This document shows positions 1 through 32,885 of a DNA stretch of 32,885 nucleotides, in pieces. The DNA is taken from positions 1-32,885 of the forward strand of contig JAZNKU010000244.1 in NCBI GenBank assembly GCA_045578685.1. The letters are read 5' to 3'. The translations under genes were made by a program, and so were the position numbers. Numbering within the stretch: the first letter of the stretch is position 1; each line of letters begins with the position of its first letter. Source of the DNA: Eubacteriales bacterium (GTDB lineage: Bacteria; Bacillota; Clostridia; Oscillospirales; CAG-272). The notes below the pieces were generated by a model, which worked only from the letters and a program-made list of their open reading frames with translations, was not told the DNA's origin and did no database searches.

Positions 1-1
1 A

Positions 2-271
2 TATATTTCCGAGCATCTGGACAGAAGTGCAAATATGATAGCGTTTATTTCAAAAGCATACGTAAAATCCCAGAATTGCCGCGACGAGCTGGCTCTTGCC
101 CGTACCAAGGGGAAGCCGATGAATGTTATTTATATAGACGACGTGTTGCTGTCCCCGGGCCTAAAAATGCGCTACGGAAGGATTCAGGCACTGTTTATGC
201 AGCAAATGTCCGAATCCGAGCTTTTTGAAAGATTGTATCTCGTTGAAGCTATGACGGCTTCCAAGGAGTAG
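2..271 (+). CDS. TIR-domain protein, C-terminal fragment (5' end lies outside the window)
   Basis: The frame is open from nt 2 to the TAG at 269-271, so ATG 35 is probably internal. ..ISEHLDRSANMIAFISKAYVKSQNCRDELALA.. aligns position-for-position with ..IAEHIERCDLFIAFLSGSYLDFLDKVDELNYS.. of the TIR domain in the next gene. It carries a classic S-x-x-C-x-x-E-L TIR motif. Confidence 0.75.
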   Translation, partial: YISEHLDRSANMIAFISKAYVKSQNCRDELALARTKGKPMNVIYIDDVLLSPGLKMRYGRIQALFMQQMSESELFERLYLVEAMTASKE

Positions 272-279
272 GAGACATT

Positions 280-3216
280 ATGGAAAATTCAGTTTACAAG
301 CCTGATATTTATGAAGGCGGCGATCCGTATATTTTTGTCAGCTTTCATCAGAATGACAGAGAAAGAATTTTAAATATTCTTGAAAAACTTGATATGAGAG
401 GATTCCGCTTCTGGATCGATGACGGAATTTCTCCCGGTATGGAGACCGACGAGATCATAGCCGAGCATATCGAGAGATGTGATTTATTTATTGCGTTTTT
501 GTCCGGAAGTTATCTCGACTTTTTGGATAAGGTCGACGAGCTGAACTATTCAAGGGACACCAACAGGGAATATCTGCTGATATATCTGGAGGACGTGGTT
601 CTGCCTGCAGGTCTTGATATGAGATTTATGCGTTCCCAAAGCATCAGGGCATTTTCAATGAGCGATGAGGACGTATATTCTCAGCTTCTCAATATTGACG
701 GTGCAAAAAGATTTTACGGAATTACGGACACGAGTCTGCGTTCATCTGCGGAAAAGATTTTTGATGATCTCGAAAAGCTCTATCCCGAGCATAAGGTCTT
801 TGCTTTGGATGCTGTTGCCAAGCAGGTATCAAAGGGAATTTCGGAGCTGTACGTGCGTGCAGGTTATCCCAGCGCCGACAGACTTATGCTGGACTATGGC
901 TTTGCGCATATAAGTACCGATGATGCACGGGCTCTTCGCAGCAGTGTTCTCTATCAGCCCGGATTTGAGCCCGATATCATCAAGCCGAGAATAGATTATA
1001 TTGTGAATACACTTGCCAAGGATTATCCGGATAAACATATATCCGATAATCTGGCAAAAAGCCACAAATCTATCTATAAGTCGGTTCTGGGTATCAGCGT
1101 ATGGCTGGGATATGATTCCGCGGAGGAAATGTTAAGAGCCTACGGATTTACAGGTATATCCTCGGATGCCGGCCGAAGAGAGACCGACTGTAAGGCGGTT
1201 ATAGAACAGTTGAAGCTTCGTTATGAGGGTAAAGCTAAGCCTGCTTCCATAACGGGTATTATTGCGGAAAATCCGGACATTAAGGGTAATCTGAAAACAG
1301 CAATCAACCGTTCTTCCGAAATATACGGCATGACCTTACATCGGTATCTGACAAGTATAGGTCTTATCGTACGCCCCGAAAAAGAAAAGTGCACAAAGCT
1401 GGCGCTTGACAGAGTGAAGATAATCGAAGATATAAAGGAGCTTTACAGAACTCCCGGTCTTGATTACGGAAGTTTTGAGGATGCTGAGGGAACTCTTGAT
1501 CAGATTATCGTCAAGAAAAACAGAAAGAATGAGATTACTGTTACCGGATGCAGCTTTTGTGATGAAACGATGCGTATTCCCTACGGTATAGACTATATAG
1601 GAAATGAGTCATTTTATGCACAGGGTGATCTTAAAACACTTATTATTCCTCCCTCGGTAAAGGAGATAAAAGAATCTGCTTTTTCCGATTGTGATGGGTT
1701 GGAAACGGTGATCTTCTCCGAAGGATTGGAGCGCATTGGCAATCTTGCTTTTTCAGGCTGTACATCCTTGAAGAAGCTGGTGCTTCCACATTCTCTCAGG
1801 GATATCGGTAACGAAGCTTTTGCCGGATGTGAAGAGCTTTCGGAGGTTGAATTCAAAAACTTCAGAGTCAATATTCAGGAGGATGCATTCAACGATTGCC
1901 TGTATGAGCTTGAATATCTACAGGACGAGGGTGCATCTCCTGCCGATTACTTTGAACTTAACGTGGATAAGAAAAACAATGCCAAGATCACTGCATATAC
2001 CGGCGACGAGGAGGTTGTGGTTATCCCTGCTATGATAGCGGGACACCCTGTTATCTCTTTGGAAAAGGGTTGCTTTAAGGGTAACGAATACGTCAGAGAG
2101 ATATATATAAGCGATTATATTTCTGCGGTAAACGGTGACGTGTTCAAGGATTGCAAAAATCTGGAAAAGGTTCATCTTTCCGAATCGGTTAAATCTCTTA
2201 CGGGAACAGCCTTTGCGGGATGTACCAATCTTACTGAGATAAACATACCCGACAGCATGGAGGAGGTTCAGCGCGGTCTGTTCAAGGATTCGCCGCTGAC
2301 TACCTTATATGTTGGAAAGGGAACCAAAAAAATAAGTTCCGATGCCTTCTACAAGGGGGAGGCGGATTTTGCAACCGGAATGTATTTCAAAAAGAAATCT
2401 ATCGAAAATATTATAATCGATTCCTCCAACCCTTACCTCACCGTTAACGGTACGGCACTTCTTTCCGCTGACCAAAAAACTCTTATTGCCGAGCTTGGCG
2501 ATCCTGTTAAAGCGGTAATACCCGAGGGAGTAGAGGAAATATCGCCTCAGGCATACGACAGACTGGGATCTCTGTGTGAAATAGAATTCCCTTCAACTCT
2601 CAAGAAGATCGGAGAAAAGGCCTTTGCAGGTACCAATCTTAAAAGTGTTGAGCTGCCGCGCTCTCTTGAGGTTATAGAAGCACAGGCGTTCAGCTTCTGC
2701 CGGGTGCTATCCAATCTTGATGTAAATGAAGGACTCAGGATCATCGGTGCTCAAGCCTTTGCAGGATGTCCCATCGAGGACGTATATATTCCGGCATCGG
2801 TTGAGAGCATAGGTAACGACAGCTTCCTCGCTGTCTCTACCTATCAGGGCCAAATCAGTCAAAAATTCAGAGTGGATACGGCAAACCTTTATATTATAGC
2901 CGACGGAGTTGCGCTTTATGAAAGATCCGGAGACACGCTCAAGCTGATCAAGGCTTATCATCCCGATCTCAGATTTATGCCCAACACCCAAGCCCCCGAG
3001 CCTATAGAGTACAGCATAATTGAAGGTACTACCGAGATTTCGGCACAGGCATTCTCACGTTGCAACAACCTCAGCGGTTTGGTTATCCCGGAAAGCGTTC
3101 GTATTATAGGTGATATGGCATTCTGGGATTGCAGCAAATTATCGGAAATACATATTCCCGAGGGTTGTGTGGTCTCCGCCAAGGCCTTCTTCGGGATTTC
3201 ACCCCAAATGATATAA
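280..3216 (+). CDS. TIR domain - helical repeat linker - BspA-type leucine-rich repeat protein (978 aa), predicted cytoplasmic
   Basis: N-terminal TIR motifs: GDPYIFVSF, RGFRFWIDDGISPG, CDLFIAFLS, VDEL. Residues ~150-440 hold three ~60-80-aa repeats ending in GY.s...mL..YGF..IS. Residues ~440-978 are reiterated BspA/LRR_5-like units (IP.sV..IG..AF.gC..L..v). I saw no signal peptide, TM helix or P-loop. GGAGA lies upstream of ATG 280, and the gap to the upstream stop is 8 nt. Confidence 0.85.
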   Translation: MENSVYKPDIYEGGDPYIFVSFHQNDRERILNILEKLDMRGFRFWIDDGISPGMETDEIIAEHIERCDLFIAFLSGSYLDFLDKVDELNYSRDTNREYLLIYLEDVVLPAGLDMRFMRSQSIRAFSMSDEDVYSQLLNIDGAKRFYGITDTSLRSSAEKIFDDLEKLYPEHKVFALDAVAKQVSKGISELYVRAGYPSADRLMLDYGFAHISTDDARALRSSVLYQPGFEPDIIKPRIDYIVNTLAKDYPDKHISDNLAKSHKSIYKSVLGISVWLGYDSAEEMLRAYGFTGISSDAGRRETDCKAVIEQLKLRYEGKAKPASITGIIAENPDIKGNLKTAINRSSEIYGMTLHRYLTSIGLIVRPEKEKCTKLALDRVKIIEDIKELYRTPGLDYGSFEDAEGTLDQIIVKKNRKNEITVTGCSFCDETMRIPYGIDYIGNESFYAQGDLKTLIIPPSVKEIKESAFSDCDGLETVIFSEGLERIGNLAFSGCTSLKKLVLPHSLRDIGNEAFAGCEELSEVEFKNFRVNIQEDAFNDCLYELEYLQDEGASPADYFELNVDKKNNAKITAYTGDEEVVVIPAMIAGHPVISLEKGCFKGNEYVREIYISDYISAVNGDVFKDCKNLEKVHLSESVKSLTGTAFAGCTNLTEINIPDSMEEVQRGLFKDSPLTTLYVGKGTKKISSDAFYKGEADFATGMYFKKKSIENIIIDSSNPYLTVNGTALLSADQKTLIAELGDPVKAVIPEGVEEISPQAYDRLGSLCEIEFPSTLKKIGEKAFAGTNLKSVELPRSLEVIEAQAFSFCRVLSNLDVNEGLRIIGAQAFAGCPIEDVYIPASVESIGNDSFLAVSTYQGQISQKFRVDTANLYIIADGVALYERSGDTLKLIKAYHPDLRFMPNTQAPEPIEYSIIEGTTEISAQAFSRCNNLSGLVIPESVRIIGDMAFWDCSKLSEIHIPEGCVVSAKAFFGISPQMI

Positions 3217-3229
3217 AAGGAGAAATAAA

Positions 3230-3448
3230 ATGGAAAGACAACCTATCAGTTCATCAAATATTGTAAGTGCCGGTTATGACCCTGCTACACAGACCCTGGA
3301 GGTCGAGTTCAAGGGCGGTGTGGTGTGGCAGTATATGAATTTCCCTGAGTATATGTGGTTTGAATTTTTAGGCGCGCCCTCACAGGGAAAGTATTTTCAT
3401 GAGAACATCCGCAACAGATTTGGAGATTTAGGCTTCAGGGTACAGTAA
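3230..3448 (+). CDS. KTSC-domain small protein (72 aa)
   Basis: SSNIVSAGYDPATQTLEVEFKGGVVWQYMNFPEYMWFEFLGAPSQGKYFHENIRNRF matches the KTSC (PF13619-type) pattern. AAAGGAGA RBS lies 6 nt upstream. The gene starts 13 nt after the previous stop. Confidence 0.8.
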   Translation: MERQPISSSNIVSAGYDPATQTLEVEFKGGVVWQYMNFPEYMWFEFLGAPSQGKYFHENIRNRFGDLGFRVQ

Positions 3449-3449
3449 G

Positions 3450-5240
3450 ATGATCTGGAATATTTGCTTTATAATTTCCCCGTTAATCATTCTCGTTTCG
3501 GTCTTATATGCTTTGGCTGTGGCAAGAAATTATAAAAGCGACCGTGTTCTTACGCCCTTTTATATAATTTTTGCAGGAGTTTTTCTGTCGGTGTTTATAG
3601 GGTTGATACCGATGTTTTCCTCTATGCTTGCCGAAGAATCGGGATTTATACTTAAGCTTTGTGTTTTTGACATATTGCAGACGATACAGGTTTTTACCGT
3701 CAACGTGGGTGCGGATCTGATACTTGATAATATCAGCAATGCTTCGTCCTCTCTGAGCGGTGCATATTCGATGTATATGTCGGCACTGTTCTTTGTTGCA
3801 CCGGTTCTTACCTTTGGATTTTTGGTATCACTGTTCAAAAATCTTATCGAGGATCTGAATTACAGATTTCATTATTTCGGAGATGTATACGTATTTTCCG
3901 AGATGAACGAAAAGTCCTTGCTTCTTGCCGAAAGCATCAGAACAAAACATAAAAAAGCTCTGTTGGTCTTTACTGATGTGGACCGGGAGAACGGCGATGT
4001 ATTAAGTGAGCATGTTGAAACTGCTATGAGCTTGAAGGCGGTTATTCTGAAAAAGAATATTGTTGCGGCGGATCTTATAAGACATAGCAAAAAAGCGCAG
4101 ATGTTCCTTTTTGCGATCGGAGAAAAAGAAGACCGTAACCTGATAGATTCACTCAAGCTTCTGGAAAAGTACTCGCACAGAAAGAACACAAGCCTTTATA
4201 CGTTTTCCTCCGGCACGGAGGGCGAGCTTTTGCTGGCAAATGCCGAGAGAGGTGAGATAAAGCTCAGACGTGTAAATGAGGTGCGTTTCCTTATATACCG
4301 ATTTCTTTATGATGAGGGCGAACGTATTTTTTCCTCCGCTGTATCAACGGAATCCGATAAAAAGAAGATACATATCGTAATCGCGGGATTGGGAAAATAC
4401 GGCACGGAAATTCTTAAAGCCGTCACCTGGTTTTCGCAGATGGACGGTTATTGCGTGACCGTTGATGCTTTTGACAGCGATGAGCTTGCCGAAGAAAAGT
4501 TTTCAGCCCTTTGCTCCGAGCTTATGGATAATAGATATAACGGAGTTTTTATTCCCGGAGAAAGCGAGTATACGGTAAATATTCATTCCGGTGTGGATGT
4601 CAGAACAAAAAAATTTGCCGATACTCTGACAAGCTTTACCGAGGTAAGCTTTGTGTTTGTGTGTCTGGGAGATGATGAAAATAATATAAACCAGGCTGCC
4701 AATATCAGAATGCTCTGTGAACGCGCGGGACACAAGCCGATTATAAAAGCGGTAGTGTACAATACCGAGGAAAAGGAAGCATTGATCGGTATTACCAACT
4801 ATCGAGGTCAGCCATACGGGATTGAGCCTATGGGAGAGCTGTCCTATTCGTATTCCGAAGAAATACTTATGGGAAGCGAGCTTGAGAAGCTTGCACTTGA
4901 GCGTCATCTGAAATGGGGCAAGGAGGAGGAATTCTGGCAGTATGAGTATAATTACCGTTCCTCTATGGCTTCAGCCGTTCATATGAAAGCAAAGATAAAT
5001 TGTTGTATTCCGGGATCGGATAAAAGAGGAGAGGATCTTACCGTTGAGGAAAGAGACATTCTTGAAAATCTGGAGCACCGAAGATGGAATGCATATATGC
5101 GCTCGGAAGGTTATGTATACAGCGGATCTCCGGATAAATCCAGCAGAAACGATCTTGCCAAAATGCATCATGATCTTGTGGATTTTGAATCCTTGACAGA
5201 AGAGGAAAAAAGAAAGGACAGCAACGTTGCTTCCTTGTGA
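3450..5240 (+). CDS. Multi-pass membrane protein with cytoplasmic Rossmann-like (TrkA-N/RCK-type GxGxxG) module and C-terminal RyR-like domain (596 aa)
   Basis: About 4 hydrophobic helices lie in residues 1-135. IHIVIAGLGKYGTEILKAV...VTVDAFD is a beta1-GxGxxG-alpha-beta2-acidic Rossmann signature. The C-terminal LEHRRWNAYMRSEGYVYSGSPDKSSRNDLAKMHHDLVDFESLTEEEKRKD fits the bacterial RyR-domain pattern (E..H..W....GW.YG....K.H..LvpyeeL.eeeK..D). The ATG lies 1 nt after the KTSC stop, suggesting translational coupling. No K+ selectivity filter motif was seen. Confidence 0.7.
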   Translation: MIWNICFIISPLIILVSVLYALAVARNYKSDRVLTPFYIIFAGVFLSVFIGLIPMFSSMLAEESGFILKLCVFDILQTIQVFTVNVGADLILDNISNASSSLSGAYSMYMSALFFVAPVLTFGFLVSLFKNLIEDLNYRFHYFGDVYVFSEMNEKSLLLAESIRTKHKKALLVFTDVDRENGDVLSEHVETAMSLKAVILKKNIVAADLIRHSKKAQMFLFAIGEKEDRNLIDSLKLLEKYSHRKNTSLYTFSSGTEGELLLANAERGEIKLRRVNEVRFLIYRFLYDEGERIFSSAVSTESDKKKIHIVIAGLGKYGTEILKAVTWFSQMDGYCVTVDAFDSDELAEEKFSALCSELMDNRYNGVFIPGESEYTVNIHSGVDVRTKKFADTLTSFTEVSFVFVCLGDDENNINQAANIRMLCERAGHKPIIKAVVYNTEEKEALIGITNYRGQPYGIEPMGELSYSYSEEILMGSELEKLALERHLKWGKEEEFWQYEYNYRSSMASAVHMKAKINCCIPGSDKRGEDLTVEERDILENLEHRRWNAYMRSEGYVYSGSPDKSSRNDLAKMHHDLVDFESLTEEEKRKDSNVASL

Positions 5241-5257
5241 TTTGATATTGATAAAGA

Positions 5258-5302
5258 AAGCGGAGTGATTTTCACTCCGCTTTGTGATTTTCACTCCGCT
5301 TT
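5258..5302. terminator. Bidirectional intrinsic terminator between convergent genes, with a 19-bp tandem duplication of its 3' arm
   Basis: Stem AAGCGGAGTGA (5258-5268) pairs with TCACTCCGCTT (5272-5282), followed by TTT. GTGATTTTCACTCCGCTTT occurs at 5265-5283 and again perfectly at 5284-5302. Confidence 0.75.
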
Positions 5303-6646
5303 GACGTTTTTAAGCCATTTTCCGTAGTTGACCTTCCAGAAGGCTATGAAGCATTTTAATATCTGATCTCCCTTGAGGCAGATGAAGGTGACCACCAGGG
5401 GCCACTTGAATACATACGCCGAAAGGAAGGACATGGGGAGCACCAGACACCACATGAATATGGTATCCACCTTGAAAACAAAGGCGGTGTCGCCGCCGGA
5501 GCGAACTATGCCCGTATGTACTGCGTTCTGGTATGCGGTACCGATCACCGTTATCGACAGTACCAGCATAAACTGGTTGGATAGCTCGGTTGCGGCAGCC
5601 GATACGTTGTACATCGCATTTATGGGACCGCGGAGAAGGAAGATAAGTGCGCCTGTCACTAAACCGATACCGAGGAAAAGAATCTGAAAGGTTTTTGAAT
5701 AGAGAGGTATACGGGAAAGCTTACGCTCACCTATGGTCTTACCTATCATAACCGCTGTTGCTGTAGCCGAGGCGTAGGTCACAACGGTTATGACCGAGAA
5801 TACCGTGGAGGCTATTGAGTTTGCGGCGATGGCTTCCTTTGTGGTATGACCGAGAATTGCGGTCTGGAGCATCTGGGCAAAGCCCCACAGTACACCCGAG
5901 AAAAATACGGGAGCACCGGTCTTGAAATAGGTTTTAAACAGAGCCTTGTCAAAGGGGATAAGCTCCTTTGCCTTGAGCTTGATCTTTTTATCAATGCCGA
6001 ATACATATACACATACCACGGTAAACTCAAGGGCTCTTGCAATAAGCGTTGCATACGCCGCACCCTTGACACCCATAGCGGGACAGCCTAATTTACCGTA
6101 GATCATTATATAGTTCAGTCCGAGGTTAGTAAGCAACGCAAAGGTTGAGCTTGCAAAGCCGATAAGTACGGTTTCAACACTGCGGAGCATTGAGAGCATT
6201 GCCTGTGTGAAGGCGAATATAGGGTAGGTGAATACCATTATCTTAAGGTATAGCATACCCTGTCCTATAACATCTGCATCGTTTGAGAGCAGGGACAGAA
6301 CTCCGCGGGGCATGGCAAAGCATATGGCAAAGAGTACCATTGATACACCGACCGCCACCTTTGAGGATATAGCTGCCATATTCTTGACACCGTCTATACG
6401 GCCTTCTCCCCAGGCTCTGGCGCTGAATATCAGCGAGCCCTCTACGATGCCGGTTACCGACATCTGGAGAAGATACTGTATCTGGTTGACCAGTGCAACA
6501 CCCGACAGGGCATCCTCGCTGTACCGTCCCACCATAACGCTGTCTGTTATGTTTACCAGATAAACTATAACATTCTGCAAGGCTATGGCAAGGGTCAGAG
6601 AGATAAAAGTTATATAGAATTTCTTCTGTTTAACCAATAGTGACAT
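5291..6646 (-). CDS. MATE family efflux transporter
   Basis: About 450 aa with 12 TM-like segments and typical MATE motifs (VGRYSEDALSGVALVNQI, GAAYATLIAR). I prefer ATG at 6646 over the TTG at 6658 given in the ORF track. Confidence 0.85.
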   Translation of the reverse strand: MSLLVKQKKFYITFISLTLAIALQNVIVYLVNITDSVMVGRYSEDALSGVALVNQIQYLLQMSVTGIVEGSLIFSARAWGEGRIDGVKNMAAISSKVAVGVSMVLFAICFAMPRGVLSLLSNDADVIGQGMLYLKIMVFTYPIFAFTQAMLSMLRSVETVLIGFASSTFALLTNLGLNYIMIYGKLGCPAMGVKGAAYATLIARALEFTVVCVYVFGIDKKIKLKAKELIPFDKALFKTYFKTGAPVFFSGVLWGFAQMLQTAILGHTTKEAIAANSIASTVFSVITVVTYASATATAVMIGKTIGERKLSRIPLYSKTFQILFLGIGLVTGALIFLLRGPINAMYNVSAAATELSNQFMLVLSITVIGTAYQNAVHTGIVRSGGDTAFVFKVDTIFMWCLVLPMSFLSAYVFKWPLVVTFICLKGDQILKCFIAFWKVNYGKWLKNVKAE

Positions 6647-6660
6647 AATAAACCCCAAAT

Positions 6661-6686
6661 AAACTCCGCCACTGTGGGCGGAGTTT
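6661..6686 (-). terminator. Intrinsic terminator after the hydratase gene
   Basis: AAACTCCGCC (6661-6670) pairs with GGCGGAGTTT (6677-6686). On the minus strand the stem is followed by TTTATTT. Confidence 0.65.
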
Positions 6687-6693
6687 TGTCAGA

Positions 6694-8874
6694 TTATAAA
6701 TTAGCCTTATAGTAGTTGATGAGACAACCCTTTGCGATGATATCCTTTTCATCGTCGGTCAAGGGAGCCATCTTAAGCTCGAACTCGGTTGCAGTACCGT
6801 TTTCGGTGATAGCCCATGCTTCAAAGGACAGCTTGCCTTCGGTAACACCGGACTTAACGCCCTTAACGAGGATGTAGTCGCCTACCTTGAAGGGAAGCTC
6901 CTCGCTCTCAAAGAGGAAGGGAAGCATACCCCAGTTGATGAGGTTGGAGCGGTAACGCTTGGTAGCGTACTCAATAGCTATATTTGCAAGACCGCCGAGA
7001 ACTCTCTGGCAGGATGCAGCCTGTTCTCTTGCTGAGCCGTCACCGGGCTTACGTGCGTAAACAACGGAAGCGATCTCAAGTTCTGCAGGATCAACGCCGC
7101 AACGCTTTACAGCGTTTGCAACAGTCTCTGTGATCTCGCCCTTCTTAAATTCCTTTGCTCTGCCAACATACTCGGGATCCTTACGGGAGAGAGCAAAGGT
7201 AGAGAGCTTTTCGGGGTTAGAACGGTAAGAGGAGGTCTCGCCCGAGGGGATAAGCTCGTCGGTTGTGGTTACGTCATCTGTAATAAGAGAAGCAACACCG
7301 AGGAGGATGTTTTCACTAAGCTCGGGCTGTGCGGGCCAGTCGGTGATGTTGGGACCGAATTTAAGCTCAGCGGAAGCGTCTGCCTTGCCGTAGCCGAAGT
7401 AGCAACGGTTGCGGTATACGGTATCGTCAAAATGATACTCGGGAGTTGTATAGTCGATATCAAGCTCGGTTGCCGCAGTTACCTTACCGCCGTTAACAGC
7501 GGAAGCTGCGATAGAACGTGCGTCCATAAGAGCAACGAATGCGCTCTGACCGTCACCGGGCTTGGAGCCTTCACGGTTGGGGAAGTTACGGGTGGTGTGG
7601 CGGAGGGACAGTCCCTTGTTGGGCGGAACGTCGCCTGCACCGAAGCAAGGACCGCAGAATGCGGAGCGAACTGTTACACCTCTCTCAAGAAGTGTGGAAA
7701 CAACGCCGTTTTTGGTAAGCTCAAGGAACACGGGCTGGCTTGCGGGATATGCGGAGAGTGCGAACTCGTCTGCACCTACCCAGCCTGTCTTAAGAATATC
7801 GCTTGCAGCGCACATGTTGTCAAAGGTACCGCCGGCACAGCCTGCGATAACACCCTGTACAGCCTGAACTCTGCCGTCAGCGGTAATGTTTGCAATAAGG
7901 TCGTCAAGACCGTTTTCGTGAAGGATGTCCTTTGCATTAGCATTGAACTCCTTGATGGTATATGCATTGGAGGGATGGAAGGGAAGTGCGATCATACACT
8001 CAACGGAAGAAAGGTCTACCTCTACCATACCGTCGTATGCCGCAACCTCACCGGGAGCGAGCTTCTTAAATGCCTCGGGACGGTTGTGGAGCTTAAAGTA
8101 GTTTTCGGTCTTGTCGTCTGTCATCCAGATGGAGGAAAGACAGGTTGTCTCTGTGGTCATAACGTCGATACCGTTACGGTATTCCATAGGAAGATTTGCT
8201 ATACCGTCGCCGACGAACTCCATAACCTTGTTCTTGACAAAACCGTTCTTAAATACCGCACCGATTATAGCGATAGCAACGTCCTGAGGACCTACACCGG
8301 GCTTGGGGGCACCGGTAAGCTTGATTGCAACTACCTCGGGACAGTTGATGTCGTAGGTTCTCTTGAGATGCTGCTTAACCAGTTCGGGACCGCCCTCACC
8401 GATAGCCATAGTGCCAAGAGCACCGTATCTGGTATGGCTGTCAGAGCCAAGGAGCATTCTGCCGCAGCCGCTCATCATCTCACGCATATAGCTGTGGATA
8501 ACCGCCTGATGTGCGGGAACGTAGATACCGCCGTACTTCTTTGCGGCGGAGAGACCGAACATATGGTCATCCTCGTTGATGGTACCGCCAACAGCACAAA
8601 GACTGTTGTGACAGTTGGTCAGAACGTAGGGCAGAGGGAACTCGGTGAGTCCGCTTGCTCTTGCTGTCTGGATGATACCAACGTATGTAATATCGTGGGA
8701 TGCCATAGCATCAAATTTGATCTTTAACTTATCGGCATCTCCTGAGGTGTTGTGAGCCTGCAGGATAGAGTATGCCATAGTGTTCTTTCTGGCTTCCTCG
8801 TAAGAAACGGCAGGAGCGTCGATCACTTCGACACCGTTACGCAGGAAGACCTTTTCGCTTGTCAACTTTACCAT
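6694..8874 (-). CDS. Aconitase-family hydratase (aconitate hydratase-like, with C-terminal swivel domain)
   Basis: Aconitase Fe-S ligand motifs GSDSHT and [10 protein letters not shown] are present, with overall ~725-aa aconitase-like organisation. GGAGG lies 5 nt upstream of ATG at 8874. The TTG at 8886 in the ORF track sits inside that RBS. Confidence 0.8.
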
Positions 8875-9016
8875 TTTAACCTCCAAAGGGCTTTATATTA
8901 TAATAATGTATTATATCACTCAAAAATCGACCTGTCAACTTGTACAAAATCTTTTTACATTTTACTTGCAATATAAAGGCATTCGTGGTAAAATTATCAT
9001 ATCAAACTGGAGAAGT

Positions 9017-10615
9017 ATGCTTATGAAAAGATTTTTAGCATTTTTAATGACACTTACACTTGTGATTTCCGCTCTTTGTATCCCTGCGGTGGCAAAGGAG
9101 TTTTCTGACGTTTCGGCTGAAGACTGGTTTTACCCTTGCGTTAACGCCTGCCTTGAAAAGGGATATATGGTGGGTATCTCTGAGGATAAGTTTTCACCCT
9201 ATGAGCCTATAACCAGAGCTCAGCTCTGTCAGGTGCTTTATAACATAACCGAGGGTGAGGCAGAGTTTTCGCCATACTTTTCTGATGTTAAGGAGAGCGC
9301 TTGGTATGCAAAGGCGGTCTGCTGGGCAAAGGATACAGGCGTAGCTTACGGCACCTCTGAGGACAAGTTCTCTCCCCACCTGACCCTGACCCGCGAGCAG
9401 CTTGCGGTGTTCTATGCAAGATATACCGAGATATTCGGCATTACCCTTGCCGAAAAAACTCCTACCGACTATATGGATGCAGAGGATATATCCGACTGGG
9501 CACTTGAGGGTGTTGAGATCGCCAACAAGGCAGCACTTATAACTCCCCGTATGGCAGATATATTTCTTCCCCGAGGCACCGTGGCAAGAGCCGAGCTTGC
9601 AGGCTCTCTGCTTCGTCTTATGGGCGACTACGAAAACGGTGTCTATGACAGCTCCCGACATGTTCAGCTTGTGTATAACGATGTATCAAGTGCAGTTCTC
9701 GAGGTAGGTGCTGAAATTTCGGTCAAGCCTACCGTGTGGCCTTATGATGCAGCGGATACAAGAGTAAGCTTCAGCTCATCCGATCCCGCCGTGGCAGCGG
9801 TAGATGCATCCGGTAAGGTGACGGCAGTATCCAAGGGTAAGGCTTATATCACGGCTCGTAGCCTTGATGACGGACACAAGGCGGTGACTGTAATTACCGT
9901 AAATCCCAAGCCTGTCGGTAATATACTCCCAAAGGCGGCGGTACAGACACTTACAAGCAGCTATAATATAGAGATCAAGCCTATCGGCAGATATATAGAC
10001 CCCAACAAGCCTATGGTGGCTATCACCTATGACGACGGTCCCAGACCCAAGTCCACTAACCGTATTCTCGACTGTCTCGAAAAGTACGGTGCGGCAGCTA
10101 CCTTCTTTGAGCTCGGTTATCTTGCAAAGGCATATCCCGACTGCATCCGCCGTGAGGTCAAGATTGGATGCGAGGTAGCAAACCACTCCTGGGATCATCC
10201 CAATCTTGCTACCCTTTCGGGCAGCGGTGTTGCGAACCAGATAAACTCCACAAGCAACACCATATTCAACATCTGCGGAGTCAAGCCCAAGCTGCTTCGT
10301 CCCCCCTACGGCTCATACAATCAGACCGTCCGTAACAATGCGGGCATGCCCCTTATTATCTGGTCTATAGATACCCTTGACTGGAAGTACCGTGACGCAT
10401 CTTATGTTACCTCGGTTATCAAGAACCAGGTTACCGACGGCTCGGTTATCCTTATGCACTCTATCTACGATTCTACAGCTGCGGCAACAGAGGCGATAGT
10501 TCCTTGGCTTATTTCAAGAGGTTATCAGCTTGTAACAGTTTCCGAACTTGCAGAAGCAAGAGGTATAAAGCTGCAGAACGGAGCAAGCTATCATTCATTC
10601 TACAAAAAGAAGTAA
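9017..10615 (+). CDS. Secreted SLH-domain / Big_2-like / NodB polysaccharide deacetylase
   Basis: Signal peptide MLMKRFLAFLMTLTLVISALCIPAVA. Three SLH repeats (FSDV..WY...V.W....G...G.s..kFsP...lTR.Q). An Ig-like segment (VSFSSSDPAVAAVDASGKVTAVSKGKAYITA). NodB motifs (ITYDDGP, HSWDHPNL, LRPPYG). GGAGAAG RBS at 9009-9015. The start is ATG 9017 or 9023, not 8906. Confidence 0.85.
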   Translation: MLMKRFLAFLMTLTLVISALCIPAVAKEFSDVSAEDWFYPCVNACLEKGYMVGISEDKFSPYEPITRAQLCQVLYNITEGEAEFSPYFSDVKESAWYAKAVCWAKDTGVAYGTSEDKFSPHLTLTREQLAVFYARYTEIFGITLAEKTPTDYMDAEDISDWALEGVEIANKAALITPRMADIFLPRGTVARAELAGSLLRLMGDYENGVYDSSRHVQLVYNDVSSAVLEVGAEISVKPTVWPYDAADTRVSFSSSDPAVAAVDASGKVTAVSKGKAYITARSLDDGHKAVTVITVNPKPVGNILPKAAVQTLTSSYNIEIKPIGRYIDPNKPMVAITYDDGPRPKSTNRILDCLEKYGAAATFFELGYLAKAYPDCIRREVKIGCEVANHSWDHPNLATLSGSGVANQINSTSNTIFNICGVKPKLLRPPYGSYNQTVRNNAGMPLIIWSIDTLDWKYRDASYVTSVIKNQVTDGSVILMHSIYDSTAAATEAIVPWLISRGYQLVTVSELAEARGIKLQNGASYHSFYKKK

Positions 10616-10618
10616 TCT

Positions 10619-11917
10619 ATGTTGAAGAAAAATTCATTACACACGGTTACGATAACCGATATAAACAATCTCGGATACGGTATATGCCGTATCGAGGGTA
10701 TAGTCACCTTTGTTCAAGGTGGTGTTACGGGAGACGAGCTTGAGATAAAGATAATCAAGGCGGCAAAGGACTATCTTGTTGCCCGTATCGAGAAAGTAAT
10801 CAACCCCTCTCCTTACCGTACCGAGTCGGCTTGCCCTGTTTCAAAAACTTGCGGCGGCTGTGTATACCGTCATATCACCTACGAACACGAAAAACAGCTT
10901 AAGCGCAGCTACGTGGAAAACGCCTTCCGTAAGGCGGGTGTTACCGTAGATGTTGCAGAGGTCACATCTAACAACAAGACCGAGGGCTACCGTAACAAGG
11001 TGCAGTATCCCGTAGGTACAGACGGAAAGATAGGTTACTATAAGCCCAAGACCCACGATATAATCGAGTGTGATAACTGTATCCTTGAAGAGCCCATGCT
11101 CTATGAGATAAAGAAGCATATCGCCGATTTCATAAAAGATAAAAGGATAGATTGTTTAAGACATATATATCTCCGCTTGGGTAAAGCAACAGGTGAGGTC
11201 ATGGTCTGTCTTGTATCTGCTAAAAAAAAGTTTGCTTATTTAGACGAGCTTTGCAATACTGTTTGTGAGAAGTTTCCTCAAGTTAAGTGCTTTGCACTTA
11301 ACTTAAATGATAAGGATACCAACGTTATTTTAGGTAAGGATACCTTTATACTTAAGGGTAATCCCTATATCGAGGACGAGCTTTTAGGTTGCCGTTTCCG
11401 TATTTCTCCCCAGTCATTTTATCAGGTCAACCACGATATGACCGAGCTTTTGTACTCAAAGGTTATCGAGCTTTGTAACCTGAAAGAGGGTCAGAGTTTT
11501 ATAGACCTATACTGCGGCTGCGGTACTATAGGTCTGTGTGTAGCAAGTAAGGCAAAGACAGCAAATATGTTCGGAGTTGAGATAATCCCCCAGGCGGTGG
11601 AAAACGCCAAGGTCAACGCAGGCATCAACGGTATTGAAAACGCTGAATTTCTCTGCGGTGATGCGTCCGACGCTCCGCTTCACAAATGCGACTGCGTTAT
11701 AGTCGACCCGCCCAGAAAGGGTCTTACACCCAAGCTCATAGACGAGCTGGCTTCGGCAGACGTTGAGAAGATAGTATACGTTTCCTGCAATCCCGACACC
11801 CTTGCCCGTGACTGTGCTTTGTTTATCGAAAAGGGTTATAAATTATCTACCGTTTATCCCTATGATCTTTTTCCCAGAACAGGTCATGTGGAGAATATTG
11901 TTTGTCTTTGCAAGTGA
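10619..11917 (+). CDS. rlmD: 23S rRNA (uracil-5-)-methyltransferase, RumA/RlmD family (TRAM + Fe-S + SAM MTase)
   Basis: N-terminal TRAM-like region, Cys cluster CPVSKTCGGCVYRH, SAM-MTase motifs DLYCGCGTIG and DPPRKG, and catalytic VSCNP. Confidence 0.85.
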   Translation: MLKKNSLHTVTITDINNLGYGICRIEGIVTFVQGGVTGDELEIKIIKAAKDYLVARIEKVINPSPYRTESACPVSKTCGGCVYRHITYEHEKQLKRSYVENAFRKAGVTVDVAEVTSNNKTEGYRNKVQYPVGTDGKIGYYKPKTHDIIECDNCILEEPMLYEIKKHIADFIKDKRIDCLRHIYLRLGKATGEVMVCLVSAKKKFAYLDELCNTVCEKFPQVKCFALNLNDKDTNVILGKDTFILKGNPYIEDELLGCRFRISPQSFYQVNHDMTELLYSKVIELCNLKEGQSFIDLYCGCGTIGLCVASKAKTANMFGVEIIPQAVENAKVNAGINGIENAEFLCGDASDAPLHKCDCVIVDPPRKGLTPKLIDELASADVEKIVYVSCNPDTLARDCALFIEKGYKLSTVYPYDLFPRTGHVENIVCLCK

Positions 11918-11935
11918 TATTGAGAGGAAAATAAT

Positions 11936-12163
11936 ATGAAAGATACAAAAATTTGTCCTAAATGTAAGTCTTTTGATATAGTCAGGATCGACGGATACGC
12001 CGGAGCTTACGGCACAGGCAATAATGTAATGGTCGGTAATTCTATTTTTTCTGCGGTCAATGTAAACAGATACATTTGCTGTAACTGCGGTTTTACCGAG
12101 GAATGGATAGACGAAAATGATTTAGAAAAAATCAAAAACAGTAAAAAAGCAAAACGCAACTGA
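11936..12163 (+). CDS. Small zinc-ribbon protein
   Basis: CPKC....CCNC four-Cys arrangement. GAGAGGAAA RBS upstream. Confidence 0.6.
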   Translation: MKDTKICPKCKSFDIVRIDGYAGAYGTGNNVMVGNSIFSAVNVNRYICCNCGFTEEWIDENDLEKIKNSKKAKRN

Positions 12164-12183
12164 TATAGAAAGCGAGAAAATAT

Positions 12184-13200
12184 ATGAACAACGGAATCAT
12201 ACTCGCCGGCAATATGCTGGTTGATGCATTAAAGGATATTGACGTTTATCCCGCACATTCTAATTTAACTTCTATTCGTAGTGTGAGCAAAGCCATAGGC
12301 GGTCTTGTGTGTAACTGCGGTCTTGACCTTGCTATCCTTGACCCCGATATGCCTGTTCGTGTTATGGGTGTTATCGGTAAGGATGACAACGGCAGGCTGA
12401 TAGAGGATACCTTTGCAAAGCATACTAACATTGACACCACGGGTATCCGCTATTCGGGTGAGACCTCCTTTACCGACGTAATGTGCGATACTACCAACGC
12501 TACCCGTACCTTCTTTACATACCGTGGCTCTGCCTCCGAATTTGGTCCCGATGATTTTGACTTTAACAAGATCAAGGGCGATATACTCCATGCGGGATAT
12601 ATCCTTCTTCTTGATACAATGGACGAGCGTGATCCCGAATACGGCACCAAGATGGCAAGAGTTCTTCACGACGCACAGGCTCACGGAATCAAGACCTCAA
12701 TTGATGTGGTAAGCGAGGAGGGAGACCGCTTTGCCCGTTTGGTTTCTCCCGCTCTTAAGTATACCGATTACTGTATCATAAACGAAAACGAGGCTCAGCG
12801 TATTACAGGTGTAGAGCTTATCCGTGACGGTAAGGTTGCCGAAGAAAATATCGAGGCGGCTTGTAACGCCCTCTTTGATATCGGTGTTGGTGAGTGGGTG
12901 GTTATCCATTCAAGAGCCGCAGCCTGGGGTAAGACCAAGGACGGAAATATCGAAAAGGTTTCTTCCATTAATATACCTAAGTCTATGATCAAGGGAACTA
13001 CCGGTGCAGGCGATGCCTTTGCTTCGGGTGTGCTTCTCGGAGCATACAGAGAAATGAGCTTAAAGGATGCTATGATCCTCGGTACAGCTACCGCAAACTC
13101 CTCTATCCTTGAGTCGGGTGCCTCCGACGGCATCATGAGTTGTGATAAGACTATGGAGTTTTATCATAAGGCGCTTGCCGAATATGGGGAAATGGAATAA
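12184..13200 (+). CDS. PfkB-family carbohydrate kinase (ribokinase-like)
   Basis: C-terminal PfkB signature GTTGAGDAFASG and ~335-aa ribokinase-like length. The substrate cannot be told from the sequence. Confidence 0.8.
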   Translation: MNNGIILAGNMLVDALKDIDVYPAHSNLTSIRSVSKAIGGLVCNCGLDLAILDPDMPVRVMGVIGKDDNGRLIEDTFAKHTNIDTTGIRYSGETSFTDVMCDTTNATRTFFTYRGSASEFGPDDFDFNKIKGDILHAGYILLLDTMDERDPEYGTKMARVLHDAQAHGIKTSIDVVSEEGDRFARLVSPALKYTDYCIINENEAQRITGVELIRDGKVAEENIEAACNALFDIGVGEWVVIHSRAAAWGKTKDGNIEKVSSINIPKSMIKGTTGAGDAFASGVLLGAYREMSLKDAMILGTATANSSILESGASDGIMSCDKTMEFYHKALAEYGEME

Positions 13201-13266
13201 GAGTGCGGAATGCGGAGTGCGGAATGCGGAATTATGGTTGATTTTCGCTTTAGCGAAAATCTTCAT
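13201..13266. repeat. Left arm of ~65-bp imperfect inverted repeat enclosing the four-helix-bundle gene
   Basis: GA(GTGCGGAATGCGGA)x2 ATT-ATGGTT-GATTTTCGC/TTTA/GCGAAAATC-TTCAT. It starts immediately after the kinase stop codon. Confidence 0.85.
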
Positions 13267-13281
13267 TAGGAGAAATTATAA

Positions 13282-13638
13282 ATGAAAAATGTAATTGAAG
13301 AAAAAAGCTTTAGGTTTGCAATAAGAACTGTAAATTTATATAGATATCTTACAGAAAATAAAAAAGAATACATTTTATCAAAGCAGTTGTTGCGTTGCGG
13401 TACAAGTATTGGTGCAAATGTTTCAGAGGCCGAAAGAGGACAATCAAGAGCTGATTTTTATGCTAAAATGAACATAGCATTAAAAGAAGCCAACGAAACA
13501 GAATATTGGTTACGACTATTACAGGCAACCAATTATTTGAACGATTCAGAATGTGATAGTATTTTGAAGGATATTAACGAAGTCATCAGTATATTAGTGG
13601 CAATAACCAAAACCGCAAAAGTCGAATGTTACGAATAA
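13282..13638 (+). CDS. Four-helix-bundle protein (23S rRNA intervening-sequence protein / Avd-like family)
   Basis: 118 aa. SFRFAIRTVNLYRYL, LSKQLLRCGTSIGANVSEAERGQSRADFYAKMNIALKEANETEYWLRLL is the characteristic TIGR02436/PF05635-type signature. AGGAGA RBS upstream. Confidence 0.85.
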   Translation: MKNVIEEKSFRFAIRTVNLYRYLTENKKEYILSKQLLRCGTSIGANVSEAERGQSRADFYAKMNIALKEANETEYWLRLLQATNYLNDSECDSILKDINEVISILVAITKTAKVECYE

Positions 13639-13651
13639 AAAAGAAAATATA

Positions 13652-13720
13652 ATGAAGATTTTTGTCCTGTGGGACAAAAATCCTCCTAAATTCCGCACTC
13701 CGCATTCCGCATTCCGAATT
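13652..13720. repeat. Right arm of the inverted repeat
   Basis: The reverse complement reads AATTCGGAATGCGGAATGCGGAGTGCGGAATTTAGGAG-GATTTTTGTCC/CACA/GGACAAAAATC-TTCAT. This mirrors the left arm: same CGGAATGCGG repeats, same hairpin position, same TTCAT end. Confidence 0.85.
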
Positions 13721-13735
13721 TTTTCAAAAAAACTC

Positions 13736-13764
13736 TTGACAAACCCAATTATTTATGATATTAT
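13736..13764 (+). promoter_or_regulatory. Sigma-A type promoter for rplJ-rplL
   Basis: TTGACA (13736-13741), a 17-nt spacer containing TGa, then TATTAT (13759-13764), i.e. an extended -10. Confidence 0.6.
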
Positions 13765-13769
13765 AATTC

Positions 13770-13905
13770 GGCTATCCAAAGACAGCAGGTTTAAAAGTAA
13801 AATGTCCTGCCGAGGAAAGAGTTTCAAATATTATGATTTGTTGACTTTCTATCGGTTGGTATGTTTTCTTTAGCCGATGAAAGTCTTTTATTATTTTCAG
13901 GAGGT
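13770..13905 (+). promoter_or_regulatory. Probable ribosomal protein L10 leader (autoregulatory 5' UTR)
   Basis: A ~140-nt structured untranslated region lies between the promoter and the rplJ RBS, for example CGGTTGG...CCGATG pairing. Position and length fit the Firmicutes L10 leader. I did not fold it. Confidence 0.4.
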
Positions 13906-13915
13906 GAAAAAGAAC

Positions 13916-14467
13916 ATGCCTAGCGCAAAAATCTTAGCTAAAAAGCAGAACGATGTAGCAGTTCTCGCAGAAAAGGTTAAAAACGCAACCGCTGGTGTTC
14001 TGGTAAACTATCAGGGTATTACCGTTGATGACGATACCAAGCTTCGTGCAGAGATGCGCGCTGCTGGTGTAGACTACAAGGTTTACAAGAACAGCATTAC
14101 CGGTCGTGCATGCGAGGAAGCAGGCTACGGTGAAATGAAGCAGTACCTTGAGGGTATGACAGCTTTTGCAGTTAGCGCGGAAGATCCCGTTGCAGCAGCA
14201 AAGATCCTTAAGAAGTACGCAGACAAGATCGAAACCTTCGAAATCAAGGCAGGTTTCATTGATAATGGCGTTATCGACGCAGCAGCAGTAAATGCGCTTG
14301 CTGATATTCCTTCAAGAGAAGGCCTTATCTGCAAGTTGCTCGGAAGCATCCAGTCTCCTCTTTACAAGCTCGCATATGGTCTCCAGGCTATTATCGACAA
14401 GAGCGGCGAGGAAGTTCCCGCAGCAGCAGAAGAAGCTCCCGCAGAGGAAGCTCCTGCAGCAGAGTAA
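13916..14467 (+). CDS. rplJ: 50S ribosomal protein L10
   Basis: AGGAGGTG RBS at 13898-13905, ATG at 13916. The sequence is L10-like throughout (VLVNYQGITVDDDTKLRAEMRAAGVDYKVYKNS...). It has an acidic Ala/Pro/Glu C-terminal tail. Confidence 0.95.
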   Translation: MPSAKILAKKQNDVAVLAEKVKNATAGVLVNYQGITVDDDTKLRAEMRAAGVDYKVYKNSITGRACEEAGYGEMKQYLEGMTAFAVSAEDPVAAAKILKKYADKIETFEIKAGFIDNGVIDAAAVNALADIPSREGLICKLLGSIQSPLYKLAYGLQAIIDKSGEEVPAAAEEAPAEEAPAAE

Positions 14468-14543
14468 GTGGCAGCTCTATTACAATAATTTTGCCACAGC
14501 CAACTAACTTAAAAAATTTATCTTATTATTGGAGGATTTAAAA

Positions 14544-14915
14544 ATGGCAAGCGAAAAGATCACAAACATTCTTGAAGAGATCAAGTCTCTTACAATTCTC
14601 GAGCTCAACGACCTCGTAAAGGCAGTTGAGGAAGAGTTCGGCGTATCCGCAGCTCCCGTAGCTATGGCAGGCGCAGCTCCCGCAGCAGCAGCTGCTGAGG
14701 AGAAGACCGAGTTCGACGTTGTACTTAAGGCAGCAGGTGCTTCCAAGCTCAACGTTATCAAGGTAGTTCGTGAGATCACCGGTCTCGGCCTTAAGGACGC
14801 TAAGGACCTCGTTGAGGGCGCTCCCAAGACCCTTAAGGAAGGCGTTTCCAAGGAAGAGGCAGAGGCTCTCAAGGCTCAGCTCACTGAGGCTGGCGCAGAG
14901 GTTGAAGTTAAGTAA
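14544..14915 (+). CDS. rplL: 50S ribosomal protein L7/L12
   Basis: GGAGGA RBS at 14531-14536. [26 protein letters not shown], an Ala-rich hinge, then [56 protein letters not shown]. Confidence 0.97.
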
Positions 14916-14942
14916 TTTTTCACCCAAAGTGATAGCAAACGA

Positions 14943-14975
14943 AAAGGCAGTCGTTATGACTGCCTTTTTGATTTT
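14943..14975 (+). terminator. Intrinsic terminator of rplJL
   Basis: AAAGGCAGTC (14943-14952) pairs with GACTGCCTTT (14958-14967), followed by TTGATTTT. Confidence 0.85.
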
Positions 14976-15122
14976 GCAAAATCCCATATTTTACGAAAAA
15001 CATACTCATATCCCACCCTTTTTCATGTAAAGGGTGGGGACATTTCAGGGGAAATATGGTATAATCGGCACAAGAATAAAATATTGTTGTTTTCGGTAAC
15101 AATTTATAAAGGAGTGTATTCT

Positions 15123-17588
15123 ATGAAAAAACGTGTGTTTGCTTTTATCATGTGCGCTTTAATACTTGTCGGTATCCTGCCGGTCACATCATACGCTCTT
15201 GACTACGTGAAGATAGACGGGCTCAGTGCGCCCATGGAGGGGGATGCACCCGATTACACCGTAGCATATGACAACACAGTAACTCTAAGTGCGGGTAACA
15301 ACAATCCGTCGTATTACAAGAACGGCATATGCTGGTATGATATGACAACGGCATCCATTATAAGAACTACTGCAAAATTTGTTGCAGGCCATCAGTATAA
15401 GGCGATTTTGTATTTAGAGGCTATTAATAATTATGCCTTCACAACCGCCCCTACGGTTATGGTCGATGACAAGCTTGCAGTCGAAGTTGACCGTTTCGAC
15501 GATACAAGAATCGTAGTAGAGGTTGTGTTTGACCCGATACCTCAGTATACACCCATATACTCCATAGAATATTACACCGACCATCGCCTGACCGTAGGCG
15601 ACGAGCTTGAAACCGTAACTCTTGTCCGTATTAACGGAACAAATGATTTTGGTGCTATGCTCAAGGAGTGGGACGGTGCCTGGTATGTAAACGATACCAA
15701 GACCGATGATCCCGACGATTACGAAAAGTATAACGGGGACGTTTATATTCCCAACATAAGCTTTGCTTACCGTGCGGAGATAACACTTAAGGGAGAGTAT
15801 GTATTTACAGAGGGGTCAGATGTTTCTCTCAATTTTACAAACTACTCCGTCACCGGCTTAATGCAGAGCCTGTCCCCGGATTCAAAGACAGCAGTATTCT
15901 ATTTCTTTGCAGATCCCCTTACCGCACAGCCTATAAATTCGGTTGCATATACCCTTGAGGGCTATGAGTTCGGCTCACCTATAAACGGTATAACCGTTAA
16001 TTCAAGCGATGCAGTAAACACAAACGGTGCTTACGGAACCGATTACTTCATCACCATAGCAAACCGTATACCCATAATGACAGGTGACTTTGAGGCGGAC
16101 ACAACCTACACTCTTCGTATTGCAGTTACAAGCAACGTCTATGACGTAAGCTCGCTTACAAAGCAGGATATCACCCTCAACGGCAAAAGGGCAACAAATA
16201 TCGAAACGGTAAACGGCGTATTGTTCGCTATCTTTTATCTTCCCGAGCTTGAAGTACAGGACATTGAAATATACAGTATACTTCTGGCGGTGGATGTTGA
16301 AGGACCTAAGGCGGGTCAGAGCTTCTTCTATCCTACCGTTTATGCGGTGAACGGCGAAGAGAGCCTTGCCTCTGCAGTGACATTACCCGATATCGGAGAA
16401 GACTTCGGCTGGTATGTATCCGATTATTTTCTGCCCGATGCCTACTATGAGTACGTAACCGATACGGACAAATTTGAAGAGGGCAAGGCGTATCTTTTCT
16501 TTGCAACGATAGATGCTTTACCCGGATATACCGTCGCCCCCGGTTGCTACGTTACAATCAGCACCCCCAACGGACTTATGGAGGGTGTGCTCAGCAGTGT
16601 AGGTCCTACTTATGTCCAGTATGAGTTTGTTTGCAATCTCGGAGCGCCCGACACAGCTCCCAAGCTTGAAAGTGTCCGCGTTGAGCTTGGTGGCTACGGA
16701 GCAGGAAAGGCAATACAGGATATAGCCGTAATTCCCACGGTGAACGGTGCAGAATTACCTTATATTCCCGACGGTGAAAATCCTCTGTACGGAATGTTCT
16801 ACGGTGTGCTTAATGAAAACAAGGACTTTATACCCGAGGGTGTCTTTGAAAATAACGCCGATTATTACCTTTCCGTGCTTCTTTCTGCAGGCAGCTACGA
16901 TACAGGCTCCCTTGATAAATCAAAATTCACTCTTAACGGCAAGGCGGCAGATTCTGTTGAAGTCCGCTTCGGTATGATAGAGATCACCTTTAAGCTTTCC
17001 CGACTTACGTTAAATCCTTTTATCGACGTAAAGGAAAACCACTGGTTTGCGGCATCGGTTGCATACTGTGTAGAAAAGGGTTACGTTGCCGGAATGACCG
17101 AGACCACCTTTGTTCCTAACGGTAAGCTCACCCGTGCACAGTTTTTGACCATCCTTGCAAAGCTTGACGGTGTTGACCTTACCCAGTATGATACGGCAGA
17201 TGCAGGCTTTGCCGACGTTAAGACCGGCCATTGGTATAACGAGGTTGTATGCTGGGCGGTAGAAAAGGGATATACCAGCGGTCTTTCTACGGAAAAGTTC
17301 GGTCCCAACGTTGATATCACAAGAGCACAGCTTGCAAGATTCTTCTACGTTTATTCCGAAAAGAACGGAATAAATGTGGACGGCAGAGCAGATCTTTCCT
17401 CCTTCCCCGACGTTAAAAAGGTAGCGGATTGGGCAAGAACTCCGGTGGAGTGGGCAGTGAAAGCGGGACTGATCTCCGGTGTGGCAAAGGACGGCAAGAA
17501 TTATCTTGACCCCAACGGAACCGCAACCAGAGCACAGGCAACGGTGATGTTTAAGGCATACGACGATTTCAGAGGTGTAAATGGTTGA
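15123..17588 (+). CDS. Large secreted cell-surface protein with internal ~260-aa repeats and three C-terminal SLH domains
   Basis: Signal peptide MKKRVFAFIMCALILVGILPVTSYA after an AAAGGAG RBS. Repeated modules end in TLNGKRATNIETVNGVLFAIFYL and TLNGKAADSVEVRFGMIEITFKL. The C-terminal SLH triplet is FIDVKENHWFAASVAYCVEKGYVAG, FADVKTGHWYNEVVCWAVEKGYTSG and FPDVKKVADWARTPVEWAVKAGLISG. Confidence 0.85.
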   Translation: MKKRVFAFIMCALILVGILPVTSYALDYVKIDGLSAPMEGDAPDYTVAYDNTVTLSAGNNNPSYYKNGICWYDMTTASIIRTTAKFVAGHQYKAILYLEAINNYAFTTAPTVMVDDKLAVEVDRFDDTRIVVEVVFDPIPQYTPIYSIEYYTDHRLTVGDELETVTLVRINGTNDFGAMLKEWDGAWYVNDTKTDDPDDYEKYNGDVYIPNISFAYRAEITLKGEYVFTEGSDVSLNFTNYSVTGLMQSLSPDSKTAVFYFFADPLTAQPINSVAYTLEGYEFGSPINGITVNSSDAVNTNGAYGTDYFITIANRIPIMTGDFEADTTYTLRIAVTSNVYDVSSLTKQDITLNGKRATNIETVNGVLFAIFYLPELEVQDIEIYSILLAVDVEGPKAGQSFFYPTVYAVNGEESLASAVTLPDIGEDFGWYVSDYFLPDAYYEYVTDTDKFEEGKAYLFFATIDALPGYTVAPGCYVTISTPNGLMEGVLSSVGPTYVQYEFVCNLGAPDTAPKLESVRVELGGYGAGKAIQDIAVIPTVNGAELPYIPDGENPLYGMFYGVLNENKDFIPEGVFENNADYYLSVLLSAGSYDTGSLDKSKFTLNGKAADSVEVRFGMIEITFKLSRLTLNPFIDVKENHWFAASVAYCVEKGYVAGMTETTFVPNGKLTRAQFLTILAKLDGVDLTQYDTADAGFADVKTGHWYNEVVCWAVEKGYTSGLSTEKFGPNVDITRAQLARFFYVYSEKNGINVDGRADLSSFPDVKKVADWARTPVEWAVKAGLISGVAKDGKNYLDPNGTATRAQATVMFKAYDDFRGVNG

Positions 17589-17604
17589 GAACTCCACATT
17601 GTGA

Positions 17605-17633
17605 TTGACAAAACTTAGTTTTTATAATATAAT
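17605..17633 (+). promoter_or_regulatory. Consensus sigma-A promoter upstream of the GNAT/HD genes
   Basis: TTGACA (17605-17610), 17-nt spacer, TATAAT (17628-17633). Confidence 0.55.
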
Positions 17634-17670
17634 TAAGGGTAGATTTTTGAAGGCAAAAATCTACCCTTAA
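17633..17670 (+). terminator. 16-bp-stem hairpin (terminator of the SLH gene and/or 5' structure of the GNAT transcript)
   Basis: TTAAGGGTAGATTTTT (17633-17648) pairs perfectly with AAAAATCTACCCTTAA (17655-17670), loop GAAGGC. It is followed by TTGAAATTT, a weak T-tract. Confidence 0.55.
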
Positions 17671-17694
17671 TTGAAATTTGAAAAGGAGACTTTT

Positions 17695-18171
17695 ATGGAA
17701 CAGCTTCAGGATTTAGATATACTGGTTAATTTATATAACCTTCCCAACGACGATGACCCCACCAAGGCTATGAAGGAAAAGGGCGTTGGCATCAAGAGGG
17801 GTCTTGGTCCCGACAAGACAGAGATTCTTGAGTTTATCAAGAGAGAGTTTTCTCAGGGCTGGGCAGACGAGTGCGAAAAGGCTATCTTCAACTCCACCTG
17901 CTATATTGCTACCCTTAACGGTGAGGTAGTGGGCTTTGCTTGCTATGACTCTACCGCACTTGGCTACTACGGTCCTCTGGGTGTTGCCGCAAAGGCAAGA
18001 AAGCTGGGTATAGGCTCTGCCCTTACCGCAAAGTGCCTCCTTGCAATGCGTGAGAAGGGCTACGGCTACGCTATCATCAACGCAGGTCCCGTTGAGTATT
18101 ATATCAAGACACTTAACGCACAGGTTATAGGCGATCATCCCGGTGTTTACGCTAACCTTATCTGTAACTAA
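17695..18171 (+). CDS. GNAT-family N-acetyltransferase
   Basis: AAAGGAGA RBS before ATG 17695. Acetyl-CoA binding motif LGVAAKARKLGIGSAL (Q/R-x-x-G-x-G/A). Confidence 0.75.
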   Translation: MEQLQDLDILVNLYNLPNDDDPTKAMKEKGVGIKRGLGPDKTEILEFIKREFSQGWADECEKAIFNSTCYIATLNGEVVGFACYDSTALGYYGPLGVAAKARKLGIGSALTAKCLLAMREKGYGYAIINAGPVEYYIKTLNAQVIGDHPGVYANLICN

Positions 18172-18180
18172 GGGTGCACT

Positions 18181-18759
18181 ATGACTAACAAAGAGAGATT
18201 TATACAGATATACCGCGACAACATAAAGCGTGAGGGCGGGGACAAGCTCCTTGACCACCTATGTTCTAACCAGAGCGACTTTTTCACAGCTCCTGCAAGC
18301 GCAAGATTCCATTGTGCTTATGAAGGCGGGCTTTGCGAGCATAGTCTCAATGTGTACGACTGTCTCGTTGACTATCTTGCAAGACCCCGTGTAAAGGAGA
18401 CTTACGGTCTTAACTTTACCGATGAGAGCATTGCTATAGTTTCTCTGCTTCACGACCTCTGTAAGACCAACACCTATAAACCGGGCTTCCGTAACGTGAA
18501 GAACGATCAGGGCGTGTGGGAGAAGGTCCCCAGCTACGACTATGACGATAAGCTCCCCTACGGTCACGGCGAAAAGTCGGTGTATATCGCCTCCGGCTTT
18601 ATGCGGCTGACCCGTGACGAGGCTTTTGCCATACGTTATCATATGGGCTTCTCGGGTCCCGAGGACGCAAGACAGGTGGGAGATGCGCTTAAGCGTTTTC
18701 CTCTGGCTTATGCCCTTATGACCGCAGACATGGAGTCTACTTATTTTCTTGAACACTGA
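18181..18759 (+). CDS. HD-domain phosphohydrolase
   Basis: H...HD signature (SLLHDLCK) with downstream His/Asp residues (YGHGEKS, RYHMG, TADMES). Confidence 0.7.
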   Translation: MTNKERFIQIYRDNIKREGGDKLLDHLCSNQSDFFTAPASARFHCAYEGGLCEHSLNVYDCLVDYLARPRVKETYGLNFTDESIAIVSLLHDLCKTNTYKPGFRNVKNDQGVWEKVPSYDYDDKLPYGHGEKSVYIASGFMRLTRDEAFAIRYHMGFSGPEDARQVGDALKRFPLAYALMTADMESTYFLEH

Positions 18760-18762
18760 TAA

Positions 18763-18785
18763 GAGCCGTCGCAAAGCGACGGCTC
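18763..18785. terminator. GC-rich hairpin after the HD gene (possible terminator, poor T-tract)
   Basis: GAGCCGTCGC (18763-18772), loop AAA, GCGACGGCTC (18776-18785). Confidence 0.4.
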
Positions 18786-18787
18786 TC

Positions 18788-18958
18788 GCGATATAAATCC
18801 CTTTCGGGATTTGCGATATTTCCGATGGAAGCGATATATCCTTCGGATGCGATATGCCCTGCGGGGCGCGGGATTTATATCATATCGCATATTGTGAAGC
18901 AATATATATCGCATTCGTAAAACGAATATATCGCTTTTGCCGAAGGCAAAAATATCGC
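18788..18958. repeat. Convergent array of eight GCGATAT-plus-mini-hairpin units
   Basis: GCGATAT at 18788, 18813, 18831 and 18849 on the + strand. ATATCGC at 18882, 18906, 18928 and 18952. Most units carry a 4-7-bp stem hairpin next to the heptamer (CCCtttcGGG, TTCCgatGGAA, ATCCttcGGAT, GCCCtgcgGGGC, ATTCGtaaaaCGAAT, TTTTGCCgaaGGCAAAA). Confidence 0.8.
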
Positions 18959-18961
18959 CTT

Positions 18962-19795
18962 CTAATATCTCATTTTCGCATAACCGCAGTGCTTGCATAG
19001 CTCTTCGGTTATTTTTCTTTTTTCAAAGGATTCCTTCAATGCCCTTGCACGGGGTGAATTTAATATTTCATCCAAAGGAGTATCGAAAATATTTCCTAAA
19101 TTTATCGCTCCTTCCGCATCAAGACAGCAGGGAACTACCGTGCCGTCTGACAGTACGCCTATCTGATCACGCAGACCGTAACAGGAGTGGGTGTCCCCTG
19201 CATATTCGGCATCCACGTCCGGCCAGTCGAATTTCTGTCCCCATTCGAGAAAAATCTTGTTCCGCAGTTTATATCCTGAGTAGATCTCTTTCCATTCACC
19301 TGTAAAATAAGAGTGCATATCTTCAAGTATCTTTTGATTAAGATTATTTTCTCCGCCCTCGTTCCACAGACGCATTACTGCGATTATACCATTATCCGCC
19401 GCCTCACGGCAGAACTCAAAGCAGCTTTTAAGATACTCGTCTGCAGATATTCCGATATCATTTGCCTCGTAGCTGTGCAGGGAAATGCTGACCTTGTGAA
19501 GTGCCTTTGCGGACAGAAGTATGTCCTTTTTCTTATCCAAGAGAGTTCCGTTTGTGGTAAGTATGACCTTAAAGCCAAGCTCTCCTGCTATATTTAAAAA
19601 TTTTTCCAAAGACGGATGCAGAAGCGGTTCGCCCATAAGATGAAAATACAGATAATCGGCAAAGGAGCGTAACTGCTTTGCTCCTGCCTCAAACTCGCTT
19701 GAAGACAGATGTTTGATTTCTCTTTTTGTCCCGTGGCAGAAGCTGCAACTCAGATTGCAGGCATTGGTTATTTCAAAAAAAGCTTTGTTAGGCAT
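18962..19795 (-). CDS. Radical SAM / SPASM-domain protein
   Basis: CNLSCSFC (CX3CX2C) at residues 13-20. C-terminal Cys-rich auxiliary-cluster region (SCYG...VVPCCLD...CKHCGY). Confidence 0.8.
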   Translation of the reverse strand: MPNKAFFEITNACNLSCSFCHGTKREIKHLSSSEFEAGAKQLRSFADYLYFHLMGEPLLHPSLEKFLNIAGELGFKVILTTNGTLLDKKKDILLSAKALHKVSISLHSYEANDIGISADEYLKSCFEFCREAADNGIIAVMRLWNEGGENNLNQKILEDMHSYFTGEWKEIYSGYKLRNKIFLEWGQKFDWPDVDAEYAGDTHSCYGLRDQIGVLSDGTVVPCCLDAEGAINLGNIFDTPLDEILNSPRARALKESFEKRKITEELCKHCGYAKMRY

Positions 19796-19909
19796 AATAA
19801 ACTCCGAGTATTTGATAATTAATTCTACACCTTTTCGGAGAGAATATCAAGTAGAGTTTATAATGAGTTGATGAATTTATAATAAAATAGAGCACAGGAG
19901 GTGCTGTAT

Positions 19910-20731
19910 ATGTGTACTGCAATTAAATACGATAATTATTTTGGACGGAATCTTGACCTGTGGTGTCACTACGATACCAAGGTAATAATAAGCCGTGACG
20001 GCAAATACCCCGTTATGGGTATGGGTATAGAGGCAAGGGGCTATCCTCTGTATTTTGATGCTATGAACGACAGAGGTCTTGCAATGGCGGGGCTCAATTT
20101 TCCGGGTAATGCTGTTTATTTTCTTCTTGATGAGAGCAGGATCAATCTCGCACCATACGAGCTTATCCCTTATATTTTAGGCAATTTTTCCACGGTAGAC
20201 GAGGTTGCAAATGAACTTTGTAAGGTCAATATCCTCGACCGCCCTTTTTCCGAAGATGTCCCTTTATCCCCACTTCATTGGATGATTTCGGACAAAAATG
20301 CTTCAATTGTCCTCGAAAGCACCGAAAAAGGGGTGAAAATATACCAAAATCCCCACCATGTGCTTACAAACAACCCGCCATTTGATATACAGAGCTTCAA
20401 TCTTAACAACTATAAACGGCTCTCGCCCCACTCATGTGAGGATGATTACAGCCTCGGCATGGGAGGACTTGGGTTGCCCGGAGATCTTTCGTCCATGTCG
20501 AGATTTGTACGTGCTGACTTTTATTTAAAAAATTCTCCCTCAGAACTTGGAGTAAACCAACTTTTTCATCTTCTTTATTCGGTGGCTATACCCAAAGGCT
20601 CTGTCATAACCCCCGAGGGAACCGAGGAATATACCCAATATACCTGTTGTTGTGATTTAGAAAACAATAAATATTATTATACCGAATATGATAATCTTAA
20701 TGTCAGATGCATAGGATTTAATGACCGATAA
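19910..20731 (+). CDS. Choloylglycine hydrolase / linear amide C-N hydrolase family (Ntn hydrolase, Cys2 nucleophile)
   Basis: CAGGAGG RBS, then ATG-TGT gives MCTAIKY.., the hallmark N-terminal Cys. NLDL, MNDRGLAMAGLNFPG and LTNNPPFD motifs are typical of BSH/PVA enzymes. Confidence 0.8.
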   Translation: MCTAIKYDNYFGRNLDLWCHYDTKVIISRDGKYPVMGMGIEARGYPLYFDAMNDRGLAMAGLNFPGNAVYFLLDESRINLAPYELIPYILGNFSTVDEVANELCKVNILDRPFSEDVPLSPLHWMISDKNASIVLESTEKGVKIYQNPHHVLTNNPPFDIQSFNLNNYKRLSPHSCEDDYSLGMGGLGLPGDLSSMSRFVRADFYLKNSPSELGVNQLFHLLYSVAIPKGSVITPEGTEEYTQYTCCCDLENNKYYYTEYDNLNVRCIGFNDR

Positions 20732-20750
20732 CATCGGTCATTATTTTTTG
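20720..20750 (+). terminator. Intrinsic terminator overlapping the stop codon
   Basis: AATGACCGAT (20720-20729), loop AAC, ATCGGTCATT (20733-20742), followed by ATTTTTT. Confidence 0.8.
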
Positions 20751-20824
20751 CCGCAAAATGTTGAAAAAACAAAGCTTTTGTGATATAATACAGTGATAGA
20801 AACTATCTTCTTATGGAGGAAGGT

Positions 20825-22054
20825 ATGGATACAAAAGAAAAGGTGCCCACGGCGACACCGAAAAAAACCGAAAAAAAGCCTCAGAAGCCATGGGTGCGCA
20901 AAAGACATCTTCTTGTACGCAACATAGCCTTTGTTTTGCTTGCTCCCTATACTATCTGGCGCTACGGTATCAAGATAGAAAAATTCAAGGAAAAAGAGGA
21001 CAGACCCTATTTTGTTCTCTGCAATCATACAACCCCCTTTGACCAGTTCTTTTTGGGTATTTCCGTACCGGGGCGTATATATTATGTTGCTACCGAGGAT
21101 ATTTTTTCAAACGGATTTGTTTCTTCACTTATACGTTATCTTATAGCCCCCATTCCGATAAAGAAGCAAGCAGCTGACATAACCGCTATCCGTAACTGTA
21201 TGAAGGTGGCAAAGGAGGGCGGTACTATTGCCATCGCCCCTGAGGGCAACCGTACCTACAGCGGCAGGACTGAGTATATGTCTCCGGTTATCGCATCCCT
21301 TGCCCGCAAGCTCAAGATGCCTATAGCCCTCTACCGTATTGAGGGAGGCTACGGTGTTCAGCCCAGATGGAGCGATGTGGTCCGCAGGGGTAAGATGCAC
21401 GCGTATGTATCCCGTGTAATCCAGCCCGAGGAATATGCCGCTATGACCGACGATGAGCTTTTTGCCATTATCGAAAAGGAGCTTTACGTTCACGAGACCG
21501 AAGGCGTCTTTAAGCATAAGAAGCGTGCCGAATATCTTGAGCGTGCTATATATTACTGTCCCGATTGCGGCTTTGCCAAGTTCGAGAGCAAGGGAGCCAA
21601 TGCTTGGTGCAAGTCCTGCGGCAAGGAGATAAGCTACGGAGAGGATTTGACCCTTACGGGTGTTCCTTATAAATATATGTCCGAGTGGTATGATGCACAG
21701 AAGGCATACGTAAACTCGGTAGACACCCGTCTGCATACCGAAAAACCGATATTTACAGATACAGCCTCTATCTCCGAGGTTATCATAAACAAGCGTAAGC
21801 AGAAGCTGAGAAAGGACTCGGCTATTGAGCTCTACGGTGACCGTATAGTTATCGACGGTGACTGGGTATTGCCCTTTTCCGAGGTTACTGCTGCCGCTGT
21901 GCTTGGCAGAAACAAGCTTAATATCTACCACGACAAGCACGTATATCAGTTTAAAGGTGACAAGAGATTCAACGCGCTTAAGTACGTAAATCTCTGTTAC
22001 AGACATAAAAACATCTTAAAGGGAGACGAAAATGGAAAATTTTTGGGATTATAG
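20825..22054 (+). CDS. PlsC-type lysophospholipid acyltransferase with C-terminal zinc-ribbon-containing extension
   Basis: HX4D motif (NHTTPFD) and an APEGNR motif. The C-terminal half contains CPDCG...CKSCG. GGAGGAAG RBS before ATG 20825. Confidence 0.75.
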   Translation: MDTKEKVPTATPKKTEKKPQKPWVRKRHLLVRNIAFVLLAPYTIWRYGIKIEKFKEKEDRPYFVLCNHTTPFDQFFLGISVPGRIYYVATEDIFSNGFVSSLIRYLIAPIPIKKQAADITAIRNCMKVAKEGGTIAIAPEGNRTYSGRTEYMSPVIASLARKLKMPIALYRIEGGYGVQPRWSDVVRRGKMHAYVSRVIQPEEYAAMTDDELFAIIEKELYVHETEGVFKHKKRAEYLERAIYYCPDCGFAKFESKGANAWCKSCGKEISYGEDLTLTGVPYKYMSEWYDAQKAYVNSVDTRLHTEKPIFTDTASISEVIINKRKQKLRKDSAIELYGDRIVIDGDWVLPFSEVTAAAVLGRNKLNIYHDKHVYQFKGDKRFNALKYVNLCYRHKNILKGDENGKFLGL

Positions 22055-23411
22055 TGCATGGGGTGCATTCAGTCTTGTAGCGGTATTACTTATCGCTCTG
22101 CTCCTTGCAAACATAATAAAGAGAGTTATCAAGCCCCTTCGTGCCTCGCTTATACCGACATCGGTGCTGGGCGGCGGCATACTGCTGGTTCTGGCGGGTC
22201 TGTACAGACTTGTAACAGGGGATGTGTTCTTTGATACCGCTTTCTTCGGCGGTAACGGTACTGCTAACCTTGAGCTTATTACCTACCATACACTTGCTCT
22301 CGGTTTTGTAGCCTCTACCTTTAAGTCGGGAAAGGAAAAGATGAGCAAAAAGCGTAGTATTGAGATATTCAATACAGGCGTTACCACAGTTTCGACATAC
22401 CTTTTGCAGGGTGTTGTAGGTTTGACGATATCTATCATTGCTGCATTGGTTATTCCTAAGTTCTTTTCCTCCGCAGGTATGCTTCTGCCCTTTGGCTACG
22501 GTCAGGGTACGGGTCAGGCAATGAACTACGGTAACATTTATGAGACCGACTGGGGCTTTAGCGGAGGCAAGAGTTTTGGTCTTGCTATTGCGGCTTTGGG
22601 ATTTTTATCTGCCAGCATCGGTGGTGTTATCCACCTTACGATATTAAAGAAACGAGGCAAGGTATACATAGCTGCCAAGGATAAGGTGCTGCGCGATTCT
22701 GACATCGAGACCGAAAACGAGATACCCATGCAGGAGAGCGTTGACAAGCTCACCGTTCAGGTAGCTCTTGTTGCGGTGGCTTATCTTGTGGCATATCTTA
22801 TTATGTTCTTCCTCGGCAAGGCACTTCCCGGTATGCGCTCTGTCATCTACGGTTTCAACTTCCTTTTAGGTGTTCTTGCTACCGTGCTTGTTAAGTTCGT
22901 TCTCAAGCTTTTCAGAAAATCAGGTATGAACACCCGTGATTACATAAACGATTTCCTTATGACCCGTGTAAGCAACTTCTTCTTTGATATAATGGTTGTT
23001 GCAGGTATTGCGGCTATCCGTTTGAGTATACTCAAGGATTATTGGGGAATCATACTTATTATGGGTGTTGTAGGAATGGGTGTTACTTATATCTATAACC
23101 GTATCGTTGCAAAGGTATTGTTTTCCGAGTATGTGGAGGAGCAGTTCCTTGCTATGTTCGGTATGCTGACAGGTACTGCTTCTACCGGCGTTATCCTGCT
23201 CCGTGAGATAGACGGTCATTTCAAAACTCCCGCCTCCGACAACTTGGTTTATCAGAACTTCCCCGCTATCGTATTCGGTTTTCCCCTTATGTTCCTTGCG
23301 ACCTTCTGTCCCAAGGCCCCCGTTCTCACTATGATAATTCTTGCAATCGCATTTGCGGTGATGAACGTTATACTCTTTAGATCAAAGATTTTCAAGAGGA
23401 GGAAAAAATAA
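22032..23411 (+). CDS. Polytopic membrane transporter, sodium/glutamate symporter (GltS/ESS)-like
   Basis: About 12 hydrophobic segments and two Gly-rich re-entrant-like motifs (GYGQGTGQA, GMLTGTASTG) in the two halves. GGGAG RBS. It overlaps the upstream gene by 23 nt. The family assignment is tentative. Confidence 0.45.
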   Translation: MENFWDYSAWGAFSLVAVLLIALLLANIIKRVIKPLRASLIPTSVLGGGILLVLAGLYRLVTGDVFFDTAFFGGNGTANLELITYHTLALGFVASTFKSGKEKMSKKRSIEIFNTGVTTVSTYLLQGVVGLTISIIAALVIPKFFSSAGMLLPFGYGQGTGQAMNYGNIYETDWGFSGGKSFGLAIAALGFLSASIGGVIHLTILKKRGKVYIAAKDKVLRDSDIETENEIPMQESVDKLTVQVALVAVAYLVAYLIMFFLGKALPGMRSVIYGFNFLLGVLATVLVKFVLKLFRKSGMNTRDYINDFLMTRVSNFFFDIMVVAGIAAIRLSILKDYWGIILIMGVVGMGVTYIYNRIVAKVLFSEYVEEQFLAMFGMLTGTASTGVILLREIDGHFKTPASDNLVYQNFPAIVFGFPLMFLATFCPKAPVLTMIILAIAFAVMNVILFRSKIFKRRKK

Positions 23412-23863
23412 TGCTTACAGTAGGTCAGAAGGCTCCCGATTTTACACTTAACGATAAGGACGGCAATCCCGTTACTCTGTCAAGCTTTATGGGCAAAAAG
23501 GTAGTCCTCTACTTCTATCCCCGTGACAACACTCCCGGTTGTACCCGTCAGGCATGTGCCTTTGCTGCAGCTTACGATGCGTTTAAAGAAAAGAATATAG
23601 AGGTCATCGGTATCAGTAAGGACTCTGTTGCTTCTCATGTTAAGTTTGCAGAAAAATATAACCTCCCCTTTATCCTCATTTCCGACCCCGACCGTGTAGC
23701 TATCGAGTCATACGGCGTATGGCAGGAAAAGAAGATGTGCGGCAAGGTATCTATGGGCGTGGTAAGAACCACCTTCATCATTGACGAAAACGGCAATATC
23801 GAAAAGATAATGCCCAAGGTCAAGCCTGATACCAACGCTGCAGAGATATTGGAATCAATATAA
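23411..23863 (+). CDS. bcp: Thioredoxin-dependent thiol peroxidase (Bcp-type peroxiredoxin)
   Basis: VVLYFYPRDNTPGCTRQACAF contains the peroxidatic Cys motif. ~150 aa. The start codon overlaps the upstream stop (TAATG). Confidence 0.9.
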   Translation: MLTVGQKAPDFTLNDKDGNPVTLSSFMGKKVVLYFYPRDNTPGCTRQACAFAAAYDAFKEKNIEVIGISKDSVASHVKFAEKYNLPFILISDPDRVAIESYGVWQEKKMCGKVSMGVVRTTFIIDENGNIEKIMPKVKPDTNAAEILESI

Positions 23864-23887
23864 AAAGTCGGCTTTAAGCCGACTTTT
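23863..23887. terminator. Bidirectional intrinsic terminator
   Basis: AAAAGTCGGCT (23863-23873), loop TTA, AGCCGACTTTT (23877-23887). A-tract and T-tract on either side. Confidence 0.85.
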
Positions 23888-24592
23888 TCAGTCCAGATAA
23901 AATTCTTTAAGATCATCTAAGCGTAGCATCGCCGTACCGTTGCCGTATACCGATCCGATATCGATATCTATCCATGTGGGACGGTGGAGTATCTTACCTT
24001 TGAATTCCTTTCCGTAGAACAGGGTAGGAGTATGACCGAATACCGTAGTTATATCCTCAAAGTATTCGTCATCATATTCAGGCCATGCCCAGAGAAGCTC
24101 ATCGGCGGTATAGTCACAGAGCTTTTTGTTTTTATCGAAGTTTTTAAGTCCTGAGTGAACAAGGATAAAATCCTTATTTCCTGCCGTTACGGTTTCATAG
24201 AGAGGACAATCCCTTAAATAATCAAGTATGTCAAGTACCGTATTTTTGTCAAGATTATTTAAAGCTTTCAGGGTCACATCTCCGCCGTTTTCTCTGTAAG
24301 TGTCAAGGAGGGATATTTTTTCACTGTTAAGCGCAGAAATGCTTTCTTCTGTTATCTCCTCAAAAAGAAAGCGGCAGGAGAGCAGCATGGCCTCGTGGTT
24401 GCCTAATATAAGCTGTGCGTTGGGTGCGGTCATGAGCCAGCGTAGTACCTCCACGCCTCCGTCTCCACGACGGTCGATGACGTCGCCTAAAATATAGAGA
24501 AAATCATTTTCGCAAAAATCGGCTTTATCAAGTAAAGTCTTTAAACCCTTAAGACTTAATCCGTGAAGATCGGACATTACGTATACAGACAT
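23888..24592 (-). CDS. Metallophosphoesterase (Ser/Thr phosphatase / ApaH-like)
   Basis: Motifs DLHG, GDVIDRG, GNHE and GHT in canonical order. Confidence 0.85.
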   Translation of the reverse strand: MSVYVMSDLHGLSLKGLKTLLDKADFCENDFLYILGDVIDRRGDGGVEVLRWLMTAPNAQLILGNHEAMLLSCRFLFEEITEESISALNSEKISLLDTYRENGGDVTLKALNNLDKNTVLDILDYLRDCPLYETVTAGNKDFILVHSGLKNFDKNKKLCDYTADELLWAWPEYDDEYFEDITTVFGHTPTLFYGKEFKGKILHRPTWIDIDIGSVYGNGTAMLRLDDLKEFYLD

Positions 24593-24643
24593 AAGATCAC
24601 CTCATATATATTATACCATATTTCGGGGTAAAAAACAATTATA

Positions 24644-24672
24644 TTGATTTTATAGCATAATTATGCTACAAT
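24644..24672 (+). promoter_or_regulatory. Promoter with embedded 16-bp perfect palindrome (candidate operator)
   Basis: TTGATT (24644-24649), 17-nt spacer, TACAAT (24667-24672). TAGCATAATTATGCTA at 24653-24668 is a perfect palindrome spanning the spacer and the -10. Confidence 0.55.
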
Positions 24673-24701
24673 AAAGTATATTAAACTTATAAGGTGAAAC
24701 G

Positions 24702-25967
24702 ATGGAGAAGCAGACATACGAAACTTATATTAAGATCTTAGAGTCCGAGCTTATTCCCGCCATGGGCTGTACCGAGCCTATAGCTATAGCTCTTACCGCC
24801 GCAAAGGCAAAGGCTTGCATCGACGAAAGCGTGACCGAGGTAGAGGTAGCTGTCAGCGGTAATATCATCAAGAATGTCAAGAGCGTTATGGTGCCCAATA
24901 CCGGAGGACTGCGAGGCATTCCTGCGGCAACTGCGGCGGGTGTCATAGCAGGCAATCCTTCAAAGGAGCTTGAGCTTCTTCAGGGAATAAAGGACGAGGA
25001 TAAAAAGGCAATTGCTGATTTTATAGAAAAAACTCCTATTACTGTAAGGGAGGCGGTGACAGACCGTGTCCTTGATATTGCTGTTACCCTTAAAAGTAAA
25101 AATCACACAGCCTATGCCCGCACCGTACAGCATCACACAGGACTTTGTCTTGTTACTCTTGACGGCAAGACCGTATTTGAAAAGGATATTGAGGAAACTG
25201 TAGGTGATATAGACCACTCTGTTCTGACCGTCAAGGATATAATTAATTTTGCCGAGACGGTAGATCTTGAGCGGGTCAAGCCCACGCTCGACAGACAGAT
25301 AGAATATAATACCGCTATTGCTAAAGAGGGTCTCAAGGGTAAATACGGTGCCGCTATCGGAAGAACTCTGCTTATGTCCTACGGCAACACCGTGTACAAC
25401 CGTGCAAAAGCTTGGGCGGCGGCAGGCTCGGATGCCCGTATGAACGGCTGCGAGATGCCTGTTGTTATAAACTCGGGCAGCGGAAATCAGGGTATGACAG
25501 CATCACTTCCCGTTATCGTATATGCAAAAGAGTTGGGAGTTTCAGACGAAGAACTTTACAGAGCTTTGCTTGTTTCCAACCTTACTACAATACATTTAAA
25601 GACAGGTATCGGCTGTCTGTCCGCTTACTGCGGTGCTATATCCGCAGGCTGCGGAGCGGGTGCAGGTATCATGTACCTATACGGCGGCAGATTTAACGAG
25701 ATATCCCATACCATAGTAAACGCTCTTGCCATAAACTCGGGTGTAGTATGCGACGGAGCCAAGGCAAGCTGCGCCGCTAAGATAGCCTCTGCCGTTGAGG
25801 CGGGACTTCTCGGTATGCAGATGTATATGCACGGCAAGGAGTTCTACAGCGGTGACGGTATCGTTGCGGGCGGCGTTGAGGCTACCATACAGAACGTAGG
25901 TCAGCTTGCCCAGAGCGGTATGGCGGAAACAGACCGTGAGATTATAAAAATAATGCTGCAGGAATAA
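24702..25967 (+). CDS. UPF0597 / YhaM(CyuA)-like L-cysteine desulfidase family protein (serine dehydratase alpha-like)
   Basis: N-terminal LIPAMGCTEPIAIALTAAKA, with later SGSGNQG and CDGAKASCA motifs typical of this family. ~420 aa. Confidence 0.75.
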   Translation: MEKQTYETYIKILESELIPAMGCTEPIAIALTAAKAKACIDESVTEVEVAVSGNIIKNVKSVMVPNTGGLRGIPAATAAGVIAGNPSKELELLQGIKDEDKKAIADFIEKTPITVREAVTDRVLDIAVTLKSKNHTAYARTVQHHTGLCLVTLDGKTVFEKDIEETVGDIDHSVLTVKDIINFAETVDLERVKPTLDRQIEYNTAIAKEGLKGKYGAAIGRTLLMSYGNTVYNRAKAWAAAGSDARMNGCEMPVVINSGSGNQGMTASLPVIVYAKELGVSDEELYRALLVSNLTTIHLKTGIGCLSAYCGAISAGCGAGAGIMYLYGGRFNEISHTIVNALAINSGVVCDGAKASCAAKIASAVEAGLLGMQMYMHGKEFYSGDGIVAGGVEATIQNVGQLAQSGMAETDREIIKIMLQE

Positions 25968-26037
25968 TTCCTGCACTTAAAATCGGGTGAGATTTGGCTA
26001 AAATCCTTTGTTATCACACGAGGGTGAGGAGAAATAT

Positions 26038-27561
26038 ATGAAAACCTATCTTGGCGTAGAACTTGGATCTACAAGAATTAAGGCTATTGCAATAGACGAA
26101 AAATATAATCCTGTATCTCAGGGTGATTATACCTGGGCATCAAGCTATGAAAATGGAATCTGGACATATGAGCTTGACGAAGCCCGCCGCGGTCTTATCG
26201 AAGCGATAAAGGGTATTGACAACCGTGAGGATATCCTCTGTGCGGGTATCTCGGGTATGATGCACGGCTATCTTGCCTTTGACGAGGACTGGAATCTTCT
26301 GGTCCCCTTCCGTACCTGGCAGAACACCATTACGGCAGAAGCGGCGGCAGAGTTGACCGAGCTTTTCGGCTTTAACGTTCCTCAGCGCTGGAGCATTGCT
26401 CACCTTTGGCAGGCTGTTCTTAACGGTGAAGAACATTTACCCAAGCTTGCACATATAACCACCCTTTCCGGTTATATCCACTATATGCTTACAGGTGTCA
26501 ATGCCGTTGGTATATGCGAGGCTTCGGGTATTTTCCCCATTGACTCGGATAAGTGTTGCTACGATAAGGCAATGGTCGATAAGTTTGACAAGCTTTTAAA
26601 GGACAAGGGTATAGAAAAGAGTGTTATAGATCTTATGCCCGCGGTTCTCACCGCAGGTGAGGATGCAGGCTCTCTTACCGAGAGCGGAGCTGCGTTTATA
26701 GACAATCTTCTTCCCGTGGGAATCCCCTTTGCACCTCCCGAGGGTGACGGCGGTACGGGTATGACTGCTACAAACTCGGTATCTGTAGGCACGGGCAACG
26801 TGTCTGCCGGAACCTCCATATTCTCTATGGTGGTACTTGATAAATATCTCGAAAACGTATATGAAGAAATAGACCTTATCACTACCCCTGCGGGCAAGCC
26901 CGTAGCTATGGTGCACTGCAACAACTGTACTACAGATACCAACAATTGGGTGTCTCTTTTTGAGGAGGCGGCAGGATTGTTCGGTGCAGCTCCCACAAAG
27001 GGTGAGCTTTATACAAAGCTTTACGAAAAATCCCTTGAGGGGGATGCCGACTGCGGCGGTATAATGGTATGTAACTACCTTGCAGGCGAGGGTGTTACCC
27101 ATATGGATAAGGGCAGACCCATGGTTCTGCGTACACCCGAGTCAAGCTTTACACTTGCAAACTTCTTCCGTGCCTCTCTTTATTCCACCATGGCGACTCT
27201 TAAGTTAGGTATGGAGATTCTTGAAAAAGAAAAGGTTGAGATAAAGTCGATGACCGGACACGGCGGACTTTTCAAAACTCCCGTTGTCGGTCAAAGGTAT
27301 ATGGCGGCGGCGATAGGCGCTCCCATAACCTGCACCGAGACCGCAGGCGAGGGCGGAGCATACGGTATTGCACTGCTTGCGGCTTACCGTTATGACAAGG
27401 GAGATATGACCCTTGGTGACTATCTGTCAGATAAGGTCTTTGCCGAGGCAAAGAGCACTACTCTTGCTCCCGACGAGGCGGATGTTGCGGGCTTCAACGC
27501 ATATATGGACAATTACAAAAAGCTTCTCAAGGTTGAAGAAAAGGCAATAGAGGTAATATAA
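26038..27561 (+). CDS. FGGY-family sugar (pentulose) kinase, likely ribulokinase given araD coupling
   Basis: N-terminal [13 protein letters not shown] (ASKHA phosphate-1 motif) and C-terminal [15 protein letters not shown] motifs. GAGGAGA RBS before ATG 26038. The stop overlaps the araD start. Confidence 0.75.
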
Positions 27562-28256
27562 TGTTAGAGAACTTAAAGCAGAAGGTTTTTGAAGCCAATA
27601 TGGCTTTGCCCCGATACGGTCTTGTGACCTTTACCTGGGGAAACGTATCCGCGATTGACCGCGAAAAGGGACTGGTTGTGATAAAGCCCAGCGGAGTGGA
27701 ATATGACACCATGACAGCCGATGATATGGTGGTCATCGACCTTGAGGGAAATATTGTGGAGGGCAGGTATAAGCCTTCGTCCGACACGCCCACACATCTT
27801 GTATTATATAAGGCATTTCAGAATATCGGCGGAATAGTACACACCCATTCCCGCAACGCTACCTCCTGGGCACAGGCGGGCAGATACATTCCCGCTTATG
27901 GTACTACCCACGGAGATTATTTCTACGGAGCTATCCCCTGTACCCGTAAGATGACCCCTGAAGAAATAGCGGGTGAGTACGAAGCCGAAACAGGAAACGT
28001 TATAGTAGAACGCTTTAAAGAGCTGTCTCCCGATGATATCCCCGCAGTCCTTGTAAACAGCCACGGTCCCTTCACTTGGGGCAAGGATGCGGATAATGCG
28101 GTACATAACGCGGTAGTCCTCGAGGAGCTTGCTCTTATGGCAATGCAGACCGAGGCTCTTAACCCAAATGTTGCAGTAATGCAACAGGAGCTATTAGATA
28201 AGCATTATCTGCGTAAGCACGGAAAAAACGCTTATTACGGTCAGGCAGGGTCATGA
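27561..28256 (+). CDS. araD: L-ribulose-5-phosphate 4-epimerase
   Basis: Class II aldolase/epimerase motifs: [42 protein letters not shown]. 231 aa. Confidence 0.9.
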
Positions 28257-28330
28257 CCCTGCACCCACTAATCGGATGATGCTCAGTTAAACCTGTATAT
28301 GCTCACACGAGGGAAATGTAAATAGTAACA

Positions 28331-28366
28331 GCGGAGTGAATTTTTTCACCCCGCTTATTCTTTTTT
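28331..28366 (+). terminator. Intrinsic terminator of the kinase-araD operon
   Basis: GCGGAGTGAA (28331-28340), loop TTTT, TTCACCCCGC (28345-28354) with one mismatch, then TTATTCTTTTTT. Confidence 0.75.
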
Positions 28367-28459
28367 ATTGTTATTTTTTAATATTCGGACCAATCCCGCC
28401 GTCCGATACGATTATAAGGCGTAAGGAAAATAATATAAAAATGTAAAGGAAATAAAACT

Positions 28460-29404
28460 ATGTTAAAAGATATCTGTTCATTCATTGACTCTGATGATGT
28501 GCGTAACCATCTGGAAACTATAGGCTATGAGCCCACCCCCGCCGAAGCGGCAGGTATTATCTATTCCTCGGACTTACGCTGCCTTGCTGATAAGCAAGCG
28601 GCTATGAGAGAATTGCTTGAAAGTACAGAGGACACTCCTATAGAGGGATACATATACACGTTGCATCAGCTGATAGAGGATCAGCTATCGGCCGAGGATA
28701 TCTGTGCCGAGGAGTTTTTCCGCGACGATGATTCGGAGGATATACTGTATATGTGCAGAAAAGATAGTTGGGATTTCGCCCACGAAAAAACTTTAAAAGC
28801 TTGTTTTGATAAGATAAAACACTATCATATGTCCTCGGATATCTGTAAGATATTTAAGATAGATCTTAAGGATGCCAAGCACCATTATCCCTACGTAGAA
28901 GTAAAGAACGGAGAAATAATGAGTATCGAGGATAACAGAACGATAAAGTTCAGGGATATATTTAAATCCTTATATAAGGATCTGCCTCTTCCCTTTAAAT
29001 CGGGAGATATACTGTATTTCAAAAATCCGGCAGGACATCCCGATCCCTTCGTTTATATAGGCAAGAGGACCGAGCCCCCCACCGAGGACAACTGCTTTAT
29101 AGAAGGCAATATGGAGATATACGATATAGACACCGAAGGATCCGTATATAAGACCTATTGCGAAGATTTTATCAAGGCATGCAGGTATAAAGGTTCGCTT
29201 AATAACACCAAAGCTCTACTTCGTCCCCTGAGTGCATTTATAAATAATGAGATAGATATCATACTATACACCAACGCTTGCCATATCATTCTCGACCGTG
29301 CAAGAGCTAAACAAGCATCAAAAACGGTTAATTTATCGAAATATACAGACGAACAATTAGAAAGTGCCGGATTGAGCGATATGGTTTCGTTTTTTAATTG
29401 TTGA
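28460..29404 (+). CDS. Hypothetical protein (314 aa), no recognisable domain
   Basis: Long ORF with an AAAGGAAA RBS-like element upstream. Acidic and soluble-looking. AT-rich codon usage differs from the flanking core genes. Confidence 0.6.
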   Translation: MLKDICSFIDSDDVRNHLETIGYEPTPAEAAGIIYSSDLRCLADKQAAMRELLESTEDTPIEGYIYTLHQLIEDQLSAEDICAEEFFRDDDSEDILYMCRKDSWDFAHEKTLKACFDKIKHYHMSSDICKIFKIDLKDAKHHYPYVEVKNGEIMSIEDNRTIKFRDIFKSLYKDLPLPFKSGDILYFKNPAGHPDPFVYIGKRTEPPTEDNCFIEGNMEIYDIDTEGSVYKTYCEDFIKACRYKGSLNNTKALLRPLSAFINNEIDIILYTNACHIILDRARAKQASKTVNLSKYTDEQLESAGLSDMVSFFNC

Positions 29405-29430
29405 CAGATGGTTAACCAAAGTGGTACAAT
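29401..29430 (+). promoter_or_regulatory. Strong sigma-A promoter (extended -10) for the 29487 gene
   Basis: TTGACA (29401-29406), 18-nt spacer ending in TGG, TACAAT (29425-29430). Confidence 0.55.
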
Positions 29431-29486
29431 CAAGATGATATATAACATACTTGTGCGATTGTGATTTAAAATTCGGAGGAATAAAA

Positions 29487-30179
29487 ATGCATAAAGGTGT
29501 ATTTATGGGCATAAATGCAGCAAAGCAAGACAAAAGAATATTGATCTTAGGCGAGTCGCATCATATAAGCAATGATCCGGAGAGCGAAAACCGAATCTTC
29601 GGAGTTCCTGCAAACTATACCACAACCGACGTTGTAGAAGAACATCTTGCGATGTGTAACAAAAATAGTCTTGAATTTTTTAAGAAAATCGGAAATTCCT
29701 TCGGATGTTCTATGGAAACAGCAGAGCAAAGATCCGTTTTTTGGAACAGAGTATGTTTCGGTAATTATATAGATGTGCTTTGTGGTGTCGGTGACGCTGC
29801 GGCAAAAAAATATCTCAATGAACAAGGCAAACGTCAGGAAATGAACGATGCTTTGTTTGATTTTATCAATGAAATGGGCATAGATGTTATCGTTTGCTTT
29901 GGCAGGCTTGTTTATGATAACCTTCCAAGCCTTAATAAAAAGCATAAAGCTTGCGAGGACATAGGCATAATAACAGAAGGGTTAAAGGTTGGCGGCAGAA
30001 GCGATTACATAAAGAAATGTATATATCTTCCCGATATCGATCATGCAAATACAAGCGTATTGCTAAAAAAAGAGCTTTCGGTATACAGCCTGAGGCATCC
30101 TTCGGGAAAAGGCGGTTTTCGTGCCGAAAACTATAGCGATGTATTGGCAAAGTTGCTGAAAGAATCTGATACCGTTTGA
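29487..30179 (+). CDS. Hypothetical protein with UDG-superfamily-like motifs (230 aa)
   Basis: GGAGGA RBS before ATG 29487. ILILGESHH near the N-terminus, a central DVIVCFGRLVY strand and LRHPSGKGGF near the C-terminus resemble the order of UDG motif A (G-x-x-P/H), the core strand and motif B (HPS). This rests on motif-level resemblance only. Confidence 0.55.
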   Translation: MHKGVFMGINAAKQDKRILILGESHHISNDPESENRIFGVPANYTTTDVVEEHLAMCNKNSLEFFKKIGNSFGCSMETAEQRSVFWNRVCFGNYIDVLCGVGDAAAKKYLNEQGKRQEMNDALFDFINEMGIDVIVCFGRLVYDNLPSLNKKHKACEDIGIITEGLKVGGRSDYIKKCIYLPDIDHANTSVLLKKELSVYSLRHPSGKGGFRAENYSDVLAKLLKESDTV

Positions 30180-30221
30180 TAAAAACGAATAAATATATAA
30201 AACTCAAAAGGAGATGTTAAT

Positions 30222-30734
30222 ATGTCTGAAAATTCTAATAATAAGAAAATAATCGAAGAAAAATCTTCTTTGGCAGGTATGGTAAATCACCTCAAGATCA
30301 GCGGATTGACCGAAAAATGGAAAAAGCTATCGGATGCAGCTTCAAGCTATGAGCAAATGTCCGAAGAGGAACGCAAAAACACCTTTGATCCTGAACAATT
30401 TGAGAACCTTGTTTCTGATACGTATGATGTTCTTGCTCCGTATGCATTTGATAGTCAGGTTCCCAAGTATCTTTTGGATTTGTATACCTATATGCGATCT
30501 TTTTCAAAAAATGAGTATTTCAAAAAAACAAAAAACGGAGTATTTCAATTCCGCACGGCGATTGCGGAAGCACTATATCACTTGTTAGACCAAAGGTGTG
30601 AATTATCAGATGAAACGAGAGCTGTAGTATTTTATTTAGACGAAAACCAGTCCATCTCAGAAGCGGGTTATTATATCTATAATTTTGACACACTTTATTA
30701 TAAGTATATCGGTAAGGATAATCCTCTTGTATGA
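30222..30734 (+). CDS. Hypothetical protein (170 aa)
   Basis: AAGGAG RBS 8 nt upstream. No recognisable motif. Confidence 0.55.
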   Translation: MSENSNNKKIIEEKSSLAGMVNHLKISGLTEKWKKLSDAASSYEQMSEEERKNTFDPEQFENLVSDTYDVLAPYAFDSQVPKYLLDLYTYMRSFSKNEYFKKTKNGVFQFRTAIAEALYHLLDQRCELSDETRAVVFYLDENQSISEAGYYIYNFDTLYYKYIGKDNPLV

Positions 30735-30787
30735 AAAAATAACCGTATTTGTCCGATAATTACAAATATACGAAAGGCGGTAGACTT

Positions 30788-31201
30788 ATGACAGATCTTG
30801 AAATTGCAAAAGAAAGACACGCAGAATACATAAAGAGGCAGGAAGAATGGTTAAGAGCTATTGCAGAAGACTATGACTGCGATCTTGACGAAGACAGTAA
30901 GGATGGCTTGGAAGAACTTCTGAATATGATTCGCGAAGGAGATATGCAACTATCCGGGTTGGATGATCGCGACGGGTTGTATCTGGAAGATGTGCTTCGC
31001 TGTAACGATACATTGATTATGTCCCTTCAAAGCCTTTGTAATCCCGATAAAAAGGTACAGCATACCGGAAAAAGATATATTCAGTCGGTAATAAAAACCG
31101 CTCGCGCGATCAAAAGCTCCAGAGAAGAAGATATCAGAAAAGCGCAAGAGGTCATAAACGTTATGGATGAAATAATCTCTGTATGCGAAAAATATAATTG
31201 A
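30788..31201 (+). CDS. Hypothetical helical acidic protein (137 aa)
   Basis: AAAGGCGG RBS before ATG 30788. The ORF-track start at 30749 is a non-ATG upstream extension. No recognisable motif. Confidence 0.5.
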   Translation: MTDLEIAKERHAEYIKRQEEWLRAIAEDYDCDLDEDSKDGLEELLNMIREGDMQLSGLDDRDGLYLEDVLRCNDTLIMSLQSLCNPDKKVQHTGKRYIQSVIKTARAIKSSREEDIRKAQEVINVMDEIISVCEKYN

Positions 31202-31265
31202 TATCTGCTTACTAAAAGTATAAAACTCGTTTGTTGAAAAGAATAAGAAAGTGTATAAACGATAA

Positions 31266-31288
31266 AGCGGAGTGAATTTCACTCCGCT
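31266..31288. terminator. Bidirectional hairpin terminator containing the stop codon of the minus-strand gene
   Basis: AGCGGAGTGA (31266-31275), loop ATT, TCACTCCGCT (31279-31288). TCA at 31279-31281 is the stop of the 159-aa gene. Confidence 0.7.
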
Positions 31289-31758
31289 GTGTTTATATAC
31301 TGCTTGAATATTTCCACTGTTTCGGGAAGATATATTATCTTAAAGAGGTATTTTTTACCGTTTCTGAAAACGATATACCGTATACCCGATACACTTTCTC
31401 TGTATCCCTTAACTTTAAGTGATTTTCCGAGACATATCTCGGCAGACGTGATATCCGAAAATGAAAATACCTTTTCCTTCTTTATTCCGAAATAATAGTC
31501 TGCGGTATATATTTTGTCTCCGTTTATTTCGACGTAGGCTCTTTCCATATCCTTGATGAAAACCATTATTATTACTGTCATTATGACGGGGATAAGAAAA
31601 ATTGATATACCACCTGCAATGCTGTCGGCATAAAAAATACAGGCAAAAGCACCTAAACCAAAGATCCCGTATATTAAAACGGCATTAAATATAAACATAC
31701 CAATGATGAATTTGCTGTTTTTAGGTCTCGGAGTTCGGTCATGGGTATTTAATTTCAT
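31279..31758 (-). CDS. Small membrane protein (two N-terminal TM helices plus a ~80-aa soluble C-terminal domain)
   Basis: Hydrophobic stretches FIIGMFIFNAVLIYGIFGLGAFACIFY and ISIFLIPVIMTVIIMVFI. A plausible TGaTATAAT promoter and AAGGCGG RBS lie upstream on the minus strand. Confidence 0.6.
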   Translation of the reverse strand: MKLNTHDRTPRPKNSKFIIGMFIFNAVLIYGIFGLGAFACIFYADSIAGGISIFLIPVIMTVIIMVFIKDMERAYVEINGDKIYTADYYFGIKKEKVFSFSDITSAEICLGKSLKVKGYRESVSGIRYIVFRNGKKYLFKIIYLPETVEIFKQYINTAE

Positions 31759-31818
31759 TTATATCACCGCCTTTATTTTAATTATATCACTGTTTATAAT
31801 GAAAGTAAATATAAAAAA

Positions 31819-31839
31819 GCGGAGTGCATCGCACTCCGC
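31819..31839. terminator. Hairpin terminator after the 336-aa gene
   Basis: GCGGAGTGC (31819-31827), loop ATC, GCACTCCGC (31831-31839). T-tracts on both strands (AAAAAA upstream, CTTTT downstream). Confidence 0.75.
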
Positions 31840-31850
31840 CTTTTAACTTT

Positions 31851-32861
31851 TTATATGTTATTGATATTATAGCTTATCACAGGTCGGCAGCCCTCGCTTC
31901 CGTGGTAGGCGGTTTCGGTTTCTCCGTCAGGAAGTACCTTTATACCGTATACTCCTTCACCGTCGTCATAGAGATCGCGCAGTACCCACGTGTCGTTATC
32001 GTGGGATCCTCTGTCCTGCAAACGCTCGATATCCTTTGCCGGATCCTTTGATAACAGGGGCTTATATTTTTCATATTCCCTCAGCGAAAGGGGATATACA
32101 CTGCCACGGCCGACGACATAATCTACCCTCTGTTTTTCATTTTCGTCAAACATTATGTTGAATAGATAATTATTCATATAACGGTACATATATGTAGTTT
32201 CCCAGTCGGGTAGCCATATTATCTCTTCATCGTCCATTACGTCGGTTATTGCAAGGATATTTTTGCTGATAAGCAACAGGTGTCCACGTTCATTTGAAAG
32301 AACGGTCCATTCTATGGGTGTGAGGTTGTATTCGTTGTCCTGCAGGAACAATCCCAACTTTACCGTATCACCGATCTCTTTTTCCCTGAGCTCTTCTATG
32401 GGGGTGGATATTGAAGTCAGTGCTTTGAAGGCCTCTCTGTTAAAACGAGGAAATCTGTTTATCAAACATAATCTTCCCTCTGACTCTCTGCGCTGGGCTT
32501 TATCTATCTCCTCTTCGGTGTACCTGTTATAGGTATAATCGTGTAACCAACTCCAGAGTTCTTTTCTTTTCTCGTCAAGTGAGATATCTGCGTATGCATT
32601 GAATACTTCAATTGCATAGTTATCCGTCGTATCGATCATCATATTTTCAAAAGCGAATCCGTCATCTACGTACTGCTGACGAAAGTTTTCTCCGAAGCTG
32701 ACGAGCTTTTTCAAAAGCTCAAGATCTACGTCTTTGATTATCTCTCGGGCAATATCTATCTCGTTATCCCAGATGCTGACTTCTATGTCGTTTGAGTCTC
32801 CCTGCCAAATTTCTGTGTTTCTTAAATATTCCTTTTCTTTTTCATACGGTGAATACTTCAT
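31851..32861 (-). CDS. Hypothetical protein; C-terminal half resembles the DUF6273-type domain common in Firmicutes
   Basis: AAGGAG RBS upstream on the minus strand. GDTVKLG...PIEWTVLSNERGHLLLISKNIL, W..T.....YMNNYLFN..F...E, VYPLSLREYEKY, TWVLRD and GCRPVISYNI follow the pattern I associate with that family. The N-terminal half is unrecognised. Confidence 0.6.
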   Translation of the reverse strand: MKYSPYEKEKEYLRNTEIWQGDSNDIEVSIWDNEIDIAREIIKDVDLELLKKLVSFGENFRQQYVDDGFAFENMMIDTTDNYAIEVFNAYADISLDEKRKELWSWLHDYTYNRYTEEEIDKAQRRESEGRLCLINRFPRFNREAFKALTSISTPIEELREKEIGDTVKLGLFLQDNEYNLTPIEWTVLSNERGHLLLISKNILAITDVMDDEEIIWLPDWETTYMYRYMNNYLFNIMFDENEKQRVDYVVGRGSVYPLSLREYEKYKPLLSKDPAKDIERLQDRGSHDNDTWVLRDLYDDGEGVYGIKVLPDGETETAYHGSEGCRPVISYNINNI

Positions 32862-32885
32862 AATTATTATTCTCCTTTACTTTTT

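Follow-up and report, generated by a model that had tools for sequence, protein, structure and literature searches.

A TIR, TIR-LRR, KTSC and membrane-protein operon of gut Clostridia: probably an undescribed anti-phage signalling system

The stretch of DNA analysed here (the window) comprises 32,885 nt of contig JAZNKU010000244.1 from a Eubacteriales bacterium. At its left end lie four genes on the plus strand: the 3' part of a small stand-alone TIR gene (nt 2-271; 89 codons plus stop, the 5' end being lost at the contig start), a gene for a 978-aa protein made of a TIR domain, an unassigned middle region and BspA-type leucine-rich repeats (LRRs) (280-3216; ORF translation and Pfam), a gene for a 72-aa KTSC-domain protein (3230-3448; ORF translation and Pfam) and a gene for a 596-aa membrane protein, the predicted effector (3450-5240; ORF, AF2, Foldseek and profiles). 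As a first, sequence-only reading of this DNA had claimed, the ORF calls place all four on the same strand with gaps of 8, 13 and 1 nt. The bidirectional terminator which that reading had placed against a convergent MATE gene was also recovered: a terminator scan finds a hairpin of 12 pairs (GC in 6/12) at 5257-5283, with T-rich tails on both strands, that is common to the operon and to the MatE gene on the minus strand (5291-6658; PF01554, 1.6e-41). The 3' arm of this hairpin (5265-5283) occurs again in tandem at 5284-5302, the whole feature spanning 5257-5302, and the copy overlaps the MatE stop codon (5291-5293). The visible flank of the window consists of housekeeping genes (MatE, aconitase, a tRNA methyltransferase and ribosomal protein L10) rather than a defence island.

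Both TIR proteins match TIR_2 above the Pfam cut-off (small TIR fragment, 2.8e-7 and 31.5 bits for a cut-off of 28; 978-aa protein, 2.4e-12), their matches to ThsB_TIR being marginal only. They are paralogous (34-40% identity, tblastn E 1e-23 to 1e-26), as proposed from the letters alone, and the glutamate at the catalytic position that had been pointed out in each is present: in the CRDEL motif of the small TIR (codon 86-88) and, as E87, in the VDE87L motif of the 978-aa protein (codon 538-540). Relatives extend this observation, since the residue is retained in five further copies of the small TIR (with the window fragment, all readable copies) and in 6/6 cassette copies of the TIR-LRR protein in which the position can be read. 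The small TIR is truncated in the window and its full length, 145-166 aa, comes from relatives only; its orthologues are 67-78% identical, full-length in loci L081, L084, L086 and L088 and N-terminally cut in L083. In the 978-aa protein, the TIR domain spans residues ~18-136 (nt 331-687) and the LRR region residues ~430-978 (nt 1567-3213; LRR_5, 1.6e-86). Its N-terminus has no evident signal peptide and the protein is predicted to be cytoplasmic, while its orthologues share 61-71% identity with E87 invariant. Diversifying selection on the LRRs was considered and rejected: no hypervariability is seen, the identity being 66% in the LRR region, close to that of the TIR domain (70%) and above that of the middle region (60%). 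The literature on bacterial proteins combining BspA-type LRRs and TIR domains yielded nothing useful.

The KTSC assignment is clear (PF13619, 6.9e-23, 80.6 bits for a threshold of 25, covering profile positions 1-58 of 58), and this small protein is the best conserved of the cassette, with 75-86% identity to the window copy and a mean pairwise identity of 80%. With a single nucleotide between its stop and the start codon that follows, the KTSC gene is likely to be translationally coupled to the 596-aa gene. By HMM, KTSC was missing from 81/81 scanned loci of the wider 596-aa family, and PADLOC has no match for either the KTSC or the 596-aa protein. KTSC has been termed a DNA-binding domain and tied to HerA-type conflict systems (Iyer et al., 2022), a report apart from which the literature on it gave nothing useful.

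An AF2 model of the 596-aa protein (pLDDT 82) outlines its architecture. An N-terminal membrane domain (residues 1-140, nt 3450-3869) contains four hydrophobic helices (2-26, 36-59, 66-82 and 103-128, from AF2 and hydropathy) and is followed by an RCK/KTN-like Rossmann domain (146-295, nt 3885-4334), a second Rossmann domain (305-465, nt 4362-4844) and a helical C-terminal domain (466-596, nt 4845-5237). The best fold match in the PDB is the tandem-RCK gating ring of TrkA (4j9v, Foldseek E 8e-6, probability 1.0); the TrkA structures 4j9v, 4g65 and 4j9u together give E 8e-6 to 4e-5 with probability 1.0, and Slo1/BK channels, which join TM and RCK domains, are also matched (E 6e-4 and weaker). 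The model thus predicts a tandem RCK/KTN Rossmann pair as in TrkA. The second domain bears a GxGxxG motif (G313-x-G315-x-x-G318, nt 4386-4403) whose glycines are conserved in 93-94 of 94 homologues, as is D342, at the end of beta-2, in 87/94. Pfam TrkA_N (PF02254) gives sub-threshold matches to the window protein (E 0.04) and to 12 of 20 family members (best 8e-4). No recognisable pore signature, P-loop or K+ selectivity filter was found in the TM domain. A filter-like TVNVGAD (residues 83-89) is not conserved across the family, and the idea of a K+ channel was rejected. On this model the protein appears to be built like a ligand-gated channel.

Within the C-terminal domain, residues ~535-596 (nt 5052-5237) form a truncated RyR-like repeat. 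Profile homology to RyR domains covers residues ~538-593: hhalign to eight stand-alone RyR proteins, which themselves score PF02026 at E 7e-36, gives a probability of 90.7% and E 1.2e-6, and the family profile finds RyR-domain structures in the PDB (6uhi, E 1.3e-6; 6uag, 3nrt and 4n05, E 0.02-0.03), with 3nrt and 6uag being 'putative ryanodine receptor' structures of B. thetaiotaomicron. The Pfam RyR model (PF02026) itself matches below threshold, both in the window protein (16.4 vs 27.4 bits, E 0.011) and in 11 of 20 family members (best E 0.005). The aligned motifs are H-x-x-W (H543, nt 5076-5078; W546, nt 5085-5087), H-P-x-L-V-P-Y (H573, nt 5166-5168) and E-E-E-K-x-x-D (D590, nt 5217-5219); H543, W546 and H573 are each found in 94/94 homologues and D590 in 91/94. 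They were paired, by motif position only, with H75, W78, H100 and D117, the ligand and catalytic residues of RyDEP (PMC13232231). The last helix of the four-helix RyR repeat is missing because the protein stops a few residues after the EEEKxxD motif. No other part of the 596-aa protein is as well conserved as this domain (76%, vs 57-59% elsewhere). The region is of low confidence in the AF2 models (pLDDT about 50-60) and the C-terminal 131 residues modelled alone are poor (pLDDT 61.5); Foldseek searches of the PDB and BFVD with this poor model ranked RyR proteins at the top, none of them significantly, so that it is sequence profiles that support the RyR assignment. RyR-domain proteins of phage bind the Thoeris signals 2'cADPR/3'cADPR with nanomolar affinity, or cleave them (PMC13232231, a 2026 preprint), and by analogy the RyR-like tail is the most plausible candidate signal receptor. 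The description of the last gene product as a protein of about four TM helices with a GxGxxG Rossmann module and a RyR-like C-terminus is thus borne out by AF2, Foldseek and profiles, and the protein carries two strongly conserved, putative nucleotide-type sites.

The four genes travel together. Small TIR, TIR-LRR, KTSC and 596-aa protein are encoded in the same order, with the tight spacing kept, in at least eight other metagenomic contigs (L081, L083, L084/L085, L086, L088, L091, L093 and L094), partial copies being found on fragments L095-L098; these genomic contexts were taken from homologues of the 596-aa protein. The co-conservation in other genomes on which the sequence-only reading depended is therefore found, and the four proteins co-diverge, with 55-86% identity to the window copies. 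Flanks are visible on five of the contigs, where they differ and are of housekeeping type, and the L086 cassette has bpMoxR-AAA and DUF2201 genes upstream; to judge from these junctions, the cassette appears to insert as one unit at varied chromosomal sites. An exact-sequence look-up of the window's 596-aa protein returned no identical entry.

The wider 596-aa family has no Pfam model and occurs in 302 of 185,579 species genomes, a patchy distribution which, with its highly variable neighbourhoods, led us to rank a housekeeping role low. Among 76 loci from different species, 20 have TIR genes near the family gene; of the 27 TIR genes in these loci, 26 share the strand of the family gene, and 14 are found within 1 kb of it as against four at 4-8 kb. 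These TIR genes differ widely in architecture (TIR-NB-ARC-TPR, TIR-LRR and others) and occur in scattered branches of the family tree. The other 56 loci have no TIR gene within ~8 kb. The expected association of 596-aa homologues with TIR genes is thus real in about a quarter of the loci, across several architectures, and absent from the rest; the family is usually found without TIR neighbours, an outcome that the sequence-only reading had itself listed as refuting it. Other partners include AAA+/M41 proteases, Card1-like nucleases, YbjN, TerB-like and stand-alone RyR genes, and TIR-STAND genes also occur in the wider family loci. Roughly half of the family loci have no recognisable conflict-type partner, and in three a permease-like gene (cluster c17, recognised by eye only) lies nearby. 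In three of eight cases a TIR gene comes after a stand-alone RyR gene, immediately so in L072 and L080 and with one small gene between in L024.

Because the best-conserved part of the membrane protein resembles a cADPR-binding RyR domain, the operon is probably an undescribed anti-phage signalling system. More specifically, we give somewhat better than even chances to a self-contained conflict system, most likely anti-phage, whose logic is that of Thoeris and whose effector belongs to a hitherto undescribed family. Of the Thoeris-like candidate originally put forward, the co-conserved module and the lack of a match to any described system stand, to be set against the many family loci devoid of TIR genes and the housekeeping flank. 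The mechanism that we infer, from TIR enzymatic activity, signal identity and the binding site used to the action of the membrane domain and the defence phenotype, would run as follows. The two paralogous TIR proteins, one bare and one fused to LRRs, would be the signal generators; the cytoplasmic BspA-type LRR region would recognise a component of the invader, and the two proteins would probably hetero-oligomerise. Once activated, the TIRs would turn NAD+ into an ADP-ribose-derived second messenger, to be sensed by the cytoplasmic portion of the 596-aa protein. The RyR-like pocket (H543, W546, H573 and D590) is the first candidate site, and the GxGxxG dinucleotide-type site of the RCK/KTN 'gating ring' may be a second or alternative one. 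Ligand binding would be passed to the four-helix membrane domain, opening or disrupting the membrane (ion flux, depolarisation), and this would arrest the infected cell. The KTSC protein, which travels only with this TIR pair, would be an accessory, maybe a nucleic-acid-binding co-sensor or regulator.

The roles could be reversed. The TIRs would then act as effectors by depleting NAD+, a mode known from TIR-STAND/Avs, TIR-pAgo and some CBASS systems, and the membrane protein would be a sensor or regulator that responds to a disturbance of the membrane or of ions when phage enters, or that monitors the NAD+/NADH/ADPR pool by means of its KTN and RyR-like sites. The fold match to TrkA would suit such a sensor, NAD(H) or ATP/ADP being the classical ligands of KTN/RCK domains, and in the wider family several of the partner TIRs are of the TIR-NB-ARC-TPR type, an architecture that is usually a self-contained sensor-effector. 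Yet a small TIR without sensor domain next to a TIR-LRR is a typical ThsB-like set-up, the best-conserved feature is a pocket from a domain family that binds the products of TIRs rather than their substrates, and an effector is the better fit for a protein whose sole non-sensor module is a TM domain, which makes this reversal unlikely. Alternatively, the RyR-like domain might quench the signal, as a host-encoded glycosidase or a sponge comparable to phage RyDEP, the 596-aa protein setting a threshold for TIR signalling or ending it and killing being left to, for example, NAD+-depleting TIRs or an unlinked effector. The counterparts of the RyDEP catalytic dyad H75/D117 are indeed kept (PMC13232231), and the stand-alone RyR genes that adjoin TIR genes in related loci resemble sponges or regulators. 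Quenching would, however, leave four TM helices and a tandem RCK ring unexplained, a system with TIRs as sole effector would need no diffusible signal, and of eight RyDEP homologues tested none cleaved signals while six bound them, cleavage being a property of the founding phage DyoEdafos enzyme only (PMC13232231). We regard it as very improbable.

A role outside immunity has to be weighed as well: the 596-aa family could be a nucleotide-regulated cation transporter or channel serving the ordinary physiology of gut Clostridia, with TIR, TIR-LRR and KTSC as a lineage-specific regulatory add-on or a separate neighbouring module, for instance of phage-unrelated NAD-linked signalling. K+ channels and transport regulators are typically built of TM helices followed by tandem RCK domains, roughly one family member in two has housekeeping-looking neighbours only, three loci have the permease-like gene of cluster c17, and the flanks of the cassette are of the housekeeping kind. 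Such a role is quite improbable when set against the patchy distribution, the varying neighbourhoods, the insertion of the module as a unit at different chromosomal sites and the repeated linkage to TIR, Card1-like, TerB-like, YbjN and AAA+/protease genes, which is typical of conflict systems.

Starting again from the preferred reading, an anti-phage system on the Thoeris principle, a bolder version can be formulated, which we consider possible but doubtful. The 596-aa family would be a bacterial ion-conducting membrane protein whose direct gating ligand is a cyclic ADP-ribose isomer made by TIRs and bound in the RyR pocket, with the RCK ring as transducer, and it would be driven by a cytoplasmic TIR-LRR receptor without NB-ARC domain. 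In prokaryotes it would be the counterpart of the animal cADPR-RyR axis and possibly its evolutionary origin, and it would also stand at the centre of another conflict system of Clostridia, larger and likewise undescribed (YbjN, Card1-like, AAA+-M41 protease, stand-alone RyR and TerB-like genes). In animals, the notion that cADPR acts on ryanodine receptors has long been disputed. If the proposed system were confirmed, the coupling of cADPR-type ligands to membrane conductance by a RyR repeat would become testable in a small bacterial protein. Confirmation would also mean a new Thoeris-like type, found in gut and rumen Clostridia that are strict anaerobes, and a bacterial TIR-LRR sensor to set beside plant TNLs and animal TLRs. 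The RyR domain would gain its first receptor role on the host side, having been shown until now only in counter-defence proteins of phage, which bind or cleave 2'/3'cADPR. As the 596-aa family comprises 2,611 clusters at 50% identity, a large number, and lacks a Pfam model, its annotation would reach many genomes.

How does the operon compare with known systems? It shares with the animal RyR/cADPR axis a RyR repeat on a (proposed) ion-conducting membrane protein together with (putatively) cADPR-making TIR enzymes, and with plant TIR-NB-LRR proteins and animal Toll-like receptors the combination of TIR and LRR. There is, however, no homology beyond RyR, TIR and LRR, the bacterial LRRs are BspA-type and cytoplasmic, and the TIR-LRR protein lacks an NB-ARC domain; an evolutionary link to these animal and plant systems is speculative. 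TrkA-TrkH, MthK and BK/Slo1 likewise present a membrane domain followed by two Rossmann-type RCK domains with a GxGxxG dinucleotide site. In contrast to these RCK/KTN channels, with which it has only ~10% sequence identity, the 596-aa protein has an extra RyR-like domain and a four-helix membrane domain devoid of P-loop or K+ filter, and its neighbours are TIR and other conflict genes instead of trkH/ktrB. RyDEP and the RyR (R12, PF02026) proteins (Lopez Rivera et al., bioRxiv 2026, PMC13232231) have profile homology and the H-x-x-W, H and D residues in common with it, but RyDEP-type proteins are small, soluble, viral or bacterial and dimeric, acting as sponges or glycosidases against host immunity (PMC13232231), whereas here a single, C-terminally truncated repeat forms the tail of a host membrane protein and is a proposed receptor.

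The closest comparison is with Thoeris, for which types I-XI and 29 predicted effector configurations have been reported, the operons tested coming mostly from relatives of E. coli or B. subtilis and TIRs of the TIR-NB-ARC-TPR type being left out of the definition (Yirmiya et al., bioRxiv 2025, 10.64898/2025.12.03.692087). The text and the part of the tables consulted in that study do not mention RyR, KTSC, TrkA, RCK or LRR, and the motif strings of both TIRs have no match in the part of its Table S1 consulted. Pfam and PADLOC matched the four proteins to no described system, PADLOC giving marginal ThsB matches only (E about 0.008), and found in them no SIR2, SLOG, Macro, CD-NTase, STING, Argonaute or STAND domain, in agreement with the earlier statement that the partner domains of described TIR systems are absent. 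The 596-aa protein is without the SIR2-SLOG, Macro, caspase, DUF2270, DUF6650, SLATT, CMP-hydrolase and HIT domains of Thoeris (Pfam, PADLOC), and no homology was found to ThsA, C, D, E, F, G, H, I, J, K or L (domains by Pfam/PADLOC, a probable ThsK by BLASTP). That probable ThsK, encoded next to a B. cereus TIR that shares 89% identity with the type X TIR as published, is a multi-TM protein of 223-246 aa without cytoplasmic domain or Pfam match, and BLASTP finds no similarity between it and the 596-aa protein; the type X TIR is moreover of the ThsB_TIR (PF08937) kind whereas the TIRs here are TIR_2, and membership of type X was rejected on these two grounds. When the published type X TIR was searched against plasmids only type II (Macro) operons were returned, a type X-like locus being reached via a protein search. 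Further differences from Thoeris are the fusion of a TIR to LRRs, the added KTSC gene and the gut Clostridia hosts. Type II, which pairs a TIR with a Macro-TM effector and uses His-ADPR, senses through the Macro domain that is lacking here. The operon and Thoeris have these features in common: an operon in which one or more TIR genes with the catalytic Glu adjoin a protein that joins a small-molecule-sensing domain to a toxic module (both predicted here), several TIR paralogues per operon as in type III, one effector family paired with different TIRs and, as in types II and X, the proposal that a membrane-damaging protein opens or assembles in response to a TIR signal.

The cassette at the start of the window comprises four plus-strand genes separated by 8, 13 and 1 nt. 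The first (2-271), of which the contig start leaves only the 3' end, matches Pfam TIR_2 at 2.8e-7, and is followed by a 978-aa gene (280-3216) encoding TIR_2 (2.4e-12) and a BspA-type LRR_5 region (1.6e-86), a 72-aa KTSC gene (3230-3448; 6.9e-23) and a 596-aa gene (3450-5240) whose sole Pfam matches, RyR (0.011) and TrkA_N (0.04), are both sub-threshold. The operon is closed by a hairpin with a 12-bp stem (5257-5283), the 19-nt 3' arm and tail of which (gtgattttcactccgcttt, 5265-5283) are repeated in tandem at 5284-5302; this repeat runs into the 3' end of the convergent MatE gene and covers its stop codon and final codons. The sequence-only reading had described a compact operon of paralogous TIR, TIR-LRR, KTSC and membrane-Rossmann-RyR genes, and every element of that observation was borne out, including the Glu at position 87 of the 978-aa protein (codon 538-540). 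PADLOC recognised no system in the four proteins, scoring the TIRs as marginal ThsB matches and returning zero matches for the KTSC and 596-aa proteins. The visible flank of the cassette in the window consists of housekeeping genes; a 431-aa ORF at 7432-8727 (plus strand) lies wholly antisense to the aconitase gene (6694-8886, minus strand) and is most likely spurious.

The four genes form a module. An identical gene order was found in relatives with 70, 67, 64, 61 and 55% identity to the 596-aa protein (loci L083, L081, L084/L085, L086 and L088), which encode a small TIR of 145-166 aa, a TIR-LRR of ~980 aa, a KTSC protein of 72 aa and a 596-aa protein, and whose flanking genes differ from one another; in L084 a complete copy of the operon spans 4317-9791. 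A metagenome scan with the N-terminus of the TIR-LRR protein returned eight loci, including the L083 contig a second time, and the order is kept in all as far as each contig extends. Identity to the window is 67-78% for the small TIR, 61-71% for the TIR-LRR, 75-86% for KTSC and 55-70% for the 596-aa protein; the four proteins diverge in step. One 63% relative of the 596-aa protein (L087) is without cassette partners, and in an HMM scan of the wider-family loci KTSC was seen solely alongside the TIR/TIR-LRR pair. Upstream of the L086 cassette (1-4328) lie genes for a DUF2201 (VWA-like) protein, two LRR_5 proteins and a bpMoxR-type AAA ATPase, which may represent another conflict module adjoining it.

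The two cassette TIRs are paralogues with 34-40% identity, and the Glu at the catalytic position is kept in both in every cassette copy where that position is readable. Between TIR and LRR, the 978-aa protein has a stretch of 280 residues (141-420, nt 700-1539) without significant Pfam match, which is its least conserved part (60% mean pairwise identity) and was detected by tblastn in none of the 80 wider-family genome loci. No hypervariability was found in the LRR.

The AF2 model of the 596-aa protein (pLDDT 82) has two Rossmann-type domains (residues 146-295 and 305-465) followed by a helical C-terminal domain, and four hydrophobic helices fall within residues 2-128, a membrane domain in which no pore motif is recognisable. 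Its top PDB fold matches are to the TrkA tandem-RCK gating ring (4j9v, E 8e-6), Slo1/BK channels (TM domain plus tandem RCK) also being among the best, and G313-x-G315-x-x-G318 is kept in 93-94 of 94 homologues. The C-terminus is the best-conserved part of the protein. Profile-profile comparison matched it to stand-alone RyR proteins with 90.7% probability, and the family profile retrieved RyR-domain crystal structures and otherwise just ClpS matches, all of them weak (E 0.3 and above). The repeat lacks its last helix and is thus truncated, scores under the Pfam threshold and gives a poor AF2 model when the C-terminus is modelled alone; RyR homology is to be regarded as probable rather than certain. 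H543, W546 and H573, aligned to the H-x-x-W and H motifs, are each present in 94/94 homologues, and D590, aligned to the EEEKxxD motif, in 91/94. Matched by motif position, these residues are the counterparts of H75, W78, H100 and D117, the ligand contacts of the phage RyR-domain protein RyDEP, which are conserved across the RyR family, animal RyR R12 domains included (PMC13232231, May 2026 preprint). A host membrane protein with such a predicted pocket, encoded beside TIR enzymes, would be a natural candidate for a receptor-effector.

On balance we lean slightly towards a new Thoeris-like system consisting of a TIR, a TIR-LRR, a predicted signal-gated TM-RCK-RyR-like effector and a KTSC accessory. 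The TIR and TIR-LRR proteins would serve as sensor and signal generators, the TM-RCK-RyR-like protein as a membrane effector gated by the TIR signal and the KTSC protein as an accessory. The housekeeping flank in the window, the non-hypervariable LRR and the lack of a recognisable pore motif all weigh against this. Three rival readings have to be set beside it: the roles of the TIRs and the membrane protein might be reversed, the RyR-like domain might act as a quencher of the signal rather than its receptor, or the function might be non-immune transport.

Full-length homologues of the 596-aa protein number in the hundreds in gut and rumen Clostridia MAGs; a profile search gave 2,611 clusters at 50% identity and a genome scan found relatives in 302 of 185,579 species. 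In a survey of 80 loci from different species, gene neighbourhoods were highly variable. Distances were measured in the 76 loci with a called family gene: a TIR HMM found 27 TIR genes in 20 of these and none at the other 56, 14 lying within 1 kb of the family gene and four at 4-8 kb, with 26/27 on its strand. Their architectures are diverse (e.g. TIR-NB-ARC-TPR, another TIR-LRR), and the TIR-linked members are scattered over the family tree. Other recurrent partners include a ~1,160-aa AAA+/AAA+/peptidase-M41 protein (14 loci), Card1-like proteins, YbjN pairs, TerB-like and Zn-peptidase-like proteins, longer family paralogues and stand-alone RyR. The family thus appears to be a component of conflict systems, joined to several different sets of partners. 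In a Lachnospiraceae MAG (L025), five TIR-domain genes surround the family gene (128-7386 and 12287-13276), one with two TIR domains and one encoding a 1,004-aa TIR-LRR. A ~380-aa polytopic membrane protein (cluster c17) that looks permease-like by eye adjoins the family gene in three loci (L078 6851-7981; L042 6776-7972; L067 9797-10942).

Distant family members occur in a larger recurrent cluster (L052 2798-13890; L073 5726-12763; L076 6824-15278; L080 4559-12423; L024 867-10381) that begins with YbjN-YbjN, a Card1-like protein (419 aa) and TM-RCK-RyR (~596 aa), continues with the AAA+/AAA+/peptidase-M41 protein (~1,160 aa, no TM) and a longer TM-RCK-RyR paralogue (660-950 aa), and ends with stand-alone RyR (94-125 aa), after which come TerB-like, Zn-peptidase-like or TIR genes. 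The cluster appears to be a multi-gene conflict system in its own right, and no description of it was found in the literature searched. In three of eight cases a TIR gene comes after the stand-alone RyR gene (PF02026): immediately in L072 (13359-15295) and L080 (11787-12423), with gaps of 20-54 nt, and with one small gene between them in L024 (8254-10381). This pairing on bacterial chromosomes recalls the phage RyDEP sponges/enzymes, but is host-encoded.

Iyer et al. 2022 (PMC9503650) describe KTSC as DNA-binding and report it from HerA-type conflict systems. For Thoeris, Yirmiya et al. (10.64898/2025.12.03.692087) have defined types V-XI along with 29 effector configurations; RyR, KTSC, TrkA, RCK and LRR go unmentioned in the text of that work and in the part of its tables that was covered. 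The nearest concept to the cassette is type X, which pairs a TIR with an 'ion channel'. In B. cereus, a TIR sharing 89% identity with a published type X TIR was found beside a gene for a 223-246-aa multi-TM protein, which has neither a Pfam match nor any similarity to the 596-aa protein. The cassette would be a variation on a principle already known, of special interest as a possible bacterial link from a cADPR-type signal to a RyR-repeat membrane protein.

Follow-up and report, generated by a model that had tools for sequence, protein, structure and literature searches.

To our knowledge, bacterial TIR immune enzymes come in two forms, bare ThsB-type sensors and effector heads placed on STAND ATPases, Argonautes or CBASS sensors. 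In the plant TNLs (RPP1, ROQ1) and the bacterial TIR-STAND proteins (Avs, bNACHT, TIR-NACHT-LRR_5), an N-terminal TIR and a C-terminal LRR are found in one cytoplasmic protein, together with an NB-ARC or NACHT domain. Toll and the Toll-like receptors pair LRR and TIR without an NTPase. The window analysed here, a whole stretch of 32,885 nucleotides, carries at its start an operon whose second gene is our main finding. Like a TNL, the encoded protein is cytoplasmic, with its TIR at the N-terminus and its LRR at the C-terminus, and its model is placed on RPP1 by Foldseek; unlike a TNL or STAND protein, it has neither NB-ARC nor NACHT, and the two ends are joined by a 275-aa all-helical linker that contains no P-loop. 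TIR-NACHT-LRR_5 proteins (P0082/P0115) occur in the same database as its orthologues. An earlier description of a bacterial TIR-LRR, or of a TIR combined with BspA, was not found in the text of the literature covered. The features of the operon are as follows.

1..271, + strand: 3′ part of the short TIR gene (sTIR), its last 89 codons plus stop, the 5′ part being cut by the contig end
280..3216, + strand: TIR-helical-LRR_5 gene (TIR-LRR), 978 aa, ATG start
280..699, + strand: TIR domain (aa 1-140; Pfam TIR_2), with the codon GAG of the catalytic-type Glu87 at 538..540
700..1524, + strand: all-helical module (aa 141-415, 275 aa), an uncharacterised domain with two clear repeats of ~75 aa plus degenerate copies
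1525..3213, + strand: BspA-type LRR_5 solenoid (aa 416-978), four LRR_5 blocks with roughly 18-20 repeat units
3230..3448, + strand: KTSC-domain protein (72 aa; Pfam KTSC, PF13619, E 6.9e-23)
3450..5240, + strand: membrane protein (596 aa; TM596), with 4 TM helices within aa 1-133 by hydropathy
4386..4403, + strand: GxGxxG Rossmann motif of the membrane protein (aa 313-318; G313, G315 and G318 invariant)
5076..5228, + strand: C-terminal RyR/R12-like domain of the membrane protein (aa ~543-593; H543, W546, H573, D590)
5257..5283, + strand: intrinsic-terminator-like hairpin closing the operon between convergent genes (12-bp stem with 6 GC pairs, T-rich tail)

A chance reading frame is excluded by the 46 full-length orthologues of the TIR-LRR protein, which are 38-73% identical to it. 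The initial annotation had described a leaderless, anchor-less fusion of a TIR to a BspA-type LRR without an NTPase in the same chain, and this fusion proved to be real by Pfam, hydropathy and pattern searches. TIR_2 matches aa 18-136 with profile-HMM significance (E 2.4e-12, model positions 1-121/122), the Pfam TIR model also gives a match (E 6.6e-5), and LRR_5 is recognised in four stretches (E 1.6e-86), the repeats taking up about 560 aa. The structure prediction and Foldseek search that had been proposed were also carried out. In the AF2 model, based on an alignment of the 46 orthologues (mean pLDDT 86), the TIR part matches the RPP1 and SPARTA TIRs, and the LRR, with a regular strand spacing of ~23 residues, matches the BspA-type crystal structures 4fs7, 4gt6, 4h09, PcpA (4cp6) and TpLRR (6mlx). 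A hidden NTPase was looked for with a Walker A regular expression, with Pfam and in the secondary structure that AF2 gives the linker, each time with a negative result.

The helical module was modelled with a pLDDT of 81.6 as helices only, with no strand, and Foldseek gave no fold match for it in the PDB (best E 3.3) or BFVD (best E 2.3). The core peptides quoted for three helical repeats are all present in the protein. Since only R1 (aa 148-225) and R2 (aa 226-296) are strongly homologous (hhalign probability 96.6%, E 6e-10), the three repeats are better described as two solid ones followed by degenerate copies, of which the third (~297-372) and a partial fourth (~373-390) are recognisable by their first-helix motif only (E 0.003-0.03). 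A helix-hairpin-helix DNA-binding assignment for the motif ‘GY.S...L..YGF’ was dropped because PDB and BFVD gave nothing below E 2. The module is widespread: an exhaustive profile search found it in 627 protein clusters, where a word-indexed search with the same profile returned 8 proteins only, mostly fragments. Some of the related helical-LRR_5 proteins also carry BRCT domains; since BRCT is an intracellular domain, this is consistent with BspA-type LRRs residing in the cytoplasm.

The secretion-signal check points the same way. The N-terminus of the TIR-LRR protein is acidic (MENSVYKPDIYEGGDPY), the maximal 19-residue Kyte-Doolittle mean is 1.27, i.e. under the TM level, and in each of the 46 orthologues the TIR stands at the very start. 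No signal-like N-terminus or TM helix was seen from the N-terminal sequence and hydropathy, no Walker A or LPXTG motif by pattern search, and no SLH or NTPase domain by Pfam. The BspA-type surface proteins (Tannerella BspA, PcpA, TpLRR, gut LRR_5 proteins) share the LRR_5 class and the solenoid fold; unlike them, the TIR-LRR protein has no leader or anchor, is fused to an intracellular signalling enzyme, and belongs to a large set of leaderless proteins built from the helical module and LRR_5. A bona fide surface protein is encoded on the same contig (15084..17588), and SLH domains are present in it.

BspA-type LRRs and bacterial Tcp TIR proteins have host-interaction roles, and the family comes from animal guts, so one could picture a non-classically exported, Tcp-like TLR mimic whose LRR adheres to animal cells. 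We consider such a host-directed factor very improbable, in view of the direct TIR start throughout the orthologues, the missing signal peptide, TM helix, SLH and sortase motifs, the BRCT-fused paralogues, the retained catalytic Glu and the tight operon with partners of cytoplasmic type.

That Glu was part of the initial claim, and it stands: Glu87 is invariant in 46 of 46 TIR-LRR sequences, and in alignments it falls on the ‘VREL’ Glu of the RPS4 TIR and the ‘WDEL’ Glu of Cat1. The same residue is found in the short TIR encoded immediately upstream. In relatives this sTIR is 145 aa long; the full-length copy in locus L001 matches TIR_2 with E 9.7e-23, the window fragment with E 2.8e-7, and the fragment shares 68.5% identity with the L001 protein over residues 57-145 of the latter. 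The ‘NCRDEL’ Glu motif is kept in the fragment and ‘RDEL’ in all sTIRs, so that a (C/V)xDEL Glu common to both TIRs is invariant in 46 TIR-LRR sequences and 14 sTIRs. We infer from this that the TIRs are NADases. Among PADLOC models, the TIR-LRR protein matches ThsB weakly (E 0.008), the sTIR matches other TIR-containing models best (5e-9) and ThsB with 4e-6, and there was no system-level match for the operon. The arrangement of an LRR-TIR protein with an extra TIR-only protein formally resembles a Toll-like receptor with its TIR adaptor. Unlike the receptors, the protein runs in the opposite domain order, with the TIR first, lacks both a TM helix and a signal peptide, has repeats of the BspA/LRR_5 class and retains the NADase-type Glu, and both partners are cytoplasmic.

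The protein had been viewed as a self-contained sensor-effector, a view that has to be given up, because it is the product of gene 2 in a strictly conserved operon. The order sTIR (145 aa), TIR-helical-LRR_5, KTSC (72 aa) is kept in all of the ~20 loci with flanks, including that of the orthologue with 38% identity. The genes of the window operon are separated by 8, 13 and 1 nt, Shine-Dalgarno sequences are present, and the only terminator lies after gene 4. Wherever a locus extends 3′ of the TIR-LRR gene, the KTSC gene comes next. Its product scores 80.6 bits against the KTSC profile, above the GA of 25, and matches PDB 7x8c (E 2.5e-13) as well as the HerA C-terminus of the SIR2-HerA system (8wiv_A residues 628-691, E 6.6e-13). 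The KTSC domain is predicted to bind nucleic acid. SIR2-HerA (Nezha) is a validated NADase defence system (PMC11472057) and thus shares with the present operon a KTSC domain and an NAD+-cleaving core enzyme, the latter putative here; it differs in that KTSC is a free 72-aa protein here, not a HerA C-terminal domain, and in that neither HerA nor SIR2 is encoded in the operon.

The fourth gene, whose start codon lies 1 nt past the KTSC stop, is present in about two-thirds of the loci: it was found in the window, L001-4, L008, L009, L019 and L111, the genes downstream of it being others in each case, and L015 has a 476-aa TM+RyR variant in its place. In L010, L011, L012, L014, L020 and L108, no such gene follows KTSC. 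Since the gene is kept while the downstream genes vary, it travels with the operon. The idea that the membrane protein is a mere fixed chromosomal neighbour was rejected, as the genes downstream differ per locus and a related MAG is without the whole block.

The C-terminal tail of this 4-TM Rossmann protein resembles the RyR domain (PF02026), although with Pfam E 0.011 and 16.4 bits it stays below the GA of 27.4; the L015 variant reaches E 7.9e-6 and 26.5 bits. A PDB profile match (E 3.8e-4) and hhalign against the B. thetaiotaomicron RyR-like domain (probability 88.6%, E 2.7e-6) point to the same fold, of which one half-repeat only is detectable by sequence. In 25 homologues of the membrane protein, H543, W546 and H573 are invariant and D590 near-invariant. 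These residues align with the H/W/H/D of the B. thetaiotaomicron domain (+3, +25 and +42, allowing a 5-residue insert) and correspond, by spacing and the family-wide conservation published for RyDEP rather than by direct alignment, to RyDEP H75, W78, H100 and D117, which bind and cleave 2′cADPR and 3′cADPR (PMC13232231). The R12 fold was recently shown to bind 2′/3′cADPR in phage counter-defence proteins. RyDEP itself is soluble and serves phages as a counter-defence enzyme or sponge. The membrane protein keeps the H/W/H/D at the same spacing in its last ~50 aa, but it is encoded by the host, carries 4 TM helices and a Rossmann domain in the same chain, and is placed within a TIR operon. Judging from these residues, the tail may read a TIR-made signal, which would give the membrane protein an effector role. 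Relatives of TM596 also adjoin other NTPase-less TIR-repeat proteins, namely a TIR-Sel1 protein (L024), a split pair of TIR and LRR_5 (L112) and a TIR-LRR_4 protein (L113). Of seven loci reached via the membrane protein itself, four (L005, L006, L007, L114) have no TIR nearby.

Thoeris systems (types I-XI) pair a ThsB TIR with a signal-activated effector, and loci with several TIR genes are known among them as well. Comparably, the present block is accessory and places catalytic-Glu TIR genes in an operon with a candidate effector, which has TM helices and a tail resembling a fold that binds cADPR isomers. The differences are that the main TIR here is joined by a novel helical module to 560 aa of LRR_5 repeats, the putative sensor, that the matches to ThsB models are weak, that the effector is absent from ~1/3 of the loci, and that the candidate effector combines 4 TM helices, Rossmann and RyR/R12-like domains and is accompanied by KTSC; in the text and supplements covered, the 2025 Thoeris survey names neither this protein nor KTSC as an effector. 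Given an operon that holds sTIR, KTSC and often the RyR-like membrane protein, we regard it as a candidate new Thoeris-like immune system. The reading we favour, tentatively and at somewhat under an even chance, is that the TIR-LRR protein is the sensor arm of a multi-gene cytoplasmic TIR conflict module of the Thoeris kind, most likely anti-phage. A role in sensing a phage protein would be pure conjecture.

In this Thoeris-kind module, the LRR_5 solenoid, joined to the TIR via the helical module, would bind a ligand, which could be a protein of the invader or else a guarded partner from the host or the operon, and ligand binding would free or cluster the N-terminal TIR, the 145-aa TIR paralogue of the operon probably taking part. 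Composite TIR active sites could then form and cleave NAD+. In loci with the fourth gene, the RyR/R12-like and Rossmann domains may read an ADP-ribose-derived product or turn it over, and the 4-TM protein would act on the membrane; in loci lacking it, the output could be NAD+ loss itself. KTSC would be a small accessory subunit.

TIRs fused directly to sensor domains in other bacterial systems usually deplete NAD+ as effectors and do not make signals, which is how 10.64898/2025.12.03.692087 treats them, and this speaks against a signal-making reading. The operon might accordingly be imagined as a self-contained abortive-infection NADase, in which the LRR ligand triggers TIR oligomers that drain NAD+ with no second messenger, leaving a bystander or regulatory role to the membrane protein and KTSC. 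Such a course, which we hold to be possible but doubtful, would fit the dispensability of the fourth gene in ~1/3 of loci, the frequent occurrence of the membrane-protein family alone and the NAD+-depleting TIRs fused to Avs, SPARTA and CBASS sensors; it leaves aside that four different TIR-repeat layouts are linked to the membrane protein, that the latter is translationally coupled to KTSC, and that it conserves those residues with which the R12 fold binds cADPR.

The absence of an NTPase, as first claimed, holds for the polypeptide; it does not extend to its surroundings. In L004, L108 and L111, the TIR operon has MoxR-type AAA+ and/or vWA (DUF2201) genes beside it, the split TIR/LRR_5 locus L112 has MoxR-type AAA genes on its flanks, and a TIR-less helical-LRR_5 body (P0048, L107) lies directly upstream of DUF2201 and AAA_5 genes. 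Because such neighbours are frequent, an NTPase may act in trans. The TIR-LRR protein could then be a swappable head of an LRR_5/vWA (DUF2201)/MoxR-AAA+ conflict or regulatory system, with MoxR supplying the NTP-dependent switch in trans, an NLR-like logic spread across several genes, and vWA-MoxR systems with TIR effectors have indeed been described (PMC7159879). We judge this to be unlikely, as no MoxR or vWA gene adjoins the operon in L008-L015 where flanks are visible, and as their distance and order differ among loci; the contig of the window begins inside sTIR and so shows no upstream genes.

The TIR block is accessory: a related MAG is syntenic with the window up to the MATE gene, past which ABC-transporter genes occupy the place of the block. 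The neighbours include defence-like genes (LmuB-like, GajB-like UvrD, Cas4-like, DEDDh and WYL genes); the right flank of the window consists of housekeeping genes. The TIR-LRR family was found in animal-gut and bioreactor metagenome contigs only. Two peptide patterns gave no relatives in the GTDB species representatives, no RNA runs contained the locus (low-share DNA metagenome runs only), and none of the IMG/VR viral contigs carries a relative, so there is no sign of a phage-borne gene. A hypervariable LRR was rejected at per-domain resolution, where no excess variation in identity was seen: the LRR is roughly as conserved as the TIR (0.56-0.72 vs 0.68). Such conservation does not fit a fast arms-race immune receptor.

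An LRR that is conserved and not diversifying would suit non-immune NAD/ADPR signalling, in which the two TIRs, responding to an endogenous protein ligand, produce or remove an ADPR-type metabolite and the Rossmann-RyR protein tunes transport or membrane state, and so would the housekeeping flank of the window and the membrane protein's wide occurrence in housekeeping contexts. The presence or absence of the block among related genomes, its patchy, metagenome-only distribution and the defence-like neighbours make this explanation distinctly unlikely in our view.

With a TIR joined directly to an LRR solenoid and a second, TIR-only partner, the animal-TLR-style LRR-TIR pairing would also exist as a soluble bacterial device, and the operon would offer a simple system for ligand-switched TIR activation without nucleotide exchange. 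A further-reaching proposal, possible yet on the whole improbable, is a bacterial TIR-cADPR-RyR axis, in which an NTPase-less LRR-TIR receptor and its TIR-only partner would make a cADPR-type signal that gates the membrane protein through R12/RyR, RyDEP being a captured host receptor domain. If true, this would be a prokaryotic counterpart both of the TLR-style LRR-TIR receptors and of the animal cADPR-ryanodine receptor link. Among candidate receptors for signals made by TIRs, the membrane protein of the operon would be the first with an RyR/R12 domain to be encoded by a host. The analysis also brings to light a sizeable, uncharacterised family in gut Clostridia, made up of leaderless BspA-type LRR proteins, and a new helical domain, the one carried by the 627 protein clusters.

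The gene at window 280..3216 (+) is an intact ORF of 978 codons, and its product, TIR-LRR, combines a TIR domain, helical repeats and leucine-rich repeats. Two of its parts are placed as follows:

TIR-LRR residues 18–136: full-length TIR_2 domain (Pfam E 2.4e-12)
window 700..1524, + strand (residues 141–415): undescribed all-helical repeat domain

A second match, to Pfam TIR, was also found (E 6.6e-5), and LRR_5 covers four stretches (E 1.6e-86). The AlphaFold2 model, built with 46 orthologues as input (mean pLDDT 86), contains a flavodoxin-like N-terminal domain, helices only at residues ~141–410, and a long β-solenoid with one strand per ~23 residues. In Foldseek searches of the PDB its top matches are BspA-type LRR structures (4fs7, 4gt6, 4h09, PcpA 4cp6 and TpLRR 6mlx), and its TIR part superposes on plant RPP1 and SPARTA TIR-APAZ. 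The TIR plus BspA-type LRR architecture proposed in the initial annotation is thus borne out by the predicted fold as well as by profile-HMM significance, with the whole TIR domain covered. Residue E87, in a ‘VDEL’ motif, is invariant among the 46 orthologues; in alignments the RPS4 TIR has the Glu of its ‘VREL’ motif in this column, and Cat1 that of ‘WDEL’. In plant and bacterial TIRs this is the established site of the NADase glutamate. Judged from these residues, the TIR looks catalytically competent.

The same annotation had seen no TM helix, anchor or Walker A motif, and this holds: no TM helix was found in TIR-LRR (highest 19-residue hydropathy window, 1.27), Walker A, LPXTG and SLH motifs were looked for in its sequence and not found, and its N-terminus is acidic. 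The contig also encodes a contrasting protein:

window 15084..17588: cell-wall-anchored SLH protein of 834 aa, with three SLH domains

The bacterium therefore anchors surface proteins in a way that TIR-LRR does not share. BspA-type surface proteins have LRR_5 repeats in common with TIR-LRR, but their surface features are all absent from it, and that it should be an exported, host-directed factor is highly improbable. Nor is TIR-LRR a TIR-NLR/STAND protein, since it lacks the NTPase that defines them, or a TLR, given its reversed domain order and the lack of a TM helix.

As to the helical region, the three repeats described earlier are upheld in part. R1 (residues 148–225) and R2 (226–296) are clearly homologous (hhalign probability 96.6%, E 6e-10), whereas the third and a partial fourth copy share only the first-helix motif (E 0.003–0.03). 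An exhaustive profile search recovered the module in 627 protein clusters at E ≤ 1e-3 (288 at E ≤ 1e-30), in proteins of 140 to 2400 aa, frequently in several copies and joined to LRR_5, BRCT, DUF6273 or coiled coil. Its predicted fold (pLDDT 81.6) found no match in the PDB or BFVD. The module is a widespread, undescribed domain.

TIR-LRR is not solitary but a member of an operon. Upstream of it, at the left contig edge, lies part of a second TIR gene:

window 1..271, + strand: 3′ part of sTIR, encoding the C-terminal 89 aa (Pfam TIR_2, E 2.8e-7)

In relatives the complete sTIR is a TIR-only protein of 145 aa and a constant companion of the TIR-LRR gene. Across the orthologue-bearing contigs and 19 metagenome loci surveyed, the order sTIR (145 aa), TIR-LRR (~980 aa), KTSC protein (72 aa) was found at every locus with the relevant flank (about 20), including one where TIR-LRR is only 38% identical. 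The two TIRs are colinear paralogues (30–33% identity) that both keep the Glu. Along the window operon the intergenic gaps are 8, 13 and 1 nt, Shine–Dalgarno sequences precede genes 2 and 3, and the sole strong terminator hairpin (5257..5283) is 3′ of gene 4. This hairpin sits between convergent genes, and its 3′ arm, ‘TGATTTTCACTCCGCTTTG’, is in tandem duplicate (5257..5304). The KTSC domain matches the HerA C-terminus (8wiv_A residues 628–691, E 6.6e-13) of SIR2-HerA, a validated NADase defence system (PMC11472057), and has been termed DNA-binding by Aravind and colleagues (PMC9503650).

The fourth gene encodes a membrane protein whose hydrophobic helices are confined to residues 1–133:

window 3450..5240, + strand: 596-aa protein with four TM helices, a GxGxxG Rossmann domain and an RyR/R12-like domain

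Its GxGxxG is invariant (G313, G315, G318) and is followed by near-invariant D342 and D344, by sequence a dinucleotide-binding Rossmann signature. The C-terminal stretch matches Pfam RyR under the gathering score (E 0.011), and an L015 variant does so at 7.9e-6. Profile searches of the PDB gave an RyR chimera (E 3.8e-4) and weak matches to bacterial ‘putative ryanodine receptor’ entries (3nrt, 4n05, 6uag); comparison with the RyR/R12 domain gave an hhalign probability of 88.6% (E 2.7e-6). In the phage protein RyDEP, the H/W/H/D residues H75, W78, H100 and D117 bind and cleave 2′cADPR and 3′cADPR, and the paper describing them reports their conservation throughout PF02026 (PMC13232231). H543, W546, H573 and D590 of gene 4 line up with the H/W/H/D of a B. 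thetaiotaomicron domain and, with a 5-residue insert allowed, keep the exact RyDEP spacing, the correspondence to RyDEP numbering being by spacing and the paper's family-wide conservation statement rather than by direct alignment. All four show little or no variation among 25 homologues, and the same holds for the variants beside other TIR genes. The family has >360 database matches and no Pfam annotation.

Gene 4 follows KTSC in the window and in L001–4, L008, L009, L019 and L111, and in L015 a related 476-aa TM+RyR variant does so; the genes 3′ of it change from locus to locus. In a related MAG from goat caecum (97% identity in the hydratase, 84–88% at the nucleotide level), synteny covers window 11868..5307, and ABC-transporter genes occupy the block's place; the block is therefore accessory, and gene 4 with it. 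Three other NTPase-less TIR-repeat layouts also have relatives of gene 4 next to them:

L024 1900..4257: TIR-Sel1 protein, 786 aa
L112 171..5858: split TIR (345 aa) and LRR_5 (1522 aa) proteins
L113 10204..11865: TIR-LRR_4 protein, 553 aa, preceded by two gene-4 paralogues

Directly upstream of these paralogues and the TIR-LRR_4 gene, L113 798..5666 contains an FtsK/DUF87 ATPase with LHH, SUKH_5 and TNT toxin–immunity genes. Six loci lack gene 4 after KTSC (L010, L011, L012, L014, L020, L108), and in 4 of the 7 loci found via its homologues (L005, L006, L007, L114) no TIR is nearby. A functional link between gene 4 and the TIR operon is plausible but not established. A plain NAD+-depleting abortive-infection protein is a somewhat unlikely reading; a non-immune NAD/ADPR signalling module is very unlikely.

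DUF2201 (vWA-like) and/or MoxR-type genes lie on the flanks of the TIR operon in L004, L108 and L111, the split locus L112 is bordered by MoxR-type AAA genes, and in L107 a TIR-less helical–LRR_5 body lies just upstream of DUF2201 and MoxR-type AAA+ genes. With these neighbours, TIR-LRR could serve as the TIR head in an NLR-like system that is split over several genes and driven by MoxR, which we consider unlikely. DUF2201, a MoxR-type AAA+ and a large LRR_5 protein that lacks a leader recur as a trio (L107 4572..11104; L108 13240..20075; L004 1..9537), which has the look of a multi-gene system in gut Clostridia that is still uncharacterised; L108 additionally encodes an LRR_5+DUF4132 protein. 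Further operon neighbours include LmuB-like, GajB-like UvrD, Cas4-like, DEDDh and WYL genes, the UvrD matches being generic.

The TIR-LRR family came only from animal-gut and bioreactor metagenome contigs and was absent from GTDB representatives and IMG/VR. A choloylglycine (bile salt) hydrolase-like gene (19901..20731, E 7e-95, just under the equivalog cut-off) is consistent with an animal-gut host. Elsewhere in the window, the radical SAM/SPASM protein encoded at 18962..19795 (−), 277 aa long, matches prokaryotic viperin below threshold (E 5.8e-13; 48.7 bits where the cut-off is 180), and 28460..32861 (GC 0.37–0.39 against ~0.45 elsewhere; six ORFs without Pfam/NCBIfam match) may be another acquired island.

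The locus shares the first mark of Thoeris, a multigene operon whose TIR retains the Glu; gene 4, its RyR match under the Pfam gathering score and the gene absent from some loci, would be the candidate effector. In a systematic survey of TIR signalling systems from 2025, 29 effector types are listed, and the terms LRR, RyR and KTSC do not occur in the text and supplements searched. InterPro may already list the plain TIR+LRR_5 architecture without comment.

Taken together, we tentatively favour, at somewhat less than even confidence, a Thoeris-like cytoplasmic conflict module, each functional step of which is an inference. The LRR_5 arm would bind a ligand, whereupon the TIR would be freed or would cluster with sTIR and cleave NAD+. 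At loci with gene 4, an ADPR-derived product might be read or degraded by the RyR and Rossmann domains, leading to a membrane effect; at those without it, the output would be NAD+ loss. A per-domain comparison puts conservation of the LRR on a par with that of the TIR, which favours a conserved or endogenous (guarded) ligand over a fast-escaping phage protein.

Follow-up and report, generated by a model that had tools for sequence, protein, structure and literature searches.

The window analyzed here, the whole 32,885-nucleotide stretch of DNA from an Eubacteriales bacterium (GCA_045578685.1, JAZNKU010000244.1:1-32885), opens with a cassette of four genes lying on the same strand in the order small TIR, TIR-LRR, KTSC and a membrane protein, hereafter T, and separated from one another by 8, 13 and 1 bases. 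The first gene (2..271, plus strand) is interrupted by the start of the window, its frame being open back to base 2, and the 3′ part that remains of this small stand-alone TIR gene matches Pfam TIR_2 (E 7.5e-5, profile positions 54-121) and contains the catalytic-Glu motif CRDEL; full-length orthologs of 144-166 aa occupy the same position in loci L005, L087, L088 and L091-L095. The second gene (280..3216, plus strand) encodes a 978-aa protein in which a TIR domain (nt 331-687; TIR_2, E 2.4e-12, residues 18-136) is followed by a helical middle and by BspA-type LRR_5 repeats (nt ~1567-3213; E 1.6e-86). Glu87 of this protein, located in a VDEL motif, aligns with VREL in the TIR of plant RPS4 and with WDEL in Cat1. 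The TIR genes that the initial annotation had placed beside T are recognizable by their TIR_2 matches, and both carry the catalytic-Glu motif. Orthologs of the TIR-LRR protein, which is presumed to act as sensor and signal generator, share 59-70% identity and are always found within the four-gene cassette. The third gene (3230..3448, plus strand) encodes a 72-aa KTSC-domain protein (Pfam KTSC, E 6.9e-23) and is the most conserved member of the cassette, with 75-86% identity across cassette loci as against 51-67% for T. At 90% identity its cluster comprises 111 members, and the order TIR, TIR-LRR, KTSC, T was found in every KTSC context read. A single base (3449) separates the KTSC stop codon from the start codon of T, the last gene of the cassette. 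The stop codon of T ends at 5240, and a convergent MatE gene, encoded on the minus strand, ends at 5291; between the two genes lies a strong hairpin (5257..5283, no strand assigned) with a 12-bp stem containing 6 G-C pairs, which is likely the terminator closing the cassette.

T (3450..5240, plus strand) is a 596-aa membrane protein; the reading frame originally proposed is real and is strongly conserved. A word-indexed search returned 362 relatives, and an exhaustive profile search yielded 2759 clusters at 50% identity with E ≤ 1e-3, or 1192 with E ≤ 1e-30. The protein is present in 338 GTDB species, its length hardly departing from about 596 aa, and all 80 loci fetched derive from gut or rumen metagenome-assembled genomes labeled almost exclusively as Clostridia/Bacillota lineages. 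Carriage by phages or plasmids is essentially absent, with 1 relative among 2.9 million viral contigs, 1 among 50,697 phage records and 0 on plasmids. Distant full-length paralogs of 677-956 aa are co-encoded with T in 10 loci. A 595-aa protein encoded downstream in L005 (15602-17389), which has no Pfam match, was considered as a further paralog and rejected, given a forced identity of 23% and no common motifs. At E ≤ 1, Pfam returns RyR and TrkA_N alone for T, PADLOC has no model or match for it, and neither NCBIfam nor PADLOC holds a model covering T or the KTSC protein. The structure of the full-length protein was modeled with AF2 (pLDDT 88.2, pTM 0.77).

The membrane region (residues 1-140; 3450..3869, plus strand) was delimited from the AF2 helices, a Kyte-Doolittle profile and the family consensus. 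The model places N-terminal helices at residues 2-26, 36-59, 66-82, 88-96 and 103-140, and hydropathy identifies three strongly hydrophobic segments (1-24, 35-58 and 105-128), giving TM1 at ~2-24, TM2 at ~35-58 and TM3 at ~105-128. About four transmembrane helices had been counted initially; three of these are clear, whereas residues 64-96, an amphipathic and acidic stretch by the model and the hydropathy profile, are better read as a loop than as a fourth. The first loop (residues 25-33) is rich in K and R, with the family consensus KYKxGR, so by the positive-inside rule T would have an N-out, C-in topology. Column counts over 50 relatives delineate the amphipathic acidic helix-loop-helix (residues 64-96; 3639..3737, plus strand), which follows the pattern K69..T78-x-Q80-x-F82-T83-[IV]-[DN]-[AV]-[DG]-x-[DE]..I91-x-[ED]93-N94-I95, with Q80 kept in 49, F82 in 50 and T83 in 45 of the 50 relatives, and which may constitute a re-entrant or pore-lining element. 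Within their first 160 residues, none of these relatives has a K+ selectivity filter of the TVGYG type, in agreement with the absence of a channel filter reported earlier for T, and the count of 0/50 argues against T being a K+ channel. The lack of a known selectivity filter also counts against a pore role for T.

Two Rossmann domains of the RCK/KTN type are predicted to follow the membrane region. The first (residues 146-295; 3885..4334, plus strand) is defined by the alternation of beta and alpha elements in its AF2 model and by the match to TrkA, and has a degenerate glycine motif, with F149-S150-E-L-N (FSELN) in its place. The second (residues 305-470; 4362..4859, plus strand), defined by conserved residues, TrkA_N and Foldseek, contains the canonical G313-L-G315-K-Y-G318 (nt 4386-4403); among relatives G313 and G318 never vary, and G315 and D342, the latter at the end of beta-2, are conserved in at least 90% of them. 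The combination of GxGxxG with an acidic residue after beta-2 is hence found in the second domain and not in the first, as the initial annotation had described when it reported a degenerate Rossmann-like segment preceding a canonical one. The best PDB Foldseek match of the full model is TrkA (4g65_B, E 5.4e-5, probability 1.00, TM-score on the target 0.43), with tandem RCK domains, followed by the Slo2.2, Slo1 and CASTOR gating rings. The TrkA_N profile proposed for this region (PF02254) does match T, at 14.7 bits and E 0.04, which falls below the Pfam gathering cut-off of 23.8 bits; sub-threshold matches are also seen in 21/50 relatives (best E 1.5e-4), and the fold search supports the Rossmann assignment.

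The C-terminal end of T (residues 528-596; 5031..5237, plus strand) is assigned to an RyR domain of the R12 type on the basis of Foldseek, hhalign and the family profile. The RyR profile (PF02026) scores 16.4 bits (E 0.011) against a gathering cut-off of 27.4 bits, so that the match anticipated for T exists but stays below threshold; RyR is the top family in 30/50 relatives (best E 9e-4), and a single relative, P0233, passes the cut-off with 28.3 bits. The family profile of T matches RyR structures in the PDB with E 2.6e-5. In Foldseek searches with a model of the C-terminal region (pLDDT 74), RyR-domain structures make up the top 50/50 PDB matches. The best of these belong to BT RyR, the putative ryanodine receptor of Bacteroides thetaiotaomicron (PDB 4N05, 6UAG and 3NRT), with probabilities of 0.98-0.99, an rmsd of ~3 Å and ~31% identity over 67 columns, at individual Foldseek E-values of only ~0.05, and the top BFVD matches are phage RyR-domain proteins. 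Profile-profile comparison of T with PF02026 proteins encoded in its neighborhoods gives a probability of 93% (E 2.8e-7). Because of the 50/50 RyR fold matches, the 93% profile comparison and the tandem-RCK match to TrkA, we consider the RyR and RCK folds of T established at the level of models and profiles, the sub-threshold Pfam scores notwithstanding.

The C-terminal motif that had first suggested an RyR domain is further supported by its ligand residues. According to a preprint of May 2026, the TIR products 2′cADPR and 3′cADPR are either bound with nanomolar affinity or cleaved by RyR-domain proteins of phages (PMC13232231), which provides biochemical backing for a TIR-RyR link that the initial annotation had called speculative. 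The ligand contacts described there for RyDEP (H75, W78, H100 and D117) map to H543, W546, H573 and D590 of T in alignments to BT RyR and to the neighbor-encoded PF02026 proteins. H543, W546 and H573 are invariant among relatives of T, and at least 90% of them retain D590. The RyDEP catalytic dyad corresponds to H543 and D590, but all four contacts are also kept in non-catalytic binders and in animal ryanodine receptors (PMC13232231), so that the presence of these residues in T does not by itself point to catalysis. The domain is incomplete: the match covers positions 29-74 of the 91 in the Pfam model, and T ends 6 residues past D590, whereas neighboring RyR proteins run ~20 residues further. 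The last helix, which forms the dimer interface in RyDEP and BT RyR, is consequently missing from T. This truncation, the two sub-threshold Pfam scores and the lack of a PADLOC model are observations that weigh against reading T as an effector. Upstream of the domain, a helical segment (residues 476-527; 4875..5030, plus strand), delimited by invariant residues, hhalign and the 6uhi alignment, contains a second invariant H486-x-x-W489, plus H511. Residues 472-537 align with genuine RyR proteins in the expected register at a non-significant hhalign probability of 1.3%, and the two-repeat chimera 6uhi aligns with the C-terminal model over 117 columns (TM 0.45); this segment could represent a first RyR repeat that has degenerated.

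The four-gene cassette is intact and in the same order in L005, L087, L088 and L091-L095, between unrelated flanks that differ even for relatives 60-70% identical, and its four genes diverge together. The TIR, TIR-LRR, KTSC and T genes thus move as a unit. Beyond the cassette, neighborhoods were counted over 79 distinct T loci, 53 of them well sampled. A TIR gene lies within 4 genes of T in 18/79 loci, scattered over the T tree, and is adjacent in 9; most loci have none, and the pairing is not universal. Among neighboring genes, 24/506 within 4 positions of T are TIR genes, compared to 1/245 at 7 or more (odds ratio 12, p 8e-4), with the density falling from 9/147 at distance 1 to that same 1/245; a further test of the enrichment yields p 1.3e-5. 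The TIR partners carry kinase, NACHT/NB-ARC+TPR, LRR, HD, PQQ-propeller or second-TIR modules, so that the sensor modules vary and the TIR-T pairing alone is constant. Several of these partners resemble STAND/NLR proteins, whose TIR domain generally acts as an effector by depleting NAD+ and not as a source of signal, and this counts against a T gated by their signals.

Unbiased clustering of neighbors recovers TIR, CARF nuclease, RyR and AAA+ protease families, not restriction-modification or other generic defense genes. The commonest immediate neighbor is a double-AAA+/M41 protease, at +1 in 15 loci and mostly with no TIR nearby. Genuine stand-alone RyR proteins and a CARF-PD-(D/E)xK nuclease are also recurrent, as are MatE or ABC transporters. 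Many of these genes occur together in an island ordered as two YbjN-like genes, CARF nuclease, T, double-AAA+/M41 protease, T paralog, HTH, RyR, Sel1-HExxH protease and TerB-like, an order repeated in L058, L082, L085, L011 and L029; the island is also accompanied by TIR in L011, L018 and L029. RyR, CARF nuclease, TIR and FtsH-like AAA+ protease may thereby come together in a larger uncharacterized island. None of the recurrent conflict-type neighbors is present in 22/53 well-sampled loci, and the contexts of some of these, such as L001, with an adjoining Na_Ca_ex gene, and L089, look like housekeeping. Conservation in a housekeeping context, which had been put forward as grounds for rejecting a link to TIR function, is not what these loci display as a whole: there is no single such context and TIR genes are concentrated nearby, yet the 22 loci remain. 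Those loci, and the protease being a commoner neighbor than TIR, count against an effector gated by a TIR signal.

We propose, with a probability of roughly 0.5, that T, gated by a TIR signal, serves as the membrane effector in an anti-phage cassette that is TIR-based and Thoeris-like. In the window, the LRR-bearing TIR protein would sense the invader, a task that TIR proteins with other sensor modules would perform elsewhere. From NAD+, its TIR domain would produce a signal derived from ADP-ribose, in the simplest case a cADPR isomer, and we infer that the TIRs make such a signal instead of merely depleting NAD+. The RyR-type domain of T would be the receptor, binding the signal via H543, W546, H573 and D590, and the resulting change would be relayed through the tandem RCK/KTN-like domains, the second of which probably also holds an adenine nucleotide. 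The N-terminal membrane domain would then open or rearrange, conducting ions or disrupting the membrane, and the loss of ion gradients or membrane integrity would abort the infection; the cassette would, in this manner, defend against phage. A more specific proposal, which we advance tentatively as possible and not as probable, is that T is an immune ion channel gated by a cADPR isomer via an R12-type domain with an RCK ring, the acidic TM2-TM3 loop lining a cation pore. If it were true, the animal pairing of cADPR and ryanodine receptor, together with R12, would descend from a prokaryotic TIR-RyR immune pathway, and phages would have acquired their RyDEP sponges and glycosidases by capturing the ligand-binding module of the host receptor.

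The mobility and composition of these neighborhoods also bear on two other readings of T. Unlikely, in our assessment, is that T has a housekeeping role in gut and rumen Clostridia, as an RCK-gated cation channel or transporter that senses ATP, ADP, NAD(H) or ADPR, with TIR genes found nearby since defense genes tend to insert there. Its breadth over 338 species at a near-invariant length, its near absence from phages and plasmids, the 22/53 loci with no conflict-type neighbor, the recurrence of MatE/ABC transporters, the classical role of RCK domains in gating K+ transport together with the TrkA, Slo and CASTOR matches, and the binding of ATP and ADP by R12 of animal ryanodine receptors (PDB titles 6uhh, 9l9b) all agree with such a protein. 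It accounts poorly for flanks that vary even at 60-70% identity, for a TIR-TIR-LRR-KTSC-T block that moves together and co-diverges, for a TIR density that falls with distance from T, for TIR partners with unrelated sensor domains recurring in many branches of the T tree, and for clustered neighbors that are TIR, CARF nuclease, RyR and AAA+ protease instead of generic defense genes. A slightly lower likelihood attaches to T acting primarily in the larger island, as a membrane anchor or sensor that, for example, docks the soluble FtsH-like protease or senses envelope or ion stress, the TIRs being interchangeable add-on effectors. The AAA2-M41 protease as the commonest adjoining gene, mostly away from TIR, the repeated gene order, and paralogs in 10 loci that suggest hetero-oligomers are what such a role would predict. 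The cassette in the window, however, has none of the island genes and still keeps T with two TIRs, and contact between T and the protease is unsupported. The island itself holds three kinds of nucleotide-signal receptor (CARF nuclease, stand-alone RyR and T), with TIR in three loci, and this fits signaling better than anchoring.

The least likely of the alternatives leaves T within the TIR pathway as a regulator and not a killer, a membrane-anchored sponge or glycosidase, similar to RyDEP, for cADPR isomers made by TIRs, which would determine how readily the response is activated or bring it to a close; the effectors would be the TIRs, through NAD+ depletion, or other neighbors. Equivalents of the RyDEP catalytic dyad, H543 and D590, are retained in T with the other ligand contacts, small genuine RyR proteins that resemble sponges occur in the same islands, and many TIR partners are STAND-type and able to kill by NADase activity alone. 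A sponge or hydrolase would nonetheless have no need for a 470-residue membrane and tandem-RCK module, the conserved acidic membrane loop argues for a function of the membrane part itself, and the four residues are equally kept where there is binding and no catalysis, including animal ryanodine receptors (PMC13232231).

TIR enzymes that make cADPR-type signals are central to bacterial, plant and animal immunity. To our knowledge, few receptors are listed for the cyclic ADP-ribose signals of TIRs. Binding of 2′/3′cADPR by an RyR domain was shown only in 2026, and only for phage counter-defense proteins (PMC13232231). If T is a TIR-signal-gated effector, it would constitute the first host-side candidate for a TIR-signal receptor of the RyR-domain type, and would represent a new effector class, probably a new Thoeris type, occurring chiefly in uncultured gut and rumen Clostridia. 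It would also explain the source of the RyR-domain sponges of phages, and provide a simple bacterial setting for testing the long-debated action of cADPR on RyR-type domains.

Known Thoeris systems combine a TIR signal generator (ThsB) with a signal-activated effector. As in those systems, the cassette unites in one operon catalytic-Glu TIR genes and a membrane protein with a cytoplasmic nucleotide-binding domain, and the TIR-effector pair recurs across genomes in unrelated surroundings with varying sensor parts. The closest types are II (TM + Macro), V (DUF2270/ThsF), VI (DUF6650 with or without TM), VII (SLATT) and X (an ion channel, ThsK). The cassette departs from them in having large TIR-sensor fusions and a small TIR where Thoeris has a single ThsB, and in including a KTSC gene. 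Pfam searches of T at E ≤ 1 return nothing for SIR2, SLOG, Macro, DUF2270, DUF6650 or SLATT, and by sequence comparison T is unrelated to the described Thoeris effectors (ThsA, ThsC-ThsL), those with no Pfam family (caspase-like, CMP hydrolase, HIT and others) being compared via Pfam and PADLOC scans only. The type X channel was represented by a candidate ThsK from Vibrio, assigned by adjacency alone: the published TIR sequence, taken from the supplement of the paper, led to contig L090, where the adjoining ORF (3369-3995) encodes a 208-aa protein that has a TLTYGG filter but neither an RCK nor an RyR domain. T was rejected as a channel of this type, the hhalign probability being 0.4%. RyR and TrkA are absent from the effectors and tables of a December 2025 survey of 29 Thoeris types, which mentions ryanodine receptors only when discussing animal cADPR, and literature searches combining RyR/TrkA, RyR/TerB, Thoeris/RyR and Thoeris/RCK did not find such an effector described.

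In its architecture, T resembles cation channels and transporters with RCK/KTN domains (TrkA-TrkH, KtrAB, MthK, Kch, and the Slo and CASTOR gating rings), which likewise place two Rossmann-type RCK N-lobes straight after the last membrane helix and carry GxGxxG with an acidic residue after beta-2, in T confined to the second domain. The TM2-loop-TM3 layout may correspond to the arrangement of M1, pore loop and M2. Unlike these proteins, T and its relatives have no K+ filter, TrkA_N stays sub-threshold, the glycine motif is missing from the first domain, T carries an additional RyR domain, and the neighbors are TIR, CARF and RyR rather than K+ transport genes. Repeat12 (R12) of animal ryanodine receptors binds adenine nucleotides, and gating of these receptors has been linked to cADPR. 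They share with T an RyR-type domain on the cytoplasmic side of a membrane protein, conserved ligand residues and a setting in which a TIR enzyme is able to supply cADPR-type ligands. Homology is nevertheless confined to the ~70-residue domain, and the animal proteins have a six-TM pore and tandem repeats as opposed to three TM helices, RCK domains and one clear repeat in T. The phage RyDEP and other phage RyR proteins, together with BT RyR, share with T the fold, the H-x-x-W...H...D register and the arena of TIR signaling. RyDEP-type anti-Thoeris proteins are small, soluble and endowed with a terminal helix dimer interface that the RyR module of T lacks, whereas T is a 596-aa cellular membrane protein; where RyDEP acts in anti-defense, T would be expected to stand on the host side, receiving the signal.

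The 596-aa protein encoded by the ORF at 3450..5240 on the forward strand (hereafter T) is the product of the final gene in a tightly packed, same-strand group of four, with intergenic gaps of 8, 13 and 1 bases. The group begins with a TIR gene whose 5′ end lies beyond the window start (open frame from base 2 to 271, +; reading frame and Pfam evidence), followed by the genes for a 978-aa protein combining TIR_2 and BspA-type LRR_5 domains (280..3216, +; Pfam 2.4e-12 and 1.6e-86), a 72-aa KTSC-domain protein (3230..3448, +; Pfam 6.9e-23) and T. Because the first TIR gene is cut by the contig edge (1-271), the upstream boundary of this cassette is not visible in the window. The catalytic-glutamate motif is retained in both TIR domains: in the TIR-LRR_5 protein, ‘VDEL’ aligns with plant RPS4 ‘VREL’ and Cat1 ‘WDEL’, and the 5′-truncated gene encodes ‘CRDEL’. 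A hairpin with a 12-bp stem is apparent in the sequence at 5257-5283, between T and a convergent MatE gene, and the other 27 kb encode ordinary metabolism and envelope functions, including aconitase, an SLH-domain deacetylase, an RNA methyltransferase, sugar kinases and serine dehydratase.

Family-library scans by themselves give weak signals for T: Pfam returns TrkA_N at E 0.04 and RyR at E 0.011 (16.4 bits, under the cut-off of 27.4), and neither PADLOC nor NCBIfam yields a match. The AlphaFold2 model, for which 50 relatives were used, is confident (pLDDT 88.2, pTM 0.77). It places N-terminal helices at residues 2-26, 36-59, 66-82, 88-96 and 103-140, of which hydropathy identifies three true transmembrane segments (1-24, 35-58 and 105-128), so that the membrane helices reported by the initial annotation stand, but their number is better read as three than as about four. 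The loop following the first segment is K/R-rich family-wide (‘KYKxGR’), which by the positive-inside rule predicts an external N-terminus and internal C-terminal domains. Given this topology, residues 64-96 would lie on the outer face or be re-entrant; this acidic stretch is the best conserved of the membrane region, with the pattern T78-x-Q80-x-F82-T83-[IV]-[DN]-[AV]-[DG]-x-[DE]...[ED]93-N94. The K+ channel filter, already noted as missing from T, was found in 0 of the 50 relatives searched for the motif.

Two Rossmann domains follow (residues 146-295 and 305-470), and the best PDB match of the full model is the tandem-RCK protein TrkA (4g65_B, E 5.4e-5, prob 1.00), with the gating rings of Slo2.2, Slo1 and CASTOR also matching. 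The proposed succession of a degenerate and a canonical Rossmann module agrees with this fold: a conserved F-S-E-L-N replaces the glycine motif in the first domain, and the second carries G313-x-G315-x-x-G318 together with D342 after beta-2.

The C-terminal RyR motif is borne out by concurring profile, fold and profile-profile evidence, even though the Pfam score falls below its cut-off. RyR is the leading Pfam family in 30 of 50 T relatives, one of which (P0233) exceeds the curated cut-off, and RyR entries are the only meaningful matches of the T-family profile to PDB sequences (6uhi, E 2.6e-5; the Bacteroides thetaiotaomicron ‘putative ryanodine receptor’, BT RyR, ~0.05). In a separate structure model of residues 471-596 (pLDDT 74), all 50 top PDB matches are RyR-domain structures (BT RyR and Repeat12/Repeat34 of RyR1-3), with probabilities up to 0.99 and ~31% identity over 67 columns at individual E-values of only ~0.05; against viral models, phage ‘RyR domain-containing proteins’ rank top. 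Residues 528-596 also match the PF02026 proteins of related loci in profile-profile comparison (93% probability, E 2.8e-7). The domain is incomplete, covering Pfam positions 29-74 of 91, and its last helix is absent because the protein stops six residues past D590. Ahead of this clear repeat, residues 476-527 (nt 4875-5030) contain a second invariant H486-x-x-W489 ... H511, with the same 25-residue spacing between histidines as H75 to H100 of the phage RyR-domain protein RyDEP. This segment, not significant as a RyR repeat in hhalign, could be the decayed remnant of a first repeat, echoing the R12 arrangement of two repeats.

Phage RyR-domain proteins evade Thoeris by two routes: RyDEP hydrolyses 2′cADPR and 3′cADPR, and its homologues sequester them at nanomolar affinity (PMC13232231, May 2026 preprint). 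In RyDEP, H75 and D117 contact the terminal ribose and form the catalytic dyad, W78 contacts the adenine and H100 the phosphates, and these four residues are stated to be conserved throughout PF02026, including animal R12 domains (PMC13232231). Counted along the BT RyR alignment, H75, W78, H100 and D117 correspond to H543, W546, H573 and D590 of T, a mapping of sequence register rather than of a solved complex; H543, W546 and H573 are invariant in the family, and D590 is at least 90% conserved.

The T family is large and, as judged from its sequences, well conserved. A word-indexed search returned 362 matches, nearly all of 580-620 aa and all lacking Pfam annotation; an exhaustive search yielded 2759 clusters at 50% identity (E<=1e-3), and the family is present in 338 GTDB species. 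All 80 loci fetched derive from gut or rumen MAGs, nearly all of which carry labels of Clostridia/Bacillota lineages. The only relatives in viral collections (~40% identity) lie on two metagenomic contigs that bear a phage label (MT835673.1:16794-18455 and L086, IMGVR_UViG_3300007796_000088) and may represent either prophage cargo or host DNA binned in error.

The TIR genes that the initial annotation had seen beside T, both in the window cassette, recur in part of the family. Across 79 distinct T loci, surveyed with crude gene calling and a TIR profile iterated from the TIR of the window, 18 loci have a TIR gene no more than four genes away from T, and in nine the two are adjacent, mostly on the same strand. 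Among the adjacent pairs for which it was measured, the gap is 19-346 bp (same strand in L050, L052, L051, L039, L019, L035 and L011, opposite strand in L079), and TIR-linked loci are spread across the T tree. TIR density declines with successive gene distance from T (9/147, 7/131, 4/123, 4/105, 2/94 and 1/84) to 1/245 beyond six genes; the enrichment (Fisher odds ratio 12, p 8e-4; conservative binomial on loci, p 1.3e-5) carries rough p-values, since loci are related, gene calls crude and the background taken from the same loci. The C-terminal modules of T-adjacent TIR proteins differ widely, comprising Ser/Thr kinase, NACHT/NPHP3_N+TPR, NB-ARC+TPR, LRR_4/LRR_8, LRR_5, HD, PQQ beta-propeller, TPR and a second TIR. 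Only the pairing of TIR with T is constant across these loci, as would be predicted were T to read TIR output irrespective of what triggers it.

The complete cassette also occurs in eight related loci (L005, L087, L088 and L091-L095), amid wholly different flanking genes. Identity to the window is 51-67% for T, 59-70% for the TIR-LRR protein, 65-78% for the small TIR and 75-86% for KTSC, and the four genes diverge in step; the cassette, intact amid different genes, therefore behaves as a mobile unit. The KTSC gene, the best conserved of the four, lies between the TIR-LRR gene and T in every context read, and the 90%-identity cluster of its 72-aa product has 111 members. In several genomes, the cassette has giant BspA-type LRR_5 proteins of 1408-1628 aa on its flanks, besides its internal TIR-LRR_5 gene (L087:9168-14039(-), L091:1461-6347, L092:10159-14385(-) and L093-L095). 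Upstream of the cassette, L005 contains LRR_5 proteins, a MoxR-type AAA+ and a DUF2201/VWA-like gene, and L091 encodes a 345-aa TIR protein and a 1628-aa LRR_5 protein. A MatE efflux gene lies a few genes from T, in varying orientation, in eight loci (window 5291-6658, -; also L006, L033, L043, L046, L063 and L078), a proximity that may be residual synteny or meaningless.

Unbiased clustering of T neighbours revealed further partners that recur: a double-AAA+ protein of ~1160 aa that also carries Peptidase_M41, at +1 to T in 15 loci; distant full-length T paralogues of 677-956 aa (10 loci); genuine ~100-aa RyR proteins (PF02026, 6.6e-37; 7 loci); a CARF-PD-(D/E)xK nuclease (PADLOC CARF4, 1.6e-31; 7 loci); and TerB-like, tandem ~159-aa pair, Sel1 + HExxH and small HTH proteins. 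A recurrent partner or a TIR is nearby in 31 of 53 well-sampled loci, and the other 22 have neither. These partners compose an island that recurs in L058, L082, L085, L011, L029, L030, L037 and L047, in the order two ~159-aa proteins, CARF-PD-(D/E)xK nuclease, T, double-AAA+/Peptidase_M41, distant T paralogue, small HTH, ~100-aa RyR, Sel1+HExxH and TerB-like. PADLOC assigns no system to it, and it resembles an as yet undescribed conflict system based on nucleotide signalling. The stand-alone RyR proteins encoded near T (L011:20028-20330, L029:8254-8556, L041:5659-5970, L058:12832-13122, L082:14018-14302, L085:15419-15709 and L026:9880-10257) retain H-x-x-W and EKEYD, with Thr at the RyDEP H100 position (‘K-T-T-P-C-L-V-P-Y’) where T has His, and could be encoded by the host to buffer or soak up the same signal. 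One Acutalibacteraceae MAG (JAZQKN01) has two T genes on separate contigs (L034 and L041), one of them within an AAA2-M41/RyR island context, and T can therefore be multi-copy. In the L003/L013 locus, a T paralogue of 730 aa and a TIR-LRR gene come after T, with Mu-like Mor and GemA genes further downstream and a polymorphic-toxin-like set (FtsK/DUF87 ATPase, LHH nuclease, SUKH_5 immunity and TNT toxin) upstream.

The most economical reading of these sequences is a Thoeris-like signalling-effector model, to which we assign a probability of about 0.5. TIR-sensor proteins would produce an ADP-ribose-derived signal, T would receive it through its RyR domain, perhaps with a contribution from the nucleotide site in the second RCK domain, and T, once signalled, would act on the membrane. 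Some TIR partners of T are NLR-like proteins, the TIRs of which usually act as NADases. Many T loci have no TIR, and the commonest neighbour of T is a protease; T could instead be a component of the AAA+/M41 island, a housekeeping channel, or a sponge or hydrolase of the signal. Within the reach of sequence, structure prediction and comparative genomics, the earlier proposal of a nucleotide-gated membrane effector is supported, and T is best filed as a putative new TM-RCK-RyR effector of a TIR-signalling defence system.

A literature text search found no description of a T-like protein. In a December 2025 survey of 29 Thoeris types, neither RyR nor TrkA appears among the effectors or in the tables, and ryanodine receptors figure solely within a discussion of animal cADPR. 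The type X ‘ion channel’ candidate, a membrane protein of 208 aa whose ‘TLTYGG’ filter resembles that of K+ channels and which has no Pfam matches (L090:3369-3995), adjoins the published type X Thoeris TIR of Vibrio sp. JCM 19052, between two ThsB-type TIR genes; a candidate ThsK by adjacency only, it is unrelated to T (hhalign 0.4%). By Pfam and PADLOC, neither of which returns a corresponding match, T is not homologous to the described Thoeris effectors. If the signalling-effector model is true, T would be the counterpart, on the host side, to the recently discovered RyR-domain proteins of phages, and would offer a parallel in bacteria to the link between cADPR and RyR in animals.
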